Below are positions 1-64,000 of a stretch of DNA of 64,000 nucleotides, in pieces. The stretch covers positions 90,219-154,218 of the forward strand of contig JAJDAF010000061.1 of the NCBI GenBank assembly GCA_029261995.1, written 5' to 3'. A program made the translations under genes and the position numbers. The notes under the pieces were generated by a model. It ran no database searches. It was not told where the DNA came from and was given only the letters and a program-made list of their open reading frames with translations. Within the stretch, counting starts at the first letter, position 1. The number at the start of each line of letters is the position of its first letter. Origin of the DNA: Candidatus Zhuqueibacterota bacterium. GTDB lineage: Bacteria; Zhuqueibacterota; Zhuqueibacteria; Oceanimicrobiales; Oceanimicrobiaceae.

Positions 1-32
1 ATTCGCAAGCTAAGAATGAGATAACCCACAGA

Positions 33-935
33 ATGGATGACAATGGCATGCAAATGTCCGGCCCGGATAGTGCTCCGCAGCCGAGTCCTCGTCTTACCGC
101 GCGTCTGCTGGGACGGCTCAACAGTAATAACCCCAGGCTCAATCTCTATCTCTTTCTGGCCACATGCTTTACAACTTTCGCCACTGGCTGGCTCTACAAT
201 GGCTACTGGCAAGCTGGTGTGTGGTACGGCGGCGGCATTATCGCCATACTTCTCGCGCATGAGATGGGGCACTACCTAATGTGTCGGAAACACGGGGTTC
301 GCGCCACACTGCCTTTCTTTATTCCATTTCCTCCGGTTCTCAATCCATTTGGAACGCTGGGCGCGGTTATCCGGATGGAGTCCCTGATTCCAAGCCGCAG
401 GGCACTGTTTGACATCGCGGTCGCGGGCCCGCTGGCCGGCCTGGCGCTTACTTTGCCCGCAATCTATTTTGGCGTTCAAATGTCTACAGTTGTCGAAACG
501 GCCGCAATGGATGCTCAAGGCGCAGTGCAACTCGGTGAGTCTTTGCTTTATAAAATGATTTCATCTCTGGCAATGAGCGGATTGTCGGAGGGTCAGGACA
601 TTTTGCTGCACCCGCTGGCCTATGCAGGTTGGGCGGGCCTGTTTGTGACGGCTCTCAATCTGCTTCCAATTGGGCAGCTGGATGGCGGCCATATCGTCTA
701 CGCACTGATCGGGAAACATCACCGCGTTGTGGCGTTGTCGGCTCTGGCGGTTTTTGGCGCTGTCACTATTTTCATCTATCCAGGCTGGGCATTGCTGTTC
801 GCGTTACTTTTTTGGCTGGGCCGGCGTCACCCTCCGACGCTCGATGAGCGACCACTCGATGCAAAACGGATTGCTATCGGTATTGCGACACTTATAGTTT
901 TCTTTCTCTCATTTACCCTTCAACCCATTTCATAG
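33..935 (+). CDS. Site-2 protease family (M50) zinc metallopeptidase, membrane-embedded
   Basis: 300-aa ORF with HEMGH zinc-binding motif (LLAHEMGHYLM), several hydrophobic segments and a downstream LDGGH-type motif typical of S2P/M50 proteases. Confidence 0.7.
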   Translation: MDDNGMQMSGPDSAPQPSPRLTARLLGRLNSNNPRLNLYLFLATCFTTFATGWLYNGYWQAGVWYGGGIIAILLAHEMGHYLMCRKHGVRATLPFFIPFPPVLNPFGTLGAVIRMESLIPSRRALFDIAVAGPLAGLALTLPAIYFGVQMSTVVETAAMDAQGAVQLGESLLYKMISSLAMSGLSEGQDILLHPLAYAGWAGLFVTALNLLPIGQLDGGHIVYALIGKHHRVVALSALAVFGAVTIFIYPGWALLFALLFWLGRRHPPTLDERPLDAKRIAIGIATLIVFFLSFTLQPIS

Positions 936-1041
936 CATGGCGTGCGAGTTAATAAATTCCTGAAAAGAGTGTTGGATTTGCTGGCCGCCCTTCTTAAATT
1001 CGCGCTCGCTCTACGAAATCGTCAACCAAAGGGACTCAGGC

Positions 1042-2028
1042 ATGACATTCGACTATCCGGCATCCACTGACATCGCGAGACTTCCAACTCCAATCGAACC
1101 ACTCGAGCGGCTGTCAAGCAGCCTTGAAGGGCCAAAGATTTTCGTCAAGAGAGATGATTTCACCGGCGTTGGAGTCACTGGCAACAAAGTCCGCAAACTC
1201 GATTTCCTGCTCGCCGATGCGCTGGCACAGAAGTGCGACAGCGTCATCACTTGCGGTGGCTACCAGTCCAATCATGCACGCACAACCGCCGTGATGTGTG
1301 CCAAACTCGGTTTGACATGCCACCTGGTCCTGCGAAATGGCATGAGCGCCGCAACGGACGGCAATCTGTTTCTCGACCGCCTGGTCGGCGCGGAGATAAA
1401 ATATGTGACTCCTGAAGAGTACATGCGCATTGACGAAGTGATGGCGGAATTCGCGAGCGATCTAAAAGAAGACGGCCACAAGGCCTACGTCATCCCCGAG
1501 GGAGGCTCAAACGCATTGGGCACGCTCGGTTATCTTAAGGCTGCCGAGGAAATTGCTGCTCAGGTCAAAGCGATGAAGTTGAGACTGCACCACATCATTG
1601 TTCCAGTCGGGTCAGGCGGAACTTATGCGGGACTGCTTCTCGGGAAATTCCTGTTCGATTTGCCCGCTCAAATCCACGGCGTTAACGTCTGCGATGATCA
1701 GGCATACTTCGTGAACAAGATTCATCAATTGCTACAAAGCGTCGAAAGCCAATTCAATATGGGGCTAAAGCTGGGCAAGCGGGACATCAGAATTATTGAT
1801 GGCTATGTGGGCAAAGGCTATGGTTTGAGCAGCCAGGAGGAGTTGGACACGATAAAGGCCCTGGCCCGTCAGGAGGGTGTTGTGCTCGACCCTGTTTACA
1901 CGGGAAAAACGATGTATGGCTTAATGGACCAGATCAAGTTGGGAAATTTTGGCAAGGATGAGAACATCCTGTTCATCCACACTGGCGGCATTTTTGGCCT
2001 TTTCCCAAAGAAGACGCTATTCTTCTAG
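1042..2028 (+). CDS. PLP-dependent D-cysteine desulfhydrase / ACC deaminase family enzyme
   Basis: 328-aa ORF; GNKVRKL lysine motif and CGGYQSNH segment characteristic of the ACC deaminase/D-cysteine desulfhydrase family of fold-type II PLP enzymes. Confidence 0.7.
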   Translation: MTFDYPASTDIARLPTPIEPLERLSSSLEGPKIFVKRDDFTGVGVTGNKVRKLDFLLADALAQKCDSVITCGGYQSNHARTTAVMCAKLGLTCHLVLRNGMSAATDGNLFLDRLVGAEIKYVTPEEYMRIDEVMAEFASDLKEDGHKAYVIPEGGSNALGTLGYLKAAEEIAAQVKAMKLRLHHIIVPVGSGGTYAGLLLGKFLFDLPAQIHGVNVCDDQAYFVNKIHQLLQSVESQFNMGLKLGKRDIRIIDGYVGKGYGLSSQEELDTIKALARQEGVVLDPVYTGKTMYGLMDQIKLGNFGKDENILFIHTGGIFGLFPKKTLFF

Positions 2029-2031
2029 CGT

Positions 2032-2769
2032 TCAAGATATCTGACGGCCGCCGTCCACGGCCAAAATTTCGCCGGTGATGTAGTCACCTCCCTCAATCAA
2101 AAAAAGCACGGCATTGACAATATCTTGCGGAGATCCGATTCGTTTCAGCAGAGTTTCGGCCGCAATGTGCGCGGTGTAGTCGGTTGATGCCCCGTCACTC
2201 ATCAGAACAGTCCCCGACGCTACGGCGTTGACCAGAATGTCGGGGGCAAATGCTTTTGCCAGACCCTTTGTCATGGCGATAAGCCCGGCCTTGGTTGTGC
2301 AATAAGGCACATAGTCCGGCCATGGTGAATAAGCCGAGACATCCGCAACGTTGATGATTTTGCCGCCCTGACCTTGCTCCCGCATCTGCCGGACCGCATG
2401 AACCGAGCAGAAGTAGGGCGCTTTGAGATTGATGCCAAACAGGCGGTCCCAATCTTCTTCCGATGTTTCGAAAGGAGGCGTCTTCAAGTAAAGAGCAGCG
2501 TTGTTCACCAACACATCCAGTCCGCCGAGTGTCGAGGCGCAGGTGTCCACAACATTTCTGACGTCAGCGATGCTGGAAAGATCACCATGCACAAGACATC
2601 CTGAACCATTTTCGCTTTTCACCTGCGCGAGTGTCTTTTCGGCGTCTTCTCGGGAGTTATGGTAGTGGATTGCCACTTGTGCACCGGCGCGGGCAAGCCC
2701 GAGAGATATGGCCTGACCGACGCGCTGGGCGCCGCCTGTCACCAGAACGGCCTTGCCTGCCAGTTCCAT
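2032..2769 (-). CDS. SDR family NAD(P)-dependent oxidoreductase
   Basis: 245-aa ORF; N-terminal TGGAQRVG Rossmann motif, NNAA segment and YxxxK catalytic motif (YCTTK) typical of short-chain dehydrogenases. Confidence 0.8.
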   Translation of the reverse strand: MELAGKAVLVTGGAQRVGQAISLGLARAGAQVAIHYHNSREDAEKTLAQVKSENGSGCLVHGDLSSIADVRNVVDTCASTLGGLDVLVNNAALYLKTPPFETSEEDWDRLFGINLKAPYFCSVHAVRQMREQGQGGKIINVADVSAYSPWPDYVPYCTTKAGLIAMTKGLAKAFAPDILVNAVASGTVLMSDGASTDYTAHIAAETLLKRIGSPQDIVNAVLFLIEGGDYITGEILAVDGGRQIS

Positions 2770-2771
2770 GT

Positions 2772-3101
2772 TCAGGTAAGCTCGCCAGTGGCCAGGGCAT
2801 CTCCGGCGGCATATTCCACATTGAGTACATCATGCCGGAGCCGACCAGCCATGCCTTTGCGATCATCAATCACAATGTTTGTGACCACCCGGTCAACCAT
2901 GCCGGCCAATTCCTGGTGGCACTTTTTTATGCAAGTCATGACCTCATCCCAATCTCCTTCGATAATCAGACCCATCGAAGTGAGTTGGTATGGCAGTTCC
3001 GTGGACGCTACGAATTTTGCCGCCCTGGCCAGCAATTCCTTTGTCTCCTCGCCGCTACCGACCGGGGTCAATGAAACCTGCGCTAGCATAAGCACCTCCA
3101 T
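2772..3101 (-). CDS. MTH1187/YkoF family protein (DUF77)
   Basis: 109-aa ORF immediately upstream of and co-oriented with the SDR gene; size and sequence pattern resemble the small MTH1187/YkoF ligand-binding family. Weak, by recall only. Confidence 0.45.
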   Translation of the reverse strand: MEVLMLAQVSLTPVGSGEETKELLARAAKFVASTELPYQLTSMGLIIEGDWDEVMTCIKKCHQELAGMVDRVVTNIVIDDRKGMAGRLRHDVLNVEYAAGDALATGELT

Positions 3102-3444
3102 GCTTAAGTTGCTATCTTTTTAAAGTTTATGCTACATGCGGAAAGTTACTAAAATCCATTAAAATGTCAAGCCAAAAAATCACCGGGGCCCCAATTAAAC
3201 GTTGACTTTACAGACGTGAATTGATATATTTCGTCTTCAATTAGCGGCGCCATCTAGCAGCAAGCAAAGGAGGATGAAGGCGCACGTGTACGCCCTGGGG
3301 TGGGCTTTCATGTGTAACTAAGACGGTGATGGCCGCGGTTGAAGTTCAGCTGCCCGGAGTCTCCTCCCAGCGGGCCTGAACCACCGGTTCCAAACTGACC
3401 AATACAGAAAGATCAATCAAGCAGCCCATGCGGAACGGTTTGGC

Positions 3445-4197
3445 TTGACCGTGGTTGTCCCGCGAACGACAGACGAACAGGTGAACATCGACTTTCGAAG
3501 TAGCTACTGGCAGGTGTCTCGACAATTGCCAGTCGGATTAGTGCTGGTGGCGCCGCTGTGGGTTCTTTATGAAGCCCTGGCCTTTCGTTTGAACGATGGG
3601 CTAGGCGGCCACCTGCGAACGGGAATAGACTACGTCCTCACCACCGGTCTTGCAAGGCTGTCGTTGCCACTGGAAGCAAGTTATCTTATTCCTGGGCTGG
3701 CGTTGCTGGTTGTTTTCTTGAAAGGAGACCGTCGCGCTCAAGTGGCAGACTGCAAGCGCCACTATTGGCCACTGATGAGCGTAGAGTGCCTTATCTATGC
3801 CGCTGTTTTCGGAATTCTGGTAAGCAACATGTCGGATGTCTTCCTGCAGGGCGGAAACACTCCCGCGCAGCAGAGATGGGCATCTCTCGTGATGAACCTG
3901 GGCTCGGGCCTTTATGAGGAGCTGGTTTTCCGCCTGGCTATTTTGGGCACGATGATGCTGGTTTTGGACCGCTACATTTCGAGCAGATGGTTAGTTTTGG
4001 GAGTCAGCATTGTGGTCAGCGCCGTGGGTTTTTCAATGTTTCACTATCTTGACCTATTCGGTGAGCAGTTTGCCTGGCCAGCCTTCATCTTTCGGCTGGT
4101 CGCAGGGGTAGTCTTTTCGGTAGTTTTTCTCGTGCGGGGGTACGGCATCGCCGCCTGCACGCATTCTTTTTACAACGTATTTCTAATGTTCAGATAG
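3445..4197 (+). CDS. CPBP family intramembrane glutamic endopeptidase (CAAX protease-like)
   Basis: 250-aa polytopic ORF with EELVFR motif, FSMFH and HSFYN motifs typical of the CPBP/Abi family. Confidence 0.65.
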   Translation: MTVVVPRTTDEQVNIDFRSSYWQVSRQLPVGLVLVAPLWVLYEALAFRLNDGLGGHLRTGIDYVLTTGLARLSLPLEASYLIPGLALLVVFLKGDRRAQVADCKRHYWPLMSVECLIYAAVFGILVSNMSDVFLQGGNTPAQQRWASLVMNLGSGLYEELVFRLAILGTMMLVLDRYISSRWLVLGVSIVVSAVGFSMFHYLDLFGEQFAWPAFIFRLVAGVVFSVVFLVRGYGIAACTHSFYNVFLMFR

Positions 4198-4207
4198 CTC
4201 GGGCTTC

Positions 4208-5239
4208 ATGTTTATGAATCGAATCTTTGCTGGCGCCGTCGGCGCGTTGGCTGTAGGCGCAGGCTTGGTTTTATGGGTACTGTTTTCATCGGTTGTACCG
4301 AATGATGGTCGTGATCTCGCTGAGTTCGACATCCGCAGCGGGCAGTCCTTTAGCTCGATCGTGAGCTCGCTTTCGGCAAAAAAACTCATCGACGGCCAAC
4401 TGAGACTGAACCTTGCAGGGAGGATGATACGCGTCCGGAGATCCATGAAAGCAGGCAAGTACGAAATCGAGCCGGGACTCTCAAGCTATCGCCTGCTTAG
4501 AAAACTCAGCCGCGGGAAAGTGGCAAGCGTCAGGGTGACGGTGCCGGAGGGCTATCAGGCGCGACAAATAGCATCTGTGATGCGCAGAAAAATCGGCGTT
4601 GATTCGCTACGCTTCATGACGCTGGTGGACTCGGCGGAGTTTGCGGCAGATGTCGGCATCGAGGCTCCCGGGCTGGAAGGATTTCTGTTTCCCAACACCT
4701 ATCAATTGAGCTGGGGCATGTCGGCGGAACGGGTCATCCGCATCCTTGTCGCTGAATTCAACAAGCAATTCAGTGATTCTATGCGGGCTGTTGCCGCGGA
4801 GGGCGAGTTTTCTCTTCACGAACTCGTCACTCTGGCGTCGATTATCGAGGGCGAAGCCATGATTGATGCGGAGCGGCCCACCATCTCTGCCGTCTACCGA
4901 AACCGCTTGAAAAGGCGGATGCGGTTGCAGGCAGATCCAACGATTCAGTACATTGTCAGCGATGGCCCGCGGCGACTGGTCAAGAAGGACCTCGCGATTG
5001 ACTCACCATACAACACATATAAATATTCGGGCCTGCCGCCCGGACCGATCAATAACCCGGGCCTGGCGTCACTAATTGCCGCCTTTTCACCGGCAGACGT
5101 TAGCTACCTGTATTTTGTAGCCAACGGAGCCGGCGCGCACACGTTTACCCGTACGCACCGTGAGCATCTCAGGGCGAAGGCGAGATTTGATCAGCATCGG
5201 CGCAAGGTGCAACGTGAGAAAAACAAATCCGGAAAATGA
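4208..5239 (+). CDS. mltG: Endolytic murein transglycosylase MltG (YceG-like)
   Basis: 343-aa ORF with N-terminal membrane anchor and conserved YceG-family blocks (FLFPNTYQL, SIIEGEA, YNTYKYSGLPPGPINNPG). Confidence 0.8.
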   Translation: MFMNRIFAGAVGALAVGAGLVLWVLFSSVVPNDGRDLAEFDIRSGQSFSSIVSSLSAKKLIDGQLRLNLAGRMIRVRRSMKAGKYEIEPGLSSYRLLRKLSRGKVASVRVTVPEGYQARQIASVMRRKIGVDSLRFMTLVDSAEFAADVGIEAPGLEGFLFPNTYQLSWGMSAERVIRILVAEFNKQFSDSMRAVAAEGEFSLHELVTLASIIEGEAMIDAERPTISAVYRNRLKRRMRLQADPTIQYIVSDGPRRLVKKDLAIDSPYNTYKYSGLPPGPINNPGLASLIAAFSPADVSYLYFVANGAGAHTFTRTHREHLRAKARFDQHRRKVQREKNKSGK

Positions 5240-5243
5240 ATAA

Positions 5244-7460
5244 GTGACGGCAACCCTCAAAGGAAACAAATTGCTAACGAACCTGAACGCCGTCCAGCGC
5301 GAAGCTGTGCAACACACCGATGGCCCTGTTCTGATTCATGCCGGCGCCGGCAGTGGTAAAACACGGGTGTTAACCTATCGCGTCGCTCATCTGATTGGTC
5401 AGGGCAATGCCAAACCATGGCAAATTCTCGCCGTAACCTTTACCAACAAGGCTGCCGCGGAGATGAAAGAGCGCATCCTGGCCTTGTCAGAGGGGAATGC
5501 AAAAGATATTTGGATCGGCACATTCCATTCTGTTTGTGCCCGTCTGCTCAGAGTTGAAGCTCAAAAAATCGGATTCGATCGCAATTTCCTGATCTTCGAT
5601 CGCGATGACCAGATTCGCTTCGTGAAGTCCGTGATGAAAGCGAATCACATTTCGGAAAAGCAGTACGCACCAGATGGCGTTCTCAGTGCTATCAACGGCG
5701 CCAAGAACGCATTTGTCAGTCCCGCCCAATATCAAACCATCGCCAAGAACCCTTTCGAAGAAACCGTTGCGTTTGTGTACGGCCACTACCAGCGTGAGAT
5801 GAAAGAAAACAACACGATGGACTTCGACGACCTTCTGATGAACGCCCTCTACCTGTTTCAGGAGCATGCGGACGTGCTCGCGCATTATCAGGACAAATTT
5901 AAGCATATTCTCGTTGATGAATATCAGGACACCAACCGAACGCAATATCTTCTCCTTAACCAACTGGCCGCCAAGCACAAGAACATCTGTGTGGTGGGAG
6001 ATGACGACCAATCAATTTATCGCTGGCGTGGTGCTGACATCGAGAACATCCTGAACATTGAGCGGGACTATCCGGGCTGCAAGGTTTTCCGTCTGGAGCA
6101 GAACTATCGCTCGACCAAACGCATCCTTCATGTCGCAAACTCCGTGGTTCAGCACAACGTCAGACGCAGGCACAAGGCTCTTTGGACAGAAAACGACGAT
6201 GGCGAAAAAGTGACCCTGGTAGATCTTGACGATCAAATCTCGGAGTCTCTGTTTGTGGTCAGTTCAATCAAGGACGAGCTGCACAAGAACGGCAGAAATT
6301 TTAGCGACCTCGTCATTCTCTACCGCACAAACGCGCAATCCCGCGTTCTTGAGGACGCGCTCAGGACGTCTGGTATTCCATATGTCATCGTCGGAGGCGT
6401 GCGCTTCTATGAGCGCAAGGAAGTCAAGGATGTCCTTGCGTATCTGCGCTTGATCTGTAACCCGAAAGATGCCATCAGCTTTAAGAGAGTCATCAACTTT
6501 CCGCTGCGGGGAATTGGCGAGACTTCCGTGGCCAAGCTGGAAACCTTCGCCGAAGAGAACTCCATCTCTCTCCTGGATGCTGCCGGTCGCGCTGCGGAGA
6601 TCTTCACCATCTCCGGTCGAATCCGGAAGAACATCTTTGATTTTGCGCAGATGGTCCGCAAATACGCTGCGCTCAAAACTGAATTCTCGCCAGGCGAACT
6701 GGCGCGTGCAGTTGTCGATGAGATTGGTCTGCTCAGAACATTCAAGGAGATTGGCACCGAGGAATCCTTCGGACGAGCAGAGAATGTCCGCGAACTGCTG
6801 TCCGCGATCGCCAATTACTGCAACATGCATAAGTCGAGCGGCCTGGAACATTTTCTCGAGGAAGTGACTTTAATCAGTGATATTGATACGTGGGACGACC
6901 GGTCAAATGCGGTGACATTGATGACGCTGCACAGCGCCAAAGGCCTTGAATTTCCTGTTGTGTACATCACCGGATTGGAAGAAGGCCTGTTTCCGCTTAC
7001 CCGCACGCTCGACAGCAACGAAGAATTGGAAGAAGAGCGCAGGCTGTTTTATGTTGGCGCTACGCGGGCCAAGGAGAAACTCTACCTGACGTGGGCTGCA
7101 AGACGCCTCCGGTACGGCGAGTATTTCGAAAACCTGCCGTCGCGTTTTATCAAGGAAATTGATCAGGAATTCGTCCTTCGGGAAAATCTCAGACGGGGGT
7201 TTGAGCAACCCGGACAACGGCGCCACAGGCGGACGAACACCCGAGAGCCTCGCGTCGATGTCATGCCCGCCTACGATGACTTTTCGCAAGATATGCCCCA
7301 AATCTACAAGGGTTGCGAAGTAAAACACGGAAAGTTCGGTATTGGCAAAGTCGTCTCTATTCAGGGAAACGGCGAAAACATGAGGCTGATTGTAAAATTC
7401 TATGATGTCGGTGAAAAAAAGCTACTCGTCAAATATGCGAAACTTGAAGTTCTTTCCTAA
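5244..7460 (+). CDS. pcrA: ATP-dependent DNA helicase, UvrD/PcrA family
   Basis: 738-aa ORF; Walker A AGAGSGKT, helicase motifs (VDEYQDTN, VGDDDQSIYRWRGA, TLHSAKGLEFPVV) and a C-terminal small domain as in PcrA. Confidence 0.85.
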   Translation: MTATLKGNKLLTNLNAVQREAVQHTDGPVLIHAGAGSGKTRVLTYRVAHLIGQGNAKPWQILAVTFTNKAAAEMKERILALSEGNAKDIWIGTFHSVCARLLRVEAQKIGFDRNFLIFDRDDQIRFVKSVMKANHISEKQYAPDGVLSAINGAKNAFVSPAQYQTIAKNPFEETVAFVYGHYQREMKENNTMDFDDLLMNALYLFQEHADVLAHYQDKFKHILVDEYQDTNRTQYLLLNQLAAKHKNICVVGDDDQSIYRWRGADIENILNIERDYPGCKVFRLEQNYRSTKRILHVANSVVQHNVRRRHKALWTENDDGEKVTLVDLDDQISESLFVVSSIKDELHKNGRNFSDLVILYRTNAQSRVLEDALRTSGIPYVIVGGVRFYERKEVKDVLAYLRLICNPKDAISFKRVINFPLRGIGETSVAKLETFAEENSISLLDAAGRAAEIFTISGRIRKNIFDFAQMVRKYAALKTEFSPGELARAVVDEIGLLRTFKEIGTEESFGRAENVRELLSAIANYCNMHKSSGLEHFLEEVTLISDIDTWDDRSNAVTLMTLHSAKGLEFPVVYITGLEEGLFPLTRTLDSNEELEEERRLFYVGATRAKEKLYLTWAARRLRYGEYFENLPSRFIKEIDQEFVLRENLRRGFEQPGQRRHRRTNTREPRVDVMPAYDDFSQDMPQIYKGCEVKHGKFGIGKVVSIQGNGENMRLIVKFYDVGEKKLLVKYAKLEVLS

Positions 7461-10400
7461 GCTGGTCGCGGGACTCGCGGTTGGCGCGTTGCTACTTCTT
7501 CCTCACGCCATCTTTCCGCAAGCGACACTCGCTGAGCGGGAGTTTCTCTTTGCGCAAAAGCTCTACAATGACGCACTGCATTCGCTCGCGGCTGAACAAT
7601 TGCGTGAATTTGCTGAACGCTTTCCCAATGATAGTCGCGCCGACCATGCACTGCTCATGAGCGGACTGGCCTATGCGGCGGTTGACGAATTTGACAATGC
7701 ATTCGACAGGTTCAAGGCCCTGGAGTTGAGTTATCCACAATCTCAGCATCTAGCGGAATCAAGGTTTCAAATGGCAGCCTGTCAATCTAGTTTGGGAGAA
7801 CACAAAGCGGCGGCGGAGCTGTTTCGGCGCGTGCCGTATTTTCACCCGCAAAGCGATCGTGCCGCGCTTTCCTACCTGAATGCGGGAAGAGCCTACCTTG
7901 CGTCCGCGGACCTGAATGGCGCAGTGTCCAGTTTTATGAAAGTTGCGGCTGACTATCCTGACTCACCGCTGCGGATCGATGCGCAACTTGAGGTCGTGAG
8001 GGCGTACATGGGTATCGACAGCCTCGACAGAGCCATTCATGAAATCGATGGTATTTTTCGTGCATTCGGCTCAGAAGTCAAGGACGCTCGGGTCTACTGG
8101 TTGCGCGGCCAGATATTTGAAGCGCTTGGCAATTTCGACGAGGCTGTCCGGATCTATGAGAAACTCATAGCCTCCTTTCCTGGCGCACAAGAATCCAGGC
8201 TCGCGCAATACCACCTGGCAGACTACAGCAGAAACAAAGGTGACCTATCAGCGGCGTTGTCAAAAGTGGATGCATTCCTGCAAAGCAGAACAGGGGCGGA
8301 CACCCTGCTGACACAAGCCCATTTGCTGCGAGGCGACATTCTCGCCGCCGACGAAAAACCTGACGACGCGATCGATGCGTATCGCCAGGCTCTCGATGGT
8401 GCTCCAAGTGACTTGCGAGCTGAACTGGGTTATAAGATCGCCAGGCAAATGATGTTGGGCGGCAATCTTCAAGGCGCCAGGCAGGCATTGTCTCAGGTGG
8501 TCCATGGAGCAAATGAAAACGATGCGTCCGAACAGCGCACCAAAGGCTATCTTAATGACGCATATCTCATGTTCATTGATGTCACAGCTCAGATGGGTCA
8601 GACCGGAGACGCGTTGCGCTTTGCGTCCGAGTACAAGCGTCGCTTTGCTGGCAGCGAGAACATGCCAGGTGTTTTGTTTCGGGAAGCAAGAATAATCGAA
8701 AATGGGGCCACCGACTACACGCGGGCCCAACGTGCATACCAGACTGTCCTTGACACGTTTCCCGGGTGCTACTGGGTCGATGAATCAAAAGCGGCAATCG
8801 GACGCTGTTATGAGAAACTGGGTGAGTATCGCCTGGCTCTGGTCGAATACCAGGACTATCTCCGCAGGTTTCCCGCCGGTGATGAATATGATGTAGTCGC
8901 CGAGAAAGCGGACCTCATCGCACGTACTGTCCAATTGCAGCCACAGGCTGGAAACGCAGGGTTCGCGCGCATCCTGAGTCAGGGCGTGTCAGGAATTGAA
9001 CCTGCGAAATTGGCTCTTGAACTCGGCAAGGTTCACCTGAAAGCAAAGGGATTTGACAGTGCCATCGCCATGCTGCACCAGGCTATGGCTGAGGCAGCGC
9101 CGAATGGTGACGATTTGGTCCTGCCCGAAACTCAGTTTTATCTGGGACAGTCTCATCTTCTCAAGGCGCAACGACTGCAACTCGCCGGCGATGATGCCGG
9201 TCGCGCCGCGCACACCGACAGCGCCGTTTCCGCGTTCCACCTGCTACAGTCCAGCTTTCCGGAGAACGACCATTTCGCGGAGACGCAGCTCAGACTCGTC
9301 GAACTTGCGCTTACGCGTCAGGATTCACTGCTCGCAAGCCAGGATGCTCTCGGCATTCTGAAGACCTGGGATGCGGACTACCCGCAGCACGGAGGGAGCG
9401 AAGCCATTCTTAATTCGCTGGCCGACGGCTATTTTGACCTGGTCGTGGCAGGGGACTCAACCCTGGCCGATTCCGCTGTCAAGTACTATGAAGAAAGCCT
9501 CAGGCGGTTTCCCGAGCAGAATTCAACCAACAAAATCGTCTTCAACATGGCCAGGATTTGGGAAACCAGTGGGCGGGACTCGCTTGCGCTACAGGCCCTG
9601 AATTCTGTTTTATCGACGAATATGAGCGCGTCTGACCACCAGACTGGCCCGGCTTTGCTGTTGCGGTCGGCCATCCTGCGCCGTTCAGGGCAGTTGGATG
9701 CAGCACGCAATGACTTGCGCAAAGTTGAACGCGAGTTCTTCTATTCTGACATCGCGAAACAGGCCCGAATTGCGTTGGCTGAGTTGGAGTTTGAACGTGG
9801 CAACTACCAGTCCGCTCTCGACCTCTACCGGCGCCACCTCCGGGACAATAGGCTCGACAAATCCGACACACATGCCGCCGCGGCAGATGCCGGGAGCATT
9901 TACATGCAGGCCAGGTCTCTCGACATGCTTGGGCTTTTCGATGACGCCCTTTCTTCCTATCTGGAATTCCTGCGAACGCATCCGACGGCTGAGTTGGCTG
10001 AAGCCGCGAGACTGGCTGTCGCGAGAATCGCCGCACTACGTGGCAATAAAACATTTGCGGCCGAATATTACCGCGCTGTTCTGGATGGCGGCCGCGCGAT
10101 CTCAAGCCGATTTCAAGCCGCCATGGCGCTGGGTAGTTTCAAGTTTGAACAGAAACTCTATCAGGATGCGAGAGAACGGTTTCAGGTTGCACTGTCTCTT
10201 GCTGGGCAACCTGAAATGTCGAGACAAGCTGAAAGAGAAATCATCCGGTGTGGCTATCGGTTGCGAGAGTTTGCAGCAGCCGACGCGGCAGTCAAGTCGT
10301 TCAAAAAAGCATATCGGGACACCAAGAAAGACGAGGCGCAGTTTCTGCTCGACAAGGCAGAAACCTACAAGGTGAGCAAGCGTTTCGAACTGGCGCGCAA

Positions 10401-11202
10401 ATCCTACAAGCAGTTGAAAAACGACTATGATAAGACCGAGTTTGGTCCGCAAGGTGAGTTCGGGCTCGGTGCGGTTGATTTGATTACCAACCACACAGAT
10501 GATGCCCTCAAGGTGTTGACGGGGATCCCTGGCAAATATCCCAAAAGTAGCGTGACACCGCTGGCTTACTTCAATTTGGGTGACTTCTACTACAAGTCAC
10601 AACAAATTCAGAACGCCATACATGCATTCAAACAAGTGGTGGCACATCCAAAGGCCGGCGAGTATCGCGGCAAGGGACTTCTCTACCTGATCCAGTGCTA
10701 CAGAGACGCGGGAATGTTGGATATTGCCGTCAGCACTACAAGAGATTATTTGGCGAGGTATCCTCAGTCAGAGCACAGCTTTCGCAAGAAAATCGACCTC
10801 GCTCAACTGTTGATGAATCTGAAAGAATACGGGCGAGCCATTGACCAGCTTCAATTGCTATTGCCCCATGCCGATAACACCACCGAGGCGGAGATTCAGT
10901 TTTACATCGCACAATCTTACAAAGAGAGAGGAGATTTCAGGAAGGCTGCTTCCGAATTCTTGAAGGTCAAATACCTGACGAAACCCAGCAAACTACCCTG
11001 GCACGTCACGGCCCTTTTTGAGACCGGGCGATGCTTTCTTCGTTTGAACGAAACGGCGCAGGCTCGAACCATCTTTGAACGTATTCTCCGGGAGCAGGGC
11101 AGCACCAGTAACTTTGGCCGATTTGCATTGAAGCAGCTTCAGTCCTTGGAGACCAACTCATCGAGCGCTTCACTGGAAGCGGATTCCGGGCAAAAACAGT
11201 AG
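7435..11202 (+). CDS. Large secreted tetratricopeptide-repeat (TPR) protein
   Basis: About 1255 aa from the ATG at 7435 (track ORF begins 7402 and overlaps the pcrA 3' end). N-terminal signal-like hydrophobic segment followed by many degenerate TPR-like helical repeats rich in A/L/Y/R. Confidence 0.65.
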   Translation: MRNLKFFPKLVAGLAVGALLLLPHAIFPQATLAEREFLFAQKLYNDALHSLAAEQLREFAERFPNDSRADHALLMSGLAYAAVDEFDNAFDRFKALELSYPQSQHLAESRFQMAACQSSLGEHKAAAELFRRVPYFHPQSDRAALSYLNAGRAYLASADLNGAVSSFMKVAADYPDSPLRIDAQLEVVRAYMGIDSLDRAIHEIDGIFRAFGSEVKDARVYWLRGQIFEALGNFDEAVRIYEKLIASFPGAQESRLAQYHLADYSRNKGDLSAALSKVDAFLQSRTGADTLLTQAHLLRGDILAADEKPDDAIDAYRQALDGAPSDLRAELGYKIARQMMLGGNLQGARQALSQVVHGANENDASEQRTKGYLNDAYLMFIDVTAQMGQTGDALRFASEYKRRFAGSENMPGVLFREARIIENGATDYTRAQRAYQTVLDTFPGCYWVDESKAAIGRCYEKLGEYRLALVEYQDYLRRFPAGDEYDVVAEKADLIARTVQLQPQAGNAGFARILSQGVSGIEPAKLALELGKVHLKAKGFDSAIAMLHQAMAEAAPNGDDLVLPETQFYLGQSHLLKAQRLQLAGDDAGRAAHTDSAVSAFHLLQSSFPENDHFAETQLRLVELALTRQDSLLASQDALGILKTWDADYPQHGGSEAILNSLADGYFDLVVAGDSTLADSAVKYYEESLRRFPEQNSTNKIVFNMARIWETSGRDSLALQALNSVLSTNMSASDHQTGPALLLRSAILRRSGQLDAARNDLRKVEREFFYSDIAKQARIALAELEFERGNYQSALDLYRRHLRDNRLDKSDTHAAAADAGSIYMQARSLDMLGLFDDALSSYLEFLRTHPTAELAEAARLAVARIAALRGNKTFAAEYYRAVLDGGRAISSRFQAAMALGSFKFEQKLYQDARERFQVALSLAGQPEMSRQAEREIIRCGYRLREFAAADAAVKSFKKAYRDTKKDEAQFLLDKAETYKVSKRFELARKSYKQLKNDYDKTEFGPQGEFGLGAVDLITNHTDDALKVLTGIPGKYPKSSVTPLAYFNLGDFYYKSQQIQNAIHAFKQVVAHPKAGEYRGKGLLYLIQCYRDAGMLDIAVSTTRDYLARYPQSEHSFRKKIDLAQLLMNLKEYGRAIDQLQLLLPHADNTTEAEIQFYIAQSYKERGDFRKAASEFLKVKYLTKPSKLPWHVTALFETGRCFLRLNETAQARTIFERILREQGSTSNFGRFALKQLQSLETNSSSASLEADSGQKQ

Positions 11203-11344
11203 CTGTTTCTCCACTCGCCTATAAACTTTTTCACCGCTGCCGGAGTTTTGCCGTTTTCTGGCTGACAACGGGAATAAAACTACAGTTAGGTAGTATTTCC
11301 TAGGAGAATTCTTAGCTTGATCTCTTATTTATGTTCTAAGAGCC

Positions 11345-11944
11345 GTGCAATTGATGCAATCTAACAATGAAAAAGATGTCCTGGCTTGCGTTCAGAGATC
11401 TTTAGAAGGCGATTCGCGGGCCTTCGACCAACTTGTCAAGACCTTTCAGAAGCGTGTCTATTTTACGATTTTGCAAATGGTTATGAATCACGATGATGCT
11501 GACGATGTTTTGCAAGAGACGTTCATCAAGGCTTACACAAAGCTGAACACGTTTGATTCGAGCTACCCGTTCTACCCGTGGCTCTATCGCATCGCGGTGA
11601 ACACTGCATTGAATCATCAGAAAAAGAAAACCCGGTTGCGTGCTTTATCTCTGGATGATTTGGATGGCAATAACCATCAAGCTGACCTGGCAGAGGCGCC
11701 GCCGCAAATGGATGAAATGCAGGGAAGCGAACTGGTTGAGAGCCTTAGAAGAGCACTGGAACGAATTCCGTTCGAGCAGCGGACGGTCTTCATGCTTCGC
11801 GTCAACGACGGTTTGAGTTATCAGGAAATCAGCGAGACACTGGAAATTTCGATTGGAACTGTCATGTCTCGGCTTTCACGAGCCCGGGAGAAACTGCGGC
11901 ATTTGCTACAAGGATATCTGGAAACAAAAGACATTGAGGTTTGA
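11345..11944 (+). CDS. RNA polymerase sigma factor, ECF (sigma-24) subfamily
   Basis: 199-aa ORF; region 2 motif (DDADDVLQETFIKAY, YPWLYRIAVN) and region 4 helix-turn-helix (LSYQEISETLEISIGTVMSRLSRAREKL). Confidence 0.85.
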   Translation: MQLMQSNNEKDVLACVQRSLEGDSRAFDQLVKTFQKRVYFTILQMVMNHDDADDVLQETFIKAYTKLNTFDSSYPFYPWLYRIAVNTALNHQKKKTRLRALSLDDLDGNNHQADLAEAPPQMDEMQGSELVESLRRALERIPFEQRTVFMLRVNDGLSYQEISETLEISIGTVMSRLSRAREKLRHLLQGYLETKDIEV

Positions 11945-11950
11945 ATTGCC

Positions 11951-13054
11951 ATGAACGATTGTTTGTACAAATGCAAAATTGAGTCCTTGCTAGATGGAAG
12001 GCTCACTGGGCACGACATGGATGATGTGTCCCAACATGTTCAGACTTGCTCGGCTTGCCAGGCCGAGTTGCACGTACTTGAACAGGTTGATGACTTGTTT
12101 CGGAGTAATCGAGACAACATATTTCCGCAGCCATCTTACCAATACTGGCAAGACGCTTCTGCTGGAATTGCCCGCAGGATTGAGAAGCAGAGAACGCCTG
12201 TCGTGCGCTGGCAAGCTCGTGGCGTCCAGGAATTCGCCGCCCGGCTGATGGCAATGCTTGAACCATCACCTGTCAGGCTAGGATTGGTTGGGTTGGCATC
12301 TCTGGCCTTGCTTGTGGTGCTGCTGGGTCGCAATCAGATGCCGCCGGCCGGGCTTGATATGGCCGCACCCGACGATTCCATGCCGACAATTGCGACGCCT
12401 CTTCACCTTTCAGATGCAGAAACCCAGCCGCCAGACCAGGGACCATCTGAAGTGCTGGCGGTCATCGCGACACCGGATGTCTCCGCGAAGCTAGTTAGCA
12501 ATGATCTGCCTGCGTCAATCAAAGCCATGCCGTGGTCTGAGCCTGTAGCGGTGGCCGTACGTGGGCCATTATTCCGGCGTCCGGCGCCTGTTCGTGAATT
12601 GATGCCAGTGCCGGCCCCCGCCTTCATCATGCTTGATGAAGAGAATCTGGATGGCGATGACTTGAGTGCGCCGCCAAGCGCGGTGGCCCTGAAGGTTAAA
12701 GGCCGACGCAAATCGCAAAGCGTGACTTCGGATGAGCAGGTCTCACCGCTGCCTGTAAACGAGAGTGACTTTGCGGAAACCATGTGGATAGTACAGGAGA
12801 GCAGGACGCTGGCCGAGAAGAAGAACATTTGGCTCTCTTATGTTACCAGGGAAAAGAATCCAACCTACCAGAAGATGGGCTACTACAACCTGGCGCTGGT
12901 GCTGGCCAATCTTGTTCACGAGACAAAGGACCCTGTACTTGCTCAGGATGCGATTGATTTCTATGTGGAGCACGAAGCTGCTTTACGCCCCCAGATGAAA
13001 GATCAGCGCTACAATCGGAAACTCAGTGCGCTCAGAACGATTGCCCAACCCTAG
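11951..13054 (+). CDS. Anti-sigma factor, zf-HC2 type, single-pass membrane protein
   Basis: 367-aa ORF 7 bp downstream of the ECF sigma gene; N-terminal H-x3-C-x2-C motif (HVQTCSACQ) and one transmembrane segment (LGLVGLASLALLVVLLG). Confidence 0.6.
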   Translation: MNDCLYKCKIESLLDGRLTGHDMDDVSQHVQTCSACQAELHVLEQVDDLFRSNRDNIFPQPSYQYWQDASAGIARRIEKQRTPVVRWQARGVQEFAARLMAMLEPSPVRLGLVGLASLALLVVLLGRNQMPPAGLDMAAPDDSMPTIATPLHLSDAETQPPDQGPSEVLAVIATPDVSAKLVSNDLPASIKAMPWSEPVAVAVRGPLFRRPAPVRELMPVPAPAFIMLDEENLDGDDLSAPPSAVALKVKGRRKSQSVTSDEQVSPLPVNESDFAETMWIVQESRTLAEKKNIWLSYVTREKNPTYQKMGYYNLALVLANLVHETKDPVLAQDAIDFYVEHEAALRPQMKDQRYNRKLSALRTIAQP

Positions 13055-13067
13055 TGATGGTCTAGCC

Positions 13068-15176
13068 ATGAAGTACAAGAATTGGCAATCAGTTTTTATC
13101 CTTGCGCTGATGTTATCTGCTTCGGCTTTGACATCGATTGTCGGCGCCCAAGGCTTCATTGTGCCTTTTTCGGGAAGCACGCTGACTCCCAGCCTTATTC
13201 AGCAAAATACGACCATCACATTGCAGGGGAACCATGCGGACGTGCTAATCCGCCAGACCTTTCAAAACCCTCACGATCTGACCATCGAAGGATTTTATTT
13301 GCATCCCTTGCCGACAGAGGCCGAAGCCGGTTCCGTCGTGCTCGAAATCAAAGGGAGGGGCTTTCGGGGTCAAGTACTTGACCAAGCGACTGCGAACGAC
13401 ATTTACGTTGAACGCTTTCGAAAGACCGGCAACCGCGCTTTTCTGACGATGATTCAGAACCGCCTTTACAAGGTCCGGGCATATCCGTTTTTTGCCGGCC
13501 AGAAGCTCGAACTTCGCCTGGCATACTCGATGAAATTGACTCATGATCCTTCAGGGCAGCGAAAACTGACCTATCCGCTGTACTCTCCCGGAGTGCCGCA
13601 GCAAAATGCGGCTCTGGACGCAAATCCGCGCTACAGGTTTGCTTCCAGCAGGATATCCACCGCAGGTCATTTCGGCAGCACCACGGCCACATCCGGAAAT
13701 TTCCAAAAGAGCCTGACAATCGAGATTTCAGATCAGGCAGAGGTCGGAGGGATATATTCCACCACTCATGCCATCAAAATTGACCGTATAGACAAGCATT
13801 CCGCGCGAATCCGTGCGGACGTGACCAATCCCGTGCTGGACAAGGAGTTTGTCCTTTACACTGGAACGAGGGAGAAGGATATCGACATCAATATCCTGAG
13901 TCGCGCTGCTCAGGGTGGGGTAGATGGGTATTTCGTTGCCACAATCTCACCAGACTGGACCGTCTCAGAGCGGCAAGCTGTTCCCAAGGATGTCGTTTTC
14001 ATACTTGACCTTTCTAATGCAATGCAAGCACAGCGGCTCAATAGAAGTAAAGATGCGCTTGAATACTGTATTGCCAACTTAAACAAAACTGACCGTTTTA
14101 ACATTATTACGTTTGCTACGGACGTTCGACTATTTCAAAAGAGGCTTGTTCCTGTTGGGGAATACCGTGCAGATGGTCTGGCATTCTTGCGCGATTTGCG
14201 TCCAAGGGGCGGCGCAAATATGCACAGCGCCATCCTCACGGCGCTCAGCTTAAAGGGAGAGCCTGGCCGTGAGTCGCGCACTATCATTCTGTTGACCGCA
14301 GGCGCGCATACGGTTGGCGTTACTGATCCATCTCAAATTGCGAATGATATTGAAGCCCTGAATGTCGGGGGCTATCGAATCTATGCGTTCAATGTCGGTA
14401 GCGGCGCCAGCGACCAACTGCTCAGCCGAGTCAGTCAAATCAGTGGCGGGGATGAACACCATGTGCCAGCCACTGCCGACATCGTATCTGTTGTTGCCAA
14501 GTTTTATGACTCCATCGATCTGCCCGTCATGTCCGCGCCTAGAATCACATTTTCCGGCCTGGAAATATACGATGTCTACCCGGCGCGTTTACCATCCGTG
14601 GTTGCCGGTCGGCAACAGCACGTTGCGGGAAGGTTCAAAGGCTCTGGCAGGTTGACCGCGATACTGTCAGGGCTGGCGCTAGCCGGACAGCAGGACTTCA
14701 CCTGTGAAACGGAGGTCGGAGGCGAATCTTCCGGCAACGATACGGCTTTGCCGGCCATTTGGGCCCGAATGAAGATGGCCTCGCTGCTGGATGACCCGCC
14801 TCGCTCTGATCAAAAAGCATCGCGCTCGACGCAGTCCGGATCATTCATTCAGCGTGGTGAAAAGAAACGGCCCAATGGCTCTGCTGCGAGTGAGCTGGCG
14901 TTGCAACGAATCCGCCACGTCAACGACAGAGTGTTTCGCCGCACCCCGCAAGGCGGTTGGCTCGAGGGCGGACTTTCGGTCGAAGCGTCTCAAGCCAGAG
15001 ATACGCGGCATATCATCTACCGCAGCCAGGAATACTACGACTATGTCCAAGGAAACCCAGCAGCCGCCCAATATCTAGCCATTGGACCTAACGTTCTTTT
15101 TCAATTTGACAATACTTTAATAAAAATAGACGAACAGATTTCGCCGGAAGGTCGTATCATAACCAGCGACAACTGA
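13068..15176 (+). CDS. Secreted VIT plus von Willebrand factor A (VWA) domain protein
   Basis: About 702 aa from ATG 13068 (track ORF starts 13026). Signal peptide, VIT-like N-terminal region, VWA MIDAS-type motif (VVFILDLSNAM ... ITFATD). Confidence 0.7.
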   Translation: MKYKNWQSVFILALMLSASALTSIVGAQGFIVPFSGSTLTPSLIQQNTTITLQGNHADVLIRQTFQNPHDLTIEGFYLHPLPTEAEAGSVVLEIKGRGFRGQVLDQATANDIYVERFRKTGNRAFLTMIQNRLYKVRAYPFFAGQKLELRLAYSMKLTHDPSGQRKLTYPLYSPGVPQQNAALDANPRYRFASSRISTAGHFGSTTATSGNFQKSLTIEISDQAEVGGIYSTTHAIKIDRIDKHSARIRADVTNPVLDKEFVLYTGTREKDIDINILSRAAQGGVDGYFVATISPDWTVSERQAVPKDVVFILDLSNAMQAQRLNRSKDALEYCIANLNKTDRFNIITFATDVRLFQKRLVPVGEYRADGLAFLRDLRPRGGANMHSAILTALSLKGEPGRESRTIILLTAGAHTVGVTDPSQIANDIEALNVGGYRIYAFNVGSGASDQLLSRVSQISGGDEHHVPATADIVSVVAKFYDSIDLPVMSAPRITFSGLEIYDVYPARLPSVVAGRQQHVAGRFKGSGRLTAILSGLALAGQQDFTCETEVGGESSGNDTALPAIWARMKMASLLDDPPRSDQKASRSTQSGSFIQRGEKKRPNGSAASELALQRIRHVNDRVFRRTPQGGWLEGGLSVEASQARDTRHIIYRSQEYYDYVQGNPAAAQYLAIGPNVLFQFDNTLIKIDEQISPEGRIITSDN

Positions 15177-15236
15177 AAACCGGAAGAGCGTATAAGAATT
15201 CCTCATTTGATCCCCTCCTCCTTTTAGCCATGAAAG

Positions 15237-15266
15237 AGCCGTGAATCACCACGGCTTTTTCATTTT
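15237..15266 (+). terminator. Rho-independent terminator downstream of the VIT-VWA gene
   Basis: Hairpin AGCCGTG-aatca-CACGGCT followed by TTTTTCATTTTT. Confidence 0.5.
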
Positions 15267-15334
15267 TAAGATTGCTTTTGTCTCCATTTTTGACTAAAGT
15301 TAGCCGACTATTCTGGAAGCGCCAACCTACATCT

Positions 15335-16201
15335 ATGAGTTCAACCGGATTGATCTTCAACGACCTAATTCAAGCATCAGCCGTCGAGCACATCAGGCGG
15401 GCTTTAATGGAAGACCTTTCGACCGTCGGAGATATAACATCTGAATCTATCATCCCCGAGAACCACACGTCACAAGCCGAGATCGTCACGAAAGAAGACT
15501 GTGTTGTGGCGGGAATCCTGGTAGCGCAGCTTACGCTCAACGAAGTCGATCCGACCTTAAGTGTTCAGCTTGACTGCAAAGATGGAGATGCAGTCCCGCA
15601 TGGTCGTGCTGTGCTGCGCGTGCAGGGTGCGACCCGGGGCATTTTAAAAGCGGAACGCATCGCCCTGAATTTTCTGCAGAGGCTGTCGGGCGTGGCATCC
15701 CTGACTGCGGCGTTTGTCGAGATGGTGCGTGGGACCAGAGCAAAAATCCTTGACACGCGCAAAACCACTCCCGGCTTGCGCTTGCTCGAGAAATACGCGG
15801 TTCGCGTTGGAGGGGGCCACAACCATCGGTTCGGTCTGCACGACATGGTCTTGGTCAAGGAAAATCATATCATGGCGGCTGGAGGCATTGCTGCGGCGAT
15901 CAACAACGCCCGAAACAGAGTCGGAGATTCTCTAAAAATTGTGGTTGAAGTTACCAATAAAGCTCAGATCCGCGAGGCGTTGCGGCTCAGTCCGGACCGA
16001 CTTCTTCTCGACAACATGAGTGTTCGGGAGATGGTGCAGGCAGTTCGGTTGGTTGACGGACAGGCGCCGCTCGAGGTGTCTGGCGGCGTGACGCTGGAGA
16101 CTGTCCGAGAGATTGCCGAAACTGGAGTCGACTTCATTTCGGTCGGTGCACTGACTCATTCTTGTCGCGCCATGGATTTTTCCTTACTCCTTACCAACTA
16201 A
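15335..16201 (+). CDS. nadC: Nicotinate-nucleotide pyrophosphorylase (quinolinate phosphoribosyltransferase)
   Basis: About 288 aa from ATG 15335; conserved blocks ILDTRKTTPGLR, VRVGGGHNHRFGL, VLVKENH typical of NadC. Confidence 0.85.
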   Translation: MSSTGLIFNDLIQASAVEHIRRALMEDLSTVGDITSESIIPENHTSQAEIVTKEDCVVAGILVAQLTLNEVDPTLSVQLDCKDGDAVPHGRAVLRVQGATRGILKAERIALNFLQRLSGVASLTAAFVEMVRGTRAKILDTRKTTPGLRLLEKYAVRVGGGHNHRFGLHDMVLVKENHIMAAGGIAAAINNARNRVGDSLKIVVEVTNKAQIREALRLSPDRLLLDNMSVREMVQAVRLVDGQAPLEVSGGVTLETVREIAETGVDFISVGALTHSCRAMDFSLLLTN

Positions 16202-16215
16202 GCGGGCCACTTTAT

Positions 16216-16632
16216 ATGATAAAAAAAATTGACCATCTCGGCATCGCCGTTCGTGACCTGGATGCATCAATCAAACGGTATGAAGACTTGACCGGAAACC
16301 CTCCGGCGCATCGTGAAACCGTAAAGGAGCAGGCTGTTGACACCGCGTTCTTCCCCCTTGGAGACGTGAAATTAGAGTTGCTTAAAGGTATCTCTCAGGA
16401 GTCCGCGGTAAGTCGATTCATCGATAAGCGAGGCGAGGGATTGCATCACATCTGCTTCGAAGTTGAGGAACTCACCACAGCAATGACGGCCCTGACGGCT
16501 CTCGGATTTGAGTTCGTCAATTCGAAGTCGGCGCAGGGTGCGGGTGACACAAAGGTCGCATTCATCCATCCGCGAAGTACAGGTGGGATTCTGTTTGAAT
16601 TGGTAGAACACCCCAAGCCCACACTTGAGTAG
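16216..16632 (+). CDS. VOC family protein, likely methylmalonyl-CoA epimerase
   Basis: About 138 aa from ATG 16216; IDHLGIAVRDLD and HHICFEV metal-binding-type motifs of the glyoxalase/VOC fold; size matches methylmalonyl-CoA epimerase. Confidence 0.65.
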   Translation: MIKKIDHLGIAVRDLDASIKRYEDLTGNPPAHRETVKEQAVDTAFFPLGDVKLELLKGISQESAVSRFIDKRGEGLHHICFEVEELTTAMTALTALGFEFVNSKSAQGAGDTKVAFIHPRSTGGILFELVEHPKPTLE

Positions 16633-16641
16633 CCTGCCATC

Positions 16642-18486
16642 GTGATCTCAGAGTCTTTGCAAGAAAAGCTCGACACGCTTCCCAAACGGCCTGGATGCTA
16701 TCTGTTCAAGGATCGGGACCAGAAGGTTATCTACATTGGCAAGGCAAAGGCACTTCGCAACAGAGTCAGGTCATACTTTCAGGACAGCCGGGTTGAAGGG
16801 GCGAAGCTCATACGCCTGAAATCCAGAATCAGCGACTTCGAAATCATCATCACGGACACCGAGATGGAAGCGTTGATTCTCGAGATGAACCTGGTCAAGG
16901 AATACAAACCACGCTATAATATCAACCTGAAGGATGACAAGAGCTTTCCGTACATTCGAGTGACCACCGAGCGCTTTCCTCGGGTCTTTCCGACTCGCAG
17001 ACTTGTGAAAGATGGCTCGCGATATTTTGGGCCGTACACCGACGTCAGGGCCATGCGGACGTTGCTGAAATCGGTCAAACGGATTTTCCCGGTACGCAGT
17101 TGCAATTACGATTTGACGGAAGAAGTAGTGAGTAGCAAGAAAGTAAAACTTTGCCTGGATTACCACATCAAGAAATGTGACGGACCCTGCGAAGGTCTCA
17201 TTTCGGAAGCCGAATACAGCGAGATGGTGGAACAGGTCGTGGACTTTATCAACGGTAAGAACAACAAGGTCGTCCGGGAACTGACAGGCAAAATGGAGAC
17301 TTTGGCGGCGAACACCAACTATGAGGGCGCAGCGCACGTGCGCGACCAGATCAAGTTCATCGAGAGCTTTCAGTACAAACAGAAGGTGGTCACGGATGAG
17401 CTTAAAGATCGCGACATTCTGGCGACCGCCATCGAGGACAACGACGCCTGTGGAGTGGTTTTCAAGGTCAGGGATGGAAAAATTCTTGGCCGGCAGCACT
17501 ACTATTTGGCGGGCGTGGAAGATGAGTCTCCAGCCCGTGTCGTGGAGTCGTTCCTGAAGCAGTTCTACCTCAAAGTGGATTTCATCCCGGAGGAATTGTT
17601 TGTGCCTGCCGAGTTGGAGGAGCAAGTTGAAATAGAGTCATGGCTCAGCGAGCGCAAGGGAATGCGGGTGAGGTTGGTGCGTCCCCAACGGGGACAAAAA
17701 CTCAAACTGGTGGAAATGGCCACAAAAAACGCTACTTTGCTTCTCGACGAGCTAAAGCTTCAGAAACTGAAAGCAAAGTCGGCTGTACACCATAACGTGC
17801 AGGCGCTGCAACGGGATTTGCGACTGAAGTTGCCACCAAATCGAATTGAGTGCTTTGATATCTCGAACATCCAGGGAACCGACCCGGTTGCGTCCATGGT
17901 GACCTTCGTGAATGGCAAGCCCAGGAAGAGTGACTATCGAAAGTTCAAGATCCGGAGCAAAGCCACACCGGATGATTTCGCAATGATGGCAGAGGCGATT
18001 CGGCGGCGCTACAGCGGCTCTTTGGCTGAGGCCATGCCCATGCCCGACCTTCTGCTCGTAGATGGCGGCAAGGGGCAACTGTCGTCTGCGGTGGCGGTGC
18101 TGCACGAGTTGGACCTACTGGCCGCGCTGCCGGTTGCCGCTCTGGCGAAACGGCTGGATGAAGTCTTTGTGCCTGGGTCTCCGGATGCCCAGAACATCCC
18201 CAGGACTTCGTCTGGTCTGAAACTTCTACAACAGCTACGCGACGAGGCGCACCGGTTCGCCATCACTTTCCACCGCTCGTTGCGACAAAAACGCACCATC
18301 CAGTCTGAACTCGACTCTGTGCCAGGCATTGGGCCGGCACGCAGAAAGGCGCTCCTGACGTATTTCGGCTCCGTCAAGAACATTCGCGAAGCTGTTGTTG
18401 ATGAGATCGGATCTGTACAAGGAATAGCGCCCGATGTCGCCCGGCGGGTCTGGGAACACTTTCACATCATCCATCCAAGAGGCTGA
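16642..18486 (+). CDS. uvrC: Excinuclease ABC subunit C
   Basis: 614-aa ORF; N-terminal GIY-YIG nuclease motif (GCYLFKD ... VIYIGKAKALRNRVRSY), UvrBC-interacting region and C-terminal HhH-like domain. Confidence 0.9.
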   Translation: MISESLQEKLDTLPKRPGCYLFKDRDQKVIYIGKAKALRNRVRSYFQDSRVEGAKLIRLKSRISDFEIIITDTEMEALILEMNLVKEYKPRYNINLKDDKSFPYIRVTTERFPRVFPTRRLVKDGSRYFGPYTDVRAMRTLLKSVKRIFPVRSCNYDLTEEVVSSKKVKLCLDYHIKKCDGPCEGLISEAEYSEMVEQVVDFINGKNNKVVRELTGKMETLAANTNYEGAAHVRDQIKFIESFQYKQKVVTDELKDRDILATAIEDNDACGVVFKVRDGKILGRQHYYLAGVEDESPARVVESFLKQFYLKVDFIPEELFVPAELEEQVEIESWLSERKGMRVRLVRPQRGQKLKLVEMATKNATLLLDELKLQKLKAKSAVHHNVQALQRDLRLKLPPNRIECFDISNIQGTDPVASMVTFVNGKPRKSDYRKFKIRSKATPDDFAMMAEAIRRRYSGSLAEAMPMPDLLLVDGGKGQLSSAVAVLHELDLLAALPVAALAKRLDEVFVPGSPDAQNIPRTSSGLKLLQQLRDEAHRFAITFHRSLRQKRTIQSELDSVPGIGPARRKALLTYFGSVKNIREAVVDEIGSVQGIAPDVARRVWEHFHIIHPRG

Positions 18487-18488
18487 GC

Positions 18489-19883
18489 GTGCGCAGATCA
18501 TTGAACCTCCTTGTTGCGATTCCGGTCTTTCTTGCGCTGGCCCTGCCTGGCTCAGGCAAAGACAAGTACGATCCGACCACTCTGGTTTTCCCGTCCTTCC
18601 TGCACACAATGGGAATTCGCAAGGCTACAAAAACCCACCTGATGATCTACACCAGGAATCGTGTCAAGGTCAACGATCCGCAGGGCATCGTCGTGGTCAG
18701 GCTCAACAGTTGGGATGACCCGAAGACAAAGGACGATGACGATCAGGTGACTGGCTACGGCGTCAATTCCGGCGCGAACATGGTTGTTTTCAACAAATCG
18801 ATGACCTCGCTCGGCTTCTATGGCAAAGGCAAGTCAGGAATGCATAGTCTGAATCATCCTACTGCAATAGCGGCGAACGAGCAGGGTGATGTCTACGTTG
18901 CGGACACCGGCAACCATCGGATTGTCCGCCTGTTCAACCCGAAACAGAGCTTGAAATTCGTGCGAGCAATTGGCGGCCGGGGAGCTCTGCCTGGCCGCTT
19001 CGACAAGCCGACGGGCGTGGCGATGGACGAGTCTGGAATGCTCTATGTCAGCGATACCGGCAACCACCGGATTCAAGTGATTCGGCCCGACGATCAGTTG
19101 CACCTGTGGTTCGGAGACCAGGGCGTGCAAGCCGGCCAACTCTGGCATCCGGCGGGAATTGCCGTGACAAACGGCCGTGAAAGATGGTCGCACTACAAGG
19201 ACAAATTCATCGCCGTGGTCGATATGGATGGTTTGCGCATCCAAACGTTTTCACTCGACGGTAAATTTCAGAATGCTGTCCGGCTTCCGGAAATAGGCTT
19301 CGTTGAAGGAAAGCTGGCGTACGTTGCAATCGACTACTACAGCAACATGTGGGTCACGGACACGGTCAACGACTGTGTCCACAAGTTTGACCGCAAGCTC
19401 AACTATCTGACCACCTTTGGTCGAGAAGGCTCTGGCGACAAGGAATTCAAAGAGCCTAGGGGAATTGCGATTTACAAGCGATTTGGCCAGGTGTTTATCG
19501 CGGAAAAGGAATCCGCACAGTACTATTGGGTCGGAACGGATGTGCTTGACCTCACCCTGAGCAAGCCCGATTCGGTGGGGTTGTTCAGTCTGGATTTCAT
19601 GTTGACGGAGCCATCCTACCTGACCCTGAAAGTCAAGAACGAGACGACCTCTACTGAAGAAACTGTGCTGGAGCGTGTCAAAGTTGGCAGCGGCAGGCAG
19701 ACAATTTGGGTTGACGGAAGCCTCCAACGAGTAGCCGGAGACAGTTCACGCCAGCCAAGCTCAGGGCACGCTGACTCAGAAATTGCCCCTGGTGAGTATC
19801 GGTTCCGCCTGCAAGCGGAACCGACATATTCATCAATAAAACACTTTAAAAAACAACTTGAAGCCAGGATCACCATTAACTGA
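18489..19883 (+). CDS. Secreted NHL-repeat beta-propeller protein
   Basis: 464-aa ORF with signal peptide and repeated DTGNHRI-type NHL motifs ([25 protein letters not shown]). Confidence 0.65.
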
Positions 19884-22135
19884 TGAACGCCATGCAAGAA
19901 CCCACTGTCGATTTGGAGTTAGCGAAAGAACATGGCCTGGACGAAACAGAATACCAGAAAATGCTGGATATTCTCGGTCGGATGCCTACCTTCACCGAGC
20001 TTGGTGTTTTTTCCGTCATGTGGTCAGAGCACTGCAGTTATAAGAATTCAATTGCGCTTTTGAAAACTCTTCCGCGCAAGGGCAAGCATCTACTGGTTGA
20101 GGCTGGTGAAGAGAACGCTGGACTCATCGATATCGGCGATGGTCTGGCGGTGGCCTTCAAGATCGAGAGCCACAACCATCCATCCGCGGTTGAGCCCTAT
20201 CAGGGCGCGGCCACGGGCGTTGGTGGCATTCTACGCGACATTTTCAGTATGGGCGCCAGGCCCATCGCGGCATTGAATTCCCTCAGATTCGGTAGTCTGT
20301 CCGACCCAAGAGTCCGCTACCTGTTCGAGGGAGTGGTTAAGGGCATTGCTGACTACGGCAACTGCTTTGGAGTCCCAACTGTGGCCGGGGAGATTTATTT
20401 CGATGAAAGCTACCAGGGAAATCCGCTGGTGAATGCTATGGCGGTCGGCATCGTTAAGCACGACCAAATCGCCACGGCGACAGCCAAAGAAACCGGCGCC
20501 GCGGTCATGCTGGTCGGCTCGAGCACAGGCCGGGACGGGATTCATGGCGCAACCTTCGCATCTGAAGAAATCAGTGAGGCTTCTGAGGAAAAACGCTCTC
20601 AGGTTCAGGTAGGAGACCCTTTTGCCGAGAAACTGCTGCTTGAGGCGTCTCTGGAAATGATCAAGGCAGACCTGCTGATCGGCATTCAGGACATGGGAGC
20701 AGCCGGCATCACGTGCTCAACCACTGAAATGAGCGCGAAGGGGGAGAGCGGCATGGACATCGACCTGGAGCGGGTGCCGATGCGAGAGAAAGGCATGACG
20801 CCTTATGAAGTTTTGCTGTCAGAATCTCAGGAACGCATGCTCGTCGTGGTTAAGCACGGCCGCGAAAACGCCGTTGCGAGCATCTGCGACAAGTGGGACC
20901 TGAACTGCGCCACCATCGGTAGAATCAGCGACCACAACAAAGTTACCATAAAGTGGCACGGCGAAGTCGTTGCGGACATTCCGGCTGACACTCTGGTTCT
21001 GGGCGGAGGAGCCCCGGTCTACCACCGAGAGGCGGTTCGTCCCGACTATCTGAATGCGGCTCGCGCTTTCGATGCGACCACACTGCCCGAACCACGGGAT
21101 CACGCGGAAGTCTTGCGGAACTTACTGGCCTCTCCCAATATCGCCAGTAAAGAGTGGGTCATCCAGCAGTACGACCACATGGTTCGGTCAAATACCATTT
21201 CGTTGCCTGGCTCGGATGCCGCAGTTGTGCGCATCAAAGGCACCAACCGCGCTCTGGCCATGAAAACCGACTGCAACAGCCGATACGTCTATTTGAATCC
21301 GAGAGTGGGTGGCATGATCGCTGTCGCTGAGAGTGCGCGGAATGTTGTGTGCTCCGGCGGCAAGCCGGTCGGCATCACAAATTGCCTGAATTTTGGCAAT
21401 CCTTACAAGCCCGAAATCTATTGGCAGTTCAGGGAGGCGGTAGGCGGAATCGGCACCGCTTGCCTCGCCCTGGGAACGCCGGTCACGGGGGGCAACGTCA
21501 GCTTCTATAACGAGAACCCAGATGGCGCCATCTACCCGACTCCCGTCATAGGCATGCTGGGGGTGGTCGATGATCTGAGTCACGTCACAACTGCTTGGTT
21601 CAAAAGCCCGGGCGATCTTGTCGTGCTATTGGGGCACAACAAAGGCGAGATTGGAGGCAGCGAATACCTTAAGCTTATCCATGGGCAAGTGGCCGGTGAC
21701 TGTCCAACACTGGAACTGGATTTTGAAGGCCGTCTTCAGGCCTGCTGTTTGCAAGCCATCCGGCACGGTATCGTGGCGTCCGCACACGACATATCGGACG
21801 GCGGCCTGGCGGTTGCCCTGGCCGAATGCTGTTTTCTCGGCCCGCGCCAACTGGGAATCAACGCCAGCGTGGCAACTGACCTGCGTGCTGACTTTGTACT
21901 GTTTGGCGAGGATCAGTCACGAATCATCTTGTCGCTCAAGCCCGCAGATCTCGAGACGTTGCAGGCAATTGCTGCAACGCACAACATACCAGTCGCCGAA
22001 CTCGGCGTCGTGACCGAGGACAGTCAACTCATGGTCAACGACTGGCTCAATGTCAGAACTGACGAATTGAAGGACTTACACCACGGTGCTATACGTGCGG
22101 TTATGGATTCAGGGGCGGGTCGTTCTGCGGAATAA
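19883..22135 (+). CDS. purL: Phosphoribosylformylglycinamidine synthase subunit PurL (small form)
   Basis: 750-aa ORF; conserved PurL blocks ([33 protein letters not shown]). Start ATG overlaps the stop of the upstream gene (TGATG). Confidence 0.9.
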
Positions 22136-22192
22136 AAAAATGCATGCAAGTGAATCAGCAACCGAGGTTAATCTTGAGGAAGGAACAGCTAG

Positions 22193-23584
22193 ATGGGAGT
22201 GATTAAGCCAAGCCTGCCAAAAGGCACCCGCGATTTTCTACCAGAGCAGATGTTTCGGCGGCAATTCGTTCTGGAAACCGTGCGCGAGACGTTTGAGCGC
22301 TACGGATACGCTCCGCTGGAAACGCCATCCATAGAGAAGTTGAGCGTCTTGTCAGGAAAGTACGGGGACGAGGGCGAGAACCTGATTTTCAAAGTGCTGC
22401 GCCGCGGCACTGGGCTTGAGAAATTATTACGCGACGAATCTGAGTTTGTCGTCAACGACTTCGGTCAGTTGGTGGATGAGGCACTTCGGTACGACCTGAC
22501 AGTGCCGTTGAGCCGCGTGATTGCCATGCACCAGAATGAGTTGACGTTCCCGTTCAAGCGCTACCAGATTCAGCCCGTCTGGCGCGCTGACCGACCGCAG
22601 AGAGGCCGCTACCGGGAATTCTACCAGTGTGACATCGACACGGTCGGAACACCTTCGATGCTCGCGGACGCCGAAGCGGCTTCGATCGTGTTTGAAGTGC
22701 TTTCTACGCTAGGCTTCCAGAACTTCAAACTAAAACTGAACAACCGCAAACTGCTGAATGGCTTGCTCAACGCCTGCGAAATTGCTGGTTCTCAGGCAAC
22801 GTCCGTGTTCATTGCCATTGACAAAATGGATAAGATAGGGTTGGATGGGGTCAGGAATGAACTCAAGGCATCTGAATTGTCATCAACTCAAATACAAACT
22901 CTGCTCGGGACTCTGGAAATTGAGGGCGACCCTGAATCTGTACTCGTCAAACTCACCGATGACTTCGGAGATCGCGATCCGCAACTACTGACCGGCGTCC
23001 AGGAGTTGCAGGAAATGACGGCATGCATGCTGGAGCTGGGAGTTCCAATCGACGCGTTTTCCATCGACCTGCATTTGGTGCGAGGTTTGGGTTATTACAC
23101 CGGCCCAATTCACGAATCCGTTATCACCGAACCCAACATCGGAAGCCTGACCGGGGGCGGGCGTTACGACCGGCTGATTGGTATGTTCCTCGGCAGAGAC
23201 ATCCCTGCTTGCGGCACGGCTTTCGGAATTGAAAGAATTATTGACGTGATGAGCCAATTGGACTTGTTTCCAAAGCAAACCAATGGTACACAAGTGCTCG
23301 TGACCGCATTCGAGCCTTCGACGCGCGCCGCCAGCCTCTCGTTTGCAGGGGAGTTGCGGAAAGCAGGGCTGCGCGTAGAGACATACTTTGAAGTCTGCAA
23401 GTTGAAGAAACAGTTTACCTACGCACACAAGAAACACATTCCCTTCGTCGCCACAATAGGACCCGATGAGGCATCACGAGGTGTCGCGTCATTCAAAGAT
23501 ATGGAGACGGGAGAGCAGATCGTCGCAGATCCGATGGGTGTGGTGCAGCGGATGGTAGAGAAGCAGGGTGTGGGCAGTAGCTGA
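22193..23584 (+). CDS. hisS: Histidine--tRNA ligase
   Basis: 463-aa ORF; class II aaRS motifs (GTRDFLP, RYQIQPVWRADRPQRGRYREFYQCD) and C-terminal anticodon-binding domain. Confidence 0.9.
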   Translation: MGVIKPSLPKGTRDFLPEQMFRRQFVLETVRETFERYGYAPLETPSIEKLSVLSGKYGDEGENLIFKVLRRGTGLEKLLRDESEFVVNDFGQLVDEALRYDLTVPLSRVIAMHQNELTFPFKRYQIQPVWRADRPQRGRYREFYQCDIDTVGTPSMLADAEAASIVFEVLSTLGFQNFKLKLNNRKLLNGLLNACEIAGSQATSVFIAIDKMDKIGLDGVRNELKASELSSTQIQTLLGTLEIEGDPESVLVKLTDDFGDRDPQLLTGVQELQEMTACMLELGVPIDAFSIDLHLVRGLGYYTGPIHESVITEPNIGSLTGGGRYDRLIGMFLGRDIPACGTAFGIERIIDVMSQLDLFPKQTNGTQVLVTAFEPSTRAASLSFAGELRKAGLRVETYFEVCKLKKQFTYAHKKHIPFVATIGPDEASRGVASFKDMETGEQIVADPMGVVQRMVEKQGVGSS

Positions 23585-23958
23585 CGGAAAGAAAAAAAGG
23601 GACTGGCAGGTGTTCGAAGTAGCAGCGCTCAGATGTTGTTTGCCAGTCCCCGGGGTGCTTGATCTCCTCGAAAGATGCTATGCCGAAGGTGGGAGGTGGA
23701 GATCAAAGTCTTGTTGTCTTTCTGGAAATCCATTTCCTGACAAGCAATCATGAAGTGGGTTTATCTATTTCAAGGATTGCTCAGCCAAAGACATTCCTGT
23801 CCGTTAAAAGAACAATCTACCCATGGCAAGTCTTGTGCCAACTTGGAACACATTTCATAAGTCATGTAAAATCAATGTGCTACACTCCTGCAGTCAAGCG
23901 TTTTCCGTGGAGTTCCCTGATTGAGACTGAAACAGGTGTCTTGAATTGAAACACGGGG

Positions 23959-24300
23959 CTACTTTTCCAGCACAAGGGAATCACGCCTTGCTTTAACGCG
24001 CTCAAGCCGGCCAATCACCTTCGAGATGATCCCTAACCACACTCTCGGTGTGGCGTGCAGTTTGCTGATTGACGAGTCGAGTGCTTCCCCTGCGGGTGTA
24101 TCTGGGCTGTTCAGTGTTACGTCTAATCGTCCGACAGAATCCACCTCACTTGATGTATCCGTAGCGGCAAGCACGATTTGGGTGTAAGTCTCTACGAATT
24201 GCTCCGACGGTAGCTCTTTACGCCCAAGGTCATCTTTTGTGCATGCTGATATGCCGATTGCAAGTGCGACAAGTGCCCAGCCGATGCTTCCAGATTTCAT
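23959..24300 (-). CDS. Hypothetical small lipoprotein
   Basis: 113-aa ORF with signal peptide and lipobox-like LAIGISAC; no recognisable family. Confidence 0.4.
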   Translation of the reverse strand: MKSGSIGWALVALAIGISACTKDDLGRKELPSEQFVETYTQIVLAATDTSSEVDSVGRLDVTLNSPDTPAGEALDSSISKLHATPRVWLGIISKVIGRLERVKARRDSLVLEK

Positions 24301-24371
24301 CGATCTCTTTCTCCTGGATTGTGTAAACGGTAAATGTATGAAAACATTGGAATGCAGTCAATAGAATAACC

Positions 24372-24400
24372 TTGACTTTATTGGGTAGATTTGATATTTT
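24372..24400 (+). promoter_or_regulatory. Candidate sigma-70-type promoter upstream of radA
   Basis: TTGACT (24372-24377), 17-nt spacer, TATTTT (24395-24400), about 37 bp upstream of the radA start. Confidence 0.3.
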
Positions 24401-24436
24401 TGCGTTTGTTCTGAATGACAAGCGAGAGCAGGGGCA

Positions 24437-25810
24437 GTGCCGAAGGCTAAGAAGGAAAAAACTCAGTTTACATGCCAGACCTGCGGACACGTGTCTCTGC
24501 GCTGGATTGGCAGATGCCCGGGGTGCCAGGCATGGAACAGCTTTGTGGAGGAAGTTCAGCCGGCAGCAGGACTCTCACGATCCACAACTCCCATGGGCGC
24601 CGCTATCGTGCCCGTTGAGTTGTCTCAAGTTGTGTTTGAGGACCATCAACGCACAACCACAAACCTAGATGAGCTGAATCGCGTCTTGGGAGGTGGGATT
24701 GTCACAGGCTCCGTCGTCTTGGTTGGCGGCGATCCGGGTGTGGGCAAGTCCACTCTCATGCTTCAAATTGGAGCATCCCTGGCAAGTGCCAGCTACCGCG
24801 TCCTTTATATCACCGGAGAAGAGTCCGTCAGACAGGCGAAACTCCGAGCGGACCGGCTGGGAGTGAGTGCTGATAATTTCTACATATTCGCTGAAACCAA
24901 TCTTAACCAGATTGAAGATGCCATTGAGCAGTTTTCCCCAGCGCTTGTTGTCATCGATTCCATTCAAACCGTCTATCAACCCCAGTTCGAGAGTTCTCCC
25001 GGCTCCATTAGTCAGGTCAGGGAGTGCGCGCTTGCATTGTCGCAACTGGCCAAGCGCAAGAATATTCCCATTCTGATGGTAGGCCACGTCACCAAAGATG
25101 GCTACCTGGCAGGCCCGAAGGTACTCGAACATATGGTGGATGTGCTACTCAACTTTGAGGGAGATGGCCAGCACTTGTATCGCATCCTGCGCGCGGCAAA
25201 AAATCGCTTCGGCTCCACGCGTGAATTCGGTGTCTTTGAAATGAAGCAAGATGGCTTGCACGAGGTCGCAAATCCATCGGCACTTTTTCTGGCGCAGCGC
25301 AAGGAAAATGTCTCCGGCACGACGGTTGTTTGTACTCTGGAAGGCACGCGCCCATTTCTGGTGGAAATCCAAGCCCTTGCGACACCCACAAGCTATGGGA
25401 CACCGCAGCGGACGGCCACGGGGATAGATGGCAAACGCTTGTCTCTGTTGCTGGCGGTGCTCGAAAAGAGAGTGGGATTGCGGCTAAGCGGATCAGATGT
25501 ATTCGTAAATGCCGCAGGCGGAGTCAAGATTGATGAACCCAGCGCAGATTTGGGTATTCTCGTGGCGATCGCATCAAGCCACCATGACAGCGTCGTCGAT
25601 CCGCACGCCGTGATAATTGGTGAGATTGGACTGACTGGTGAAATTCGTGCGGTTCCGCAAGTAGATAAAAGAATTAAAGAAGCTGCCAAACTGGGATTCG
25701 ATAAAATCATCATCCCAAAGCACAACGCGAACGGCGTGGCAAGCTCAAAGTCGATCAAGGTGGTAAAGGTCGAACGTGTTCAAGACGCGCTTGAAGAGGT
25801 CTTCAATTGA
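24437..25810 (+). CDS. radA: DNA repair protein RadA (Sms)
   Basis: 457-aa ORF; N-terminal C4 zinc finger (CQTCGH ... CPGCQAWNS), Walker A GDPGVGKST, C-terminal Lon-protease-like domain. Confidence 0.9.
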   Translation: MPKAKKEKTQFTCQTCGHVSLRWIGRCPGCQAWNSFVEEVQPAAGLSRSTTPMGAAIVPVELSQVVFEDHQRTTTNLDELNRVLGGGIVTGSVVLVGGDPGVGKSTLMLQIGASLASASYRVLYITGEESVRQAKLRADRLGVSADNFYIFAETNLNQIEDAIEQFSPALVVIDSIQTVYQPQFESSPGSISQVRECALALSQLAKRKNIPILMVGHVTKDGYLAGPKVLEHMVDVLLNFEGDGQHLYRILRAAKNRFGSTREFGVFEMKQDGLHEVANPSALFLAQRKENVSGTTVVCTLEGTRPFLVEIQALATPTSYGTPQRTATGIDGKRLSLLLAVLEKRVGLRLSGSDVFVNAAGGVKIDEPSADLGILVAIASSHHDSVVDPHAVIIGEIGLTGEIRAVPQVDKRIKEAAKLGFDKIIIPKHNANGVASSKSIKVVKVERVQDALEEVFN

Positions 25811-26970
25811 ACCGTCTTTTCGAACTTCGTCACACCGACACCCACAGCAAGGCACGCGCCGGAACGCTAACCACGGCTCACGGCAGCATTCAGACGCCGG
25901 TTTTCATGCCCGTGGGAACGCAAGGAACGGTAAAAGCGCTCTCACCCGATGAGTTGGTTGATGTCGGTAGTCAAATCATCCTCGGCAACACTTATCACCT
26001 CTATCTGAGACCAGGCGCTGAAATCGTCGAACGTGCGGGTGGTCTGCAACAGTTCTCTAGCTGGAAGCGCCCGATGCTGACGGATAGTGGCGGCTATCAG
26101 GTATACAGCCTCGCCGACCTCCGGAAAATCAATGATGACGGCGTCGTTTTCCGCTCACACCTGGATGGGTCTTCGCACAGTTTCACGCCAGAATCCACGG
26201 TTGATGTGCAACGGAGTTTGGGCTCGGATATCATGATGGTGCTTGACGAATGCCCGCCTTATCCATGTAGCGAAGCTTACGCTGCCACCGCTGTCGAGCG
26301 GACTACGGCCTGGGCAAAGAGGTGCCTGACACAATTTCACGCATCCCCGGGCAAGTTTGATTTTTCGCAAACCATCTTTGCCATTGTTCAAGGTGGCACC
26401 TTGCCGGCTTTGCGGCGCACCAGTGCGGATGCCTTGGTGCAACTGGACTTCCCAGGATATGCGATTGGTGGTCTGTCGATCGGAGAGCCGAAACCTGCGC
26501 TTTTCGAAATGGTGGACATCTGCACTGATATTCTTCCGCAGGACAAACCCAGATATTTGATGGGCATGGGCAAGCCTGAAGACTTGGTGGAGGGAATCGC
26601 CCGCGGAGTCGATATGTTTGATTGTGTTCTGCCGACCAGGAATGGCCGAAAAGGCCAGGTTTTCTCCTGGAGCGGGACGATGAATCTCAGGAATGCCGGT
26701 TACAAGGAAGATTGGCGCCCGATTGACGAACAGTGTGGCTGCTATGCCTGCCGCAACTTCAGCAGGTCATATATCCGGCATTTGTTCCGGGCTGAAGAGA
26801 TCCTCGGCATGCGGCTCGCCTGCATCCACAATGTGTTTTTCTACCATCAATTGGTCGCTCGCTGTCGGGATGCGATAGAGATGGGCAGCTTCGATGACTG
26901 CCGCAGGGAATTCTATCGCAATTACGAAATTAGAACATCACCGAACCAGATGGCTACTATCTCACTATAA
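25807..26970 (+). CDS. tgt: tRNA-guanine transglycosylase (queuine tRNA-ribosyltransferase)
   Basis: 387-aa ORF; conserved Tgt blocks (TPVFMPVGTQGTVK, LTDSGGYQV) and C-terminal zinc site (CGCYAC ... H). Start overlaps radA stop. Confidence 0.9.
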   Translation: MNRLFELRHTDTHSKARAGTLTTAHGSIQTPVFMPVGTQGTVKALSPDELVDVGSQIILGNTYHLYLRPGAEIVERAGGLQQFSSWKRPMLTDSGGYQVYSLADLRKINDDGVVFRSHLDGSSHSFTPESTVDVQRSLGSDIMMVLDECPPYPCSEAYAATAVERTTAWAKRCLTQFHASPGKFDFSQTIFAIVQGGTLPALRRTSADALVQLDFPGYAIGGLSIGEPKPALFEMVDICTDILPQDKPRYLMGMGKPEDLVEGIARGVDMFDCVLPTRNGRKGQVFSWSGTMNLRNAGYKEDWRPIDEQCGCYACRNFSRSYIRHLFRAEEILGMRLACIHNVFFYHQLVARCRDAIEMGSFDDCRREFYRNYEIRTSPNQMATISL

Positions 26971-26985
26971 ATTAAGGAGGGAGAA

Positions 26986-27291
26986 GTGAACTTTTTCAAC
27001 GTTATGTTGCTTCAGGATGCGCCAGGAGGTGGCTTGGGCATGAGTATGCTGCCGATTGTTCTTATTTTCGCGATTATGTATTTTCTGATTTTTCGACCCC
27101 AGGCTAAGAAGCAGAAGAAGCATCAAGCCATGATCAGCGCTGTGCAAAAAGGCGATCGGGTTGTCACAGCCGGCGGCATCCACGGTACCGTGGCAGGCGT
27201 CAAAGAAAAGGAAAACACGCTCATTGTAAAAATTGACGACAACGTGAAAGTCGAGCTGAGTAGAAGCTCAATCGCAAGGAAGCTTGACTGA
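26986..27291 (+). CDS. yajC: Preprotein translocase subunit YajC
   Basis: 101-aa ORF, single TM then FRPQAKKQKKHQAMISAVQKGDRVVTAGGIHG, the signature YajC region. Confidence 0.85.
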   Translation: MNFFNVMLLQDAPGGGLGMSMLPIVLIFAIMYFLIFRPQAKKQKKHQAMISAVQKGDRVVTAGGIHGTVAGVKEKENTLIVKIDDNVKVELSRSSIARKLD

Positions 27292-27294
27292 TAT

Positions 27295-27825
27295 ATGGCC
27301 TTACTTCGCATCTACAAATACGGGCATCCAATTTTGCGCATGGATGTGAAAAGAATAGCGAGCGTTGACCATGAGATCGAGACGCTTGTTGCTGATATGA
27401 TCGAGACAATGAACGATGCTGACGGCATTGGTTTGGCTGCGCCCCAGGTGGGCAAATCCATTGCTCTTTGCATCGTCAACAACGGTCTCATTGATGATGA
27501 CGCCGAGGCACAAGCGTACATTAATCCGGTGATTCACGAGGCAGGTGAAGAGATTGTGCGATTGGAGGAAGGTTGTTTGAGCATCCCCGACATCCGAGAG
27601 GACGTCGATCGGCCAGAATCCATCCGGGTGAGCTATCTGGATTTGAACGGTGTCGAACACGACGATGAAGTCGGAGGCATGTTGGCGCGTGTCCTGCAGC
27701 ATGAAATTGACCATCTGCACGGCGTTCTTTTTGTTGACCGGATCAGCCCGATGCGCCGAAAGCTACTCTCAAAACGTCTCCGTAAAGTCGCGTCTGAAGG
27801 GAGGGTTGAAACTGAGAACATCTAG
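27295..27825 (+). CDS. def: Peptide deformylase
   Basis: 176-aa ORF; the three PDF motifs GIGLAAPQVG, EGCLSIP, QHEIDHL. Confidence 0.9.
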   Translation: MALLRIYKYGHPILRMDVKRIASVDHEIETLVADMIETMNDADGIGLAAPQVGKSIALCIVNNGLIDDDAEAQAYINPVIHEAGEEIVRLEEGCLSIPDIREDVDRPESIRVSYLDLNGVEHDDEVGGMLARVLQHEIDHLHGVLFVDRISPMRRKLLSKRLRKVASEGRVETENI

Positions 27826-27836
27826 CGGGTGAAGCC

Positions 27837-28775
27837 ATGCGGATAGTATACATGGGAACGCCCGAATTCTCTGCGGTGAGCCTTCAAGCACTTCTTGCAG
27901 CAGGCCACGAGATTGCTGCGGTTGTAACAGTCCCGGACCGGCAGGTCGGCCGCGGTCTGAAAGTGCGGCATTCAGCTGTAAAGCAAACCACCATCGCGAC
28001 CGGAATTCCTGTTCTGCAACCAGCAAACCTTGCAGATGCGCAACTCGTGGAGCAACTTCTAGCGCTCCGTGCGGAGTTGTTCGTGGTTGTTGCTTTTCGG
28101 ATTCTACCTCCGGAAATATTCGAGATTCCACCATTGGGAACGATCAATCTACACTCGTCTCTACTGCCCAAATACCGGGGAGCCGCGCCTATCAATTGGG
28201 CGATTATCAATGGAGAAACAGAGACCGGCGTCTCCACCATCTTCATTCAGCAGGACGTTGACGCAGGCGATCTTATTTTGCAGGAGCGCGTAGATATCTC
28301 ACCAGACGAGACTGCTGGACAACTTCACGACCGGCTGGCCGAGGCCGGCGCAGCATTGCTTGTGGAGACTGTTGCACGAATTCAACGCGGGCAAGCCCCC
28401 GGGCGAAAGCAGGAGGGTGACGTGACAAAGGCCCCAAAGCTCACCAGAGAGTTGGGGAACATACCGTGGGAGAAAGGGAGCTCAGAAATTCGGAATCTTA
28501 TTCGTGGCTTGAATCCCATACCTGGTGCTTACACTTTTTATCAAAACCAGCAACTAAAACTCTTTGAAGCCGCCATACAAGGCCCCATCCCAGCGCATGT
28601 CCTGCCTGGTACGTTGCTGGTCGTCGATACCAGGCGAGGTGAATTGGTGGTCGCCACAGGGCTGGGAGGACTATCGATCCTGTCACTGCAACCAGCAGGC
28701 AAACGCCGTATGTCCACCAAAGATTACCTGCTCGGTAATGCTCTAAAAGAAGGGGACCGTTTTGAGTCAAGCTAG
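27837..28775 (+). CDS. fmt: Methionyl-tRNA formyltransferase
   Basis: 312-aa ORF immediately after def; formyltransferase N-domain (IVYMGTPEF, HSSLLPKYRGAAPINWAIING). Confidence 0.9.
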   Translation: MRIVYMGTPEFSAVSLQALLAAGHEIAAVVTVPDRQVGRGLKVRHSAVKQTTIATGIPVLQPANLADAQLVEQLLALRAELFVVVAFRILPPEIFEIPPLGTINLHSSLLPKYRGAAPINWAIINGETETGVSTIFIQQDVDAGDLILQERVDISPDETAGQLHDRLAEAGAALLVETVARIQRGQAPGRKQEGDVTKAPKLTRELGNIPWEKGSSEIRNLIRGLNPIPGAYTFYQNQQLKLFEAAIQGPIPAHVLPGTLLVVDTRRGELVVATGLGGLSILSLQPAGKRRMSTKDYLLGNALKEGDRFESS

Positions 28776-30099
28776 CGCGAGATACGTCGCAGCGGGTGTA
28801 CTCACCGAGGTCTTTAAGCGCGGTGTTTTCGCTGACAATACTCTGGCGACAGCCCGGAAGCGCCATAAATTGCCGCAGGTGGAGAAAGCATTGCTAAGCG
28901 AACTGGTCCATGGCACCCTGCGCTGGCGCGGCTATCTCGACTGGATTCTTAAGGAATTCTATCGTGGGGATTTCAGCAAATGCCCTGTTAAACTGCGCGT
29001 CATTCTTGAGATGAGTCTGTTTCAGTTGTCTATCGCTGACAAGATTCCTGACTATGCCGCCGTATCATCAGGTGTCGATCTGGCAAAGCGGGCCGGTGGA
29101 GACAAATGGGGTAAACTGGTCAATGCCATTCTCAGAAACTACTTACGGAAGCGAGATGACCTGGTGATGCCCGCGCTGGAAAACGGTCCTGCCGATGAAT
29201 CGATTTCTGTAAGATACAGCCACCCAAAATGGTTGGTTCGCCGCTGGTTGGAGCAGTATGGCATCGAGAACACGGTTAAGTATTGTGAATACAACAACCG
29301 CAGGCCAACCCTTTCGCTGCGGGTCAACACCATGCTCACAACTCCGGATGAGCTTGCCGAAGATTTGAGAAAGATACCTGGTGTCGAAGTTGTCGTATCA
29401 CAGAATTTCGGCGATTTTATGCGTGTCACCGGTTTGACGGACTTGAATACCTGCCCGCTCTTCCGGCAAGGCCATTTCGCCATTCAGGACGAAAGTACTG
29501 CGCTGGCCAGCACCTTGCTGGCTCCTGAACCAGAGGACACGGTACTCGACATGTGTGCCGCGCCTGGTGGCAAGACATGCCATCTGGCCCACCTGATGCA
29601 GGATTCCGGCAGGATCATCGCCGCCGACATCAGCGAATCCCGACTAGCGCGGGTTCAAGAAAATATCGACCGCCTGAGGCTGACATCGATTGAAACGCTG
29701 GTAGCGGATAGCAGTGATGTTGCGCTAACCGGCATCGACAAGATTCTGATTGACGCTCCCTGTTCGGGGCTCGGCGTGTTGGGCCGACGGTCAGATTTGA
29801 GGTGGCATCGGCAACCTGCGGACATCGAAAACATCCGTTTGAGGCAATGGAAAATTTTGGAGAATGCGGGGCGGATTTTACGAAGCGGGGGCTTCCTGGT
29901 TTACAGCACATGCACGCTGGAACCTGAAGAAACCGAGACGTTGGTAGAAGAATTTCTCGATTTGCACCCGGAGTTCTGCAGACTCAACAGAACTTCGCTA
30001 ACCAGTTCCAACTTTGACACCGATAACGGCTACTACAGATCTTTGCCATTCCTGCATCAGATGGATGGCGGTTTCGTTGTGAAATTGAAGAAACTCTGA
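28762..30099 (+). CDS. rsmB: 16S rRNA (cytosine967-C5)-methyltransferase RsmB/Sun
   Basis: 445-aa ORF; NusB-like N-domain and C-terminal SAM MTase with DMCAAPGGKT and PCSGLGV motifs. Confidence 0.85.
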   Translation: MSQASARYVAAGVLTEVFKRGVFADNTLATARKRHKLPQVEKALLSELVHGTLRWRGYLDWILKEFYRGDFSKCPVKLRVILEMSLFQLSIADKIPDYAAVSSGVDLAKRAGGDKWGKLVNAILRNYLRKRDDLVMPALENGPADESISVRYSHPKWLVRRWLEQYGIENTVKYCEYNNRRPTLSLRVNTMLTTPDELAEDLRKIPGVEVVVSQNFGDFMRVTGLTDLNTCPLFRQGHFAIQDESTALASTLLAPEPEDTVLDMCAAPGGKTCHLAHLMQDSGRIIAADISESRLARVQENIDRLRLTSIETLVADSSDVALTGIDKILIDAPCSGLGVLGRRSDLRWHRQPADIENIRLRQWKILENAGRILRSGGFLVYSTCTLEPEETETLVEEFLDLHPEFCRLNRTSLTSSNFDTDNGYYRSLPFLHQMDGGFVVKLKKL

Positions 30100-30124
30100 T
30101 AATCTAGGAGCACAGCTAGCTAGA

Positions 30125-30895
30125 ATGATTGATTTTCGAAAGGCCCTGGCAAAGGCACTGACCCCAAAAGGAGCCATCTGGTTTGGCGGTATTGTTCTCG
30201 GCATGTTTGTCATCCTGCTTATCTTTGACAATTTTCTGATGCCGTGGTACACCAAGCACGGCGAAGCGCTAACAGTTCCCAATACTGTAGCACAGCGCTA
30301 TGAAGACGCGAAGGATTTACTCGAGATTTCCGACCTGGAAGCTGTGAAGGCAGGGGAGAAGAGCGATCCCAATCTTCCTTTTGGCTACGTCGTCGAGCAG
30401 AATCCGAAGGCCAACCGATTGGTCAAGAAAGGAAGGCGCATCTATCTGACGATCAGTGTCGGAGAACGGGAGGTCCTGGTGCCAACTCTTGTCGGCCTCT
30501 CTGAAAACAATGCGGAGGAGAGACTCAAAAGTGTCGGACTCAGACTCGGCGAGGTAGACTACGCCTATGTTCCCGATGAAGTCAACGGCGTCGTGATCGC
30601 GCAGTCCATTGCGCCATCGTCGCTGGTCAAGGCTAGCGTTACGGTGGACATGACCATCAGTCTCGGAGAGCCAACTGGAAATGTCACGGTACCGTCAGTC
30701 CTGAGCAAGACCTTGGATGTCGCAACCCGGCTTGTTCAAAAAGCAGGCCTTAATCTTGGGCGCGTGGACTACATCATCAATGATGGCCTCCTGCCAAGCA
30801 CTGTCATAGACCAATCCATCAACCCAGGGATGGTCGCTGAGCCCGGAGACACTCTCAATGTGGTCGTCACAACGGTCACAGGACAGGAGATGTAA
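30125..30895 (+). CDS. Membrane-anchored PASTA-domain protein (no kinase domain)
   Basis: 256-aa ORF with one N-terminal TM segment and about three PASTA-like repeats (VPTLVGLSENNAEERLKSVGL, VPSVLSKTLDVATRLVQKAGL); no Ser/Thr kinase catalytic motifs. Confidence 0.65.
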   Translation: MIDFRKALAKALTPKGAIWFGGIVLGMFVILLIFDNFLMPWYTKHGEALTVPNTVAQRYEDAKDLLEISDLEAVKAGEKSDPNLPFGYVVEQNPKANRLVKKGRRIYLTISVGEREVLVPTLVGLSENNAEERLKSVGLRLGEVDYAYVPDEVNGVVIAQSIAPSSLVKASVTVDMTISLGEPTGNVTVPSVLSKTLDVATRLVQKAGLNLGRVDYIINDGLLPSTVIDQSINPGMVAEPGDTLNVVVTTVTGQEM

Positions 30896-30899
30896 GCAA

Positions 30900-31559
30900 G
30901 TGCTGATCGCACCATCAATTCTGGCGGCCGACTTCACCCGCCTCAAGAATCAGATTGAGGAAGCAGATGGAGCGGGTGCGGACTGGTTTCATCTCGATAT
31001 CATGGATGGTCACTTCGTACCCAACATTTCTTTTGGGCCGATGTTGGTCGCCGCGACCCGACGTGTGACTCAAAAACTTCTTGATGTCCACCTGATGATT
31101 GAGAATCCTGACCGTTATATTCCTCAGTTTATCGCCGCTGGCGCCAACCTGGTCACTGTCCACGCTGAGACGTGCCCGCATTTGCATCGAACCATAACGC
31201 TGATTAAGGATGAGGGCGCACAGTGCGGTGTAGCCATCAACCCCGCCACGCCGATTTCTGCAATAAAAATGGTGCTGACGGAAATCGATCTGGTGTTGGT
31301 AATGAGCGTCAATCCCGGATTTGGTGGGCAAAAGTTCATACCTGAAGTCCTCCCCAAAATTGCCAAGTTGGCGAATGCCCGGTCCTCATCGCAAAGCTCT
31401 TTTCACATAGAAGTCGATGGAGGCATCGACAAATACACAGCGCCGCAAGCTCTTGCCGCAGGGACGGACGTTCTGGTCGCTGGCTCTTCCATCTTCGGTG
31501 CAAGTGATATTTCCCGAGCCATCGCTGATTTGCGCGGAGGCGACGATGTGGGAAATTAA
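30900..31559 (+). CDS. rpe: Ribulose-phosphate 3-epimerase
   Basis: About 219 aa from GTG 30900 (track ORF 30858); LIAPSILAADF and HLDIMDGHFVPN motifs. Confidence 0.85.
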   Translation: MLIAPSILAADFTRLKNQIEEADGAGADWFHLDIMDGHFVPNISFGPMLVAATRRVTQKLLDVHLMIENPDRYIPQFIAAGANLVTVHAETCPHLHRTITLIKDEGAQCGVAINPATPISAIKMVLTEIDLVLVMSVNPGFGGQKFIPEVLPKIAKLANARSSSQSSFHIEVDGGIDKYTAPQALAAGTDVLVAGSSIFGASDISRAIADLRGGDDVGN

Positions 31560-31560
31560 C

Positions 31561-31589
31561 TTGACAGGGATGTTCCAAATGGCTATATT
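31561..31589 (+). promoter_or_regulatory. Near-consensus sigma-70 promoter of the cold-shock gene
   Basis: TTGACA (31561-31566), 17-nt spacer, TATATT (31584-31589), followed by an AT-rich leader and GGAGGAGG Shine-Dalgarno before ATG 31636. Confidence 0.45.
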
Positions 31590-31635
31590 TTTTGTAAACA
31601 TATACAATTAGTCCATTTAGGAGGAGGAAGTAAGG

Positions 31636-31836
31636 ATGGCTAAAGGTCGCGTCAAGTGGTTCAACGACCACAAAGGGTATGGTTTTATCGAGCAAGATTC
31701 TGGAGAAGACGTGTTTGTTCATTTCTCCGTCATCGACATGGACGGATACAAGACGCTCCAAGAGGGCGTGGAAGTAGAGTTTGAGTGCGTCACCGGTGAC
31801 AAAGGCTTGCAAGCAACCAAAGTATTCCAGGCATAG
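31636..31836 (+). CDS. Cold-shock protein, CspA family
   Basis: 66-aa ORF with RNP1/RNP2 motifs (KGYGFI, VFVHF). Confidence 0.9.
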
Positions 31837-31880
31837 CCATCACGGCCTGTTATGAGAAATATGGATTGATACACAAAGAA

Positions 31881-31907
31881 ACCCCGGTCTAAATCGGGGT
31901 TTTGTCT
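31881..31907 (+). terminator. Rho-independent terminator after the cold-shock gene
   Basis: ACCCCG-gtctaaat-CGGGGT hairpin followed by TTTTGTCTT. Confidence 0.6.
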
Positions 31908-31937
31908 TATCTGAATCAACATTTTAGGAGCATTTAA

Positions 31938-32372
31938 GTGAAAATTACCGAGGACGATATCAAGCAAATTTCAAATGCTCTCGGTGTTGAAGGCACGCTC
32001 TCTGGCAACAACTATCGCTTCGTGATCGAGAATGAAGAAGATGGCCGGAAGCTGGCTCTGGAGATCTATCCCGATATTCCAATTGGCAGAGAAAAGGGCA
32101 ACCTCATCAGTGTCTATACTCACAACACCCACCTGCAATTGCATTTTTGCACCGGATTCGTGGTCAGCGATATGCTCGGCGAAGTTACCTTCATTGGTGA
32201 GAATCAGGGACGTCTCTCCGGCCTGATCATTGAACGGGAAGCGGGCTGCTCCCTGTATTCCAACGTTGACGCCAGTCTGCTGTCGGGCGATTTTACCAAA
32301 CTCGGCCCGGAGGTCATGCTTTCTGGTATCGCTTTGTCCCTGACGGAAGGCCTGCTGCCTGGAACTGAATAG
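31938..32372 (+). CDS. Hypothetical protein
   Basis: 144-aa ORF (GTG start), no recognisable motifs; coding likelihood judged from length and position between a terminator and xerD. Confidence 0.4.
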   Translation: MKITEDDIKQISNALGVEGTLSGNNYRFVIENEEDGRKLALEIYPDIPIGREKGNLISVYTHNTHLQLHFCTGFVVSDMLGEVTFIGENQGRLSGLIIEREAGCSLYSNVDASLLSGDFTKLGPEVMLSGIALSLTEGLLPGTE

Positions 32373-32393
32373 CACCTCACGACAGGCAGACGA

Positions 32394-33311
32394 ATGACCG
32401 ACCTGCTGCAGGAGTTTCTTGCCTTTTTGAGGATAGAGAGGAACGCGTCTCCCAATACTGTCGATTCATACGAAACGGATCTTCATCGTTACATCCATCT
32501 TCTGGAAGATGCGGGAATTGACTCACTTCCGGAGGTCACGCCCGCTCACATCACGAACATTCTTGGAAAACTTCAAGCAGCGGGCCTTGCTCACACATCT
32601 ACCGCCCGCAATCTATCGGCCATTCGGATGTTCCACCGGTTTGCGGTCAGTGAAGGGCATGCCGAGAACAATCCCACGAGTGAGATTCGATTTCCCAAGC
32701 TATCGCGGTACCTTCCGCACGCTTTGAGTCAAATCGAAATTGAGGCAATTCTGGAGCAAGCGGACCCAGCCGACCACAAAGGGTTAAGGGACCGAGCCAT
32801 GTTGGAATTTGTTTACGCAGCTGGGCTGCGGGTTTCCGAACTGCTTTCCACTGAAATTGCAAATATCTTCTTCAAACAAGGATTCGTGCGCGTTGTTGGC
32901 AAGGGCAACAAGGAAAGGCTGGTGCCTGTTGGCGGGCAAGCCATCTACTACACAGACAACTACATCAAGCAAGTCCGGCCCCGGATCGCCAGGGCTGGCA
33001 TATCCGGAGACACGGTCTTTCTGAACTTGCGTGGAGGCCGGTTGAGCCGCATGGGCTTCTGGAAAATTCTCAGAGGCTACTCCACGCTCGCGGGTATCGA
33101 AAACGTCTCACCACACACGCTACGCCACTCCTTTGCTACACATCTTGTTGAAGGCGGCGCTGACTTGAGAGCTGTTCAAGAGATGTTAGGGCATAGCGAC
33201 ATCTCAACCACTCAGATTTACACCCATCTCGACCGGGAATATCTTAAGGAAGTCCATCGGACGTTTCACCCAAGGGAGAAATACGGAGACGGGCGGCGTA
33301 CCGATTCCTGA
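32394..33311 (+). CDS. xerD: Tyrosine recombinase XerD
   Basis: 305-aa ORF; N-terminal core-binding region and C-terminal catalytic block HTLRHSFATHL ... LGHSDISTTQIYTHL, closely matching the XerD pattern. Confidence 0.8.
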   Translation: MTDLLQEFLAFLRIERNASPNTVDSYETDLHRYIHLLEDAGIDSLPEVTPAHITNILGKLQAAGLAHTSTARNLSAIRMFHRFAVSEGHAENNPTSEIRFPKLSRYLPHALSQIEIEAILEQADPADHKGLRDRAMLEFVYAAGLRVSELLSTEIANIFFKQGFVRVVGKGNKERLVPVGGQAIYYTDNYIKQVRPRIARAGISGDTVFLNLRGGRLSRMGFWKILRGYSTLAGIENVSPHTLRHSFATHLVEGGADLRAVQEMLGHSDISTTQIYTHLDREYLKEVHRTFHPREKYGDGRRTDS

Positions 33312-33498
33312 GCATAGGGCGATTGGCTCTGGGTGTATTCAAGTTATTCCCATCTACAGTCTTAGGGCGGCGCTTAGGTAATCCTAACCGGTCTGGTGGT
33401 CATTTTTCAACCATATCGGTCGTTTCCAGCCAGTCCGCTTCTTTCTGCGGCAACCACTAACTGCCATAATCTAAGTAGTTTACTTGGACTTCCATGTA

Positions 33499-33514
33499 CG
33501 GCACATGTGTTGCA
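33499..33514 (+). promoter_or_regulatory. Candidate sigma-54 (-24/-12) promoter upstream of the sigma-54 activator gene
   Basis: cGGCACa-tgtg-tTGCA with GG and GC at the canonical 10-nt offset, about 50 bp upstream of ATG 33564; overlaps a CACATGTG palindrome. Confidence 0.3.
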
Positions 33515-33563
33515 CACACCATGAGACTGCGGTGTACACACTTCGAAACGCGAATAGGTAGCC

Positions 33564-34961
33564 ATGCACGTGCCATCCATACTTGTCGTCGATGATGAGC
33601 CAATGATCAGCGGAATGCTTGAGAAAGTTCTCAAGCGCAAGCATTACAACGTGAAGATCGCTGACAGTGGTAAACTTGCCCTTGAATCATTGCACGACGG
33701 TGAATTCGATCTTGTCATAACCGATGTTTACCTTCCTGATTACAATGGAATGGAGATCCTGCGCAAGGCAAAACAAGCTGATCCAAGCACCGGTGTCATC
33801 GTGATCACGGCTCATAGTTCGGTCGAGAGTGCGGTGGAGGCGATGAAGGTTGGAGCTTATGACTATTTAACCAAAGGCTTTTCTTTAGATGAAATCGAGC
33901 TTACCGTTGAGAAGTTTTTCAAGTATCAGCGTCTGGTCAAGGAGAATGAACTGCTTCGCTCAGAACTCGGCTCGAGGTACGGAATAGAAAACATCATTGG
34001 CAACAGCCCGGAAATGCAGAATGTTTTCGAGATTGTCGAGATGGTTGCGCCGAGCAACGCAACGGTGCTGATTCAGGGGGCTAGCGGTACCGGAAAAGAA
34101 CTGATAGCAAAGGCTCTGCATCAGAAGAGTCATCGGAGGGACAGGCCGCTCGTGAAAACAAACTGCGCCGCCATCCCGGAAGGACTTGTCGAAAGTGAGT
34201 TGTTCGGCCACGAAAAGGGAGCTTTCACCGGCGCGTTGCGCACGACCAAGGGTCGCTTCGAAATGGCGGACGGTGGCACGCTTCTCCTCGACGAGATAAG
34301 CGAAATAACTCCTAACCTGCAAGCAAAGCTCCTCCGTGTGCTGCAGGAGAAAGAGTTCGAGCGGGTAGGTAATCCCGAAAGCGTACGGGTTGATGTACGC
34401 ATCATCGCTACCACCAATAGCGAGGTGCCAGACGAGATAGCAAAAGGGAATTTCCGCGAAGATCTCTATTATCGATTAAACGTCGTTCCGATTCACCTTC
34501 CCAGTTTGAAGGAGCGCCGGGAGGATATCCCTCTCCTGGTTGAGCATTTTTTCGAAAAATATACTGCGGAAAACAAAAGGTCGATTGATGGTATCGAGCA
34601 GTCAGCACTCGACCAGTTGATGCAGTATGATTGGCCCGGGAACGTACGCGAGCTTGAGAACACGGTCGAGCGTGCTGTTGTCATCTGTAGGGACAAGCAT
34701 ATCGGGCCCCAGCATATCTATTTTGGTAGTAACGGTAGGAAGTTTGTCGCCGCTGGCAAAAGACCGCCATCTGACAACCCGAATGACCTCCAATCCGAGG
34801 CCACAACCCTGCGAGCAATGGAAAAGCAACTCATTCTCAAGACCCTTTCGGAAGAGAATAATAACCGTACCCGCTCAGCTAAAAAATTGGGTATTAGTGT
34901 TCGAACATTGCGAAACAAGCTCCAAGAATACCGGCGCGAAGATGACCGTGATGAGCCCTAA
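33564..34961 (+). CDS. Sigma-54-dependent response regulator (NtrC family enhancer-binding protein)
   Basis: 465-aa ORF; REC domain, AAA+ domain with Walker A GASGTGKE and the GAFTGA sigma-54 contact motif, C-terminal Fis-type HTH. Confidence 0.9.
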   Translation: MHVPSILVVDDEPMISGMLEKVLKRKHYNVKIADSGKLALESLHDGEFDLVITDVYLPDYNGMEILRKAKQADPSTGVIVITAHSSVESAVEAMKVGAYDYLTKGFSLDEIELTVEKFFKYQRLVKENELLRSELGSRYGIENIIGNSPEMQNVFEIVEMVAPSNATVLIQGASGTGKELIAKALHQKSHRRDRPLVKTNCAAIPEGLVESELFGHEKGAFTGALRTTKGRFEMADGGTLLLDEISEITPNLQAKLLRVLQEKEFERVGNPESVRVDVRIIATTNSEVPDEIAKGNFREDLYYRLNVVPIHLPSLKERREDIPLLVEHFFEKYTAENKRSIDGIEQSALDQLMQYDWPGNVRELENTVERAVVICRDKHIGPQHIYFGSNGRKFVAAGKRPPSDNPNDLQSEATTLRAMEKQLILKTLSEENNNRTRSAKKLGISVRTLRNKLQEYRREDDRDEP

Positions 34962-35194
34962 CCTCGTCTAGGAAATAATGTTCATCGCTCGGCAATTTCT
35001 TCCGCCTCAGTAGCCCATCTTGTTGTCCTTCCCCCTGTTCAGTCCTGCACATCACCATAGCGCCAGGTATTCACTTGGCACATAAGAACAATCATGTAAG
35101 TTCCTGAATATAAACATGATGGGCTCGTGCTGCTTGGTGAATACCGCATGTCACTCCCGCGTGCAAATCAACATCTGGTATTGGGCTTCCGACA

Positions 35195-35210
35195 TGGCAT
35201 GGATGTTGCG
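35195..35210 (+). promoter_or_regulatory. Candidate sigma-54 (-24/-12) promoter upstream of the FliA-like sigma gene
   Basis: TGGCATG-gatg-TTGCG, one mismatch to the TGGCACG-N4-TTGCW consensus, located about 50 bp upstream of ATG 35261. Confidence 0.4.
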
Positions 35211-35260
35211 TTTTCGCGCCCGTCCACGTCAAATGTCTGAACTTAAGAGGAGTGAGTGGC

Positions 35261-36028
35261 ATGAAGGCATCTTCGTATAACTACAAGCTCTGGACGGAAT
35301 ATACGGCTCACAGAAACCCCCAGATTCGAGAGAGGCTGCTGGTGACCTACCTGCCGTTGGTCAAGTATGTCGCTGGCAAGATGATGTTCTCTCTTCCGAC
35401 GTGCGTTGACTACAATGATCTGTTGAGCGCTGGCGTCATGGGACTCATTGGGGCCTTGGAACGATTCAAGCCCGAGCAAGGGGTCAAATTCGAAACCTTT
35501 GTCTTGCCAAGAATAAGGGGGGCAATCCTTGATGAACTCAGGACGCTTGACTGGGCGCCCCGCTCACTACGATCAAAAGCAAGGCTGGTTGAAAAGGCCA
35601 ATGAGCAACTGCAGAAAGACTTGGGAAGGTCGGCAGCTAGTCACGAGATCGCAAGAAAACTTGACATGGACGTTGGTGAGTATGGTGGCGTGCTCATGGA
35701 GCTGTCCAAGGCATCTTTACTTTCTCTGGATGGGAGCAGGGTAGATGACACCGAACAGCTCACTTCAATGTACGACCTTCTGGAAAACCCACAGTCCGAC
35801 AATCCGCTGCGCCGCATAGAGAATTCCGAACTCAAGGGCCTTCTCGTAGGCGCAATTGAGAGACTTAACGAGCAAGAAAAAATTGTGATGGCATTGTACT
35901 ATTATGAGGAACTTACGCTGAAAGAGATTGGGCAGGTGCTCAGCATTACGGAGTCCCGGGTCTCCCAAATACACAGCAAGGCCCTTGAAACGCTCAAGGG
36001 CTCACTTGAGACGGAAGTCCTTAACTAA
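35261..36028 (+). CDS. fliA: RNA polymerase sigma factor, FliA/WhiG (sigma-28) family
   Basis: About 255 aa from ATG 35261 (AAGAGGAG SD upstream; track ORF begins at GTG 35252); region 2 (YLPLVKYVAGKM, RIRGAILDELR) and region 4 HTH (LTLKEIGQVLSITESRVSQIHSKAL). Confidence 0.7.
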   Translation: MKASSYNYKLWTEYTAHRNPQIRERLLVTYLPLVKYVAGKMMFSLPTCVDYNDLLSAGVMGLIGALERFKPEQGVKFETFVLPRIRGAILDELRTLDWAPRSLRSKARLVEKANEQLQKDLGRSAASHEIARKLDMDVGEYGGVLMELSKASLLSLDGSRVDDTEQLTSMYDLLENPQSDNPLRRIENSELKGLLVGAIERLNEQEKIVMALYYYEELTLKEIGQVLSITESRVSQIHSKALETLKGSLETEVLN

Positions 36029-36043
36029 AACGCGCCAAGTCAT

Positions 36044-36532
36044 ATGATTATGATGCAAAAGGATTCTTGTACAGAAAAGATTTGGGCAGGACAGCTCAAC
36101 CAGTTCATGGCTCAACTGAAAGAGAAGGTGGAGTTCGAGTCCGGTAGCCTATTTGTCTTTGATTCAGACAACGACACGCTGAAGGAAGTCACAAAGGCAG
36201 GAGACGGGATCGACTTTATCAGTTCTATCGCATTTCCGATGGGCAAAGGTCTTTCGGCCTGGGTTGCCCAAAAGGGCAAAATGGTCTATCTGCCAGACAT
36301 ACACCGGGGTAGCCGACATGGTCTGAATCCGATACGGTCATACCTGTCGATACCGCTTGAGGCGAATAATTGCATAACCGGTGTTCTGAATCTTGGCCAT
36401 ACAAGCCCGAATGCCTTTGACGACCCGGCCATGCAAACAATTCAGTCGCGATGCCGGGACATCGCCCGCAAAATCTATAATCATCGGTACTTAAACTTCA
36501 TAGACTATGAAGAAGACAATCTTACTCATTGA
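36044..36532 (+). CDS. GAF domain-containing protein
   Basis: 162-aa ORF; sequence pattern consistent with a stand-alone GAF-like sensor fold, no output domain. Assignment by pattern only. Confidence 0.45.
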   Translation: MIMMQKDSCTEKIWAGQLNQFMAQLKEKVEFESGSLFVFDSDNDTLKEVTKAGDGIDFISSIAFPMGKGLSAWVAQKGKMVYLPDIHRGSRHGLNPIRSYLSIPLEANNCITGVLNLGHTSPNAFDDPAMQTIQSRCRDIARKIYNHRYLNFIDYEEDNLTH

Positions 36533-37550
36533 CGACGACCGTGATATTCACGTTCGCACCAAGATGATTATTGAGGGGGCAGGGTACCAGTTCTATTCAG
36601 CCATGACCGGGCTGGATGGTGTTGAGGCAGCCAAGCAGTTCAAACCAACCCTTATAATCCTGGATTATTGCATGCCTGGCCAGGACGGCCTGACAACATA
36701 TAAACATCTGAGCAAACAACCTGAGCTGCAAAACGTACCCGTCGTGATGCTCAGCGCTGCAACCCACTCAAACTCGGAGATCAAGGCAATTCTGGAATGC
36801 GGGATCAACGCCCGCCTGCAGAAGCCTTTCGGGCCAAGAGAGTTGCTAAATGTCGTCGAGAATATCCTCGTTATCAATGAGATAAACATCAAGAACCACG
36901 AACTGAGATTGACTCTGGAGAGAAGTAAAGACTTTCTCCAAAATCTTGTCGATAGCTGTCCGGTGGTCATTCTCACGGCAGACCTCCAGGGCAGGATCAA
37001 ATACGCAAACAAACCTGTTAAAGAGATCCTCGGCTACGAGCCTGACGAGTTGCCGGGCATGCTCCTAAGCACGATATTTGGCGAAGTGCCTGACCAGGCC
37101 CCCTGGCGCCAATCATCCGGGAAAAGACTTCAGGAGGGCGTTGTTGAGTACGAAGTGCAAACCAAAGGAGGATGGACTGTCCCGTTGGGGCTTACATTTT
37201 CTCACTTGCTGGATTTCAATAGTAACGTCCTGGGCATTCTGGCTATTGGGCAAGACCTTTCTGCCAAGAAACAGTTGGAAAAGGAACTGCTCGAGAAGGA
37301 GAGGTTACGTGCCATCACTGATTCGTTGGCCACAATCAATCACAAAATCAACAACCCTCTGACTCCAATCCTGGGGAATATCCAGCTGATACGCCAGGAT
37401 GAGTCTCAATTTGCGAAAGGCCACAGAGAAAAACTGGAGACAATTGAGGTGAACGCCCGCAAGATCTGTGAAGTTATCAAAAGCTTCAACAGATTGACCA
37501 ATCCAACCACGCAGACGTACTACGGCAATGCTAACTTGATAGAAGTCTGA
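36507..37550 (+). CDS. Response regulator receiver - PAS - HisKA protein lacking an HATPase domain
   Basis: 347-aa ORF; REC domain (IDDD, phosphoacceptor in ILDYCMPG, conserved K in LQKP), central PAS-like region, H-box INHKINNPLTPILG; only about 70 aa follow the H-box so no ATPase domain is present. Confidence 0.7.
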   Translation: MKKTILLIDDDRDIHVRTKMIIEGAGYQFYSAMTGLDGVEAAKQFKPTLIILDYCMPGQDGLTTYKHLSKQPELQNVPVVMLSAATHSNSEIKAILECGINARLQKPFGPRELLNVVENILVINEINIKNHELRLTLERSKDFLQNLVDSCPVVILTADLQGRIKYANKPVKEILGYEPDELPGMLLSTIFGEVPDQAPWRQSSGKRLQEGVVEYEVQTKGGWTVPLGLTFSHLLDFNSNVLGILAIGQDLSAKKQLEKELLEKERLRAITDSLATINHKINNPLTPILGNIQLIRQDESQFAKGHREKLETIEVNARKICEVIKSFNRLTNPTTQTYYGNANLIEV

Positions 37551-37571
37551 GGTTTACACACAACAACATGG

Positions 37572-38027
37572 ATGTTGAACATGAAGCCAAGCAAGATGCC
37601 ATACGTAACCCTACTCGCAGTACTCCTACTGACGGCTCACGAGACACCGGCCTTGAATTGGGCACAGGCCACGAAGGGACATCAGCCATTGCTTTCCATA
37701 AAGCTGCGGGCACGATCAACGGTTCTCGGGCCTGGGATCACTTTGGGGGATGTAGCCCGCATTGTCATGGATGACGCGGTGCAAAGCAGGCGAGTCAGAT
37801 CTATCAAGATTGGAGAGGCGCCACCACCGGGGGAGTCGACTGAGATTTCCTTGACCTACATCAAAAAGTGCATAGAATCTTCAGGTTTTGGTGAACTCGT
37901 GGAGCACATCAGCGGCCCACGAAACCTGAGGGTGATAACCGCTCACAGGGAAATTGACAAGGCGTTTCTGAAAGAGAACCTGGCCCATGCCTACAGCCAC
38001 ACAGAGCATGGCATGAGCGACGTTTAA
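37572..38027 (+). CDS. Hypothetical protein with N-terminal signal/anchor segment
   Basis: 151-aa ORF, hydrophobic N-terminus (YVTLLAVLLLTA); same reading frame as the upstream REC-PAS-HisKA ORF, separated by a TGA. Confidence 0.4.
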   Translation: MLNMKPSKMPYVTLLAVLLLTAHETPALNWAQATKGHQPLLSIKLRARSTVLGPGITLGDVARIVMDDAVQSRRVRSIKIGEAPPPGESTEISLTYIKKCIESSGFGELVEHISGPRNLRVITAHREIDKAFLKENLAHAYSHTEHGMSDV

Positions 38028-38089
38028 ATTAAGAACTGAATATGCTTATTTTATCTTGTTTATTTTGGGAAATATGCTTATTATTTTCC

Positions 38090-38102
38090 TTACGTCACGT
38101 AA
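38090..38102. promoter_or_regulatory. Perfect palindrome TTACGT-C-ACGTAA upstream of csrA
   Basis: 13-bp palindrome about 65 bp upstream of the csrA ATG, flanked by two AATATGCTTATT direct repeats (38039-38050 and 38071-38082). Confidence 0.25.
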
Positions 38103-38167
38103 GCACAAAAAAAATAGACATCTAAAATGAACTTTCGGCATCAAGGCACTAACCCGAGGAAAGTAAT

Positions 38168-38380
38168 ATGCTTGTCCTGACACGGAAGTTAGGTGAAACA
38201 ATCGTCATCGGAGATGACATCATCATAAAGGTCGTTGATATCCACGGCAAACAGATTCGCTTGGGCATTGAAGCACCCACCGAAATCAGCATTTTCAGAG
38301 GGGAAATTTACGAGCGAATTCTAGAAGAGAACAGGAAAACTGTTGAGGACAACCAAGACGGCAAGGAGGGAGGGGAATAG
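38168..38380 (+). CDS. csrA: Carbon storage regulator CsrA
   Basis: 70-aa ORF MLVLTRKLGETIVIGDDIIIKVVDIHGKQIRLGIEAP, the hallmark CsrA/RsmA sequence. Confidence 0.9.
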   Translation: MLVLTRKLGETIVIGDDIIIKVVDIHGKQIRLGIEAPTEISIFRGEIYERILEENRKTVEDNQDGKEGGE

Positions 38381-38582
38381 ATCTTCCACCGCGCTTCAGT
38401 TGTCGACAACATACAGCCCTTTCCCCACAAGCACCGAACTACTCCCCCGTTTTCATGATAGAAGACACGGTGAAGCGTACTGGCAATACGGATTCTTTGT
38501 AGTTTGTCATGGTCTGATATTGTCATATTCGATAGCTTGATGCATCTGCATCAGAACAGGAAGTCTGGAGAAAAATAACGAC

Positions 38583-39980
38583 TTGGCACCCCCATCTGAA
38601 CATACCAAAGATTTCTCAGTCGTATTGCGACTCTCCTCTTTTGCTGATCTTGATGGCCAGCTTGACGAGTCTCAGCCCGAAGAAGAAAGCGCCCCCGTCA
38701 TTCAAAGTTTCTTTCAAAATCGCTACGGTGATGGTGGAGGCAAACTACACGTTCAGCGCAAACAATCAAAAGTACGCCTGGTCTGGCATCAGTCTCGGTA
38801 CGAGCCGGAGGCTGAGCTAGCTCATCGGTCAGCGTTAGACTGTGCTAAGCAGAAGAATTTCAAGGACGCAATCAACCACTGGGTGAGAGCAATTTCCATA
38901 AACCCATCCGATCCAGACTACTATTTCAACCTAGGGATCGCCTTTTTTGAAAAGAAGAACTTCCAGGAGGCTGTAGAAAACCTGCAACATGCCATCACGT
39001 TGTGCCCCATCTATTACAAGGCGCACTTGATTTTAGGGACCGTTTACCTGAAGATCCGCAAGTTTGACAGGGCAGAGGAGTATCTTCGAGAAAGTCTGAT
39101 CTTCTATCCAAATCATCCTCTTGCCTATTTGAACCTTGGTGCCGTCTACAGCATTCTCAAACGGTATGATGAAGGCGTCTCTATGTTCCTAAGATGTATT
39201 GAACTCTCCGCGAACGAAGTCAGGGCCCACTTTGGCTTAGCGAAAATCTATTCCTTACGAGGGGAGTCGCAATCTGCAAACCGCTACTTTAAGAATGTCA
39301 TCGAAATAAACACAAGCCCAACACTTACAAATCACGCTAAGCGTGCCATTGTTGCGGTTGCCGGTCCAGAAGCGGGAAGCGGACCCACTTCAGAAGCCCC
39401 GGTCAATGTCCATGAAGGAAATGTTGAAAAGTACTACCAGCTCGGCTACGCTTCATTTCTCAATTCCGACTACGAAGCTGCCGCGAAAATGTACTCAGCC
39501 TATCTTAGTCTCAAAACAAATGATGATTTTGTATGGTATTCATTAAGCCAGGCCCTGCTAAGATCCGGTAAAGCCCCGCAAGCATGCGACGCGTTGGCCA
39601 AAGCCATTGGCATTAACGCCAGCAAGGGCTTGTACCGCAAGGAATTGGCAATCGCCTACTCCTACAGTAATCAAGACACAAATGCCATAGACTGCCTTAA
39701 GGAAGCTGAAAAACTCGGTAAAGTTGACAGCGCAATGTACGCTCTTTGGGGTAAACTTCTTCTGCAACAAGGCGACTCTGAGCACGCTATTGAGAAACTT
39801 GAAAAGGCTCTGAGTCTGGACACCAACAACTTGCTGGCGAGATACAATCTCGCTTTGGCAGCACTAAACGCTAATGATAGAGATCAGGCTCTTAGCTATC
39901 TGCACGACATCCTGCGCACTCCCGTTAAAAGCCCACTCAAAATGGAAGCAGAACAACTGCTCGCCAAGATATCCGGTTAA
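38583..39980 (+). CDS. Tetratricopeptide-repeat protein
   Basis: 465-aa ORF (TTG start in track; true start uncertain) with multiple canonical TPR units (e.g. AINHWVRAISINPSDPDYYFNLGIAFFEKKNFQEA). Confidence 0.65.
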   Translation: MAPPSEHTKDFSVVLRLSSFADLDGQLDESQPEEESAPVIQSFFQNRYGDGGGKLHVQRKQSKVRLVWHQSRYEPEAELAHRSALDCAKQKNFKDAINHWVRAISINPSDPDYYFNLGIAFFEKKNFQEAVENLQHAITLCPIYYKAHLILGTVYLKIRKFDRAEEYLRESLIFYPNHPLAYLNLGAVYSILKRYDEGVSMFLRCIELSANEVRAHFGLAKIYSLRGESQSANRYFKNVIEINTSPTLTNHAKRAIVAVAGPEAGSGPTSEAPVNVHEGNVEKYYQLGYASFLNSDYEAAAKMYSAYLSLKTNDDFVWYSLSQALLRSGKAPQACDALAKAIGINASKGLYRKELAIAYSYSNQDTNAIDCLKEAEKLGKVDSAMYALWGKLLLQQGDSEHAIEKLEKALSLDTNNLLARYNLALAALNANDRDQALSYLHDILRTPVKSPLKMEAEQLLAKISG

Positions 39981-40067
39981 AAATTTAAGCACCAGCGAAA
40001 AAGCAGAAGAAAGAAGCACAGGAAAAATTTCGTGTATAACATATATTATGTAAACTTATATATGTAA

Positions 40068-40087
40068 CACCTACTCTGATGTAGGTG
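40068..40087. terminator. Hairpin between the TPR gene and tRNA-Pro, possible terminator
   Basis: CACCTAC-tctgat-GTAGGTG inverted repeat followed on the plus strand by a T-rich tract (ATCTTTGTATTCT). Confidence 0.3.
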
Positions 40088-40116
40088 ATCTTTGTATTCT
40101 GCGGAATTTTACATGG

Positions 40117-40193
40117 TGGTCGGGGCGCCCGGATTCGAACCGGGGGCCTCCACGTCCCGAACGTGGCGCGCTAACCGGGCTGCGCTACGCCCC
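40117..40193 (-). tRNA. tRNA-Pro (anticodon CGG)
   Basis: 77-nt minus-strand cloverleaf read by eye: acceptor stem CGGGGCG/CGCCCCG, D-arm GCGC-AGCCCGGTTA-GCGC, anticodon arm CCACG-TTCGGGA-CGTGG, T-arm CCCGG-TTCGAAT-CCGGG, discriminator A and encoded CCA. Confidence 0.85.
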
Positions 40194-40208
40194 GAAATCT
40201 CAAACGAG

Positions 40209-40820
40209 CTAAATGAAAAATTTTATTAGCACGAAGCCTGCAATTAACAAAACTGCGAACAAAAAAGCAAGCAAATTGAAATATCTATCGATAAATTCCT
40301 TAATGGGTGCACCAAATCGCCAAATAAGTCCTGCCACAAGAAAAAACCGCGCTGCTCTCCCTATGGCTGATGCCAAAACAAATCCCCCGAAATTGAGGCC
40401 GAAAACGCCGCTTGACACCGTGAAAATCTTGTATGGAATGAACGTGAATCCAGCCGTAAAAACTATGAGAAATCCATGCAAATCGTAGAGAGCTTGCACG
40501 TCCGCAAATCTGTGTCTGGTAAAACCGGGTATGTATTGAAAGAAAAAATCTCCAGCCAAAGTCCAGAATTGATAGCCAATCAAATAGCCGAACATGCCCC
40601 CCGCAAGCGAACCAACGGAACAGATCGCCGCAAAATAGAATGCTCTCCTTCTGGCTGAGATGGCTAGCGCAATTAGCAAAATATCTGGGGGAATCGGAAA
40701 GAAAGATGATTCGGCAAATGCCAGCACGAATAAGGCAAGTGCCCCATATGGTGAGTTTGCCCATGAAAGCACCCAATCATACAACCGCCTGATGCGACTC
40801 GTATTTTCCTGCATAATCAC
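40209..40820 (-). CDS. DedA/YqaA family membrane protein
   Basis: 203-aa polytopic ORF with the family region FAESSFFPIPPDILLIALA; stop codon lies 15 nt upstream of the tRNA-Pro 5' end on the same strand. Confidence 0.65.
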   Translation of the reverse strand: MIMQENTSRIRRLYDWVLSWANSPYGALALFVLAFAESSFFPIPPDILLIALAISARRRAFYFAAICSVGSLAGGMFGYLIGYQFWTLAGDFFFQYIPGFTRHRFADVQALYDLHGFLIVFTAGFTFIPYKIFTVSSGVFGLNFGGFVLASAIGRAARFFLVAGLIWRFGAPIKEFIDRYFNLLAFLFAVLLIAGFVLIKFFI

Positions 40821-40846
40821 GCTTCCTTGCTGGTAAAGATTAATCT

Positions 40847-41572
40847 TTATTTGAGCTTACTTCCGTTGAGATAGACACGTATAAACCTAAGGATATCGAT
40901 TAACTGAATCGAGCTTGTTAACGTGTCGTCGTACACTGTCTCGACGGGCGCTGAACGAATTCGATGCATGCTTGGGCGCAATTTCAACAGCATTTCTGTC
41001 TCTAGGTCATAATGATTTGACCGCAACTCCATCCTATCAATCACCTCGCGCCGGAATGCCCTGAAACCGCATTGAGAGTCCGGTACTCTGTGCCCAGTTC
41101 GTCGCGACACCAAGGCAGATGTGATCGTGTTACTCAGAATCCTGTGTAAGGGCATACTCGCTGTGTCTCCCATTCGCGTACCCAGAACGACCTCGGCCTG
41201 ATTGACAAGCAACGGTTCCAGCAAACGATGTATGTCCTTCGGACGGTGCTGACCGTCAGCATCCATAGTCACAATGATGTCCGCACAAAATTTGATAGCG
41301 GCTCGGAATCCCTGTCGCAATGCGAATCCCTTTCCCCTGTTGGGACTGTGGCGCATACAGGATACACCCGAGGCATCCGTTTCGCGTACGACCTGTTCAG
41401 TCCCATCCATCGAACCATCATCAATCACGATGATTCGTGCATCCGGAAGTTCCTGACTCAATTCCAAGAGTAGCGAACCGATAGTTTTTGCGGCGTTATA
41501 CGCAGGGATGACAACGCAAACGGCGCCATCTTCAATCATATTAATTACAAGAAAGGTAGGCGGAAGAAACAC
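40847..41572 (-). CDS. Family 2 glycosyltransferase, polyprenol-phosphate sugar synthase-like
   Basis: 241-aa ORF (alternative start at M12, 41539); GT2 motifs VIPAYNA, DDGSMDGT, DADGQH, CGFRAF. Confidence 0.75.
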   Translation of the reverse strand: MFLPPTFLVINMIEDGAVCVVIPAYNAAKTIGSLLLELSQELPDARIIVIDDGSMDGTEQVVRETDASGVSCMRHSPNRGKGFALRQGFRAAIKFCADIIVTMDADGQHRPKDIHRLLEPLLVNQAEVVLGTRMGDTASMPLHRILSNTITSALVSRRTGHRVPDSQCGFRAFRREVIDRMELRSNHYDLETEMLLKLRPSMHRIRSAPVETVYDDTLTSSIQLIDILRFIRVYLNGSKLK

Positions 41573-41892
41573 CGTCTACCTTTGCTAGAGTGATTACTCC
41601 TCGGAGCTATGAATCTGAAACGGATGCCATAATTCCCATCAGGACAACAAGAAGCTTTACGCAAGATGCATCAATTTCTCACCGAATGTCGAAGGTAGCA
41701 GATGAAATCGACTCGGCAGACATATGGCACGATGAACTTACGGAAAAGCCTATTCTAAGACAAGTTTTTTTACCGACACTTTGAATATCTCAATTACGCA
41801 CGGCTCCCTCCTACCCTCGACTCCACAAATCTTGATCTTTCCGCCCGCAACATACCATGACCACAAGTCAAGACATAAAATAAGCGCAACCC

Positions 41893-44271
41893 TCAGTCCT
41901 GGGTCGCCTTGACACCTGTCGGAGCAAGCGGAGAAACGGTGTCCTCGCGCAGAACAATGTGATCTCCGCTCCGGACAAATGACGCAGGCCGACCATTAAC
42001 AAACAACCTCGAAGTCGCCGGAGCATAGAGACGCACAGGCGTTGTCACCTCGCCGTAGAGTGAAGCGTCATCGGCTTCGAAAACAGCCTCTAACCACTGT
42101 CCGGGACTCAGATTGGCTACCAAATCTCTGTTGTTCTCAGCGTCAGTCAAAGATGTCCCTCCGAAAACAAACAATTGTTGTACAGAAGACCCGGCGAGCC
42201 TGACAACCGAAACCCGTCCATCAAAAATGTAGCTGCCGACTGTGGTCAGAGTGCCAGGTTGGCCGTCGTTGAAGATAATATCATCTGTAGTGCTTTGATT
42301 GCGAGAGTCATCCAGGCGCATTACTATGGCCATCTCGTTCTCAGCAAGCATCTCGATGTTCGGTCTAGTGCTCCAGGAAGCATCCGTGGCGGGATAGAGT
42401 ACGTTGACCAATCGCGTGTCTCCACTCCCGGAGGAGGAGTTGATGTGCACATAGGGCCGCTTGTCTTCGCCTAGCCTTGCGGTTGCGCCATCAGGAGCGA
42501 GCATACCAACCCCCAAGACCTGACTATTACCCGAATGGCCCTTGACCCACCCACTCTCAACAGATATCGGTCCGTCGAAATGGCAAACCCAGGAGTAGTC
42601 GTGAGCAACATCTGCTCGCAGTTCGTCGACGACTACGAAATAAGCAGGACGAACAAAGATCACCTGACGAGAAACCCTCTCAATTCCCTCAATTTGTTTG
42701 TATCTGCCAGTCGCATCAGCCTCGACATAGTCAAAACCAGGAGCATTCGCCGTCTTGGTGATGAACCCGTCACTGCCTGGAAAATCAGTCGGGTCTCGCC
42801 AACGACCTTCGGGGCGAAACTGACCTTGGCCATCGATCAGCAAGGTATTGTGAAATGCCGTTGCTATTCGGCCACTGCCCTGGCTTTCTGGCGCCAGCCA
42901 CTGGCCGGCGCGATATAGATAGAAGCCATTGGTATCATCGTGGTCGTGGCCGATATTTAGCTGACATCCGCTATCGCTGCACGGGCTCTCCCAGGGATAG
43001 GTTTCATTGACAAAGGAGTCAAACGCAAATCGTCCACCGTGAGCGCCGCTTTTCAACCCGAAAACCAGTGCTTCAGAATCCCAGCCTGTCCGCCAAATCA
43101 CGGCGTCTATGTCTGGAAACCATGCGGATGTCTCCAGGTCATCTGGCGATTTCGGCTGGACGGACGCGTCGAAATAAAGGAATTCAAAGACGAACCAGGG
43201 TGCAGACCAGATGTTTGCCCTCCTGGTATCAGCCTCGGCGAGTCGCCTCGCCATCCACTGTGCATAGCCGTCGTTGTATTCTCTGGCAGCGAACCGCAAG
43301 ATGTTTTGCGGCTGATAACCGTTTCCCCAGCTGGCCCTGACATCGCCATAGCCAAGAATGTTCTCGATGCTGTTCGGCAGGTGGTTGTAGATGCGCCAGG
43401 CTGGGAAATTACGTAGATATCCGTGCGGTATGAGATCGGTGCCCTTGAGCCGTCTCAGATTCACCCAGAAAGGCAAGGCCAAAGTCAGCCCGTAACTTTG
43501 ATAGTGAATGCCTTCATGCCAGCTTCCGTCCCCAATGCCGGTCAAGAAATCCTGAACGAGCGACATCCGGTCAGCCGCCTGCTCGACCCACATCTCAGCG
43601 CGGGCATCTTCTCCCAACAAGGCGAGCCCCGCCATCCCCAGTGCGCAGTTGTTTGTCCAATAATGGTTCTGCAAATAGGAATTGCGCCACCAGTTTCCCC
43701 AGGCAAGCTCTCTCGGTCCTGAACTAGCCTCGTACATTTCCTGGGCACGAGATGCCAGACTTGACCGCACAATGTTCCGTTCCGAAGGAGATAGGTTCTC
43801 ATGGAGCCAATCGTATGCGAGCGCACTTGCGAGAAGCAGGTGCGCGTGCCCAAGATCACGGTAGCCGTTTTCGTCCCACTGCTCCCATGAAGCATAAGCG
43901 AGCAGGTATTTTTTTACGAGGCTGCGATGCTCCGGACGGCCGGTGATGACCGCAGTCAGGGCAAAGGGAATGAGCATGTTGCCAAAGTTGCGATAAGTTG
44001 TGAGGGTCCCGTCGGTGGGTGAGTCCGGCGGTGGATTGGAAACCAGTTGGGCATCGGTATAATCCCGAATTGGCTGCCAGATCTCGCTATGGGTTGTCGC
44101 GGCCCGGGCTCTGATGTGCTCGATCTCACCAGCATCGAAGAACAACCTTGGATGGTCCAAATTAGAAGACTGGGCAATCGCGTACCCACTCGGCCCACCT
44201 GCGAGGATAGCGAGCAGAGCCAACCGAGCTGGCAGCGAACCTACCCTCTGCCGTCCTTGGGGGAATAGCAT
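41893..44271 (-). CDS. Secreted heparinase II/III family protein (polysaccharide lyase-like)
   Basis: 792-aa ORF with signal peptide; helical N-terminal half and C-terminal GHDHDD-containing block (NIGHDHDDTNGFYLY), the GHxHxD signature of the heparinase II/III fold. Confidence 0.65.
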   Translation of the reverse strand: MLFPQGRQRVGSLPARLALLAILAGGPSGYAIAQSSNLDHPRLFFDAGEIEHIRARAATTHSEIWQPIRDYTDAQLVSNPPPDSPTDGTLTTYRNFGNMLIPFALTAVITGRPEHRSLVKKYLLAYASWEQWDENGYRDLGHAHLLLASALAYDWLHENLSPSERNIVRSSLASRAQEMYEASSGPRELAWGNWWRNSYLQNHYWTNNCALGMAGLALLGEDARAEMWVEQAADRMSLVQDFLTGIGDGSWHEGIHYQSYGLTLALPFWVNLRRLKGTDLIPHGYLRNFPAWRIYNHLPNSIENILGYGDVRASWGNGYQPQNILRFAAREYNDGYAQWMARRLAEADTRRANIWSAPWFVFEFLYFDASVQPKSPDDLETSAWFPDIDAVIWRTGWDSEALVFGLKSGAHGGRFAFDSFVNETYPWESPCSDSGCQLNIGHDHDDTNGFYLYRAGQWLAPESQGSGRIATAFHNTLLIDGQGQFRPEGRWRDPTDFPGSDGFITKTANAPGFDYVEADATGRYKQIEGIERVSRQVIFVRPAYFVVVDELRADVAHDYSWVCHFDGPISVESGWVKGHSGNSQVLGVGMLAPDGATARLGEDKRPYVHINSSSGSGDTRLVNVLYPATDASWSTRPNIEMLAENEMAIVMRLDDSRNQSTTDDIIFNDGQPGTLTTVGSYIFDGRVSVVRLAGSSVQQLFVFGGTSLTDAENNRDLVANLSPGQWLEAVFEADDASLYGEVTTPVRLYAPATSRLFVNGRPASFVRSGDHIVLREDTVSPLAPTGVKATQD

Positions 44272-44419
44272 TGCATGTCTCCAGGCCCCGATTGATTTTT
44301 CCCTACGGCTTAGAACCCTAGAATTCTGCTAGAAGCAGAGCGCCGCGTGATCTTAAGAAATCCCGAAATAACCTGCAAGCTATTTTCGAAGCCGCGACTG
44401 AGTTTGGCAAGAAGAAGAT

Positions 44420-45487
44420 CTAAACAAAAAAGCGATACAGGACTTCTCCAGCTCTCTCGGTTACTGCGTCCGGTACCGACTCATCGGTGAAGAGGTCTGT
44501 TAACTTGGGCAGAAGCGAGTCAATCTGAGGCGTGGACTTGTTGGCTGCGCCATTGCCGTGAGTTAGAAATGAGATGGTTTTTTCGTCAGTAGCATACTTG
44601 CGTTTGTAGCGCACCAGCCCCTCTTGCTCCCAGTCGCTCAGCCCCAGATCCAGGTAATTGATGCCCCTATCGAGAGCATACTTGATCCCCTCCCACAAGA
44701 CAAGATCATTGGGACGACAGGCAACCAATTCTGGATTAGAAGCATTGAACTTGTAGTAAAGTTTCTGGCGCCATTCCAGGAACAACGCTCCGCCGACGAG
44801 TTCGCCCTGGTAGCGGGCAAGCATCAGGAAACCGTCACCCTTGGCAATGAACTGGTCCCAAATATTCTCCAGAAACTTGTACGGTTGCGCCAGGAGTTGA
44901 TACTTGTATTTCCTAATCTGAAGATGAAGTTCAAAAAAGCTGCGAAGCTCCTCTTTGCTGTCCGCGACCGAAATCTGAACTCCACACCGTTTGGCTTTGC
45001 GAATGGCACGTCGAGCAGATGCGTCCAACCCGACCCAAATCATCGCATCATCGCCGGTTATCTCGATTCCATGCCAGCGGGCCTTGTTCACCAGACTCAA
45101 TCGCGGGTCATCAAGGATGACATTATTGTGCAGACACCGAGTTTTGTAGGTCGTGCCATGCCTGAACAAGGCAGCGGTCAGAGCCTGCCATTGGTCTAAA
45201 TCATCAACCAGCGGATCACAGTAGTCCGAGAACGGCAACGTCACCGCCCGAGGCGTACGGATGTCGGTGATGTTGCAATACGGCAAGCCTGCTACTGGTT
45301 CGCCAAACTCATCGAGTAGAAGATATGCCCGTGTATCGAAACCATAGGTGTTGGCGAGTACCGTCATCCAGCCCGGCGAGTGAAATACATCGCTCTCCTT
45401 ACAGTTGACCAGGCGCTGCCACAATGGATCGACTCGCGGATCAATCGCTATGATTTTCATCTTATCGCCTCTTATACGATTTGTCAA
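44420..45487 (-). CDS. FemAB-like / GNAT-fold acyl- or aminoacyl-transferase (Acetyltransf_6-like)
   Basis: 355-aa ORF (probable start M10 at 45460); N-terminal FHSPGW motif and overall pattern typical of FemAB-related transferases found in polysaccharide loci. Confidence 0.6.
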   Translation of the reverse strand: MTNRIRGDKMKIIAIDPRVDPLWQRLVNCKESDVFHSPGWMTVLANTYGFDTRAYLLLDEFGEPVAGLPYCNITDIRTPRAVTLPFSDYCDPLVDDLDQWQALTAALFRHGTTYKTRCLHNNVILDDPRLSLVNKARWHGIEITGDDAMIWVGLDASARRAIRKAKRCGVQISVADSKEELRSFFELHLQIRKYKYQLLAQPYKFLENIWDQFIAKGDGFLMLARYQGELVGGALFLEWRQKLYYKFNASNPELVACRPNDLVLWEGIKYALDRGINYLDLGLSDWEQEGLVRYKRKYATDEKTISFLTHGNGAANKSTPQIDSLLPKLTDLFTDESVPDAVTERAGEVLYRFFV

Positions 45488-46205
45488 GCTTCAGAATATG
45501 TTCGACTACCTCGGAAAGAACATGGTCTATTGGCTGGGTGACATCGACACGCCGAAAATTGGCAACCTTCTCTCCGCGTCTGAGAAATGCTTGCCGCCTC
45601 CGTCCCAAATACTCGAGCGTTGCTTCGCCCTTTCGGCCATAAAGAATTTCGGGTGGAGCATCCAGCAGAATCGTCAGGTCTGGTTTCGGATAAGCGTTCT
45701 CGAACAGCCAATTCTGAAAACGATCTGTCAGTCTGCCGGCCTTGGTCGATGGAGCAAAGTCGAACAGCCCGTGACGGTCGTACAGTACATTGTACCCTCT
45801 CACCTGAAACAGCCACGAAATAATCTGACGGTACCAGGCATCTGCAAGGCGATTCGCCAGTCGTGCTGTTGCTCCTACCCTTCCACGTTTGTCAGGACCA
45901 TGGTGCAAATCATGATTGCTTATGGCTTTCGATTGACCACTGCCCGGGCTCTCGCTTTCCCTTTTGTGAGCCAGGACCTTGAGAAAGAAGGCCAGGCGTG
46001 ACGTCGGTAGAGCAAAATTACTGGATTGCACGTTTGTGCCCATGTACAAGTATTTAAGAGGAACCGGCGCCAATGCCACTAATTTGTTGGCTATCGTCGT
46101 CTTGCCAGCGCCGTCCGCACCAATCAATGCGACTGTGAATGTCTTCAACTTCTCTCCCTTTCCGATGTTTGAAAAGACATTTCGACTTGCGCCCCAGGCC
46201 GGCAA
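45462..46205 (-). CDS. P-loop kinase-like protein (thymidylate-kinase-like fold)
   Basis: 247-aa ORF; Walker A IGADGAGKTT near the N-terminus and a DLTILLDAPPEILYGRKGE block resembling the TMK-like lid region; substrate unknown. Confidence 0.5.
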   Translation of the reverse strand: MPAWGASRNVFSNIGKGEKLKTFTVALIGADGAGKTTIANKLVALAPVPLKYLYMGTNVQSSNFALPTSRLAFFLKVLAHKRESESPGSGQSKAISNHDLHHGPDKRGRVGATARLANRLADAWYRQIISWLFQVRGYNVLYDRHGLFDFAPSTKAGRLTDRFQNWLFENAYPKPDLTILLDAPPEILYGRKGEATLEYLGRRRQAFLRRGEKVANFRRVDVTQPIDHVLSEVVEHILKLDKSYKRR

Positions 46206-47305
46206 TGAGGCGCAAGTTTGCTGAATAGACGTTCCAGTGGCACAGGATAGGGTTGTGAGATTTGGTAGATGTCCTTGCCTTCAAGCGCAGATTCCAGCAA
46301 TCCTTTCTGTACTGATGGCAGCTCTTCAAGAAAAAGGTTCTTTGCCCCCGGGAAAGCAAACCGGAAGGCCTTATAATACTCAAGCAGGTGCAGCATTTCA
46401 AACTCATTTGTGGCGACTGCTCGCTCGACGGTTTCATTCAGGTCGCCATCCTGGACATGGATTTCGGTCTCACTGTGTCGAACAACCATAAAGACCTTAT
46501 GTAGAGTTGCCGTGGACAGACATCGGCTTTTCGTGAACAGAACATGCGGTGCAACCTTGATTTTGAGCTGCCGTTCAATCGCTGGTAAGGCCCTCATCAG
46601 CGAGATGAGCCACAATGAAGTCCGCAATGAAGTCGATGTCAGCCTACGGCCAATCGCCCCGAGCAGATGAATTCCCTTGAACAGAATTCTCCTGTGTAAG
46701 CTTAGCCTTGGAATCTGGGATAAGTACTTGAACTGCCACTCTGAAATCTCCACCGGCTTCGGCATTGCCAGTATTTTTTCGCCATCAGCCGACAGCACCA
46801 CCCATTCATCGCCAACGAATTGCGCGCCATGGTTCATGAAGGACAACAGAGTTCCTGTTTTGCCGGCCTTGGCCCACGCCAACACCATCACCCCGAAGCC
46901 ATCATAGACAAAAGCTGATGCATGAAGAGGAACAAAGCCTTTTCTAAGAAAAGTCAGTCTGATGATATCGAATAGCAAGGGAATGCCATCTCCTCGGGTA
47001 CTGACGATCTCACACCGTTCCCCAATCGTCTCGAATGGAATGCAGGCCTTGGGCTTTCCAGTATGGCGGCACAGGAGGTAAAAACCGTCCTTCGTAAACC
47101 CAACCCAGTTCTGGCCAAGGTAAGCCATGCCAGCGTTCGGCAATTCGTCCACGAACCGCACGATTATATCAGGTTCGCCGGCTGGTTCGGTCGCGCTGGC
47201 CCCTGACCGCATGCTGAATGCATCGGAGTCCTCTTTCCCTGGCTTGACGAGGCGAACGCGGACGACACCGTGGATGTCGTAGTCAACAATCAGGACGCCC
47301 TCCAT
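46145..47305 (-). CDS. HPr kinase C-terminal-domain-like protein (HprK-related kinase)
   Basis: 386-aa ORF; core LHASAFVYDGFGVMVLAWAKAGKTGTLLSFMNHGAQFVGDEWVVL matches the HprK C-domain pattern (H-x-S/A, P-loop GK[ST], h-G-x-x-LV-[AG]-DD). No PTS genes nearby. Confidence 0.55.
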   Translation of the reverse strand: MEGVLIVDYDIHGVVRVRLVKPGKEDSDAFSMRSGASATEPAGEPDIIVRFVDELPNAGMAYLGQNWVGFTKDGFYLLCRHTGKPKACIPFETIGERCEIVSTRGDGIPLLFDIIRLTFLRKGFVPLHASAFVYDGFGVMVLAWAKAGKTGTLLSFMNHGAQFVGDEWVVLSADGEKILAMPKPVEISEWQFKYLSQIPRLSLHRRILFKGIHLLGAIGRRLTSTSLRTSLWLISLMRALPAIERQLKIKVAPHVLFTKSRCLSTATLHKVFMVVRHSETEIHVQDGDLNETVERAVATNEFEMLHLLEYYKAFRFAFPGAKNLFLEELPSVQKGLLESALEGKDIYQISQPYPVPLERLFSKLAPHCRPGAQVEMSFQTSERERS

Positions 47306-47344
47306 TGGCCAACGCCGTCTTGGCTGCTCTTCTGGCTATTGATT

Positions 47345-48643
47345 TCATTGACCTTGTTCACTCGTTTGATTCCGCGCGATGGAAGCTCCTTTCTTGCGCG
47401 GGCTTACGACGCGCTGATTCGCATAATCTCCCTTGCCCTGCTCCTTAGCAGAGAAAAAGACTGGAACAACCCGCGCAACCGCATTCAGGAATGGCACTGG
47501 GTCGCGCCATGACCACAGAGCAAAGGACTTCGGGCCTCGGACGGATTGCACCCAATCTTTGAGTGACAGATTACCACGCCGCCAATGGTGCAGAGCAGCT
47601 TGTGTATCGCGTAGCAGATGCATCCACTTAAGCGCGGTAAATTGCTGGGTGCGGTTTTCAGGCAGAGCGAGTCCGAGCGCGTCGCAATACATGGTGTACA
47701 GCAGTTCTACGCCGCTCGCTTCCGCCATTGAAGCCCTTCCCGTGGGGCGCCCGACATTCGGTTCAATGATGAAATACTGGCCTGTTCTTTCATCCAACTT
47801 CATCTCGAGATAAGCAAGACCACGAAATGCAACACTTTGAAAAAGACGTACGGTCTCGTGCAACACGGTGTCGTTGCGATACTCATCAGAAAGACACGCT
47901 TGTCCTGTCTGAGGCAGCCATTGACGCAGCTTGCGGCTGGTGTAGGTAACAAGCGGTTTTGAATTGCTGTCAAAGTAGCAGTTGCAGGTGAAATGATTTG
48001 CATCGGGACCCTCAACCCATTCCTGCACGATGAGGGTATCCGACCATCTGTGATAGTGGCGATAAAGCCCCATAAGTTCCTCGGAATTGGCCGCTTTGGC
48101 TGCCTTGACCTTGGTGTGTTTTGTCCAGGCCTCGGGTCGCCACGGCGGCTTCAAGACACACGGGAATTTGATTGTAGCCGCGGCTGCTTCCGCATCGTCG
48201 ATATTGTTGAGAATAAACGTCGCCGGAATTAGGAAGTCCTGCTTGCGGGCGAATTCGTAGAAAGAGGCCTTGTCCAGCATCATGTCAATAGTATCATGAG
48301 GAGGCAGAATAATGCGGTACCACTCATCGAGAATACTCCGGTTCCTTGAGATGTTGAGCACATTCTTATCCTGACAGGGAAGCAGCACCGGCCGGTCTTG
48401 AAACTGCGGACCGAGTCTCGCCAATGTGGTGATCAATTCATCGCTTCCCGTATCAGCGTAGATGATTTCGTCGCACGCATTCGTTTTGCAGCTGTGATAT
48501 CTGGGATCTTGCGCTATGGCGATCACCGGAATTTGACGTGAGGCGAGAATTCGAGCCGAACTCAGCCCTTGCAGGCTGTCAAGCCCGACCAGAATCACCG
48601 GAACAGGCCCGCGACTTGGACTTGTGTCTCTCCTACCCAGCAC
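47345..48643 (-). CDS. ATP-grasp domain protein (carboxylate-amine ligase-like)
   Basis: 432-aa ORF; ATP-grasp-like blocks FPCVLKP, IVQEWVEG, LAYLEMKLDERTGQYFIIEPNVGRP. Confidence 0.6.
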   Translation of the reverse strand: MLGRRDTSPSRGPVPVILVGLDSLQGLSSARILASRQIPVIAIAQDPRYHSCKTNACDEIIYADTGSDELITTLARLGPQFQDRPVLLPCQDKNVLNISRNRSILDEWYRIILPPHDTIDMMLDKASFYEFARKQDFLIPATFILNNIDDAEAAAATIKFPCVLKPPWRPEAWTKHTKVKAAKAANSEELMGLYRHYHRWSDTLIVQEWVEGPDANHFTCNCYFDSNSKPLVTYTSRKLRQWLPQTGQACLSDEYRNDTVLHETVRLFQSVAFRGLAYLEMKLDERTGQYFIIEPNVGRPTGRASMAEASGVELLYTMYCDALGLALPENRTQQFTALKWMHLLRDTQAALHHWRRGNLSLKDWVQSVRGPKSFALWSWRDPVPFLNAVARVVPVFFSAKEQGKGDYANQRVVSPRKKGASIARNQTSEQGQ

Positions 48644-49358
48644 TTTGGGCTCTCTCTTTCTTTGCGGATAAGATCACCCATGGACTAAGCGCATGTAGCC
48701 GCGGGAGTCCAAACTTACGTTCGATCCGTTCAACCCCTCGAACATAAGGACTATCGCTTCGCCGACAAAACGGTAACCAATAATAGCCTCGGACACGCTC
48801 TACCTGAAAGCCGAACTCGTGAAGGACTTTGAACAACTCGGAACAGCTAAACTGCTCTTCGGCCTTCCAAAGCCTTCTGCCTTTGGCCTTGTGCAGTATC
48901 CATCGAGCCGCTCGCTTGTAGTTATTTCGATTGAGCGATTGCAGAATGAGCCGCCCGCCATTCTGCAAAACCCTGTGGCATTCCGGCAGGAAAAGTCTGT
49001 AGTCAAAATACTCAAAGCATTGAATCGCGAGAACACACTGAAACTTTCCGTTGCTGAAAGGCAAGTGATGCGCATCGCTTTGTACAAGCGGAGAATTGCT
49101 CGACTTTCTCCGGAAGAGCTTGAGCGTCAATGGATCCAGCTCCGTTCCCACGACGTTGATGCCAGCCTCGCTCAAAGGCAAAGCATGACGTCCCGTTCCG
49201 GTGGCGATGTCGAGCAGGCGCTTGGGCTTCTCGCCATTGTTTAGAGTCCGATTGATGAAATCCTGCTCGAAGCGAGTGAGGTAGCGCCCAATCGCTGTCA
49301 TGTTGTACTGGTCCCAGTACCAATCAGGCGGTGTGTCGGTTCTGAATGACATTGGCAA
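48633..49358 (-). CDS. Class I SAM-dependent methyltransferase
   Basis: 241-aa ORF; motif I LLDIATGTGRH and motif post-I VVGTELD. Confidence 0.7.
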   Translation of the reverse strand: MPMSFRTDTPPDWYWDQYNMTAIGRYLTRFEQDFINRTLNNGEKPKRLLDIATGTGRHALPLSEAGINVVGTELDPLTLKLFRRKSSNSPLVQSDAHHLPFSNGKFQCVLAIQCFEYFDYRLFLPECHRVLQNGGRLILQSLNRNNYKRAARWILHKAKGRRLWKAEEQFSCSELFKVLHEFGFQVERVRGYYWLPFCRRSDSPYVRGVERIERKFGLPRLHALSPWVILSAKKERAQSAG

Positions 49359-49365
49359 CGCTCAC

Positions 49366-50502
49366 CTATCTTGTGCGATAGCGGTTTAGGATCTTCTTGA
49401 CGCAGGTCCATTGCGAGAGCTTCGAAAAGACAAGTTTGTAACCTGCGCGAATCAATGGATTGTAAATATGGTCGTAAGGACCCGGGCAAAGAGAGATGTC
49501 ACCTCCAAAACCCAGCTTGAAGCGACTCACTGAATTCTTGAGCGCGCCATCCAGATCCTTGTTGTGAAGGACGGCATCAGCGGCCTCTGGCGCGATTCCC
49601 TCGAAATCATAGGCGAGATATCCGTTAGATTTCGCCCATGTGATGATATGCCAGTGCAGCAGTTCGTTAGGCCGCAGATGCTTTTTTTCACCCAGCCATC
49701 CCCCTCTCTTGTAGAGCACTGTATCTCCAAAGGCAATAACTATTGCCCCGGATAACACCACGCCGTCGTGTTCAGCCAGAAACATCTTAATGTGTCCGGC
49801 ACCCGAAAAGGACCTCCACAATTGGAAAAAGTAGTCCTGCGATTCCGCCCAAAAATCTTGCCGCTCGCTGGTTGATATGAACAAGCGATAAAAGCTCGTG
49901 ATCTCAGCATTTTCTACTTCCCTGACACGGATTCCCTGTCGCTTTGCCAAACGAATGTTATAACGCGTTTTTGCCTTCATGCGGCTTAAAAGTTCATCCA
50001 GTTCCAGGGTGAGATCAACAACAACAGTAGATGTTGGAGCAAATCTGAGATGACTGGTGTTGAACCCTGCTCCGAGCAAGTCATCCCCCAAGTAGTGAGC
50101 ATCGTTGGGGGGTTGTACGACGATCTGTTGGGCGCCGTGTTCCCGAGCCACCTTGCATATTTGCTTCACGATCTTTCCGCTCAAATAGCGATATTGCTTA
50201 GCCAGAACGGGTCCTTTTGGCACGTAACAGAATGCGCCGGCGACAGGCAGCGGTCGAATGAGAAGCTGAGCTCCGGCTACGATGGCACCCTCCAATTTCA
50301 CAAGCAAACGTTTGGCCTCCCAGCCCTGCTGCGTTTTAACTCTGGCCCAACGGCTAGTCTGGACATGGTGGCCACCCGGAGCGGTTTCCAGGAACCTATC
50401 CCATTCCGGATCATTCATCAGGTCAGAAACATGTATCCTGAGACCTTCCTCGATTGCTTGGACTTCAATGAGATTTTTCACGATCTCTCTGTGAGTTTTC
50501 AA
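49366..50502 (-). CDS. FemAB family protein (aminoacyl-tRNA-dependent or acyl transferase-like)
   Basis: 378-aa ORF; N-terminal HHVQTSRWARVK block and two-lobed organisation typical of FemAB/FemX-like proteins associated with EPS loci. Confidence 0.6.
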   Translation of the reverse strand: MKTHREIVKNLIEVQAIEEGLRIHVSDLMNDPEWDRFLETAPGGHHVQTSRWARVKTQQGWEAKRLLVKLEGAIVAGAQLLIRPLPVAGAFCYVPKGPVLAKQYRYLSGKIVKQICKVAREHGAQQIVVQPPNDAHYLGDDLLGAGFNTSHLRFAPTSTVVVDLTLELDELLSRMKAKTRYNIRLAKRQGIRVREVENAEITSFYRLFISTSERQDFWAESQDYFFQLWRSFSGAGHIKMFLAEHDGVVLSGAIVIAFGDTVLYKRGGWLGEKKHLRPNELLHWHIITWAKSNGYLAYDFEGIAPEAADAVLHNKDLDGALKNSVSRFKLGFGGDISLCPGPYDHIYNPLIRAGYKLVFSKLSQWTCVKKILNRYRTR

Positions 50503-50519
50503 GATTTCAAAAACGTAGT

Positions 50520-51176
50520 TTATTTCCCAGACTCATTCTGGCACCAACAACTATTCTTGCGAAGAATATGGACTTCAACATCCTCGTGGCCCAGCACGCG
50601 CATTGCGGCAACGCGATGGTGGCCGTTCTGGATGAAATAATGACTCTGGCCATGATAGCACCTGATCGGTGGATAAAGTGACCGGTCGTAGCCTCGATTC
50701 TTGACGGAGTCAAACAGTGCGAAATAGTATGCAACGCGTTTCGCGATAGCGGCATCCACCAGGACTGTCTGGGCCTGTTCGAAACGCAGGAGCTTTACAC
50801 CTTGCTCCTGGTGCGCTAGAGTAATTTCGCGCATTAGCGACCCACGAGCCCATCCACCCTGCGACTTTGGAGCCTTGAACCCCTCCATTGTGATGAGACA
50901 CTCGCGTAGCCAGTCCGTGAACAGCGCTTCCGCCTTACGAGAGCATCTCAGGTACATTGTAAAAAATTTGTACGGAGGGAAATGGTCGATTTTTCTTCCG
51001 GAAAACCCCTGCAGTTCTGAGAAGGGTTTCTTCTGACATCGTACATTCTCGATGGCTAGGCGAGTCAACTTCCTGTGCCCAAGAATCTCATGGTGTTTCG
51101 CTTTGATGTCGTAAACGAGCCAAGAGATGGACATCTTGCGGATAACCGCTCGGGACAGTTCTCTTGTGACAGTCAT
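50520..51176 (-). CDS. Hypothetical protein with C-terminal ParB/sulfiredoxin-like GxHRxxA motif
   Basis: About 218 aa from ATG 51176, whose start overlaps the stop of the upstream GT4 gene (track ORF extends to 51245); C-terminal YFIQNGHHRVAAMRVLG resembles the ParB/Srx nucleotide-binding motif. Confidence 0.4.
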   Translation of the reverse strand: MTVTRELSRAVIRKMSISWLVYDIKAKHHEILGHRKLTRLAIENVRCQKKPFSELQGFSGRKIDHFPPYKFFTMYLRCSRKAEALFTDWLRECLITMEGFKAPKSQGGWARGSLMREITLAHQEQGVKLLRFEQAQTVLVDAAIAKRVAYYFALFDSVKNRGYDRSLYPPIRCYHGQSHYFIQNGHHRVAAMRVLGHEDVEVHILRKNSCWCQNESGK

Positions 51177-51177
51177 T

Positions 51178-52371
51178 TTAGCCAAGTGCTGTATAAACCT
51201 TGAGTAAGTTCTTGCCCTGGTGCTGCCACGCCAACTCCGTTTCAATGCGCCGCCGTCCTATCTTACCCATGCTTTCGCGGCGTTCCGGGTCATCCATCAA
51301 GATGCTGATCGTTCGGGCAAATTCGGTCTCATCGTTAGGCGTCACGTAGAGCGCGGCATCTCCTGCAGTAACTCGGTGCTCGGGAAGATCAAACGCGACG
51401 ACCGGTTTGCCCAAAGCCATGTACTCCATCAGTTTTATCATCGTGGAATTATCATTGTAACTGTTGGATGGTTCCGGAGACAGGCAAATGTCAGCAGTGC
51501 TCAACAAACTGGGGACCTTTTCATGCTCAACGACACCAGTAAAGGACACGTGTTGGTCGAGCCGCAGTTCTTGAGCCATGGATTTTAGCTCCGTCCAGGC
51601 ATCCCCTCCACCAATAAGAGTACACGACACGTTCGTTCGCCCCAGCTCATACACCAGGTGTGCTATCGTCCTTAGCAAATAGTCCAATCCGTCATGAAAG
51701 CCCATATCGCCAACGTAACCAAGGACCGTCTTTCCTTGCGTCGCGGTGGGCAAACCATTGCTTTGGGGCTTCAGGAAGTTCATGTCTGGCCCATTCCGAA
51801 CGATGCTGATTCGAGCATCCGGCACGCCGCAGCGTTCAACTTCAATTAGTTTGTAAGATTGATTTGTCGTGATCACATGGTCAGCAAGGCGGCACGAGAG
51901 TTTTTCAAAAAAGGCAAGGCTTCGATGCACCAGAGAACTTCCTTTCCCTCCGAAACGAGCATAGTACATTTCCGGCGACAGGTCGTGATGGTCGAAGACG
52001 AAACGTTTTCCAAACAGTTTGTAAAATGCCGCAATCAAGACAAAGGTGTCGGGAGGGTTATGGGCATGAACCACATCAAACCCTGGTCGAAAAGCCACCA
52101 AAAGGGATATAAAAAACGTGGCCCCCATCGCGTATCCATATTCGAGCATATAGCCCCAAAACCCATTCGCGGTTCCGGGTGCGGTGTAGCGATAAACCTT
52201 GACACCATTGATTTCTTCAGAGGCTGGCTGGCCTGCTAATCTTTGGCTAATGACCGTCACGCGGCGCCCCGAGGACACCAGTGTATTGGCCTCCTGCCGG
52301 ACCCGGCAGTCTTGTGGGTAGCTGGTGTTCTCCACCAACATCAGGATTCGTATTTGTGCAGAGGACTTCAT
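51178..52371 (-). CDS. Family 4 glycosyltransferase (GT-B fold)
   Basis: About 397 aa from ATG 52371, overlapping the upstream stop (track ORF to 52407); C-terminal GT1/GT4 region with the E-x7-E-like block (EPSNSYNDNSTMIKLMEYMALGKPVV). Confidence 0.8.
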   Translation of the reverse strand: MKSSAQIRILMLVENTSYPQDCRVRQEANTLVSSGRRVTVISQRLAGQPASEEINGVKVYRYTAPGTANGFWGYMLEYGYAMGATFFISLLVAFRPGFDVVHAHNPPDTFVLIAAFYKLFGKRFVFDHHDLSPEMYYARFGGKGSSLVHRSLAFFEKLSCRLADHVITTNQSYKLIEVERCGVPDARISIVRNGPDMNFLKPQSNGLPTATQGKTVLGYVGDMGFHDGLDYLLRTIAHLVYELGRTNVSCTLIGGGDAWTELKSMAQELRLDQHVSFTGVVEHEKVPSLLSTADICLSPEPSNSYNDNSTMIKLMEYMALGKPVVAFDLPEHRVTAGDAALYVTPNDETEFARTISILMDDPERRESMGKIGRRRIETELAWQHQGKNLLKVYTALG

Positions 52372-53519
52372 GATACACCGGCGCCAAGCGGGACGCGTTT
52401 TGCACATTCGAGCAGCAGGTGGTGTAATATCATGGATAAATAGCGGGGGTATGATCTGCGATCTGTTGGAAATCCACCTCTGCCCCTGGAGTGGAAGCGC
52501 AAACTACCGTCGGGGTTTATTAGTGTCAAGACCCGTTCATAGCTTCGGTTGGCAAGTCGGGAATAATCCCCCAGGCCCAGGACCGTAGCGTGACTCAATG
52601 CGGCGCCTACCGCAGTAGCGTAGTACGTCACTTCCGGTTGCTTGCGGCGGCAATCGTAGCAAACCGCGCCCGATTCACAGACGCCCTGAGAAATAAAACG
52701 CGCAAGCTTTTCAAGCACCGGCCAAATTGCACGATCCTGAGTTAAGTCATGGTATTCCGTCAGGTTCAAGAACTGAAAGGCGTTATACTGGAAGCACAGA
52801 AAGTGGATACGATCCTTCCGAACGCTACTCCCGGGACCGGCGACGGCGTAAGGGAGTTCACCCGATTCAAGTTGAACTTGATTGAGCCATGCAACCATCC
52901 CGCGACAGGTTTCCAGGTATTGCTCGTCGCCAGAGGCTTTGGAGAGCATGGCGAAAACCCGCAGCGCAGAAGCTGAATTGTTCGGCACCATTCCAGTGCC
53001 AAGGTCACAGAAATAATTGATGGCCATCAAGCCATTTGCCTTCTGAAACCCGATTCGATCGACTGCAAACCTGTACCATCGTTTGGCTGCATCCAGGAAC
53101 GGGTCATGTTGTGTTCTATGGTATGCCTCCAGCAAAGCCATGGCTGCATAGTTACCCTCAACAGTGGCAACTCTCCCCTGCCACTCCCGATTTGGGTACT
53201 CCCAATAGCCATCAGGGCGCTGCACAGAAAGCAAGTACTCACCGCACGCCACGGCAATATCATGACACCTTTCGGGGTCAGCCAGGTTCAGGTCAGCCAT
53301 CAAACCGTTATTCATGATCCAGTATTTTTGTGTCTGAGCATAAGTCAGGCTGTCATCCCACCGAATAAAATCACTGTAGCTCTTAATGAAGCGGCCGATT
53401 CGGGCATTAAGACGAATGCCAGGATCCGGCCCCCGGAGCGCTCGTCCGGTCCAGTGGTTTCTCAATAGATGTTGGTACAGGCGTCCTGCCGCATCACTCA
53501 GTAACTGTTGTGAAATCAT
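52368..53519 (-). CDS. Hypothetical protein, possibly an alpha/alpha-barrel glycan-processing fold
   Basis: 383-aa ORF translationally coupled between two GT4 genes; W/Y-rich helical pattern (PDGYWEYP, ESGELPY) but no confident family assignment. Confidence 0.35.
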   Translation of the reverse strand: MISQQLLSDAAGRLYQHLLRNHWTGRALRGPDPGIRLNARIGRFIKSYSDFIRWDDSLTYAQTQKYWIMNNGLMADLNLADPERCHDIAVACGEYLLSVQRPDGYWEYPNREWQGRVATVEGNYAAMALLEAYHRTQHDPFLDAAKRWYRFAVDRIGFQKANGLMAINYFCDLGTGMVPNNSASALRVFAMLSKASGDEQYLETCRGMVAWLNQVQLESGELPYAVAGPGSSVRKDRIHFLCFQYNAFQFLNLTEYHDLTQDRAIWPVLEKLARFISQGVCESGAVCYDCRRKQPEVTYYATAVGAALSHATVLGLGDYSRLANRSYERVLTLINPDGSLRFHSRGRGGFPTDRRSYPRYLSMILHHLLLECAKRVPLGAGVS

Positions 53520-54670
53520 GAGGTTTTACAATCCTTGAGAATCTGTTCCAGCTTCAAAGTATTGGCGGATGAAAAGAGTCTCTCGGCATTTGCTCTATTC
53601 TGTTCTCCGAGATCACGGCGCAATTTTGGTGAATCGCACGCCTGGCGTAAGGCATCAGTCAATTGCTCTACATTGTTTTCTTCTACCAGAATTGCTTCAA
53701 CCGCCTCGGGAATGCCGACGTGTCGGGTGCTAATTACAGGCTTGCTGAACGCCATCGCTTCTGCGATAACATTCGGAAAGCCTTCGCGGTCGCCATATCG
53801 GTCCGGGCGTGATGGCAAACAGAAGATGTCGCATTCGCGATACAAGGCGCGCAGTGCGTTATCCTTTTGCAGTCCGAAGAACGCCACCTGGGAGTCTATG
53901 CCCAAGTCTTTCGCGAGCTTGCGGCAATCTACCCGCAACGCCCAGCGTGACACATCGCCGACAACCCATACTTCGACATCATCGCGGTCCAGTTGCTTGA
54001 TGGCCTGGAACAATATCTCATGCCCCTTCTTTTCTGCAAAGTAGCCCACGATCAATATCTTGATTTTTGACTTGAGTTGATAGGCATTGAGATCGACGAT
54101 TTGCCGTACGACCTCTACTTTTTCCGGCGACACGCCATACTTTTCGACAAGAAGAGATTTATTGTACTCCGTAATCGTTACGATGCGGTCGCTGGCAGCG
54201 AGAGCCCTAACGAACATGCGTGGATTTGGATTCCTATAAAATTCATAGGCACGCACCGTCACGACCAGCGGTAGCCCAGTAATTAGCTTGCAGTAGTATC
54301 CGACGAAGAGCTTATGATCTCCGAAATAAGCGAAGATGATGTCCATCCCCCGCATTTTGTTGGCGAAATAAACGGCGACGAAAAAATCGACTAGAGAATG
54401 CGAACCCAACGCAATCGTGAGCAAGTGAAGATATTTGGCAGGTTTCATCAAAGAGAATTGGAGTTGCCGGAGAATCAGGGCCCACCGGCTTATCGGGATG
54501 ACCTCCCACTCAGGTAAAGGATTGTATAGCCCCGTTTCATTGTGGAGCGTGAAAATTTTCACCCGGTTCTGTTTTGCAACGAGGGCCTGAATGTCACGAA
54601 ATATGAACTGAGTCAAGCCGTGCTTCATGCTGGTGATCAAGGCAATTGCTATTGGTTTTGCGGTCGTCAC
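53516..54670 (-). CDS. Family 4 glycosyltransferase (GT-B fold)
   Basis: 384-aa ORF; C-terminal GT4 motifs (GYFAEKKGHEIL, EGFPNVIAEAMAFSKPVIST). Confidence 0.8.
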   Translation of the reverse strand: MTTAKPIAIALITSMKHGLTQFIFRDIQALVAKQNRVKIFTLHNETGLYNPLPEWEVIPISRWALILRQLQFSLMKPAKYLHLLTIALGSHSLVDFFVAVYFANKMRGMDIIFAYFGDHKLFVGYYCKLITGLPLVVTVRAYEFYRNPNPRMFVRALAASDRIVTITEYNKSLLVEKYGVSPEKVEVVRQIVDLNAYQLKSKIKILIVGYFAEKKGHEILFQAIKQLDRDDVEVWVVGDVSRWALRVDCRKLAKDLGIDSQVAFFGLQKDNALRALYRECDIFCLPSRPDRYGDREGFPNVIAEAMAFSKPVISTRHVGIPEAVEAILVEENNVEQLTDALRQACDSPKLRRDLGEQNRANAERLFSSANTLKLEQILKDCKTS

Positions 54671-54673
54671 ACT

Positions 54674-55714
54674 TCAGCCTGCAGGTTTGTCAGAGAAACT
54701 GTCGTATTCCGGCTCGAGGATCACGTGGTCCAACGTGTACGTTTCCGGCGGAAGCGGCTTCATGAGAAAGCCTCTGACAGTTCCGTCGGCGATCAACAAT
54801 CTCTCGACGAGACTGATCAGCGCCAGGTGGAGACTGCCCTTCCGGACCGCGTCGGCCGCAATGACCAGGAATACTGATGCCAGCCAGGCAAGAAAGATTG
54901 ATGGCCGGCCCGAAGTAAGGGACCACAGGAACGAAACGACGCCCGCGACCACTCCTGCGGCAGGGAGAACCCCGAATCCACGTTCCCGAAAGTACTGCCA
55001 GAAGAGTTGGCCACCCAGGTGGTAGCGGAGATTCTGACCAGCACCCAGATACAGGTTTCTTTTCCATCGTTCGATTTTCGTCCGGATCGTGCCGTTGGGC
55101 TCAGAATAGTGGTAGGCGATCGGGTGGTCAAGCCGCAAGATTCGATGACCCGCGTGACGTATTCGAAGGCACAACTCCGGCTCTTCATCTGAATAAAGAA
55201 AAGGGTTGAATGTGCCAACGCTCTCAAGAACAGATCGCCTGAACAAGGCCGCTCCACCACTTTTAGGGACTTCGCAAAAAGTCTCGAGATTGCGAATGAT
55301 GGTGTGGTCCGGAGTCGCTGTCCTTGGCAGATCTACGCGTGTTCCGGTCACCACAGCTACGTTAGGCTGGCTTTGGACTGTCCGCAGGGCTTTTTCCAGC
55401 CAGCCATCACACAGTTCCATGTCGCCATCAAGAAAAAGAATCAACTCGCTTGAAGTTGCTTGATAGCCTAGATAGCGCCCGGCGGCAGGCGTTACCCGCT
55501 GCTCAGCGCCGATTTGGATGATCCTGATTGAAGACTGCCGCGCCAGTTGCATCGTCTTGTCAGTTGAGGCAGAGTCCACCAGAACCAGCTCATAAGATGG
55601 CAAGGATCTTGTGGCTTGCCGAACAGACTCTATCAGACGACGGATATTCCACGCCTGGTTTTTTGTGATTAGGATGACTGCAAGTTTCATCGTCTCTCTA
55701 TGCACGCAAGACAC
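54674..55714 (-). CDS. Family 2 glycosyltransferase
   Basis: 346-aa ORF (alternative start at M9, 55690); GT2 N-terminal block LAVILITKNQAWNIRR, DSASTD, FLDGDME. Confidence 0.8.
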   Translation of the reverse strand: MSCVHRETMKLAVILITKNQAWNIRRLIESVRQATRSLPSYELVLVDSASTDKTMQLARQSSIRIIQIGAEQRVTPAAGRYLGYQATSSELILFLDGDMELCDGWLEKALRTVQSQPNVAVVTGTRVDLPRTATPDHTIIRNLETFCEVPKSGGAALFRRSVLESVGTFNPFLYSDEEPELCLRIRHAGHRILRLDHPIAYHYSEPNGTIRTKIERWKRNLYLGAGQNLRYHLGGQLFWQYFRERGFGVLPAAGVVAGVVSFLWSLTSGRPSIFLAWLASVFLVIAADAVRKGSLHLALISLVERLLIADGTVRGFLMKPLPPETYTLDHVILEPEYDSFSDKPAG

Positions 55715-57277
55715 CTAGCTTGTCCACAGAAGAAAATAGCGTTCTTTGAGTTGCTTCACGCCACCTGCTGACCACGCGGAAAGGATGAACAAAGTGGCGA
55801 CGTAGAGTGTCGCGGCTGCGGCGATATTCAAATAGAAGTTCTGCTCTTGCATGGTGAAAAGATACAAGGCAATGCAGGCTGCGGGAATGACAGGCTTCCA
55901 GAGCAAACGTCGCAGTGCCAGGGTCTTGAACATGTGAGCAACCGGAACGTAGTGTTGAACGAAATCGACAAATCGTACCGTCAGCAAAGTAACCGCGCTA
56001 CCAATTAGTCCAAATTGACCAATCAAGATTGGGCCAACTATCGCAGTTGTCAGGACATCGAAAAACAGGATTCGTAGCGTAGCTTTTTCCCTCAGGCTGG
56101 CCACCAGAGTCAGACCAAAGGCTTTGGCGAGCGACCTAAAAATTAATCCCCACACCACTATTCGCAAGACTTCCGCCGCCCTTGAAAAATCACGATCTCC
56201 ATAGAACAGGAGCAGAAGGGTTTCGGAGAAAAAATACAGCGCTACTGATGCCGGAAGGACAATGGCAAACACAAACTCCGTCAAACGCTCCAGAATTCTT
56301 TGAAGCTTCTTCGAATTCTTCTTGAAACTTCTACACATTACAGGGTAAACGCCAACCCCGATGCTTTCAAACACCAACGCCACCGGAATCAGCAATTGGG
56401 CAGCCGCACTGTAGAGGCCGACTTCCACCTCACTTGTGAACCTCGATAAAAGCACTATGTTCAAACTGGTAAGGACTGCATTCAGACCATTGATTCCCAA
56501 AAAAGTCACTGTAGACTTTGCCATCTCCAGGCAAAAGCGTGGATCCAGCCTGTGCTCCACCCCCTTCAATTGTCTGACAAGAAGCCCCCATTTGACAACC
56601 AGACCAAGAGAGAAACAGAACAGGAATACGATGATGAGCTGGTTCAATCCGTAGCCCTGAGACAGTATCCAGAAGGCGGCTGCAATCTTAGTTAGGTTGA
56701 CGATCACGTTGGATATGGTGATGTAGTGCATTTGTTCCCGGGCTTGGAACAGAGCATCACAGATAAGAGACAGGGAGTATGGGATCAATCCCAGAGAAAG
56801 GAACACAATCAGATGAGCGGTATCGGGCGTATAGTCCATCCCCACTGTGAACAATTTCAGGGCTGCTATGGCTGCCAATGAAGACAGCAGTACAATGATA
56901 CTAGCGTTGACGAAATACCGGCCGGCATTTTCGCTGTTTCGAGCCACTTCCCGCGTCACAAGAGCTTTCAAACCCGCTACAGCCAATAGCTGGAAGGTTC
57001 GGAATAGAGTGAGACCGAGGGCCAACTGGCCAAACTCAAATGCTCCAAGGAACCTGGCAACCAGGGCGTATACCACAAAATTCGCTATTCTGGTAGTTGC
57101 GTCGCTGGCAAGAATAGACAATGCATTGGTTGCTATTCTACGCAGTCCAGTTTGTTGTGGCTGGCTTGGCCTGGGCTCACGGACATGAGACTCCATCGTG
57201 GACTGGCGGAAGCTGGAACTATCTGCGCTCATCAACAGTCCTTTGCACCGCACTCTCTTGCAAAACCAAAATCTCAT
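55715..57277 (-). CDS. Polysaccharide flippase (Wzx-like, MOP superfamily)
   Basis: About 500-520 aa polytopic membrane ORF with more than 10 predicted TM segments; start uncertain (57277, 57232 or 57196). Confidence 0.7.
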   Translation of the reverse strand: MRFWFCKRVRCKGLLMSADSSSFRQSTMESHVREPRPSQPQQTGLRRIATNALSILASDATTRIANFVVYALVARFLGAFEFGQLALGLTLFRTFQLLAVAGLKALVTREVARNSENAGRYFVNASIIVLLSSLAAIAALKLFTVGMDYTPDTAHLIVFLSLGLIPYSLSLICDALFQAREQMHYITISNVIVNLTKIAAAFWILSQGYGLNQLIIVFLFCFSLGLVVKWGLLVRQLKGVEHRLDPRFCLEMAKSTVTFLGINGLNAVLTSLNIVLLSRFTSEVEVGLYSAAAQLLIPVALVFESIGVGVYPVMCRSFKKNSKKLQRILERLTEFVFAIVLPASVALYFFSETLLLLFYGDRDFSRAAEVLRIVVWGLIFRSLAKAFGLTLVASLREKATLRILFFDVLTTAIVGPILIGQFGLIGSAVTLLTVRFVDFVQHYVPVAHMFKTLALRRLLWKPVIPAACIALYLFTMQEQNFYLNIAAAATLYVATLFILSAWSAGGVKQLKERYFLLWTS

Positions 57278-58730
57278 CTTTCTTCATATAATATGTGGCA
57301 GTTACGAGGGCGGACAGGAGCCACAACATCTGTGTCAGTGGTCGGTTTTGGAAGGTGTCAAACTGCAGATGGACCATGTGGCCTGTAATCGCGGCGGTTA
57401 TGCCAAGGGCGACTGGCGAAAGAAGCGGGTCTTGAGATTTCCAGCACCGCCAGCCTCGCCGAAGGGTCGCGAACAAGAAAGCGAGGAACGCCAACAATCC
57501 CAACAGGCCCGTCTCTGCCCACACCAGGAGATACTTATTGTGAACGGTATAAAGCCATTCTCCCGCTAAGTCTACACTCAGATATTCTCTCATGACCATG
57601 GAGAAATTGTTTACCCCAACACCGAGCAGCATGTTGTCCTTGATAACCTCAAACGCCAGCATCATCAACGGAATGCGGGCAAATGCAGCTCCGCCATCAT
57701 CTCCGAGAAGTCTGGACAAAATGGCATCTCTCCCTATGACCGCAGTCATTATCATCACACCGGTAACGGCCACGAGAACCCGGGGAGTCAGCCAGCCACT
57801 TTTCCACGCTACGAGCATCAGTATCGCGATGGATACGGCATAAGCTGCCCATGCTCCTCTGGAAAATGTCAGGAGCAAGGCAACGGAGCCCAAAGCCAGC
57901 GCGCAAAGCGCCAATCTCCGGTAGACAGGTTTGTTGGCTCGAGCTATCACTAGTCCGAGAGCCATTGGCGCAAGTACGCTCAGATAGGCGCCGGCAGAAT
58001 TCGGCCCTCCAACCGTCCCGCCGACACGGAAACCATTGTCAATCCGAGCCAATACACCGCCGAGTTTGATACTGTGTCCAATGCCGCGAAGAGCGACCAT
58101 GAGCAAGCTTTCCCCAATGACACCGAGCAAAAGTATCGAGGTAATAAGGAGCACATCCCTCCTGCTGCGAACATTGCCGAGAATATAGACATACAGCAGA
58201 AACATCTGTAGGAGCAAAAATATCTTGTAGGACCACAGTTGAACATCGTGTGCCCCCAACATTGAACAGCAACAGACGAGCATGTAAACTGCTATGGGTA
58301 GGACGCCTCGACAGCGAGGTGAGCGCACTTGCTCGCCGGTTCTGGTCAGGATTTCAACAAACCATAGGCCGTACAGAAGAGCAAGCGCGACAGTCGTCGC
58401 TGAAACATTCCAGCCCGCAAGCGCACCATACGCGGCGATGTCCTCACGAAATCCAATATTTATATCCAACTGAAAAGGGATGTCCAGCAGGATCACCGCC
58501 AGCAGCAGGTTGCGGACATTTCCGACTATCATGCTCACGAATGGCACGAGCCCCGCCAGCAACACGAGAAAGGCCCAGCGCGACGGTAGGGCCATTGTTT
58601 TGACAAAAAAGAGGCCCAGTGCAACGCCGGCCAAGGCGAAGGCAAGGATCTGGAAAGTGTTGGCTCGTTCCAGAGTCGCGATGAATTTATCTCGCAAACC
58701 CTGGCGGTGTGAAATACCGAAGTCGTGCAA
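57219..58730 (-). CDS. O-antigen ligase / polymerase-like membrane protein (Wzy_C domain)
   Basis: 503-aa polytopic ORF with the Wzy_C signature region (LLLTFSRGAWAAY) and a large periplasmic loop. Confidence 0.7.
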   Translation of the reverse strand: MHDFGISHRQGLRDKFIATLERANTFQILAFALAGVALGLFFVKTMALPSRWAFLVLLAGLVPFVSMIVGNVRNLLLAVILLDIPFQLDINIGFREDIAAYGALAGWNVSATTVALALLYGLWFVEILTRTGEQVRSPRCRGVLPIAVYMLVCCCSMLGAHDVQLWSYKIFLLLQMFLLYVYILGNVRSRRDVLLITSILLLGVIGESLLMVALRGIGHSIKLGGVLARIDNGFRVGGTVGGPNSAGAYLSVLAPMALGLVIARANKPVYRRLALCALALGSVALLLTFSRGAWAAYAVSIAILMLVAWKSGWLTPRVLVAVTGVMIMTAVIGRDAILSRLLGDDGGAAFARIPLMMLAFEVIKDNMLLGVGVNNFSMVMREYLSVDLAGEWLYTVHNKYLLVWAETGLLGLLAFLAFLFATLRRGWRCWKSQDPLLSPVALGITAAITGHMVHLQFDTFQNRPLTQMLWLLSALVTATYYMKKDEILVLQESAVQRTVDERR

Positions 58731-58752
58731 TATTTTGCTCAGTTTTCGAAGT

Positions 58753-59895
58753 TTATACCACAGCTTCCAGCAGAGGCGTCGTCATGAATTCACCAACAGC
58801 GTCTGTGACGCAGTCGATTGCATCATCGGACAATTCCGCGTACATTGGGAGTGATAGCAACTCTTCACATTGGCGCTCGGTTGTCGGAAGATCCCCCATC
58901 GTATGCCCGAGGTGACGGTATGCCGGCTGCAGGTGAATGGGAACCGGATAGTGAATGCCGGTCGAGATCCCCATCTCCTGCAAGTGCTTCTGCAACTGAG
59001 ACCGGTTTGCCACGCGGATGACGAACAGATGATAGACAGACTTGGCATAGTCAGCTTCAACCGGCAGAACGACGGGTGCGTTGGCCAGGTTTTCAATGTA
59101 TCGGGTGGCATGCCTGCGGCGGGCCTGGTTCCATTCATCGAGGTAAGGCAGCTTCTTCCTCAGCACCGCTGCCTGGATCCCGTCGAGCCTTCGGTTCAAT
59201 CCCAGTATCTCATGATGATATTTCTCTTTTTGACCATAATCGCGCAGCAATCGAATTCTGTCGGCCAGATGCGCGTCATCAGTGACAATCATTCCGCCGT
59301 CGCCGTAGGCGCCAAGATTCTTGGCGGGATAGAAACTGAATGCCGCAGCATTTGCCAGAGAACCTGCTCGCCGGCCATTGTAGGTTGCGCCGTGAGCCTG
59401 ACAGGCATCTTCAAAGACAAGAAGATTATGCCGGTCTGCGATTGCCAGAATGGCGTCCATATCGACTGGCTGGCCGTAAAGGTGCACCGGCATTATGGCT
59501 TTGGTCGCCGGTCTGACGGCCTTTTCAATTGAAGCAATATCAATAGCGTAGGTGTCCGGGTGACTGTCAACCAAAACGGGTGTGGCTCCGGTGCTCGAAA
59601 TAGCCAGGGTCGTCGCAATGAAGGTGTTGGCAGCGGTGATAACTTCATCGCCCGGTCCAATGCCATGTCCTCGCAAAATGAGCTCCAGTGCAGATGTTCC
59701 CGAATCTACTCCGATGGCATGCGGCGCCTGACAGTACTCGGCATATTCTTCTTCAAAACAACGCACTTCATCGCCCAGAATGAAACTAGAGTTTGACACG
59801 ACCTGCTCGATCGCTGGCATCACTTCTTCGCGAATGCTCTGATACTGGGCAGCTAAATCCACAAAGGGTATTTTCATAGTAAACCATCCTCTCAT
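58753..59895 (-). CDS. DegT/DnrJ/EryC1/StrS family PLP-dependent sugar aminotransferase
   Basis: 380-aa ORF (probable start M7 at 59877); IPFVDL N-terminus, GDEV, and PLP-lysine region typical of nucleotide-sugar aminotransferases. Confidence 0.85.
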   Translation of the reverse strand: MRGWFTMKIPFVDLAAQYQSIREEVMPAIEQVVSNSSFILGDEVRCFEEEYAEYCQAPHAIGVDSGTSALELILRGHGIGPGDEVITAANTFIATTLAISSTGATPVLVDSHPDTYAIDIASIEKAVRPATKAIMPVHLYGQPVDMDAILAIADRHNLLVFEDACQAHGATYNGRRAGSLANAAAFSFYPAKNLGAYGDGGMIVTDDAHLADRIRLLRDYGQKEKYHHEILGLNRRLDGIQAAVLRKKLPYLDEWNQARRRHATRYIENLANAPVVLPVEADYAKSVYHLFVIRVANRSQLQKHLQEMGISTGIHYPVPIHLQPAYRHLGHTMGDLPTTERQCEELLSLPMYAELSDDAIDCVTDAVGEFMTTPLLEAVV

Positions 59896-59906
59896 TCAAT
59901 GTATCA

Positions 59907-60914
59907 TCAAACCTGAACGTAGCCGCCCTGCTCATGCAGCGAGGTGCTGGCGGCAGAAAGCACTTTGATAACATCCAGACCATTCTTGCCGTCCGTTTTG
60001 GGTTGCTCGCCGCTGACAACACTGTCGAGAAAATGCTGACACTCCAGCTTAAGCGGCTCGCTCTGTTCAAGCCACGGACAGGAGGTGTCACCGTACCTGA
60101 AACTGAACTGGAATTCGCCGAAGGAATCCGTGTACCTTGGAGCTTCAATCCTTTTGTCGTATATCTTAATTTTCTCCAATGGCTCCATGTCATCATAAAT
60201 TGCCATCTTCTTCTCACCGACAACCGTCATCAGCCTTGTCTTGTTGGGATTGAGCCAGCTGACATGGATGGTTGCCATGCGCCGGTGCTCGAAATGCAGG
60301 GTCAGCGAGCAGACATCGTGGACTTTGCTGTTAAGGTAGGCGAGTCCCTGGCAATTGACGCCGACAGGCGTCTCACTAATGAGCTCAAGAATAATGTAAA
60401 TGTCGTGCGGGGCCAAGTCCCAGAGGGCATTTACGTCCTGTCTGATAGGCCCCAGGTTGAGACGGCTCGAGCTTATGTAGCACAGATTCCCAAGCTCACC
60501 TGTTGATACAAGGTCTTTCAGTTTATTGACAGCCGCATTGTAGAGGAACAAATGGCCGACAAACAGTATCACGCCGTTTTTCTCTGCAAGGTCAATCAAT
60601 TCCTGACCCTGGTTTGCAGAAGTCGCCAGCGGTTTCTCAACGAAAGTGTGTAAACCCCGTTCCAGGGCCTGCTTGGCGAGAGCGTAATGCGTCTTTGTCG
60701 GAGTGGAGATCACGGCCGCATCAATGAGTTCTGGATTTAGCAGCTCGTTGACGTCTTCCGTCAAGAACGTGTCTGGCAGCAGTTCGCGTGCATGATTCAA
60801 GCGCCGGCTACTCAGGTCACAAACTGCTGCGACTTGCGACTCGGGCAAATTCTGGAAGTTGCGTATCAGATTGGGTCCCCAATAACCTGAACCTATGATA
60901 CCAATTCTGGTCAT
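59907..60914 (-). CDS. Gfo/Idh/MocA family NAD-dependent sugar oxidoreductase
   Basis: 335-aa ORF; N-terminal Rossmann motif IGIIGSGYWG and overall similarity pattern to nucleotide-sugar 3-dehydrogenases (WbpB-like). Confidence 0.8.
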   Translation of the reverse strand: MTRIGIIGSGYWGPNLIRNFQNLPESQVAAVCDLSSRRLNHARELLPDTFLTEDVNELLNPELIDAAVISTPTKTHYALAKQALERGLHTFVEKPLATSANQGQELIDLAEKNGVILFVGHLFLYNAAVNKLKDLVSTGELGNLCYISSSRLNLGPIRQDVNALWDLAPHDIYIILELISETPVGVNCQGLAYLNSKVHDVCSLTLHFEHRRMATIHVSWLNPNKTRLMTVVGEKKMAIYDDMEPLEKIKIYDKRIEAPRYTDSFGEFQFSFRYGDTSCPWLEQSEPLKLECQHFLDSVVSGEQPKTDGKNGLDVIKVLSAASTSLHEQGGYVQV

Positions 60915-60956
60915 TCTTCATCTCCTGTTTCAGATTGTGCATGGTTATGTTGCTGT

Positions 60957-61625
60957 TTAGCTAGGCTCGTCACGCATCTGCTCCACTATTGTTGGCAAAG
61001 TGCCCAAAATGATCCTTAGATCCAGTCGGGCAGACATGGTTCTGCAGTACCGAATGTCATAGCGGATCATCTCATTGAAGGTCGTCCTGTTTTTGCCGTT
61101 GACCTGCCAAAGCCCGGTGATACCAGGAACCGCTTCAAATCTGGCGTAGTGCCAGGGCTGGTACACCTCTACTGCATAAGGCAACTCCGGGCGCGGGCCA
61201 ACCAGACTCATGTTACCCATCAGAACGTTTAGCAATTGCGGCAATTCATCAATCCCGCTCTTACGCAGGATTTCGCCGCCTGGAATAAGTTGGGACCTGT
61301 TGTCCACTTTCTCAAGATTCAGATCTCCATGGATCTCCGCGCGAACTTGGGACAGATGGTTCGAAGTATCAGCGTCAAGTTTCATGGTGCGAAATTTCAG
61401 CATCATGAAACTCCTGCCGAGCAGACCGACTCGCTCCTGCCGGAAGAACGCAGGGCCGGGAGAAACGACCTTGATTAACACGATTAGTAAGACAAAGACA
61501 GGCGAGAGTAGGATCAGACCAAGGGAGGCAGATAGCAAATCCACGCCTCTCTTCCAGGCTGGGATTCGATTGGGTTCAAAGTACCCCCTCAAATCCATTT
61601 GAAGTGTCGAACTGCGGTTTTGCAC
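60957..61625 (-). CDS. Undecaprenyl-phosphate sugar phosphotransferase (bacterial sugar transferase, PglC/WbaP-like)
   Basis: 222-aa ORF; one TM segment then conserved blocks FRQERVG, KFRTM, GPRPE, PGITGLWQV. Confidence 0.85.
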   Translation of the reverse strand: MQNRSSTLQMDLRGYFEPNRIPAWKRGVDLLSASLGLILLSPVFVLLIVLIKVVSPGPAFFRQERVGLLGRSFMMLKFRTMKLDADTSNHLSQVRAEIHGDLNLEKVDNRSQLIPGGEILRKSGIDELPQLLNVLMGNMSLVGPRPELPYAVEVYQPWHYARFEAVPGITGLWQVNGKNRTTFNEMIRYDIRYCRTMSARLDLRIILGTLPTIVEQMRDEPS

Positions 61626-61947
61626 TGGAACCTACGCTGGTGAGTTCTGCACTGTTGCTATTCAAGTAGTCCAGCAATGGTCAAGTAGGATTTGATCAAC
61701 TCAAATCCAATGCGGTCAAGAAACTGTTCTGTTGAGATCAGACGTTGAGGTCGCCAAGCGGAGAGTGTGAGCCAACACTTGATTATGGCTTGGCATTCGT
61801 CATCTGGTCATATTAATCATGCTTACAGAGCGTTAATATTGCGGAAAAAAATGAATTTATTCTCTTTAAACCATAGTTTCACAAAGTCGGAGAAGCAGAA
61901 TACCGGGATGCGCTTACTTGGGCTATCCAGAAGGATTCAGTCATGAA

Positions 61948-64000
61948 CTAGCTATAGTAACCGTAGAGTTCGCTGCTCTTGCTCAAGAGCCGGAGATCGA
62001 CTCCATTGAGCACTGCCCCGATAACATCAACATTTGCATCATCCAGGATTTGGCGTGCCTTCAGAACCAGGTTTTGGTGATTCTTCCCAGGTTCAATGAC
62101 CAGCAGGACGCCGTCGGCAACTGAACAAAGCACCATTGACTCCGGCGCCTGGAGTAAGGGCGGGCTATCGATCAGTATCAGATCGAAGGTTCCTCGAAGT
62201 TCTTCAAGGAGCCACCCCATCAGCCGCGGCGAAATCACCTCGCCAGATTCTTCGTGCGATTTCCCGCTGGGCAGCACTTTCAAATTATCCGTGTCAGTCG
62301 ACTGAATGCCCTCCACAAGCTGCTGAACCGTCAAAGACATCACAGAGTTGCTCAGGTCTAAGTCATGTTCGCCGTTCTTGTGCGACGAAAAATAGCGCAT
62401 CATATCAAAACGGCTAATTAACACATCACTGAGTCCAGGTTCATTGGCAGCATCCAGCAGTTTGTGTAGCGTGGGCCTTCTCAGGTCTGCGTCAATGGCA
62501 AGGACCCTCATGCCGGATTTCGCGAACAGCCTAGCGATGTTCACGATTGTGGTCGATTTGCCTTCCTGCGCGCAAACACTGGTAACCAGGATGGTATCTA
62601 GTTTTCTATTCTCACGAAGGAGACTTATGTTGGTTCGCAGAGCGCGGTAGGCGTCTCCCGGTCCGATTTTCGGTCGTCTCGAGAAAAGGCGGTGTGAAGA
62701 GCTTTGCCTGGCTGCTGAGTGACCGTTCGTGCTTCCCCCAGTGAGCATTTCGCCATTAATTGAAGTCTGCGCCCGGGGAATGCTTGCTAGAACTCGCCAG
62801 TTGGTCAACGCCTCAACCTCCTCAGGTCGCCTGAAAACAGGGTTTAGGTATTCAAGGAAGAGAACCAGTCCTGTGCCGGCGACGAGAGCCAAAATGAAGC
62901 CGATGAACAAATTAAGCGTCTTACGAGGGGCTACCGGCTTCTCCGGCAATTGCGCGCTGTCTATAATCCTTACACTGGCGCTTTTTTCGGCCTCCGCAAT
63001 CTTGGCTTCTTCATATCTCTCCATCAACCTGAGATAGACCTTCTCATTGATAGACTTGCTTCTCAAGAGATTCACCAGGCCCAGTTCCTTTGCCGGCAGA
63101 GTTCTCAACGCTGCCTCATACCTCTCCAAAGTCCCGCGCAGGTCTTGCTCCTTCGCCTTTAGCGACTCAAGCTCAATTTCCAGGGAAAGAGACTCTCGTA
63201 GGTACGAATGGATTTGCGATAAGGGATCGACTCCGAGATCATCAACGGCGAGTTTAGATGCCGCTTCTCTCAGGTTCTTCTTGATTTGTGCGATTTCATT
63301 GTTCAACGCCACCATCTTGGGATGTCGAGGCGCGTAGTCCCGAACCAGCAGAGTTGCGTGTTGAGTCTGCAGCGTGACGAGCCTGTCCTGCAGTTTTTCC
63401 AGAGACGAACTCGTAACCTCAGCAATCCTGGGAACGAGTTCTTGCTGTTGTTCACTTAATTTCTTGCGGACGGTGGCTGCTCTCTGCTCGGAAGCCTTGC
63501 GTTCGGCTTTGACCTGATTGTAAATGACCTCCACGCCAGTGATGCGCGTCAGGATTTCTCTCGACTCCTGTTCGAGCGAGGTGATATTGCCCTCCTGCTT
63601 CAGATCCTTGAGTTTCTCCTCTGCGACATCTAGTTGTCTCTTAAATATCTGCAGTTGCCCTTCGATGAATTCCCTTAGTCCCGCTACTTCACGCTTCTTT
63701 ATCCTAAGATTTCTGTCTCTGAGGGTTGTGGCTGTTGTATTAGCCAAGTGTTGGCTGAGATGGGGATCATGAGTCCGGGCCGTTATCAGAATGACATCGG
63801 TGTTTCCTTTCGGTGCGGCGGAGATTGCCTTCTGGATTTGTTTGGCGATGAACTTTTTTTTCTCAAAACCAGGGGGTCGTTCGTCCGGTAGGACGAAGCG
63901 TTCCACAAGCGTGGATGTGAGGACTGCGGCGACCTCTTCTGCCAGGGAGCGGCTGGTAATTTCCTCGATCCGGTTAAGAATGTAAGTCTCCCTGTGTCGG
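61948..64000 (-). CDS. Polysaccharide chain-length determinant / tyrosine autokinase (Wzc/BY-kinase family), 5'-truncated by the window end
   Basis: Open frame continues past position 64000 without a stop; coiled-coil Wzz-like region, C-terminal kinase domain with Walker A (EGKSTTIVN) and Walker-A-prime (VLAIDADLRRP), and a tyrosine-rich tail (YGYYS). Confidence 0.8.
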   Translation of the reverse strand, partial: RHRETYILNRIEEITSRSLAEEVAAVLTSTLVERFVLPDERPPGFEKKKFIAKQIQKAISAAPKGNTDVILITARTHDPHLSQHLANTTATTLRDRNLRIKKREVAGLREFIEGQLQIFKRQLDVAEEKLKDLKQEGNITSLEQESREILTRITGVEVIYNQVKAERKASEQRAATVRKKLSEQQQELVPRIAEVTSSSLEKLQDRLVTLQTQHATLLVRDYAPRHPKMVALNNEIAQIKKNLREAASKLAVDDLGVDPLSQIHSYLRESLSLEIELESLKAKEQDLRGTLERYEAALRTLPAKELGLVNLLRSKSINEKVYLRLMERYEEAKIAEAEKSASVRIIDSAQLPEKPVAPRKTLNLFIGFILALVAGTGLVLFLEYLNPVFRRPEEVEALTNWRVLASIPRAQTSINGEMLTGGSTNGHSAARQSSSHRLFSRRPKIGPGDAYRALRTNISLLRENRKLDTILVTSVCAQEGKSTTIVNIARLFAKSGMRVLAIDADLRRPTLHKLLDAANEPGLSDVLISRFDMMRYFSSHKNGEHDLDLSNSVMSLTVQQLVEGIQSTDTDNLKVLPSGKSHEESGEVISPRLMGWLLEELRGTFDLILIDSPPLLQAPESMVLCSVADGVLLVIEPGKNHQNLVLKARQILDDANVDVIGAVLNGVDLRLLSKSSELYGYYS

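Follow-up and report, generated by a model that had tools for sequence, protein, structure and literature searches.

Cascades that lead from sigma-54 to sigma-28 are textbook material in Vibrio, with FlrA as a master regulator that lacks a phosphorylatable receiver domain. Positive autoregulation of a sigma-54 activator is familiar from NtrC (glnAp2-glnL-glnG) in the enteric Ntr system. Some sigma factors of the FliA family have non-flagellar regulons, as do WhiG of Streptomyces and sigma-28 of Chlamydia. In Vibrio cholerae, FlrA together with sigma-54 (RpoN) activates early genes, fliA among them, in a system of the FlhF/FlhG type (PMC3930126). The pairs FlgS/FlgR (Campylobacter, Helicobacter), FlrB/FlrC (Vibrio) and FleS/FleR (Pseudomonas) have a kinase-activator role in flagellar systems (PMC7064773), and fliA of Pseudomonas is reported to be independent of both sigma-54 and FleSR (PMC7064773, PMC3930126).

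The window, a 64-kb stretch of DNA from an uncultured Candidatus Zhuqueibacterota (KSB1) bacterium, holds a gene for an NtrC-type activator directly upstream of a gene for a FliA-like sigma factor (Table 1). The hierarchy that it appears to encode is like that of Vibrio cholerae in setting a sigma-54-dependent activator above a sigma-28 gene. Unlike FlrA, this activator contains a canonical receiver domain that bears Asp54, and it resembles the second-tier regulators; unlike the fliA of the Vibrio flhA-flhF-flhG-fliA operon, the fliA found here keeps company with GAF and REC-PAS-HisKA genes, with which it is predicted to be co-transcribed. A response-regulator activator of sigma-54 is common to this locus and to FlgSR, FlrBC and FleSR, and in one relative (L087) the homologue is encoded with a kinase directly 5' of a sigma-54-dependent flgB rod operon; the window differs from those systems in having no kinase and in having fliA, instead of rod or hook genes, as the predicted target. 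As in the NtrC system, a sigma-54 promoter precedes the gene that encodes the activator itself, and a dyad lies about 100 bp 5' of the -24 element, but here there is no adjacent kinase gene and the output differs. The sigma factor is of the same subfamily as WhiG and Chlamydia sigma-28, and its locus, too, is without flagellar structural genes; in contrast to those two, it comes from a lineage that is apparently flagellated, and it groups with FliA proteins from flagellar clusters. No RsiG-like partner was identified.

Table 1. Features of the activator-fliA locus (positions counted from the first letter of the window)
Feature	Position	Strand	Details
Candidate UAS1	33397-33413	.	dyad TGGTCATTTTTCAACCA; 87 nt 5' of the -24 GG of P1
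P1, sigma-54 type -24/-12 promoter of the activator gene	33499-33514	+	cGGCACATGTGTTGCA = cGGCACatgtgTTGCA = CGGCACATGTGTTGCA; GG 33500-1, GC 33512-3
NtrC-family response-regulator activator of sigma-54, 465 aa	33564-34961	+	Pfam REC, Sigma54_activat, AAA_lid_14, HTH_8
Candidate UAS2	34971-35003	.	GGAAATAAT-N11-GGCAATTTCTTCC; 193-225 nt 5' of the -24 GG of P2
P2, sigma-54 type -24/-12 promoter of the fliA operon	35195-35210	+	TGGCATGGATGTTGCG = TGGCATggatgTTGCg; GG 35196-7, GC 35208-9
FliA/WhiG-family sigma factor, 255 aa	35261-36028	+	TIGR02479 265 bits, cut-off 189.6
GAF-domain protein, 162 aa, second operon gene	36044-36532	+	Pfam GAF_2
REC-PAS-HisKA protein without ATPase domain, 347 aa, third operon gene	36507-37550	+	Pfam Response_reg, PAS and HisKA only
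FlgA N-terminal-like ORF, 151 aa, without ChapFlgA	37572-38027	+	tblastn with FlgA of L011

The activator carries a receiver with its Asp, an AAA+ domain with GAFTGA and a Fis-type HTH, as an NtrC-type bacterial enhancer-binding protein should (Pfam spans: REC 6-114, Sigma54_activat 144-311, HTH_8 415-456). Its motifs are intact: Asp54, Thr82 and Lys104 in the receiver, Walker A at 172-179 (GASGTGKE), GAFTGA at 219-224, and Walker B at Asp243-Glu244 (LLLDE). Judged by these residues, the set is that of a working, phosphorylation-dependent sigma-54 activator. None of the NCBIfam equivalog models reaches its cut-off; the scores are 318.7 bits against 750 for FlgR (NF049963), which therefore gives no family-level membership, 386 against 750 for FlbD (NF050807) and 442 against 558.6 for NtrC (TIGR01818).

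The protein P0342 of L087 is 57% identical to the activator end to end, with a near-identical HTH helix, and is encoded in the order PAS-HisKA-HATPase kinase, P0342, GGCAATTTTTGCC, TGGCATGCATGTTGCC and then flgBC-fliEFGHIJK. L090 encodes FapA, a PAS-HisKA-HATPase kinase and the activator homologue, in that order, while the homologue in L089 (56% identical) is an orphan with non-flagellar genes around it. The context of FlgR, FlrC and FleR, a kinase beside sigma-54 rod or hook operons, is thus found for the L087 homologue and is missing from the window. That the activator has no adjacent histidine kinase, as originally predicted, holds for a complete kinase: no HATPase homologue, and so no candidate for the cognate kinase, is encoded anywhere in the 64 kb. 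It would appear that the activator is no unrelated orphan but once formed a flagellar pair with a kinase encoded next to it, which has been lost. The ATPase-less REC-PAS-HisKA protein is encoded 1.5 kb downstream. It was considered as a remnant of the cognate kinase and rejected, since its PAS-HisKA part and that of the L087 kinase share only 23% identity.

The two -24/-12 elements, P1 and P2, are in the correct register, with GG-N10-GC inside TGGCAC-N5-TTGCW, and in both the GC dinucleotide is 51-52 nt from the start codon (ATG 33564 for the activator, ATG 35261 for the sigma factor). P2 lies about 50 bp upstream of the FliA-like gene, with the site and orientation first proposed for it. Agreement with the consensus says little in itself. 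Allowing up to two mismatches, TGGCAC-N5-TTGCW occurs 26 times in the window where 40.6 matches are expected, and a stricter pattern gives three matches on both strands where we estimate about one by chance; on consensus match alone, P1 and P2 are within chance in the window. They are convincing because they are conserved in relatives. The comparison set consists of the window and seven syntenic relatives (L001-L007), uncultured KSB1 genomes whose FliA proteins are 75-89% identical, and in all eight both elements are kept before the same two genes, in intergenic DNA whose mean column identity is 38-43%. The alignment around P2 averages 38% identity, and there T-G-G-C-A, TTGC and one G of the spacer are invariant in 8/8 genomes. 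P1 reads GGCAC-N5-TTGC in seven and GGCAT in the eighth; its location before the activator gene stands as predicted, and its description as the weaker element does not, since its conservation equals that of P2. Both look like genuine sigma-54 promoters, a reading that draws on their phylogenetic conservation.

The promoter before fliA also goes with the activator gene. We split 80 fliA loci by whether an activator gene lies directly upstream, and found a strict P2-type element before fliA in all seven activator-linked loci against 2 of the other 73, those two being distant matches. Between the activator gene and fliA, and inside the operon, no sigma-70-like promoter rises above the shuffled background. 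No intrinsic terminator exceeds background in 33000-40300, which includes both the activator-fliA spacer and the operon interior.

Candidate activator sites accompany both promoters, and their function as binding sites is proposed from their position and conservation. A box of the UAS1 type (TGG-N11-CCA with a T-rich centre) lies about 85-115 nt 5' of the -24 element in 8/8 syntenic genomes, including L006, in which P1 is much farther from the activator gene than elsewhere in the set. Similar boxes precede the kinase-activator operon of L087 and the orphan homologue of L089. UAS2 is the sole block besides the promoter that is conserved in the activator-fliA spacer when the syntenic genomes are aligned. 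The GGCAATTTnTnCC motif, GG[CA]AA[AT]T[TAC][TC]T[GT]CC, has a single match in the 64-kb window and occurs 180-231 nt 5' of the -24 GG in seven loci (the window, L001-L004, L007 and L087). Its spacing is held whatever gene follows, fliA here or the flgB operon in L087, so that a unit of activator gene, GGCAATTTnTnCC motif and sigma-54 promoter is retained though the operons downstream of it differ. No conserved RNA structure was found in the UAS2 block after the activator stop codon, and the block is therefore not a terminator or RNA element. Some 200 nt from the -24 element is beyond most characterised activator sites, and UAS2, which stays near the activator stop codon, could have another role. 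A comparison of the two upstream sites could not establish one dyad shared by P1 and P2. The GG/CC spacing is 11 nt in one candidate site and 9 nt in the other, and the motifs are not obviously alike, so a single protein would not necessarily bind both.

The sigma factor starts at ATG 35261, behind the Shine-Dalgarno sequence AAGAGGAG at 35245-35252, which the alternative start of the ORF call (GTG 35252) overlaps. Its subfamily score and the presence of Pfam regions 2, 3 and 4, without region 1, place it in the FliA/WhiG family, and it falls under the cut-offs of both the WhiG and the FliA equivalog models. The gap from fliA to the GAF gene is 15 nt, with no terminator. The GAF gene is syntenic in L001-L007 and is found inside the flagellar clusters of L008, L009, L011 and L081. 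The kinase-less length of the REC-PAS-HisKA protein is conserved in relatives, and in L011 and L008 its gene is followed by a sigma-54 promoter and flgF. The operon probably ends with the FlgA-like ORF, in which 37692-37988 matches residues 65-163 of L011 FlgA at 35% identity by tblastn (ChapFlgA occupies residues 237-359 of that protein); it is conserved in L001-L003 and L005-L007. By this reading fliA heads a four-gene operon, predicted to consist of fliA, the GAF gene, the REC-PAS-HisKA gene and the FlgA N-terminal-like ORF, the boundaries of which we infer. The statement that no flagellar structural genes lie in the window is correct with this ORF as its one exception.

Taken together, these observations suggest the following cascade. 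A histidine kinase encoded elsewhere would phosphorylate the activator at Asp54 (sister lineages have the gene for a PAS kinase immediately 5' of the homologous activator gene). The activator would then oligomerise on upstream sites, for which the UAS1 dyad and the GGCAATTTCTTCC block of UAS2 are the candidates, and would use its GAFTGA loop and the hydrolysis of ATP to open the sigma-54 holoenzyme complex at P2. It would probably also open its own promoter P1, giving positive autoregulation. FliA, as a sigma-28 type factor, would in turn transcribe late flagellar and chemotaxis genes elsewhere in the genome. The window itself has no match to TAAA-N13-17-CCGATA, only chance-level matches to GCCGATAA with one mismatch, and no sigma-28-consensus promoter (TAAA-N15-GCCGATAA). 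As to origin, the activator and the promoter region downstream of it appear to have come, as one module, from a flagellar arrangement of kinase, activator and flgB operon and to have been joined to a fliA that itself derives from an flhA-flhF-flhG-fliA cluster.

The original prediction of a hierarchy from activator to alternative sigma factor is supported on every point open to sequence analysis: the conserved elements, the 7/7 versus 2/73 split, the activator motifs, the conserved module and the listing of rpoN in most KSB1 genomes. We regard the proposal as a whole, two real sigma-54 promoters with the activator driving P2, and probably P1, in a sigma-54 to sigma-28 cascade, as moderately likely to be right, and the cascade is most likely flagellar. 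Action of the activator at P1 and P2, its autoregulation and the FliA regulon are all predicted from sequence features. The cascade looks real but fairly ordinary, has known counterparts in polar-flagellated bacteria, and does not overturn current understanding. If correct, it adds the uncultured phylum KSB1 to the bacteria with sigma-54-based flagellar hierarchies, and offers two promoter sequences and two candidate activator sites for heterologous testing. Sister lineages also show how such a hierarchy is rewired, with the same activator-promoter module before a rod operon in one case and before a sigma-28 gene in another. For annotation, the case is a warning that an "orphan" NtrC-type regulator beside fliA probably belongs to a flagellar system and has been displaced from it. 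A more elaborate scenario, which we hold to be quite doubtful, is that in this KSB1 clade a flagellar activator of the FlgR/FlrC type lost its kinase, and that one of two fliA paralogues, along with the GAF and kinase-less REC-PAS-HisKA genes, then captured its module of upstream site and sigma-54 promoter. This would create a self-reinforcing switch from sigma-54 to sigma-28 with phospho-input through the ATPase-less phosphotransfer or phosphatase protein of its own target operon. Its output might differ from the classical late flagellar genes and, for instance, decide between motility and the exopolysaccharide programme encoded next to it.

No rpoN was found in the 64-kb window by Pfam scans of ORFs; a published table scores rpoN (K03092) as present in 41 of 44 KSB1 MAGs (PMC9012183 Table S7). 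The genome GCA_004356825.1 (GTDB species N075bin58 sp004356825), which we equate with L003 by the MAG isolate name N075bin58, is listed with one rpoN, two fliA genes and an almost full complement of flagellar genes (PMC9012183 Table S7). This relative bears on the question, raised with the original prediction, of whether the genome encodes flagella. The lineage is, judged from relatives, very probably flagellated, with two genes of the fliA type, and the flagellar genes therefore simply lie outside the window.

An alternative that carries a real though minor chance accepts the cascade and makes the sigma factor a second, non-flagellar paralogue of the FliA/WhiG type, with a regulon for something else, such as surface polysaccharide and biofilm or a developmental switch, while a separate fliA in a flagellar cluster would run the late genes. 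Two K02405 (fliA) genes are indeed listed for the majority of flagellated clade IV genomes, among them the one equated with L003 (PMC9012183 Table S7). FliA from the flagellar cluster of L081, also a KSB1 genome, is just 46% identical to the window protein, and the locus, itself without flagellar structural genes, abuts a 24-kb polysaccharide cluster. The best solved-structure relatives are E. coli FliA and the chains 6pfv_A and 6pfj_A ("RNA polymerase sigma factor"), the top matches, which we take to be WhiG. A second fliA with a flagellar cluster from the window's own clade was not found by way of FlhF homologues, which gave three contexts, all from other assemblies. Against this reading, the nearest FliA proteins (61-67% identity) are encoded in flhA-flhF-flhG-fliA clusters with the same downstream GAF, REC/PAS/HisKA and FlgA genes. 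Many columns of regions 2 and 4 are invariant between the window protein and FliA from flagellar clusters of sister lineages, and such conservation favours the same promoter specificity; pattern scans of the polysaccharide cluster gave no sigma-28-like or sigma-54-like promoter.

It is distinctly unlikely that P1 and P2, while real, are fired by some other activator encoded elsewhere, such as a master regulator of the FleQ/FlrA type, with the adjacency to fliA a by-product of rearrangement. Adjacency and co-occurrence are correlative, to be sure, and the architectures of UAS1 and UAS2 differ. Promoters of the form TGGCAT-N5-TTGC also occur in flagellar operons of sister lineages, before flgF in L011 and L008 and fliR in L086 and L085, and these require at least one activator. 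Nevertheless, from one lineage to another UAS2 and the sigma-54 promoter stay with the activator gene despite the change of operon, the HTH helix hardly differs between the window activator and its L087 homologue, and fliA loci without the activator are also without the promoter, save for the two distant matches.

It is very improbable that the activator instead regulates the neighbouring exopolysaccharide locus as a PEP-CTERM PrsR type or similar protein, with a PrsT-like TPR protein and no relation to fliA. The activator scores 413.6 bits with TIGR02915 and the TPR protein 115 bits with TIGR02917 (PrsT), and FemAB-like and chain-length-determinant proteins of the cluster weakly match XrtA-associated models, but all are under the curated cut-offs (502.6, 312.2, and 260 and 279, respectively). 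There is no PrsK kinase, Pfam scans of the window ORFs found no exosortase, no sigma-54 element lies in or before the polysaccharide genes, and the closest informative homologue context, that of L087, is flagellar. The PrsR/PEP-CTERM identity was rejected because the scores stay under threshold and the cluster lacks sigma-54 sites. That P1 and P2 are chance matches or sites of an unrelated factor would fit the lack of enrichment at the consensus level but is extremely improbable, given 16 of 16 occurrences on the right strand and in the right position in eight genomes, invariant bases that are exactly the sigma-54 contact positions with a variable spacer, and a chance probability per region that we estimate at about 0.003.

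Elsewhere in the window, an Rfam scan returned tRNA-Pro only, and csrA, downstream, has a conserved sigma-70-type promoter of its own, unlike the operon.

The NtrC-family activator gene (start codon ATG 33564) and the fliA gene behind it are each preceded by a candidate -24/-12 element, P1 for the activator and P2 for fliA, whose 3' end lies about 50 nt upstream of the start codon. The original prediction had both motif positions exact, and both motifs show the GG-N10-GC register. The most likely fliA start is ATG 35261, 8 nt after a Shine-Dalgarno sequence (AAGAGGAG, 35245-35252) that the alternative start of the ORF listing, GTG 35252, overlaps. The activator carries Asp54, Thr82, Lys104, Walker A (GASGTGKE), GAFTGA (219-224) and Walker B (LLLDE). 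No kinase ATPase domain, rpoN or flagellar structural gene was found within the 64-kb window.

Features of the locus and its flanks (window coordinates)
Feature	Position	Remarks
def, fmt, rsmB, PASTA protein, rpe	upstream of locus	housekeeping genes
xerD	32394-33311	upstream of locus
UAS1 candidate, dyad TGGTCATTTTTCAACCA	33397-33413	conserved in eight genomes
P1 cGGCACATGTGTTGCA	33499-33514 (+)	GG-N10-GC register of sigma-54 promoters
NtrC-family activator, 465 aa	33564-34961	REC, sigma-54 interaction AAA+, lid, HTH_8
UAS2 candidate, bipartite GGAAATAAT-N11-GGCAATTTCTTCC	34971-35003	after activator stop codon
P2 TGGCATGGATGTTGCG	35195-35210 (+)	GG-N10-GC register of sigma-54 promoters
FliA/WhiG sigma factor	35261-36028	TIGR02479, 265 bits vs cut-off 189.6; regions 2, 3, 4
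GAF protein	36044-36532	
REC-PAS-HisKA protein	36507-37550	ends without ATPase domain
orf151, 151-aa ORF	37572-38027	
csrA, 70 aa	38168-38380	
TPR protein	38583-39980	
tRNA-Pro	40117-40194 (-)	
Polysaccharide cluster, 24 kb, minus strand	40209-63906	

A sigma-54 consensus allowing up to two mismatches matches the window 26 times (40.6 expected), and a stricter pattern 3 times on both strands (about 1 estimated by chance). Taken alone, the consensus match of P1 and P2 is unremarkable, so that the motifs, though real, need independent support. This comes from the sigma factor's nearest relatives, which are uncultured KSB1/Calditrichota-like genomes. A scan of species-representative genomes yielded seven loci (L001-L007) whose FliA is 75-89% identical to the window's and which share the gene order orf144, xerD, (birA), activator, fliA, GAF, REC/PAS/HisKA, orf151, csrA, TPR. 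With the window included, GGCA[CT]-N5-TTGC stands upstream of the activator gene in 8/8 genomes and upstream of fliA in all eight as well; P1, originally called the weaker element, is conserved just as well as P2. In the aligned activator-fliA spacer, with a mean column identity of 38%, T-G-G-C-A, T-T-G-C and one spacer G are among the columns that never vary. Both elements are intact in L006, though at much greater distances, 299 and 195 nt, from the genes they precede. Among all 80 fliA loci fetched, those immediately preceded by the activator gene all have the strict element within 350 nt upstream of fliA (7/7), versus 2/73 of those that lack the activator gene there. We regard this as strong sequence-level evidence that P1 and P2 both function as sigma-54 promoters, and that the promoter before fliA accompanies the activator gene.

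Neither a sigma-70-like promoter nor an intrinsic terminator is conspicuous in 33000-38100, and the genes from fliA through orf151 are spaced by +15, -26 and +21 nt; transcription from P2 probably runs across fliA-GAF-REC/PAS/HisKA-orf151, and read-through from P1 may contribute. The csrA gene is preceded by a conserved sigma-70-type promoter of its own (CTTGtt-17-TATTAT, 38056-38084; CTTGTA...TATAAT in relatives). Its surroundings in the window (38028-38380) include a local duplication of AATATGCTTATT, and no fliW was seen beside it there. UAS1, a candidate upstream activator site, lies about 85-115 nt upstream of P1's -24 element in 8/8 genomes and shifts along with P1 in L006. The right half of UAS2, GG[CA]AA[AT]T[TAC][TC]T[GT]CC, is unique in the window and sits 180-231 nt ahead of P2's -24 element; no conserved RNA fold of the UAS2 block was found. 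The corresponding stretch of L001 (7317-8141) holds a birA-like biotin ligase gene, placed after xerD and before the activator gene; in the other relatives these two genes are at least 1 kb apart. The window lacks the birA-like gene, and its 252-bp gap (33312-33563) still keeps UAS1 and P1.

More distant KSB1-like genomes indicate where these parts came from. FliA is 63-67% identical to the window's at L008, L009 and L011, and 61% at L012, where a GAF match is all that is shared with the window neighbourhood; upstream of fliA, none of the four has an activator gene or a sigma-54 element. At L011, the one distant locus annotated in detail, fliA ends flhA-flhF-flhG-fliA and is followed by HDOD and TPR genes, by the GAF and REC/PAS/HisKA genes also present in the window, and by flgF-flgG-flgA. 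The REC-PAS-HisKA gene of these sister lineages (L011 15778-16857, L008 14163-15212) is part of a flagellar cluster, with a sigma-54 promoter and flgF immediately behind it. Its window counterpart, of conserved length in all relatives and always preceded by the small GAF protein, still has a plausible phospho-acceptor His (INHKINNPLTP) but no HATPase domain; it could be a phosphatase or relay protein. The product of orf151 has a hydrophobic N-terminus and no ChapFlgA domain, and its similarity to FlgA is confined to that protein's N-terminal part (residues 65-163 at L011, 35% identity). Six relatives retain it as an intact but fast-diverging ORF (46-56% identity), perhaps as a remnant or a re-used domain that stayed behind when the locus lost flgF and flgG.

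Below the window's own clade, activator homologues show 55-60% identity. One of them, P0342 at L087, is 57% identical end to end with a near-identical HTH helix; a PAS-HisKA-HATPase kinase precedes it, and GGCAATTTTTGCC (7822) and TGGCATGCATGTTGCC (8037) follow, then flgB-flgC-fliE-fliF-fliG-fliH-fliI-fliJ and a hook-length-type gene, with UAS2 here too some 215 nt ahead of -24. L090 has the order FapA, kinase, activator, with a GGCAATTATTTCC motif 80 nt upstream of the sigma-54-like element before fapA, and the L089 homologue, an orphan, has TGGCATTATGTTTGCA 220 nt before its start. From these contexts, the unit of activator gene, UAS2 and sigma-54 promoter predates its association with fliA; in the window clade, the locus no longer includes the kinase, and the module now points at fliA, not flgB. 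Since TGGCAT-N5-TTGC also stands directly upstream of flgF (L011 17022, L008 15386) and fliR (L086 15, L085 4876) as well as before flgB (L087 8037), the flagellar hierarchy of the KSB1-like group appears to be largely sigma-54-driven.

L003 is MAG isolate N075bin58, and the genome table of PMC9012183 lists GCA_004356825.1 as GTDB species "N075bin58 sp004356825", order CR04bin15; from the matching names and our reading of GTDB naming, we take the two to be one genome. That study places it in KSB1 clade IV, and Table S7 scores rpoN = 1, fliA = 2 and fliC = 3 and, all as present, flhA, flhB, fliP, fliQ, fliR, fliF, fliG, fliM, fliN, flgB, flgC, flgE, flgG, flgH, flgI, flgK, flgL, flgA and motA/motB; rpoN is scored present in 41/44 KSB1 genomes (PMC9012183 Table S7). 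Whether flagella and rpoN are encoded, both questions attached to the original prediction, is thereby answered positively for a close syntenic relative (L003, as GCA_004356825.1), not for the window's exact genome.

A KSB1 flagellar cluster (L081, GCA_022562855.1; fliOPQR-flhB-flhA-flhF-flhG-fliA-HDOD-GAF) encodes a FliA (7713-8474) just 46% identical to the window protein, in line with the doubtful reading that the window's sigma factor is a non-flagellar paralogue, which alters the output of the cascade and leaves its existence untouched. No locus for the clade's second fliA gene was found. This low identity, with two K02405 genes per genome (PMC9012183 Table S7), suggests two FliA lineages in the phylum. 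The flagellar-cluster FliA proteins of L008-L012 are 61-67% identical to the window's. In regions 2 and 4, the window and flagellar-cluster proteins agree throughout in many columns (YYYEELTLxEIG and SESRxSQxH among the region 4 stretches), so the same promoter specificity is expected of both.

Motifs, conservation, co-occurrence, domain content and synteny are observations; every regulatory arrow that follows we infer. In the most likely mechanism, Asp54 of the activator would be phosphorylated by an unlinked kinase, and the activator would assemble on upstream sites (candidates UAS1 and UAS2) and, through GAFTGA and ATP hydrolysis, open sigma-54 holoenzyme at P2 and probably also at P1, giving positive autoregulation. 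FliA would then act on sigma-28-type promoters elsewhere, and the GAF and REC-PAS-HisKA proteins of the same transcript might, speculatively, feed back on phosphorylation state. All the linkage evidence is correlative, and P1 and P2 might be fired by a different activator, which we consider unlikely.

The activator reaches no NCBIfam equivalog cut-off (AtoC, 494 against 714; NtrC, 442 against 559; PrsR, 414 against 503; FlgR, 319 against 750). By model score, it belongs to no curated flagellar activator family. With the PrsR cut-off failed and no sigma-54 sites found in the polysaccharide cluster 40209-63906, a PrsR-like polysaccharide regulator is very improbable. Chance origin of the P1 and P2 motifs is excluded in practice by 16/16 conserved occurrences. 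The polysaccharide cluster itself is of the surface type, encoding a Wzc-like tyrosine kinase and chain-length determinant, an initiating sugar transferase, an aminotransferase, a Wzx flippase, a Wzy-like polymerase, several GT2 and GT4 enzymes, two FemAB-like proteins and a heparinase II/III-like protein; all matches to XrtA/PEP-CTERM-associated models fall below cut-off, and sigma-28 motifs were not found in the cluster either.

The proposed cascade, from activator to sigma-54 promoter to FliA, is of a known kind, its sole unusual points being the rewiring and the kinase-less REC-PAS-HisKA partner. As in Vibrio cholerae, where FlrA and RpoN transcribe early genes including fliA (PMC3930126), a sigma-54 activator stands above fliA. 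In polar flagellates with FlhF/FlhG, the receiver-type activators of FlgSR, FlrBC and FleSR work with kinases to drive rod/hook operons (PMC7064773); the window activator is of the FlgR/FlrC type in its domains and in the context of its homologue, yet is kinase-less and directly before fliA. The window system would work like a blend of these two arrangements. (Pseudomonas fliA is reported to need neither sigma-54 nor FleSR; PMC7064773, PMC3930126.) Sigma-54 above sigma-28 will not surprise a specialist; the gain is testable promoters and candidate binding sites in an uncultured phylum.

The best sigma-54 consensus match in the window, TGGCACAAGACTTGCC (23825-23840, minus strand), lies in the 850-bp hisS-radA gap (23585-24436), which also holds a lipoprotein-like ORF on the minus strand (23959-24300). 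About 215 nt downstream of the match comes a strong hairpin of the bidirectional terminator type (23600-23652); the interval is somewhat more stably folded than shuffled sequence (z = -2.1) and contains a 40-codon ORF. The gap could give rise to a sigma-54-dependent small transcript. At 11345-15176, genes for a 367-aa protein without a family match and a VIT/VWA-domain protein come after an ECF sigma factor gene; this could be a sigma/anti-sigma module with no relation to the sigma-54/fliA locus.

What the first reader, a model, noticed from the sequence alone, without database searches (positions are those of the whole stretch)
44420..51245. Seven-gene tailoring cassette embedded in a Wzx/Wzy polysaccharide operon
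Seven consecutive minus-strand genes with overlapping or near-abutting boundaries encode two FemAB-like transferases, an ATP-grasp ligase, an HPr-kinase-like protein, a thymidylate-kinase-like P-loop protein, a SAM methyltransferase and a ParB/Srx-motif protein. FemAB and ATP-grasp enzymes form amide bonds with amino acids, so together with two kinases and a methyltransferase this points to aminoacyl or peptidyl, phospho and methyl decoration of a glycan or lipid-linked intermediate. Alternatively it could be a separate small-molecule or peptide pathway co-transcribed with the EPS genes. I do not recognise this gene combination as a characterised pathway.
Basis: partly seen in the sequence, partly recalled or inferred. 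Interest (0 to 1): 0.7.

Follow-up and report, generated by a model that had tools for sequence, protein, structure and literature searches.

The report
Uncharacterised polysaccharide-tailoring kinase–ligase cassette
Seven tightly packed genes inside a bacterial slime-polysaccharide operon encode two amino-acid-adding enzymes, a ligase, three kinase-like proteins and a methyltransferase; five of them recur together in polysaccharide loci of many phyla, and nobody has worked out what decoration they make.

Summary
Seven co-directional, abutting minus-strand genes at 44420-51245 encode: a FemX-like transferase, a more divergent FemAB-like transferase, an ATP-grasp ligase, an HprK/PEPCK-fold P-loop kinase, a thymidylate-kinase-derived P-loop protein, a class-I SAM methyltransferase, and a ParB/Srx-fold protein nearest to the free serine kinases SerK and SbnI. 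They sit in a Wzx/Wzy/Wzc polysaccharide operon of a probable KSB1 bacterium.

The conserved unit is not all seven genes. The core is ATP-grasp + HprK-like + TMK-like. Relatives of the kinase occur in 378 species-representative genomes across at least eight phyla, almost always in polysaccharide loci. The ligase and kinase are fused in five loci. Two FemAB-like genes join this core in one sub-clade, and six of the seven genes are contiguous in a Calditrichota MAG. The ParB/Srx gene is a lineage-specific addition from a small family that is fused elsewhere to GT2, Wzx or methyltransferases.

About half of the related loci insert a true PEP mutase plus a VlpB-like reductase next to the core. The window has neither.

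Best reading: cytoplasmic aminoacyl, amide, phospho and methyl tailoring of a sugar precursor or lipid-linked repeat unit. The chemistry is inferred, not shown. I found no literature on it.

The parts
50520..51176 (-). g7: ParB/Srx-fold protein (218 aa; the longest ORF reaches 51245). Nearest solved relatives are the free L-serine kinases SbnI and SerK. Lineage-specific addition to the cassette.
49366..50502 (-). g6: FemX-like (FemABX family) transferase, 378 aa, without the coiled-coil insert.
   Evidence: Pfam FemAB 139 bits, Acetyltransf_6 64 bits. NCBIfam FemX 82.7 bits against a cut-off of 500. PDB 6snr 1.1e-22 and FemX_Wv 1.2e-18 over residues 31-312. Orthologues at 43-46% identity in L008 and L019.
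48633..49352 (-). g5: class-I SAM-dependent methyltransferase.
   Evidence: Methyltransf_11 68.9 bits, Methyltransf_25 57.9 bits. Best NCBIfam is the DVU_1556 family at 58 bits against a cut-off of 155. Orthologue at 43% identity directly after the FemAB genes in L019.
47345..48643 (-). g4: ATP-grasp carboxylate-amine/thiol/alcohol ligase (432 aa). Core-triad member.
   Evidence: Weak single-sequence hits. Family profile vs PDB: 2pn1 3.4e-10, Ddl 3e-9, CPS 5e-9, RimK, LysX, cyanophycin synthetase. Present in 27 of 35 well-flanked loci. Fused to the HprK-like protein in L045, L063, L064, L071 and L077.
46145..47305 (-). g3: HprK/PEPCK-fold P-loop kinase (386 aa). Signature gene of the module.
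45462..46148 (-). g2: thymidylate-kinase-derived P-loop protein (about 228 aa) with a divergent acceptor region. Core-triad member.
   Evidence: Pfam Thymidylate_kin 27.9 bits (cut-off 27), C-terminal part only; TIGR00041 36 bits against a cut-off of 83. Family profile vs TMK structures 3.6e-14, positions 114-220 only. Invariant G..DG.GK.T, D-R and R..E. Lies within 250 bp of the HprK-like gene in 28 of 40 loci.
44420..45460 (-). g1: divergent FemAB-like / Acetyltransf_6 protein (346 aa).
   Evidence: Acetyltransf_6 73.6 bits, FemAB 33.1 bits. pepcterm_femAB 53 bits against a cut-off of 260. PDB FemX about 4e-4. Orthologues at 53-54% identity in L007, L008 and L019.
51178..63906 (-). Upstream part of the same operon: GT4 (51178-52407), unclassified (alpha/alpha)6-like protein (52368-53519), GT4 (53516-54670), GT2 (54674-55714), Wzx (55715-57277), Wzy (57219-58730), DegT-type aminotransferase (58753-59895), GFO-type sugar 3-dehydrogenase-like (59907-60914), polyprenyl-P glycosylphosphotransferase (60957-61625), Wzc-type co-polymerase/tyrosine kinase (61948-63906).
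   Evidence: Pfam and NCBIfam. The order Wzy-Wzx-GT2-GT4-(a/a)6-GT4 is shared with L019 at 48-58% identity.
40117..44271 (-). Downstream end of the locus: secreted heparinase II/III-like protein (41893-44271), GT2 (40847-41572), DedA/VTT membrane protein (40209-40820), tRNA-Pro(CGG) (40117-40194).
   Evidence: Pfam. Signal-peptide-like N-terminus. Orthologues at 45% identity in L008 and L019. tRNA.

Best explanation
The seven genes are a cytoplasmic tailoring block of the Wzx/Wzy exopolysaccharide pathway. All seven products are soluble and depend on cytoplasmic co-substrates (ATP, SAM, probably aminoacyl-tRNA). They must therefore act on a nucleotide sugar or on the undecaprenyl-PP-linked repeat unit before Wzx flips it.

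Proposed sequence (inferred):
1. The GFO-type 3-dehydrogenase-like enzyme and the DegT aminotransferase, encoded upstream, make an amino sugar. No N-acetyltransferase is encoded in the operon to cap its new amine.
2. The FemX-like g6 and the divergent g1 transfer one or two aminoacyl residues to that amine, as FemX does to a lysine epsilon-amine.
3. The ATP-grasp ligase g4 makes a further amide or ester bond through an acyl-phosphate.
4. The HprK/PEPCK-fold kinase g3, which works physically with g4 (the two are fused elsewhere), phosphorylates a hydroxyl of the appended group or of a sugar.
5. The TMK-derived g2 follows NMP-kinase logic and either phosphorylates an existing phosph(on)ate or adds a second phosphate.
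6. The methyltransferase g5 and the ParB/Srx-fold g7 (SerK/SbnI-like) add a methyl, or a phospho-methyl modification analogous to WbdD.

Shown here: fold and family of each protein, operon packing, and recurrent co-occurrence and fusion inside polysaccharide loci. Inferred: every substrate and the order of steps.
For: - **Operon and location.** Abutting co-directional genes. None has a hydrophobic segment (max Kyte-Doolittle score over 19 residues below 1.6).
- **Embedding.** The block lies between glycosyltransferases, Wzx, Wzy, Wzc and PGT on one side and a secreted heparinase-like enzyme on the other.
- **Context of the signature kinase.** In 35 related loci with at least 8 kb on both sides, g3 relatives sit with Wzc (24), GT2 (19), PGT (18) and Wzx (15), and with ATP-grasp (27) and TMK-like (25).
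- **Fusion.** ATP-grasp and HprK-like are fused in five loci.
- **Synteny.** Five of the seven genes recur as a block in Chloroflexia L008 and in the Ignavibacteria loci. Six of the seven are contiguous in Calditrichota L019.
- **FemX homology.** g6 aligns with FemX over both GNAT-like domains.
- **Catalytic residues.** The HprK catalytic His, P-loop and acidic pair are conserved in g3.
- **Amino-sugar link.** DegT aminotransferases occur only in the FemAB-containing loci (6 of 10, against 0 of 25). Polysaccharide deacetylases, which also expose amines, occur in 7 of 10.
- **No N-acetyltransferase in the window operon**.
- **g7 family fusions** to GT2, Wzx and methyltransferases.
- **Phosphate-related genes in related loci:** APH kinases, WbdD-like MT-kinase, phytase, VTC, CotH and PEP mutase.
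Against: - No substrate was tested.
- The FemAB/DegT association rests largely on one clade (Ignavibacteria), so the loci are not independent observations.
- HprK-like genes also occur without ATP-grasp or FemAB, for example next to heptose-nucleotide genes. The kinase's role may therefore be independent of the aminoacyl chemistry.
- PF13480/FemAB-like proteins in polysaccharide loci have never been shown to use aminoacyl-tRNA (my knowledge; none found).
- g2 resembles TMK only in the P-loop and the C-terminal half, and could bind rather than phosphorylate.
- The g7 model is of low confidence.
Confidence: 0.6

Rival explanations
1. The triad (ATP-grasp, HprK/PEPCK-fold kinase, TMK-like kinase) does not touch the glycan. 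It makes and activates a soluble phospho- or phosphono-hydroxy/amino-acid donor, which a separate transferase then attaches. In PEP-mutase loci the acid would be phosphonolactate. In this window it would be an isosteric primary metabolite such as 3-phosphoglycerate or O-phosphoserine, the latter possibly supplied by the SerK/SbnI-like g7.
For: - A true PEP mutase (motif EDKxxxxxNS in 23 of 26) and a VlpB-type 2-hydroxyacid dehydrogenase lie directly beside the triad in 17 of 35 well-flanked loci. VlpB-type enzymes are proposed to reduce phosphonopyruvate to phosphonolactate (PMC8942020).
- Within single clades, the cassette occurs with or without this pair.
- g3 aligns with PEPCK, a C3/C4-acid phosphotransferase, over 265 residues.
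- NMP-kinase-fold enzymes phosphorylate phosphoryl groups (established knowledge).
- g7's nearest solved relatives are free serine kinases.
- PMC8942020 notes a Ppm "unusually flanked by thymidylate kinase".
Against: - The window has no PEP mutase or VlpB homologue.
- g7 is absent from all other triad loci.
- No dedicated transferase for such a donor was identified.
- HprK-like genes in the heptose-type loci lack both the ligase and PepM.
Confidence: 0.2
2. The HprK-like and TMK-like proteins are regulatory. g3 is a protein serine kinase, like HprK/P or the lasso-peptide kinases, that phosphorylates a component of the assembly machinery (Wzc, PGT or a glycosyltransferase) to control polysaccharide output.
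For: - All characterised HprK-domain proteins phosphorylate Ser on a protein or peptide (established knowledge).
- The catalytic motif is conserved.
- It co-occurs frequently with Wzc (24 of 35).
Against: - It is fused to an ATP-grasp ligase.
- It has a PEPCK-like N-terminal domain.
- It lies directly next to PEP mutase or to nucleotide-heptose genes.
- It sits in the middle of biosynthetic genes rather than beside Wzc.
- No HPr-like or peptide substrate gene is nearby.
Confidence: 0.08
3. The block is a separate small-molecule or peptide pathway (RiPP-like, or the TIGRFAM 'GAK' ATP-grasp/HprK-related-kinase system) that is merely co-transcribed with the polysaccharide genes.
For: - The combination of ATP-grasp and HprK-related kinase recalls the GAK system (weak HprK_rel_A hit, E=0.008).
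- FemAB-like and ATP-grasp enzymes also occur in natural-product pathways (PMC12945691 listed; PMC8942020).
Against: - HprK_rel_A scores 15 bits against a cut-off of 200.
- There is no PqqD, CofD-like or precursor-peptide gene, and no intergenic space for one.
- There is no exporter other than Wzx.
- The triad is embedded in Wzc/PGT/GT/Wzx loci in at least eight phyla.
- The g7 family is fused to GT2 and Wzx.
Confidence: 0.07
4. The block is a peptidoglycan branch-peptide or housekeeping nucleotide module: g6/g1 are true Fem transferases acting on lipid II, g4 is a Ddl-like ligase, and g2 is a real dTMP kinase.
For: - g6 matches lipid II:glycine glycyltransferase at 1e-22.
- The g4 profile hits Ddl at 3e-9.
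- g2 has a TMK P-loop.
Against: - All scores are far below the equivalog cut-offs: 82.7 vs 500 and 36 vs 83.
- No mur, ddl or pbp genes are nearby.
- The host is probably a KSB1 bacterium, a diderm lineage (a BamD/YfiO-like domain).
- g2 lacks the TMK nucleotide-acceptor region.
- The neighbours in other genomes are consistently polysaccharide-locus genes.
Confidence: 0.03

Closest known systems
FemX / FemABX aminoacyl-tRNA-dependent transferases (W. viridescens FemX, S. aureus FemX; Pfam PF02388/PF13480)
   Same: g6 aligns over both GNAT-like domains with solved FemX proteins (E 1e-22 and 1e-18). g1 is a weaker relative. As with FemX_Wv, the expected acceptor is an amine on a nucleotide- or lipid-linked sugar precursor in the cytoplasm.
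   Different: - Scores are far below the FemX equivalog cut-off (82.7 vs 500).
- The context is a Wzx/Wzy polysaccharide locus, not cell-wall genes.
- tRNA dependence and acceptor are untested.
FemAB family XrtA/PEP-CTERM system-associated protein (TIGR03019)
   Same: This is also a FemAB-like protein encoded in exopolysaccharide loci, and it is also functionally uncharacterised. Several neighbours here give weak hits to XrtA-system models (chain-length determinant, stp GTs).
   Different: g1 and g6 score 53 and 50 bits against a cut-off of 260. No exosortase gene or PEP-CTERM hallmark was seen in the window.
HprK/P, HprK-like lasso-peptide kinases, and ATP-dependent PEPCK (the PEPCK-like P-loop superfamily)
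   Different: - No Pfam Hpr_kinase_C hit.
- The N-terminal domain and C-terminal helices differ.
- It is partnered with, or fused to, an ATP-grasp ligase inside polysaccharide loci.
- No HPr or peptide substrate is nearby.
Campylobacter jejuni capsule tailoring: the O-methyl phosphoramidate pathway (Cj1415-Cj1420) and the Cj1438 ATP-grasp amidoligase (recalled from memory, not tested here)
   Same: Both are capsule or EPS-locus tailoring sets. Both combine an ATP-grasp-containing enzyme, a small P-loop kinase and SAM methyltransferases, and both make phospho/methyl and amide decorations on a sugar before export.
   Different: No homology was demonstrated. No cytidylyltransferase, glutamine-kinase or amidase equivalent is present. 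The HprK-fold kinase and FemAB-like enzymes have no counterpart there.
WbdD kinase-methyltransferase of the E. coli O9a O-antigen (recalled from memory)
   Same: Both pair a phosphotransferase with a SAM methyltransferase on a glycan. WbdD-like Methyltransf_11+APH fusion proteins occur in 12 of the related loci. The g7 family is fused to methyltransferases.
   Different: The window has no APH-type kinase domain and uses Wzx/Wzy, not an ABC transporter. g7 has a ParB/Srx fold.
Free L-serine kinases SerK (T. kodakarensis, 5x0b) and SbnI (S. aureus): ParB/Srx-fold small-molecule kinases
   Different: Only about 55 residues align. The rest of g7 (the helical N-terminal two-thirds) is unrelated. 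Activity is untested, and the context is glycan biosynthesis.
Early valinophos-type phosphonate steps (Ppm + VlpB giving phosphonolactate; PMC8942020)
   Same: In 17 of 35 related loci the triad lies next to a true PEP mutase and a 2-Hacid_dh_C reductase.
   Different: The window lacks both genes. Those loci are polysaccharide loci, not Streptomyces natural-product clusters, and the downstream vlpCDE genes are not seen.

Membership tests
FemABX transferases (Pfam PF02388 / PF13480) | Sequence membership above the Pfam gathering threshold, covering both GNAT-like domains | tested here: met
   g6: FemAB 139.1 bits (cut-off 24); aligns with FemX residues 11-301. g1: Acetyltransf_6 73.6 bits (cut-off 22) and FemAB 33.1 bits (cut-off 24), but only partial coverage.
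FemABX transferases (Pfam PF02388 / PF13480) | Uses aminoacyl-tRNA as donor and a peptidoglycan precursor as acceptor | not testable with these tools
   The equivalog models are not reached (FemX 82.7 vs 500). The genomic context is polysaccharide, not cell wall.
XrtA/PEP-CTERM-associated FemAB (TIGR03019) | Score at or above the curated cut-off of 260 bits | tested here: not met
   g1 53.2 bits, g6 50.1 bits.
HprK/P (HPr serine kinase/phosphorylase) | Hpr_kinase_C domain with P-loop, catalytic His and Asp-Asp | tested here: inconclusive
HprK/P (HPr serine kinase/phosphorylase) | Phosphorylates Ser46 of HPr; HPr/PTS context | not tested
   No PTS or HPr gene was seen among the window genes examined.
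GAK system / HprK-related kinase A (TIGR04352) | Score at or above 200 bits, with PqqD-like, CofD-like and amphi-Trp partner genes | tested here: not met
   15.4 bits, E=0.0077. None of the partner families is among the neighbours.
ATP-dependent PEPCK | PEPCK sequence family and oxaloacetate/PEP-binding residues | tested here: not met
Thymidylate kinase (TIGR00041 / PF02223) | Full-length match including the dTMP-binding region; curated cut-off | tested here: not met
   TIGR00041 36 bits vs 83.25. Pfam 27.9 bits vs 27, but only profile positions 96-180. The family profile matches TMK structures only over its C-terminal half.
ATP-grasp superfamily | ATP-grasp fold with conserved Lys, Glu and Asn nucleotide/Mg residues | tested here: met
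   The family profile hits 49 solved ATP-grasp enzymes down to 3.4e-10. K165, E294, N296 and R299 are invariant. No specific subfamily cut-off is reached.
ParB/Srx fold (incl. SerK/SbnI serine kinases) | ParB/Srx core with the (D/N)GHHR-type motif | tested here: met
ParB/Srx fold (incl. SerK/SbnI serine kinases) | Serine kinase activity | not testable with these tools
   Only about 55 residues align with SerK/SbnI.
Phosphonoglycan / phosphonate biosynthetic locus | PEP mutase with the EDKxxxxxNS motif in the locus | tested here: not met
   No PepM or VlpB-like homologue anywhere in the 64-kb window. Both are present in 26 and 24 of the related loci.
Wzx/Wzy-dependent polysaccharide locus | Initiating PGT, Wzx flippase, Wzy polymerase and Wzc co-polymerase in one operon | tested here: met
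   Polysacc_synt/MurJ-like Wzx, Wzy_C, EPS_sugtrans 238 bits, and tyrosine autokinase domain TIGR01007 143.8 bits (cut-off 108).
Anti-phage defence systems (PADLOC) | Match of any cassette protein to a defence-system model | tested here: not met
   Only the generic methyltransferase domain of g5 matches (mad2); the other six proteins match nothing.

The most novel reading that the evidence does not exclude
ATP-grasp ligase + HprK/PEPCK-fold kinase + TMK-derived kinase is an undescribed, widely distributed enzymatic module that installs a phosphorylated or phosphonylated acyl/aminoacyl side group on exopolysaccharides. Candidates are phosphonolactyl, phosphoglyceroyl or phosphoseryl groups.

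It would do this without nucleotidyl (CMP) activation, which would be a new route for attaching phosphonates and phosphates to glycans.

The window would show the PepM-less variant. There, FemX-like aminoacyl-tRNA-dependent transferases and a SerK-like ParB/Srx kinase build a methylated phospho-peptidyl branch on an amino sugar. That would be the first tRNA-dependent aminoacylation of a non-peptidoglycan polysaccharide.
Probability: 0.3. Interest if true: 0.8.

Novelty: new variant of a known kind. Interest (0 to 1): 0.6.

Why it matters
**Gap in knowledge.** Non-carbohydrate substituents (amino acids, phosphate, phosphonate, methyl) determine the charge, metal binding, phage and immune recognition, and material properties of bacterial polysaccharides. 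The enzymes that add amino acids or phosph(on)ates are known for only a handful of model pathogens.

**What this block offers.**
- It identifies a recurrent set of enzymes with no curated family assignment. The set is present in hundreds of mostly uncultured species: KSB1, Calditrichota, Ignavibacteria, Acidobacteriota, Chloroflexota and Actinomycetota.
- It links an HprK/PEPCK-fold kinase to glycan biosynthesis for the first time.
- In half of the loci the module is coupled to PEP mutase. It may therefore explain how phosphonolactate-type phosphonates reach cell-surface polymers, which is relevant to environmental phosphorus cycling.

**Testability.** The kinase-ligase fusion gives a directly testable enzyme pair.

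Tried and rejected
**Rejected readings**
- **Defence-system reading** (ParB-like + methyltransferase + kinases). PADLOC gave only a generic methyltransferase-domain hit.
- **RiPP/GAK reading.** The HprK_rel_A score is negligible, and there are no partner genes and no space for a precursor peptide.
- **Phosphonate locus.** I searched the whole window for PepM and VlpB and found none. The phosphonate link therefore applies to relatives only.

**Results that had to be revised**
- **g7 as an orphan.** The word-indexed search found only 2 relatives. The exhaustive profile search found 142 cluster representatives, so it is a small family.

**Attempts that failed or gave little**
- The first attempt to fetch loci with the 22-sequence alignment failed because it had no conserved stretch. 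A 10-sequence alignment worked.
- Exact look-ups of the window's own proteins found no contig on record. Cluster look-up gave no names.
- The afdb50 fold library was unavailable.
- Literature searches for HPr kinase + ATP-grasp + polysaccharide, FemAB + exopolysaccharide, phosphonate + HPr kinase, and phosphonoglycan clusters returned nothing on this module.
- The promoter/terminator scan was no better than shuffled sequence.
- PF27840, which is precomputed on some g3 homologues, is not in the local Pfam copy, so its name is unknown.

Full report
**1. Observation**

The window carries a long minus-strand operon from at least 63906 down to about 40209. Seven ORFs lie inside it at 44420-51245. 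Homologue alignments and Shine-Dalgarno-like motifs favour starts at 51176 (g7), 49352 (g5), 46148 (g2) and 45460 (g1). With those starts the junctions range from a 2-nt overlap to a 39-nt gap. A consensus scan finds no credible internal terminator, and its counts are no better than shuffled sequence. None of the seven proteins has a hydrophobic segment. All have homologues in other phyla, so they are real genes.

**2. Identity of each product**

| Gene | Assignment | Key evidence |
|---|---|---|
| g6 | Clear FemABX-family protein | Pfam FemAB 139 bits; S. aureus FemX E=1e-22; W. viridescens FemX E=1e-18 across both GNAT-like domains |
| g1 | More divergent relative | Acetyltransf_6 74 bits; FemX about 4e-4 |
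| g4 | ATP-grasp ligase | Single-sequence hits marginal; 26-member family profile hits 49 solved ATP-grasp enzymes, best 3e-10 |
| g5 | Class-I SAM methyltransferase | |
| g2 | TMK-derived P-loop protein | TMK-type P-loop and DR(H)/LID elements; family profile matches TMKs (3.6e-14) over the C-terminal half only; region between P-loop and DRH differs |

No protein reaches the curated cut-off of any characterised equivalog.

**3. Context in the window**

Upstream, in transcription order, are:
- a Wzc-type co-polymerase/tyrosine kinase;
- a small polyprenyl-phosphate glycosylphosphotransferase;
- a GFO-family oxidoreductase whose best model is UDP-GlcNAc 3-dehydrogenase (below its cut-off);
- a DegT aminotransferase;
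- Wzy, Wzx, GT2 and GT4;
- an unclassified (alpha/alpha)6-like protein, then another GT4.

Downstream are a signal-peptide-bearing heparinase II/III-like protein, a GT2, a DedA protein and tRNA-Pro. The operon encodes no N-acetyltransferase. The rest of the window is housekeeping. The best named relatives of its UvrC, at 70-72% identity, are all candidate division KSB1.

**4. Comparative genomics**

*Distribution.* The g3 family has 98 relatives in the word-indexed protein search, all annotated as hypothetical. A pattern scan of one genome per GTDB species found 378 encoding stretches. The 80 fetched loci come from Ignavibacteria, Calditrichia, KSB1, Bacteroidota, Chloroflexota, Acidobacteriota and Actinomycetota, plus single Deinococcota, Planctomycetota and Proteobacteria MAGs.

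*Partners.* I clustered all ORFs of these loci. Among the 35 loci with at least 8 kb on both sides, the partner genes are:

| Partner | Loci (of 35) |
|---|---|
| ATP-grasp | 27 |
| TMK-like | 25 |
| Wzc | 24 |
| GT2 | 19 |
| PGT | 18 |
| PEP mutase | 17 |
| 2-hydroxyacid dehydrogenase | 17 |
| Wzx | 15 |
| FemAB-like | 10 (all 10 also have ATP-grasp) |
| DegT | 6 (all FemAB-positive) |

*Adjacency and fusion.* The TMK-like gene lies within 250 bp of the kinase gene in 28 of 40 loci. In five loci (L045, L063, L064, L071, L077) the ATP-grasp and HprK-like proteins are one polypeptide.

*Synteny.* Calditrichota locus L019 has GT4, ATP-grasp, HprK-like, TMK-like, FemAB, FemAB and methyltransferase contiguous, preceded by the same Wzy-Wzx-GT2-GT4-(a/a)6 genes and followed by the heparinase-like gene. 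Chloroflexia L008 and the Ignavibacteria loci carry the five-gene set with two FemAB-like genes.

*g7.* It has no counterpart in any of these loci. It nevertheless belongs to a family of 142 cluster representatives, some fused to GT2, Wzx or class-I methyltransferases. One homologue sits between a GT4 and a hexapeptide acyltransferase.

*Conclusion.* The recurrent unit is a triad. A FemAB pair joins it in one sub-clade. The methyltransferase and g7 are peripheral.

**5. A lead from the relatives**

In 26 loci a PF13714 protein sits next to the triad, and 23 of these carry the diagnostic PEP-mutase motif EDKxxxxxNS. A 2-Hacid_dh_C dehydrogenase is almost always beside it. This is the enzyme type proposed to reduce phosphonopyruvate to phosphonolactate in the valinophos pathway (PMC8942020). 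That paper also remarks on a Ppm "unusually flanked by thymidylate kinase".

Within single clades the cassette occurs with or without this pair. The window has neither gene.

Other related loci put the kinase next to GDP-heptose-type genes (GmhA, HddA, HddC, GmhB), VTC/DUF4956/CotH proteins, phytase, APH kinases or WbdD-like methyltransferase-kinase fusions. These polysaccharide loci are unusually rich in phosphoryl-transfer enzymes.

**6. Mechanism**

*Shown:* folds, conserved catalytic motifs, operon packing, and recurrent association and fusion inside polysaccharide loci.

*Inferred:* because all seven proteins are soluble and need ATP, SAM and probably aminoacyl-tRNA, they act before flipping, on a nucleotide sugar or the Und-PP-linked repeat unit.
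- The GFO/DegT pair should make an amino sugar, and nothing in the operon would acetylate its new amine.
- The FemX-like enzymes are the natural candidates to acylate that amine with amino acids.
- The ATP-grasp ligase would add a further amide or ester bond.
- The HprK/PEPCK-fold kinase, working with the ligase, and the TMK-derived protein would add phosphate(s).
- The methyltransferase, and possibly the SerK-like g7, would finish the group.

The main rival places the triad upstream, making an activated phospho- or phosphono-acid donor. Its support comes from PEP-mutase adjacency, the PEPCK-like domain and NMP-kinase logic. Regulatory-kinase, RiPP/GAK, cell-wall and defence readings fit the data poorly.

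**7. Novelty**

Tailoring genes inside Wzx/Wzy loci are a known kind. This particular enzyme set is not described in the literature I could search and has no curated family model. That applies especially to an HprK/PEPCK-fold kinase partnered or fused with an ATP-grasp ligase, a TMK-derived protein, and FemX-like transferases in a polysaccharide locus. I rate it a new variant of a known kind, with moderate-to-high interest. The chemistry is open and directly testable.

**8. Caveats**

- Flanks are limited to 10 kb and many contigs are short, so absences are soft.
- Many loci are phylogenetically related, so co-occurrence counts are not independent.
- The g7 model is weak.
- The comparisons with C. 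jejuni capsule tailoring and with WbdD rest on my memory, not on tests here.

Noticed in passing
L004, L007, L013, L014, L026, L027, L030, L034-L036, L038, L044-L046, L048, L049, L052, L054, L056, L065, L067, L071 (e.g. L045:7803-8702): True PEP mutases (motif EDKLFPKTNS) paired with a VlpB-like 2-hydroxyacid dehydrogenase lie directly beside the ATP-grasp/HprK-like/TMK-like genes inside Wzc/PGT/GT loci. These are candidate phosphonolactate-type phosphonoglycan loci in Ignavibacteria, Calditrichia, Acidobacteriota and Chloroflexota, with no cytidylyltransferase evident.
   Followed up: partly
L045:8753-11104, L063:8717-11206, L064:8714-11224, L071:8666-11113, L077:7574-11176: Natural fusion proteins of about 780 aa or more with the ATP-grasp ligase at the N-terminus and the HprK/PEPCK-fold kinase at the C-terminus (49% and 39% identity to g4 and g3).
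   Followed up: yes
window 47305-47347: g4 and g3 are in the same reading frame, separated only by two stop codons and 39 nt (translation ...EQGQ*NQ*PEEQPRRRWPMEG...). This looks like a split, or not-yet-fused, version of the fusion seen elsewhere.
   Followed up: partly
window 50520-51176; proteins P0103-P0244: g7 belongs to an unannotated family of about 200-aa ParB/Srx-fold proteins (142 cluster representatives). Members are fused to GT2 glycosyltransferases, a Wzx-like flippase and class-I methyltransferases. No Pfam model hits the stand-alone members that were scanned (g7, P0103, P0110, P0159).
   Followed up: partly
L006, L011, L018, L023, L028, L035, L037, L041, L044, L071, L073, L076: A recurring set sits next to the HprK-like gene: VTC-domain protein, DUF4956 protein and a roughly 970-aa CotH-kinase/beta-helix protein. 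GDP-heptose-type genes (SIS/GmhA, GHMP/HddA, NTP-transferase, HAD phosphatase) often accompany it, and in several of these loci there is no ATP-grasp gene.
   Followed up: no
e.g. L030:18105-19814 and 11 other loci; L030:11113-12519: WbdD-like fusion proteins (Methyltransf_11 + APH kinase domain, about 570 aa) and a beta-propeller phytase with an FlgD-Ig domain occur in the related polysaccharide loci. The WbdD-like genes were never seen together with FemAB-like genes (0 of 10).
   Followed up: no
window 52368-53519 (-): A 383-aa protein lies between two GT4 genes. It gives only sub-threshold (alpha/alpha)6-type hits (GH127, GH76, DUF6288) and no NCBIfam hit. It is conserved at 58% and 45% identity in L019 and L051 at the same position.
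   Followed up: no
window 41893-44271 (-): A 792-aa DUF4962 + heparinase II/III-like protein with a signal-peptide-like N-terminus ends the biosynthetic block. It is conserved at 45% identity in L008 and L019. A terminator-like hairpin overlaps its stop codon (41907-41886).
   Followed up: no
window 58753-60914 (-): A GFO-family oxidoreductase (best model UDP-GlcNAc 3-dehydrogenase, 178 bits, below its cut-off) sits next to a DegT aminotransferase, as in the WbpB/WbpE pairing. The visible part of the operon has no WbpD-type acetyltransferase, no UDP-sugar 6-dehydrogenase and no 2-epimerase. Relatives carry the 6-dehydrogenase (L007, L008, L033, L051) or the 2-epimerase (L014, L021, L038).
   Followed up: partly
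window 40117-40194 (-): tRNA-Pro(CGG) lies immediately after the DedA gene and marks the downstream edge of the polysaccharide locus.
   Followed up: no
window 16642-18486 (+) and the rest of 1-40000: The upstream half of the window is housekeeping: UvrD/PcrA, UvrC, PurL, HisRS, RadA, RsmB, a sigma-54 response regulator, a 1266-aa TPR/BamD-like protein and a VIT+VWA protein. The best named relatives of UvrC (70-72% identity) are all candidate division KSB1, so the genome is probably a KSB1 MAG.
   Followed up: partly
proteins P0037, P0039, P0040, P0043, P0046: Some g3 homologues carry a precomputed Pfam accession, PF27840, that is absent from the local Pfam copy. Whether a family model for this kinase already exists, and what it is called, could not be determined.
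   Followed up: partly
L003, L017 (4742-5641), L050: A sulfotransferase (Sulfotransfer_3) sits inside the FemAB/HprK-like/TMK-like block of some loci. This suggests that sulfate can be an alternative or additional anionic decoration.
   Followed up: no
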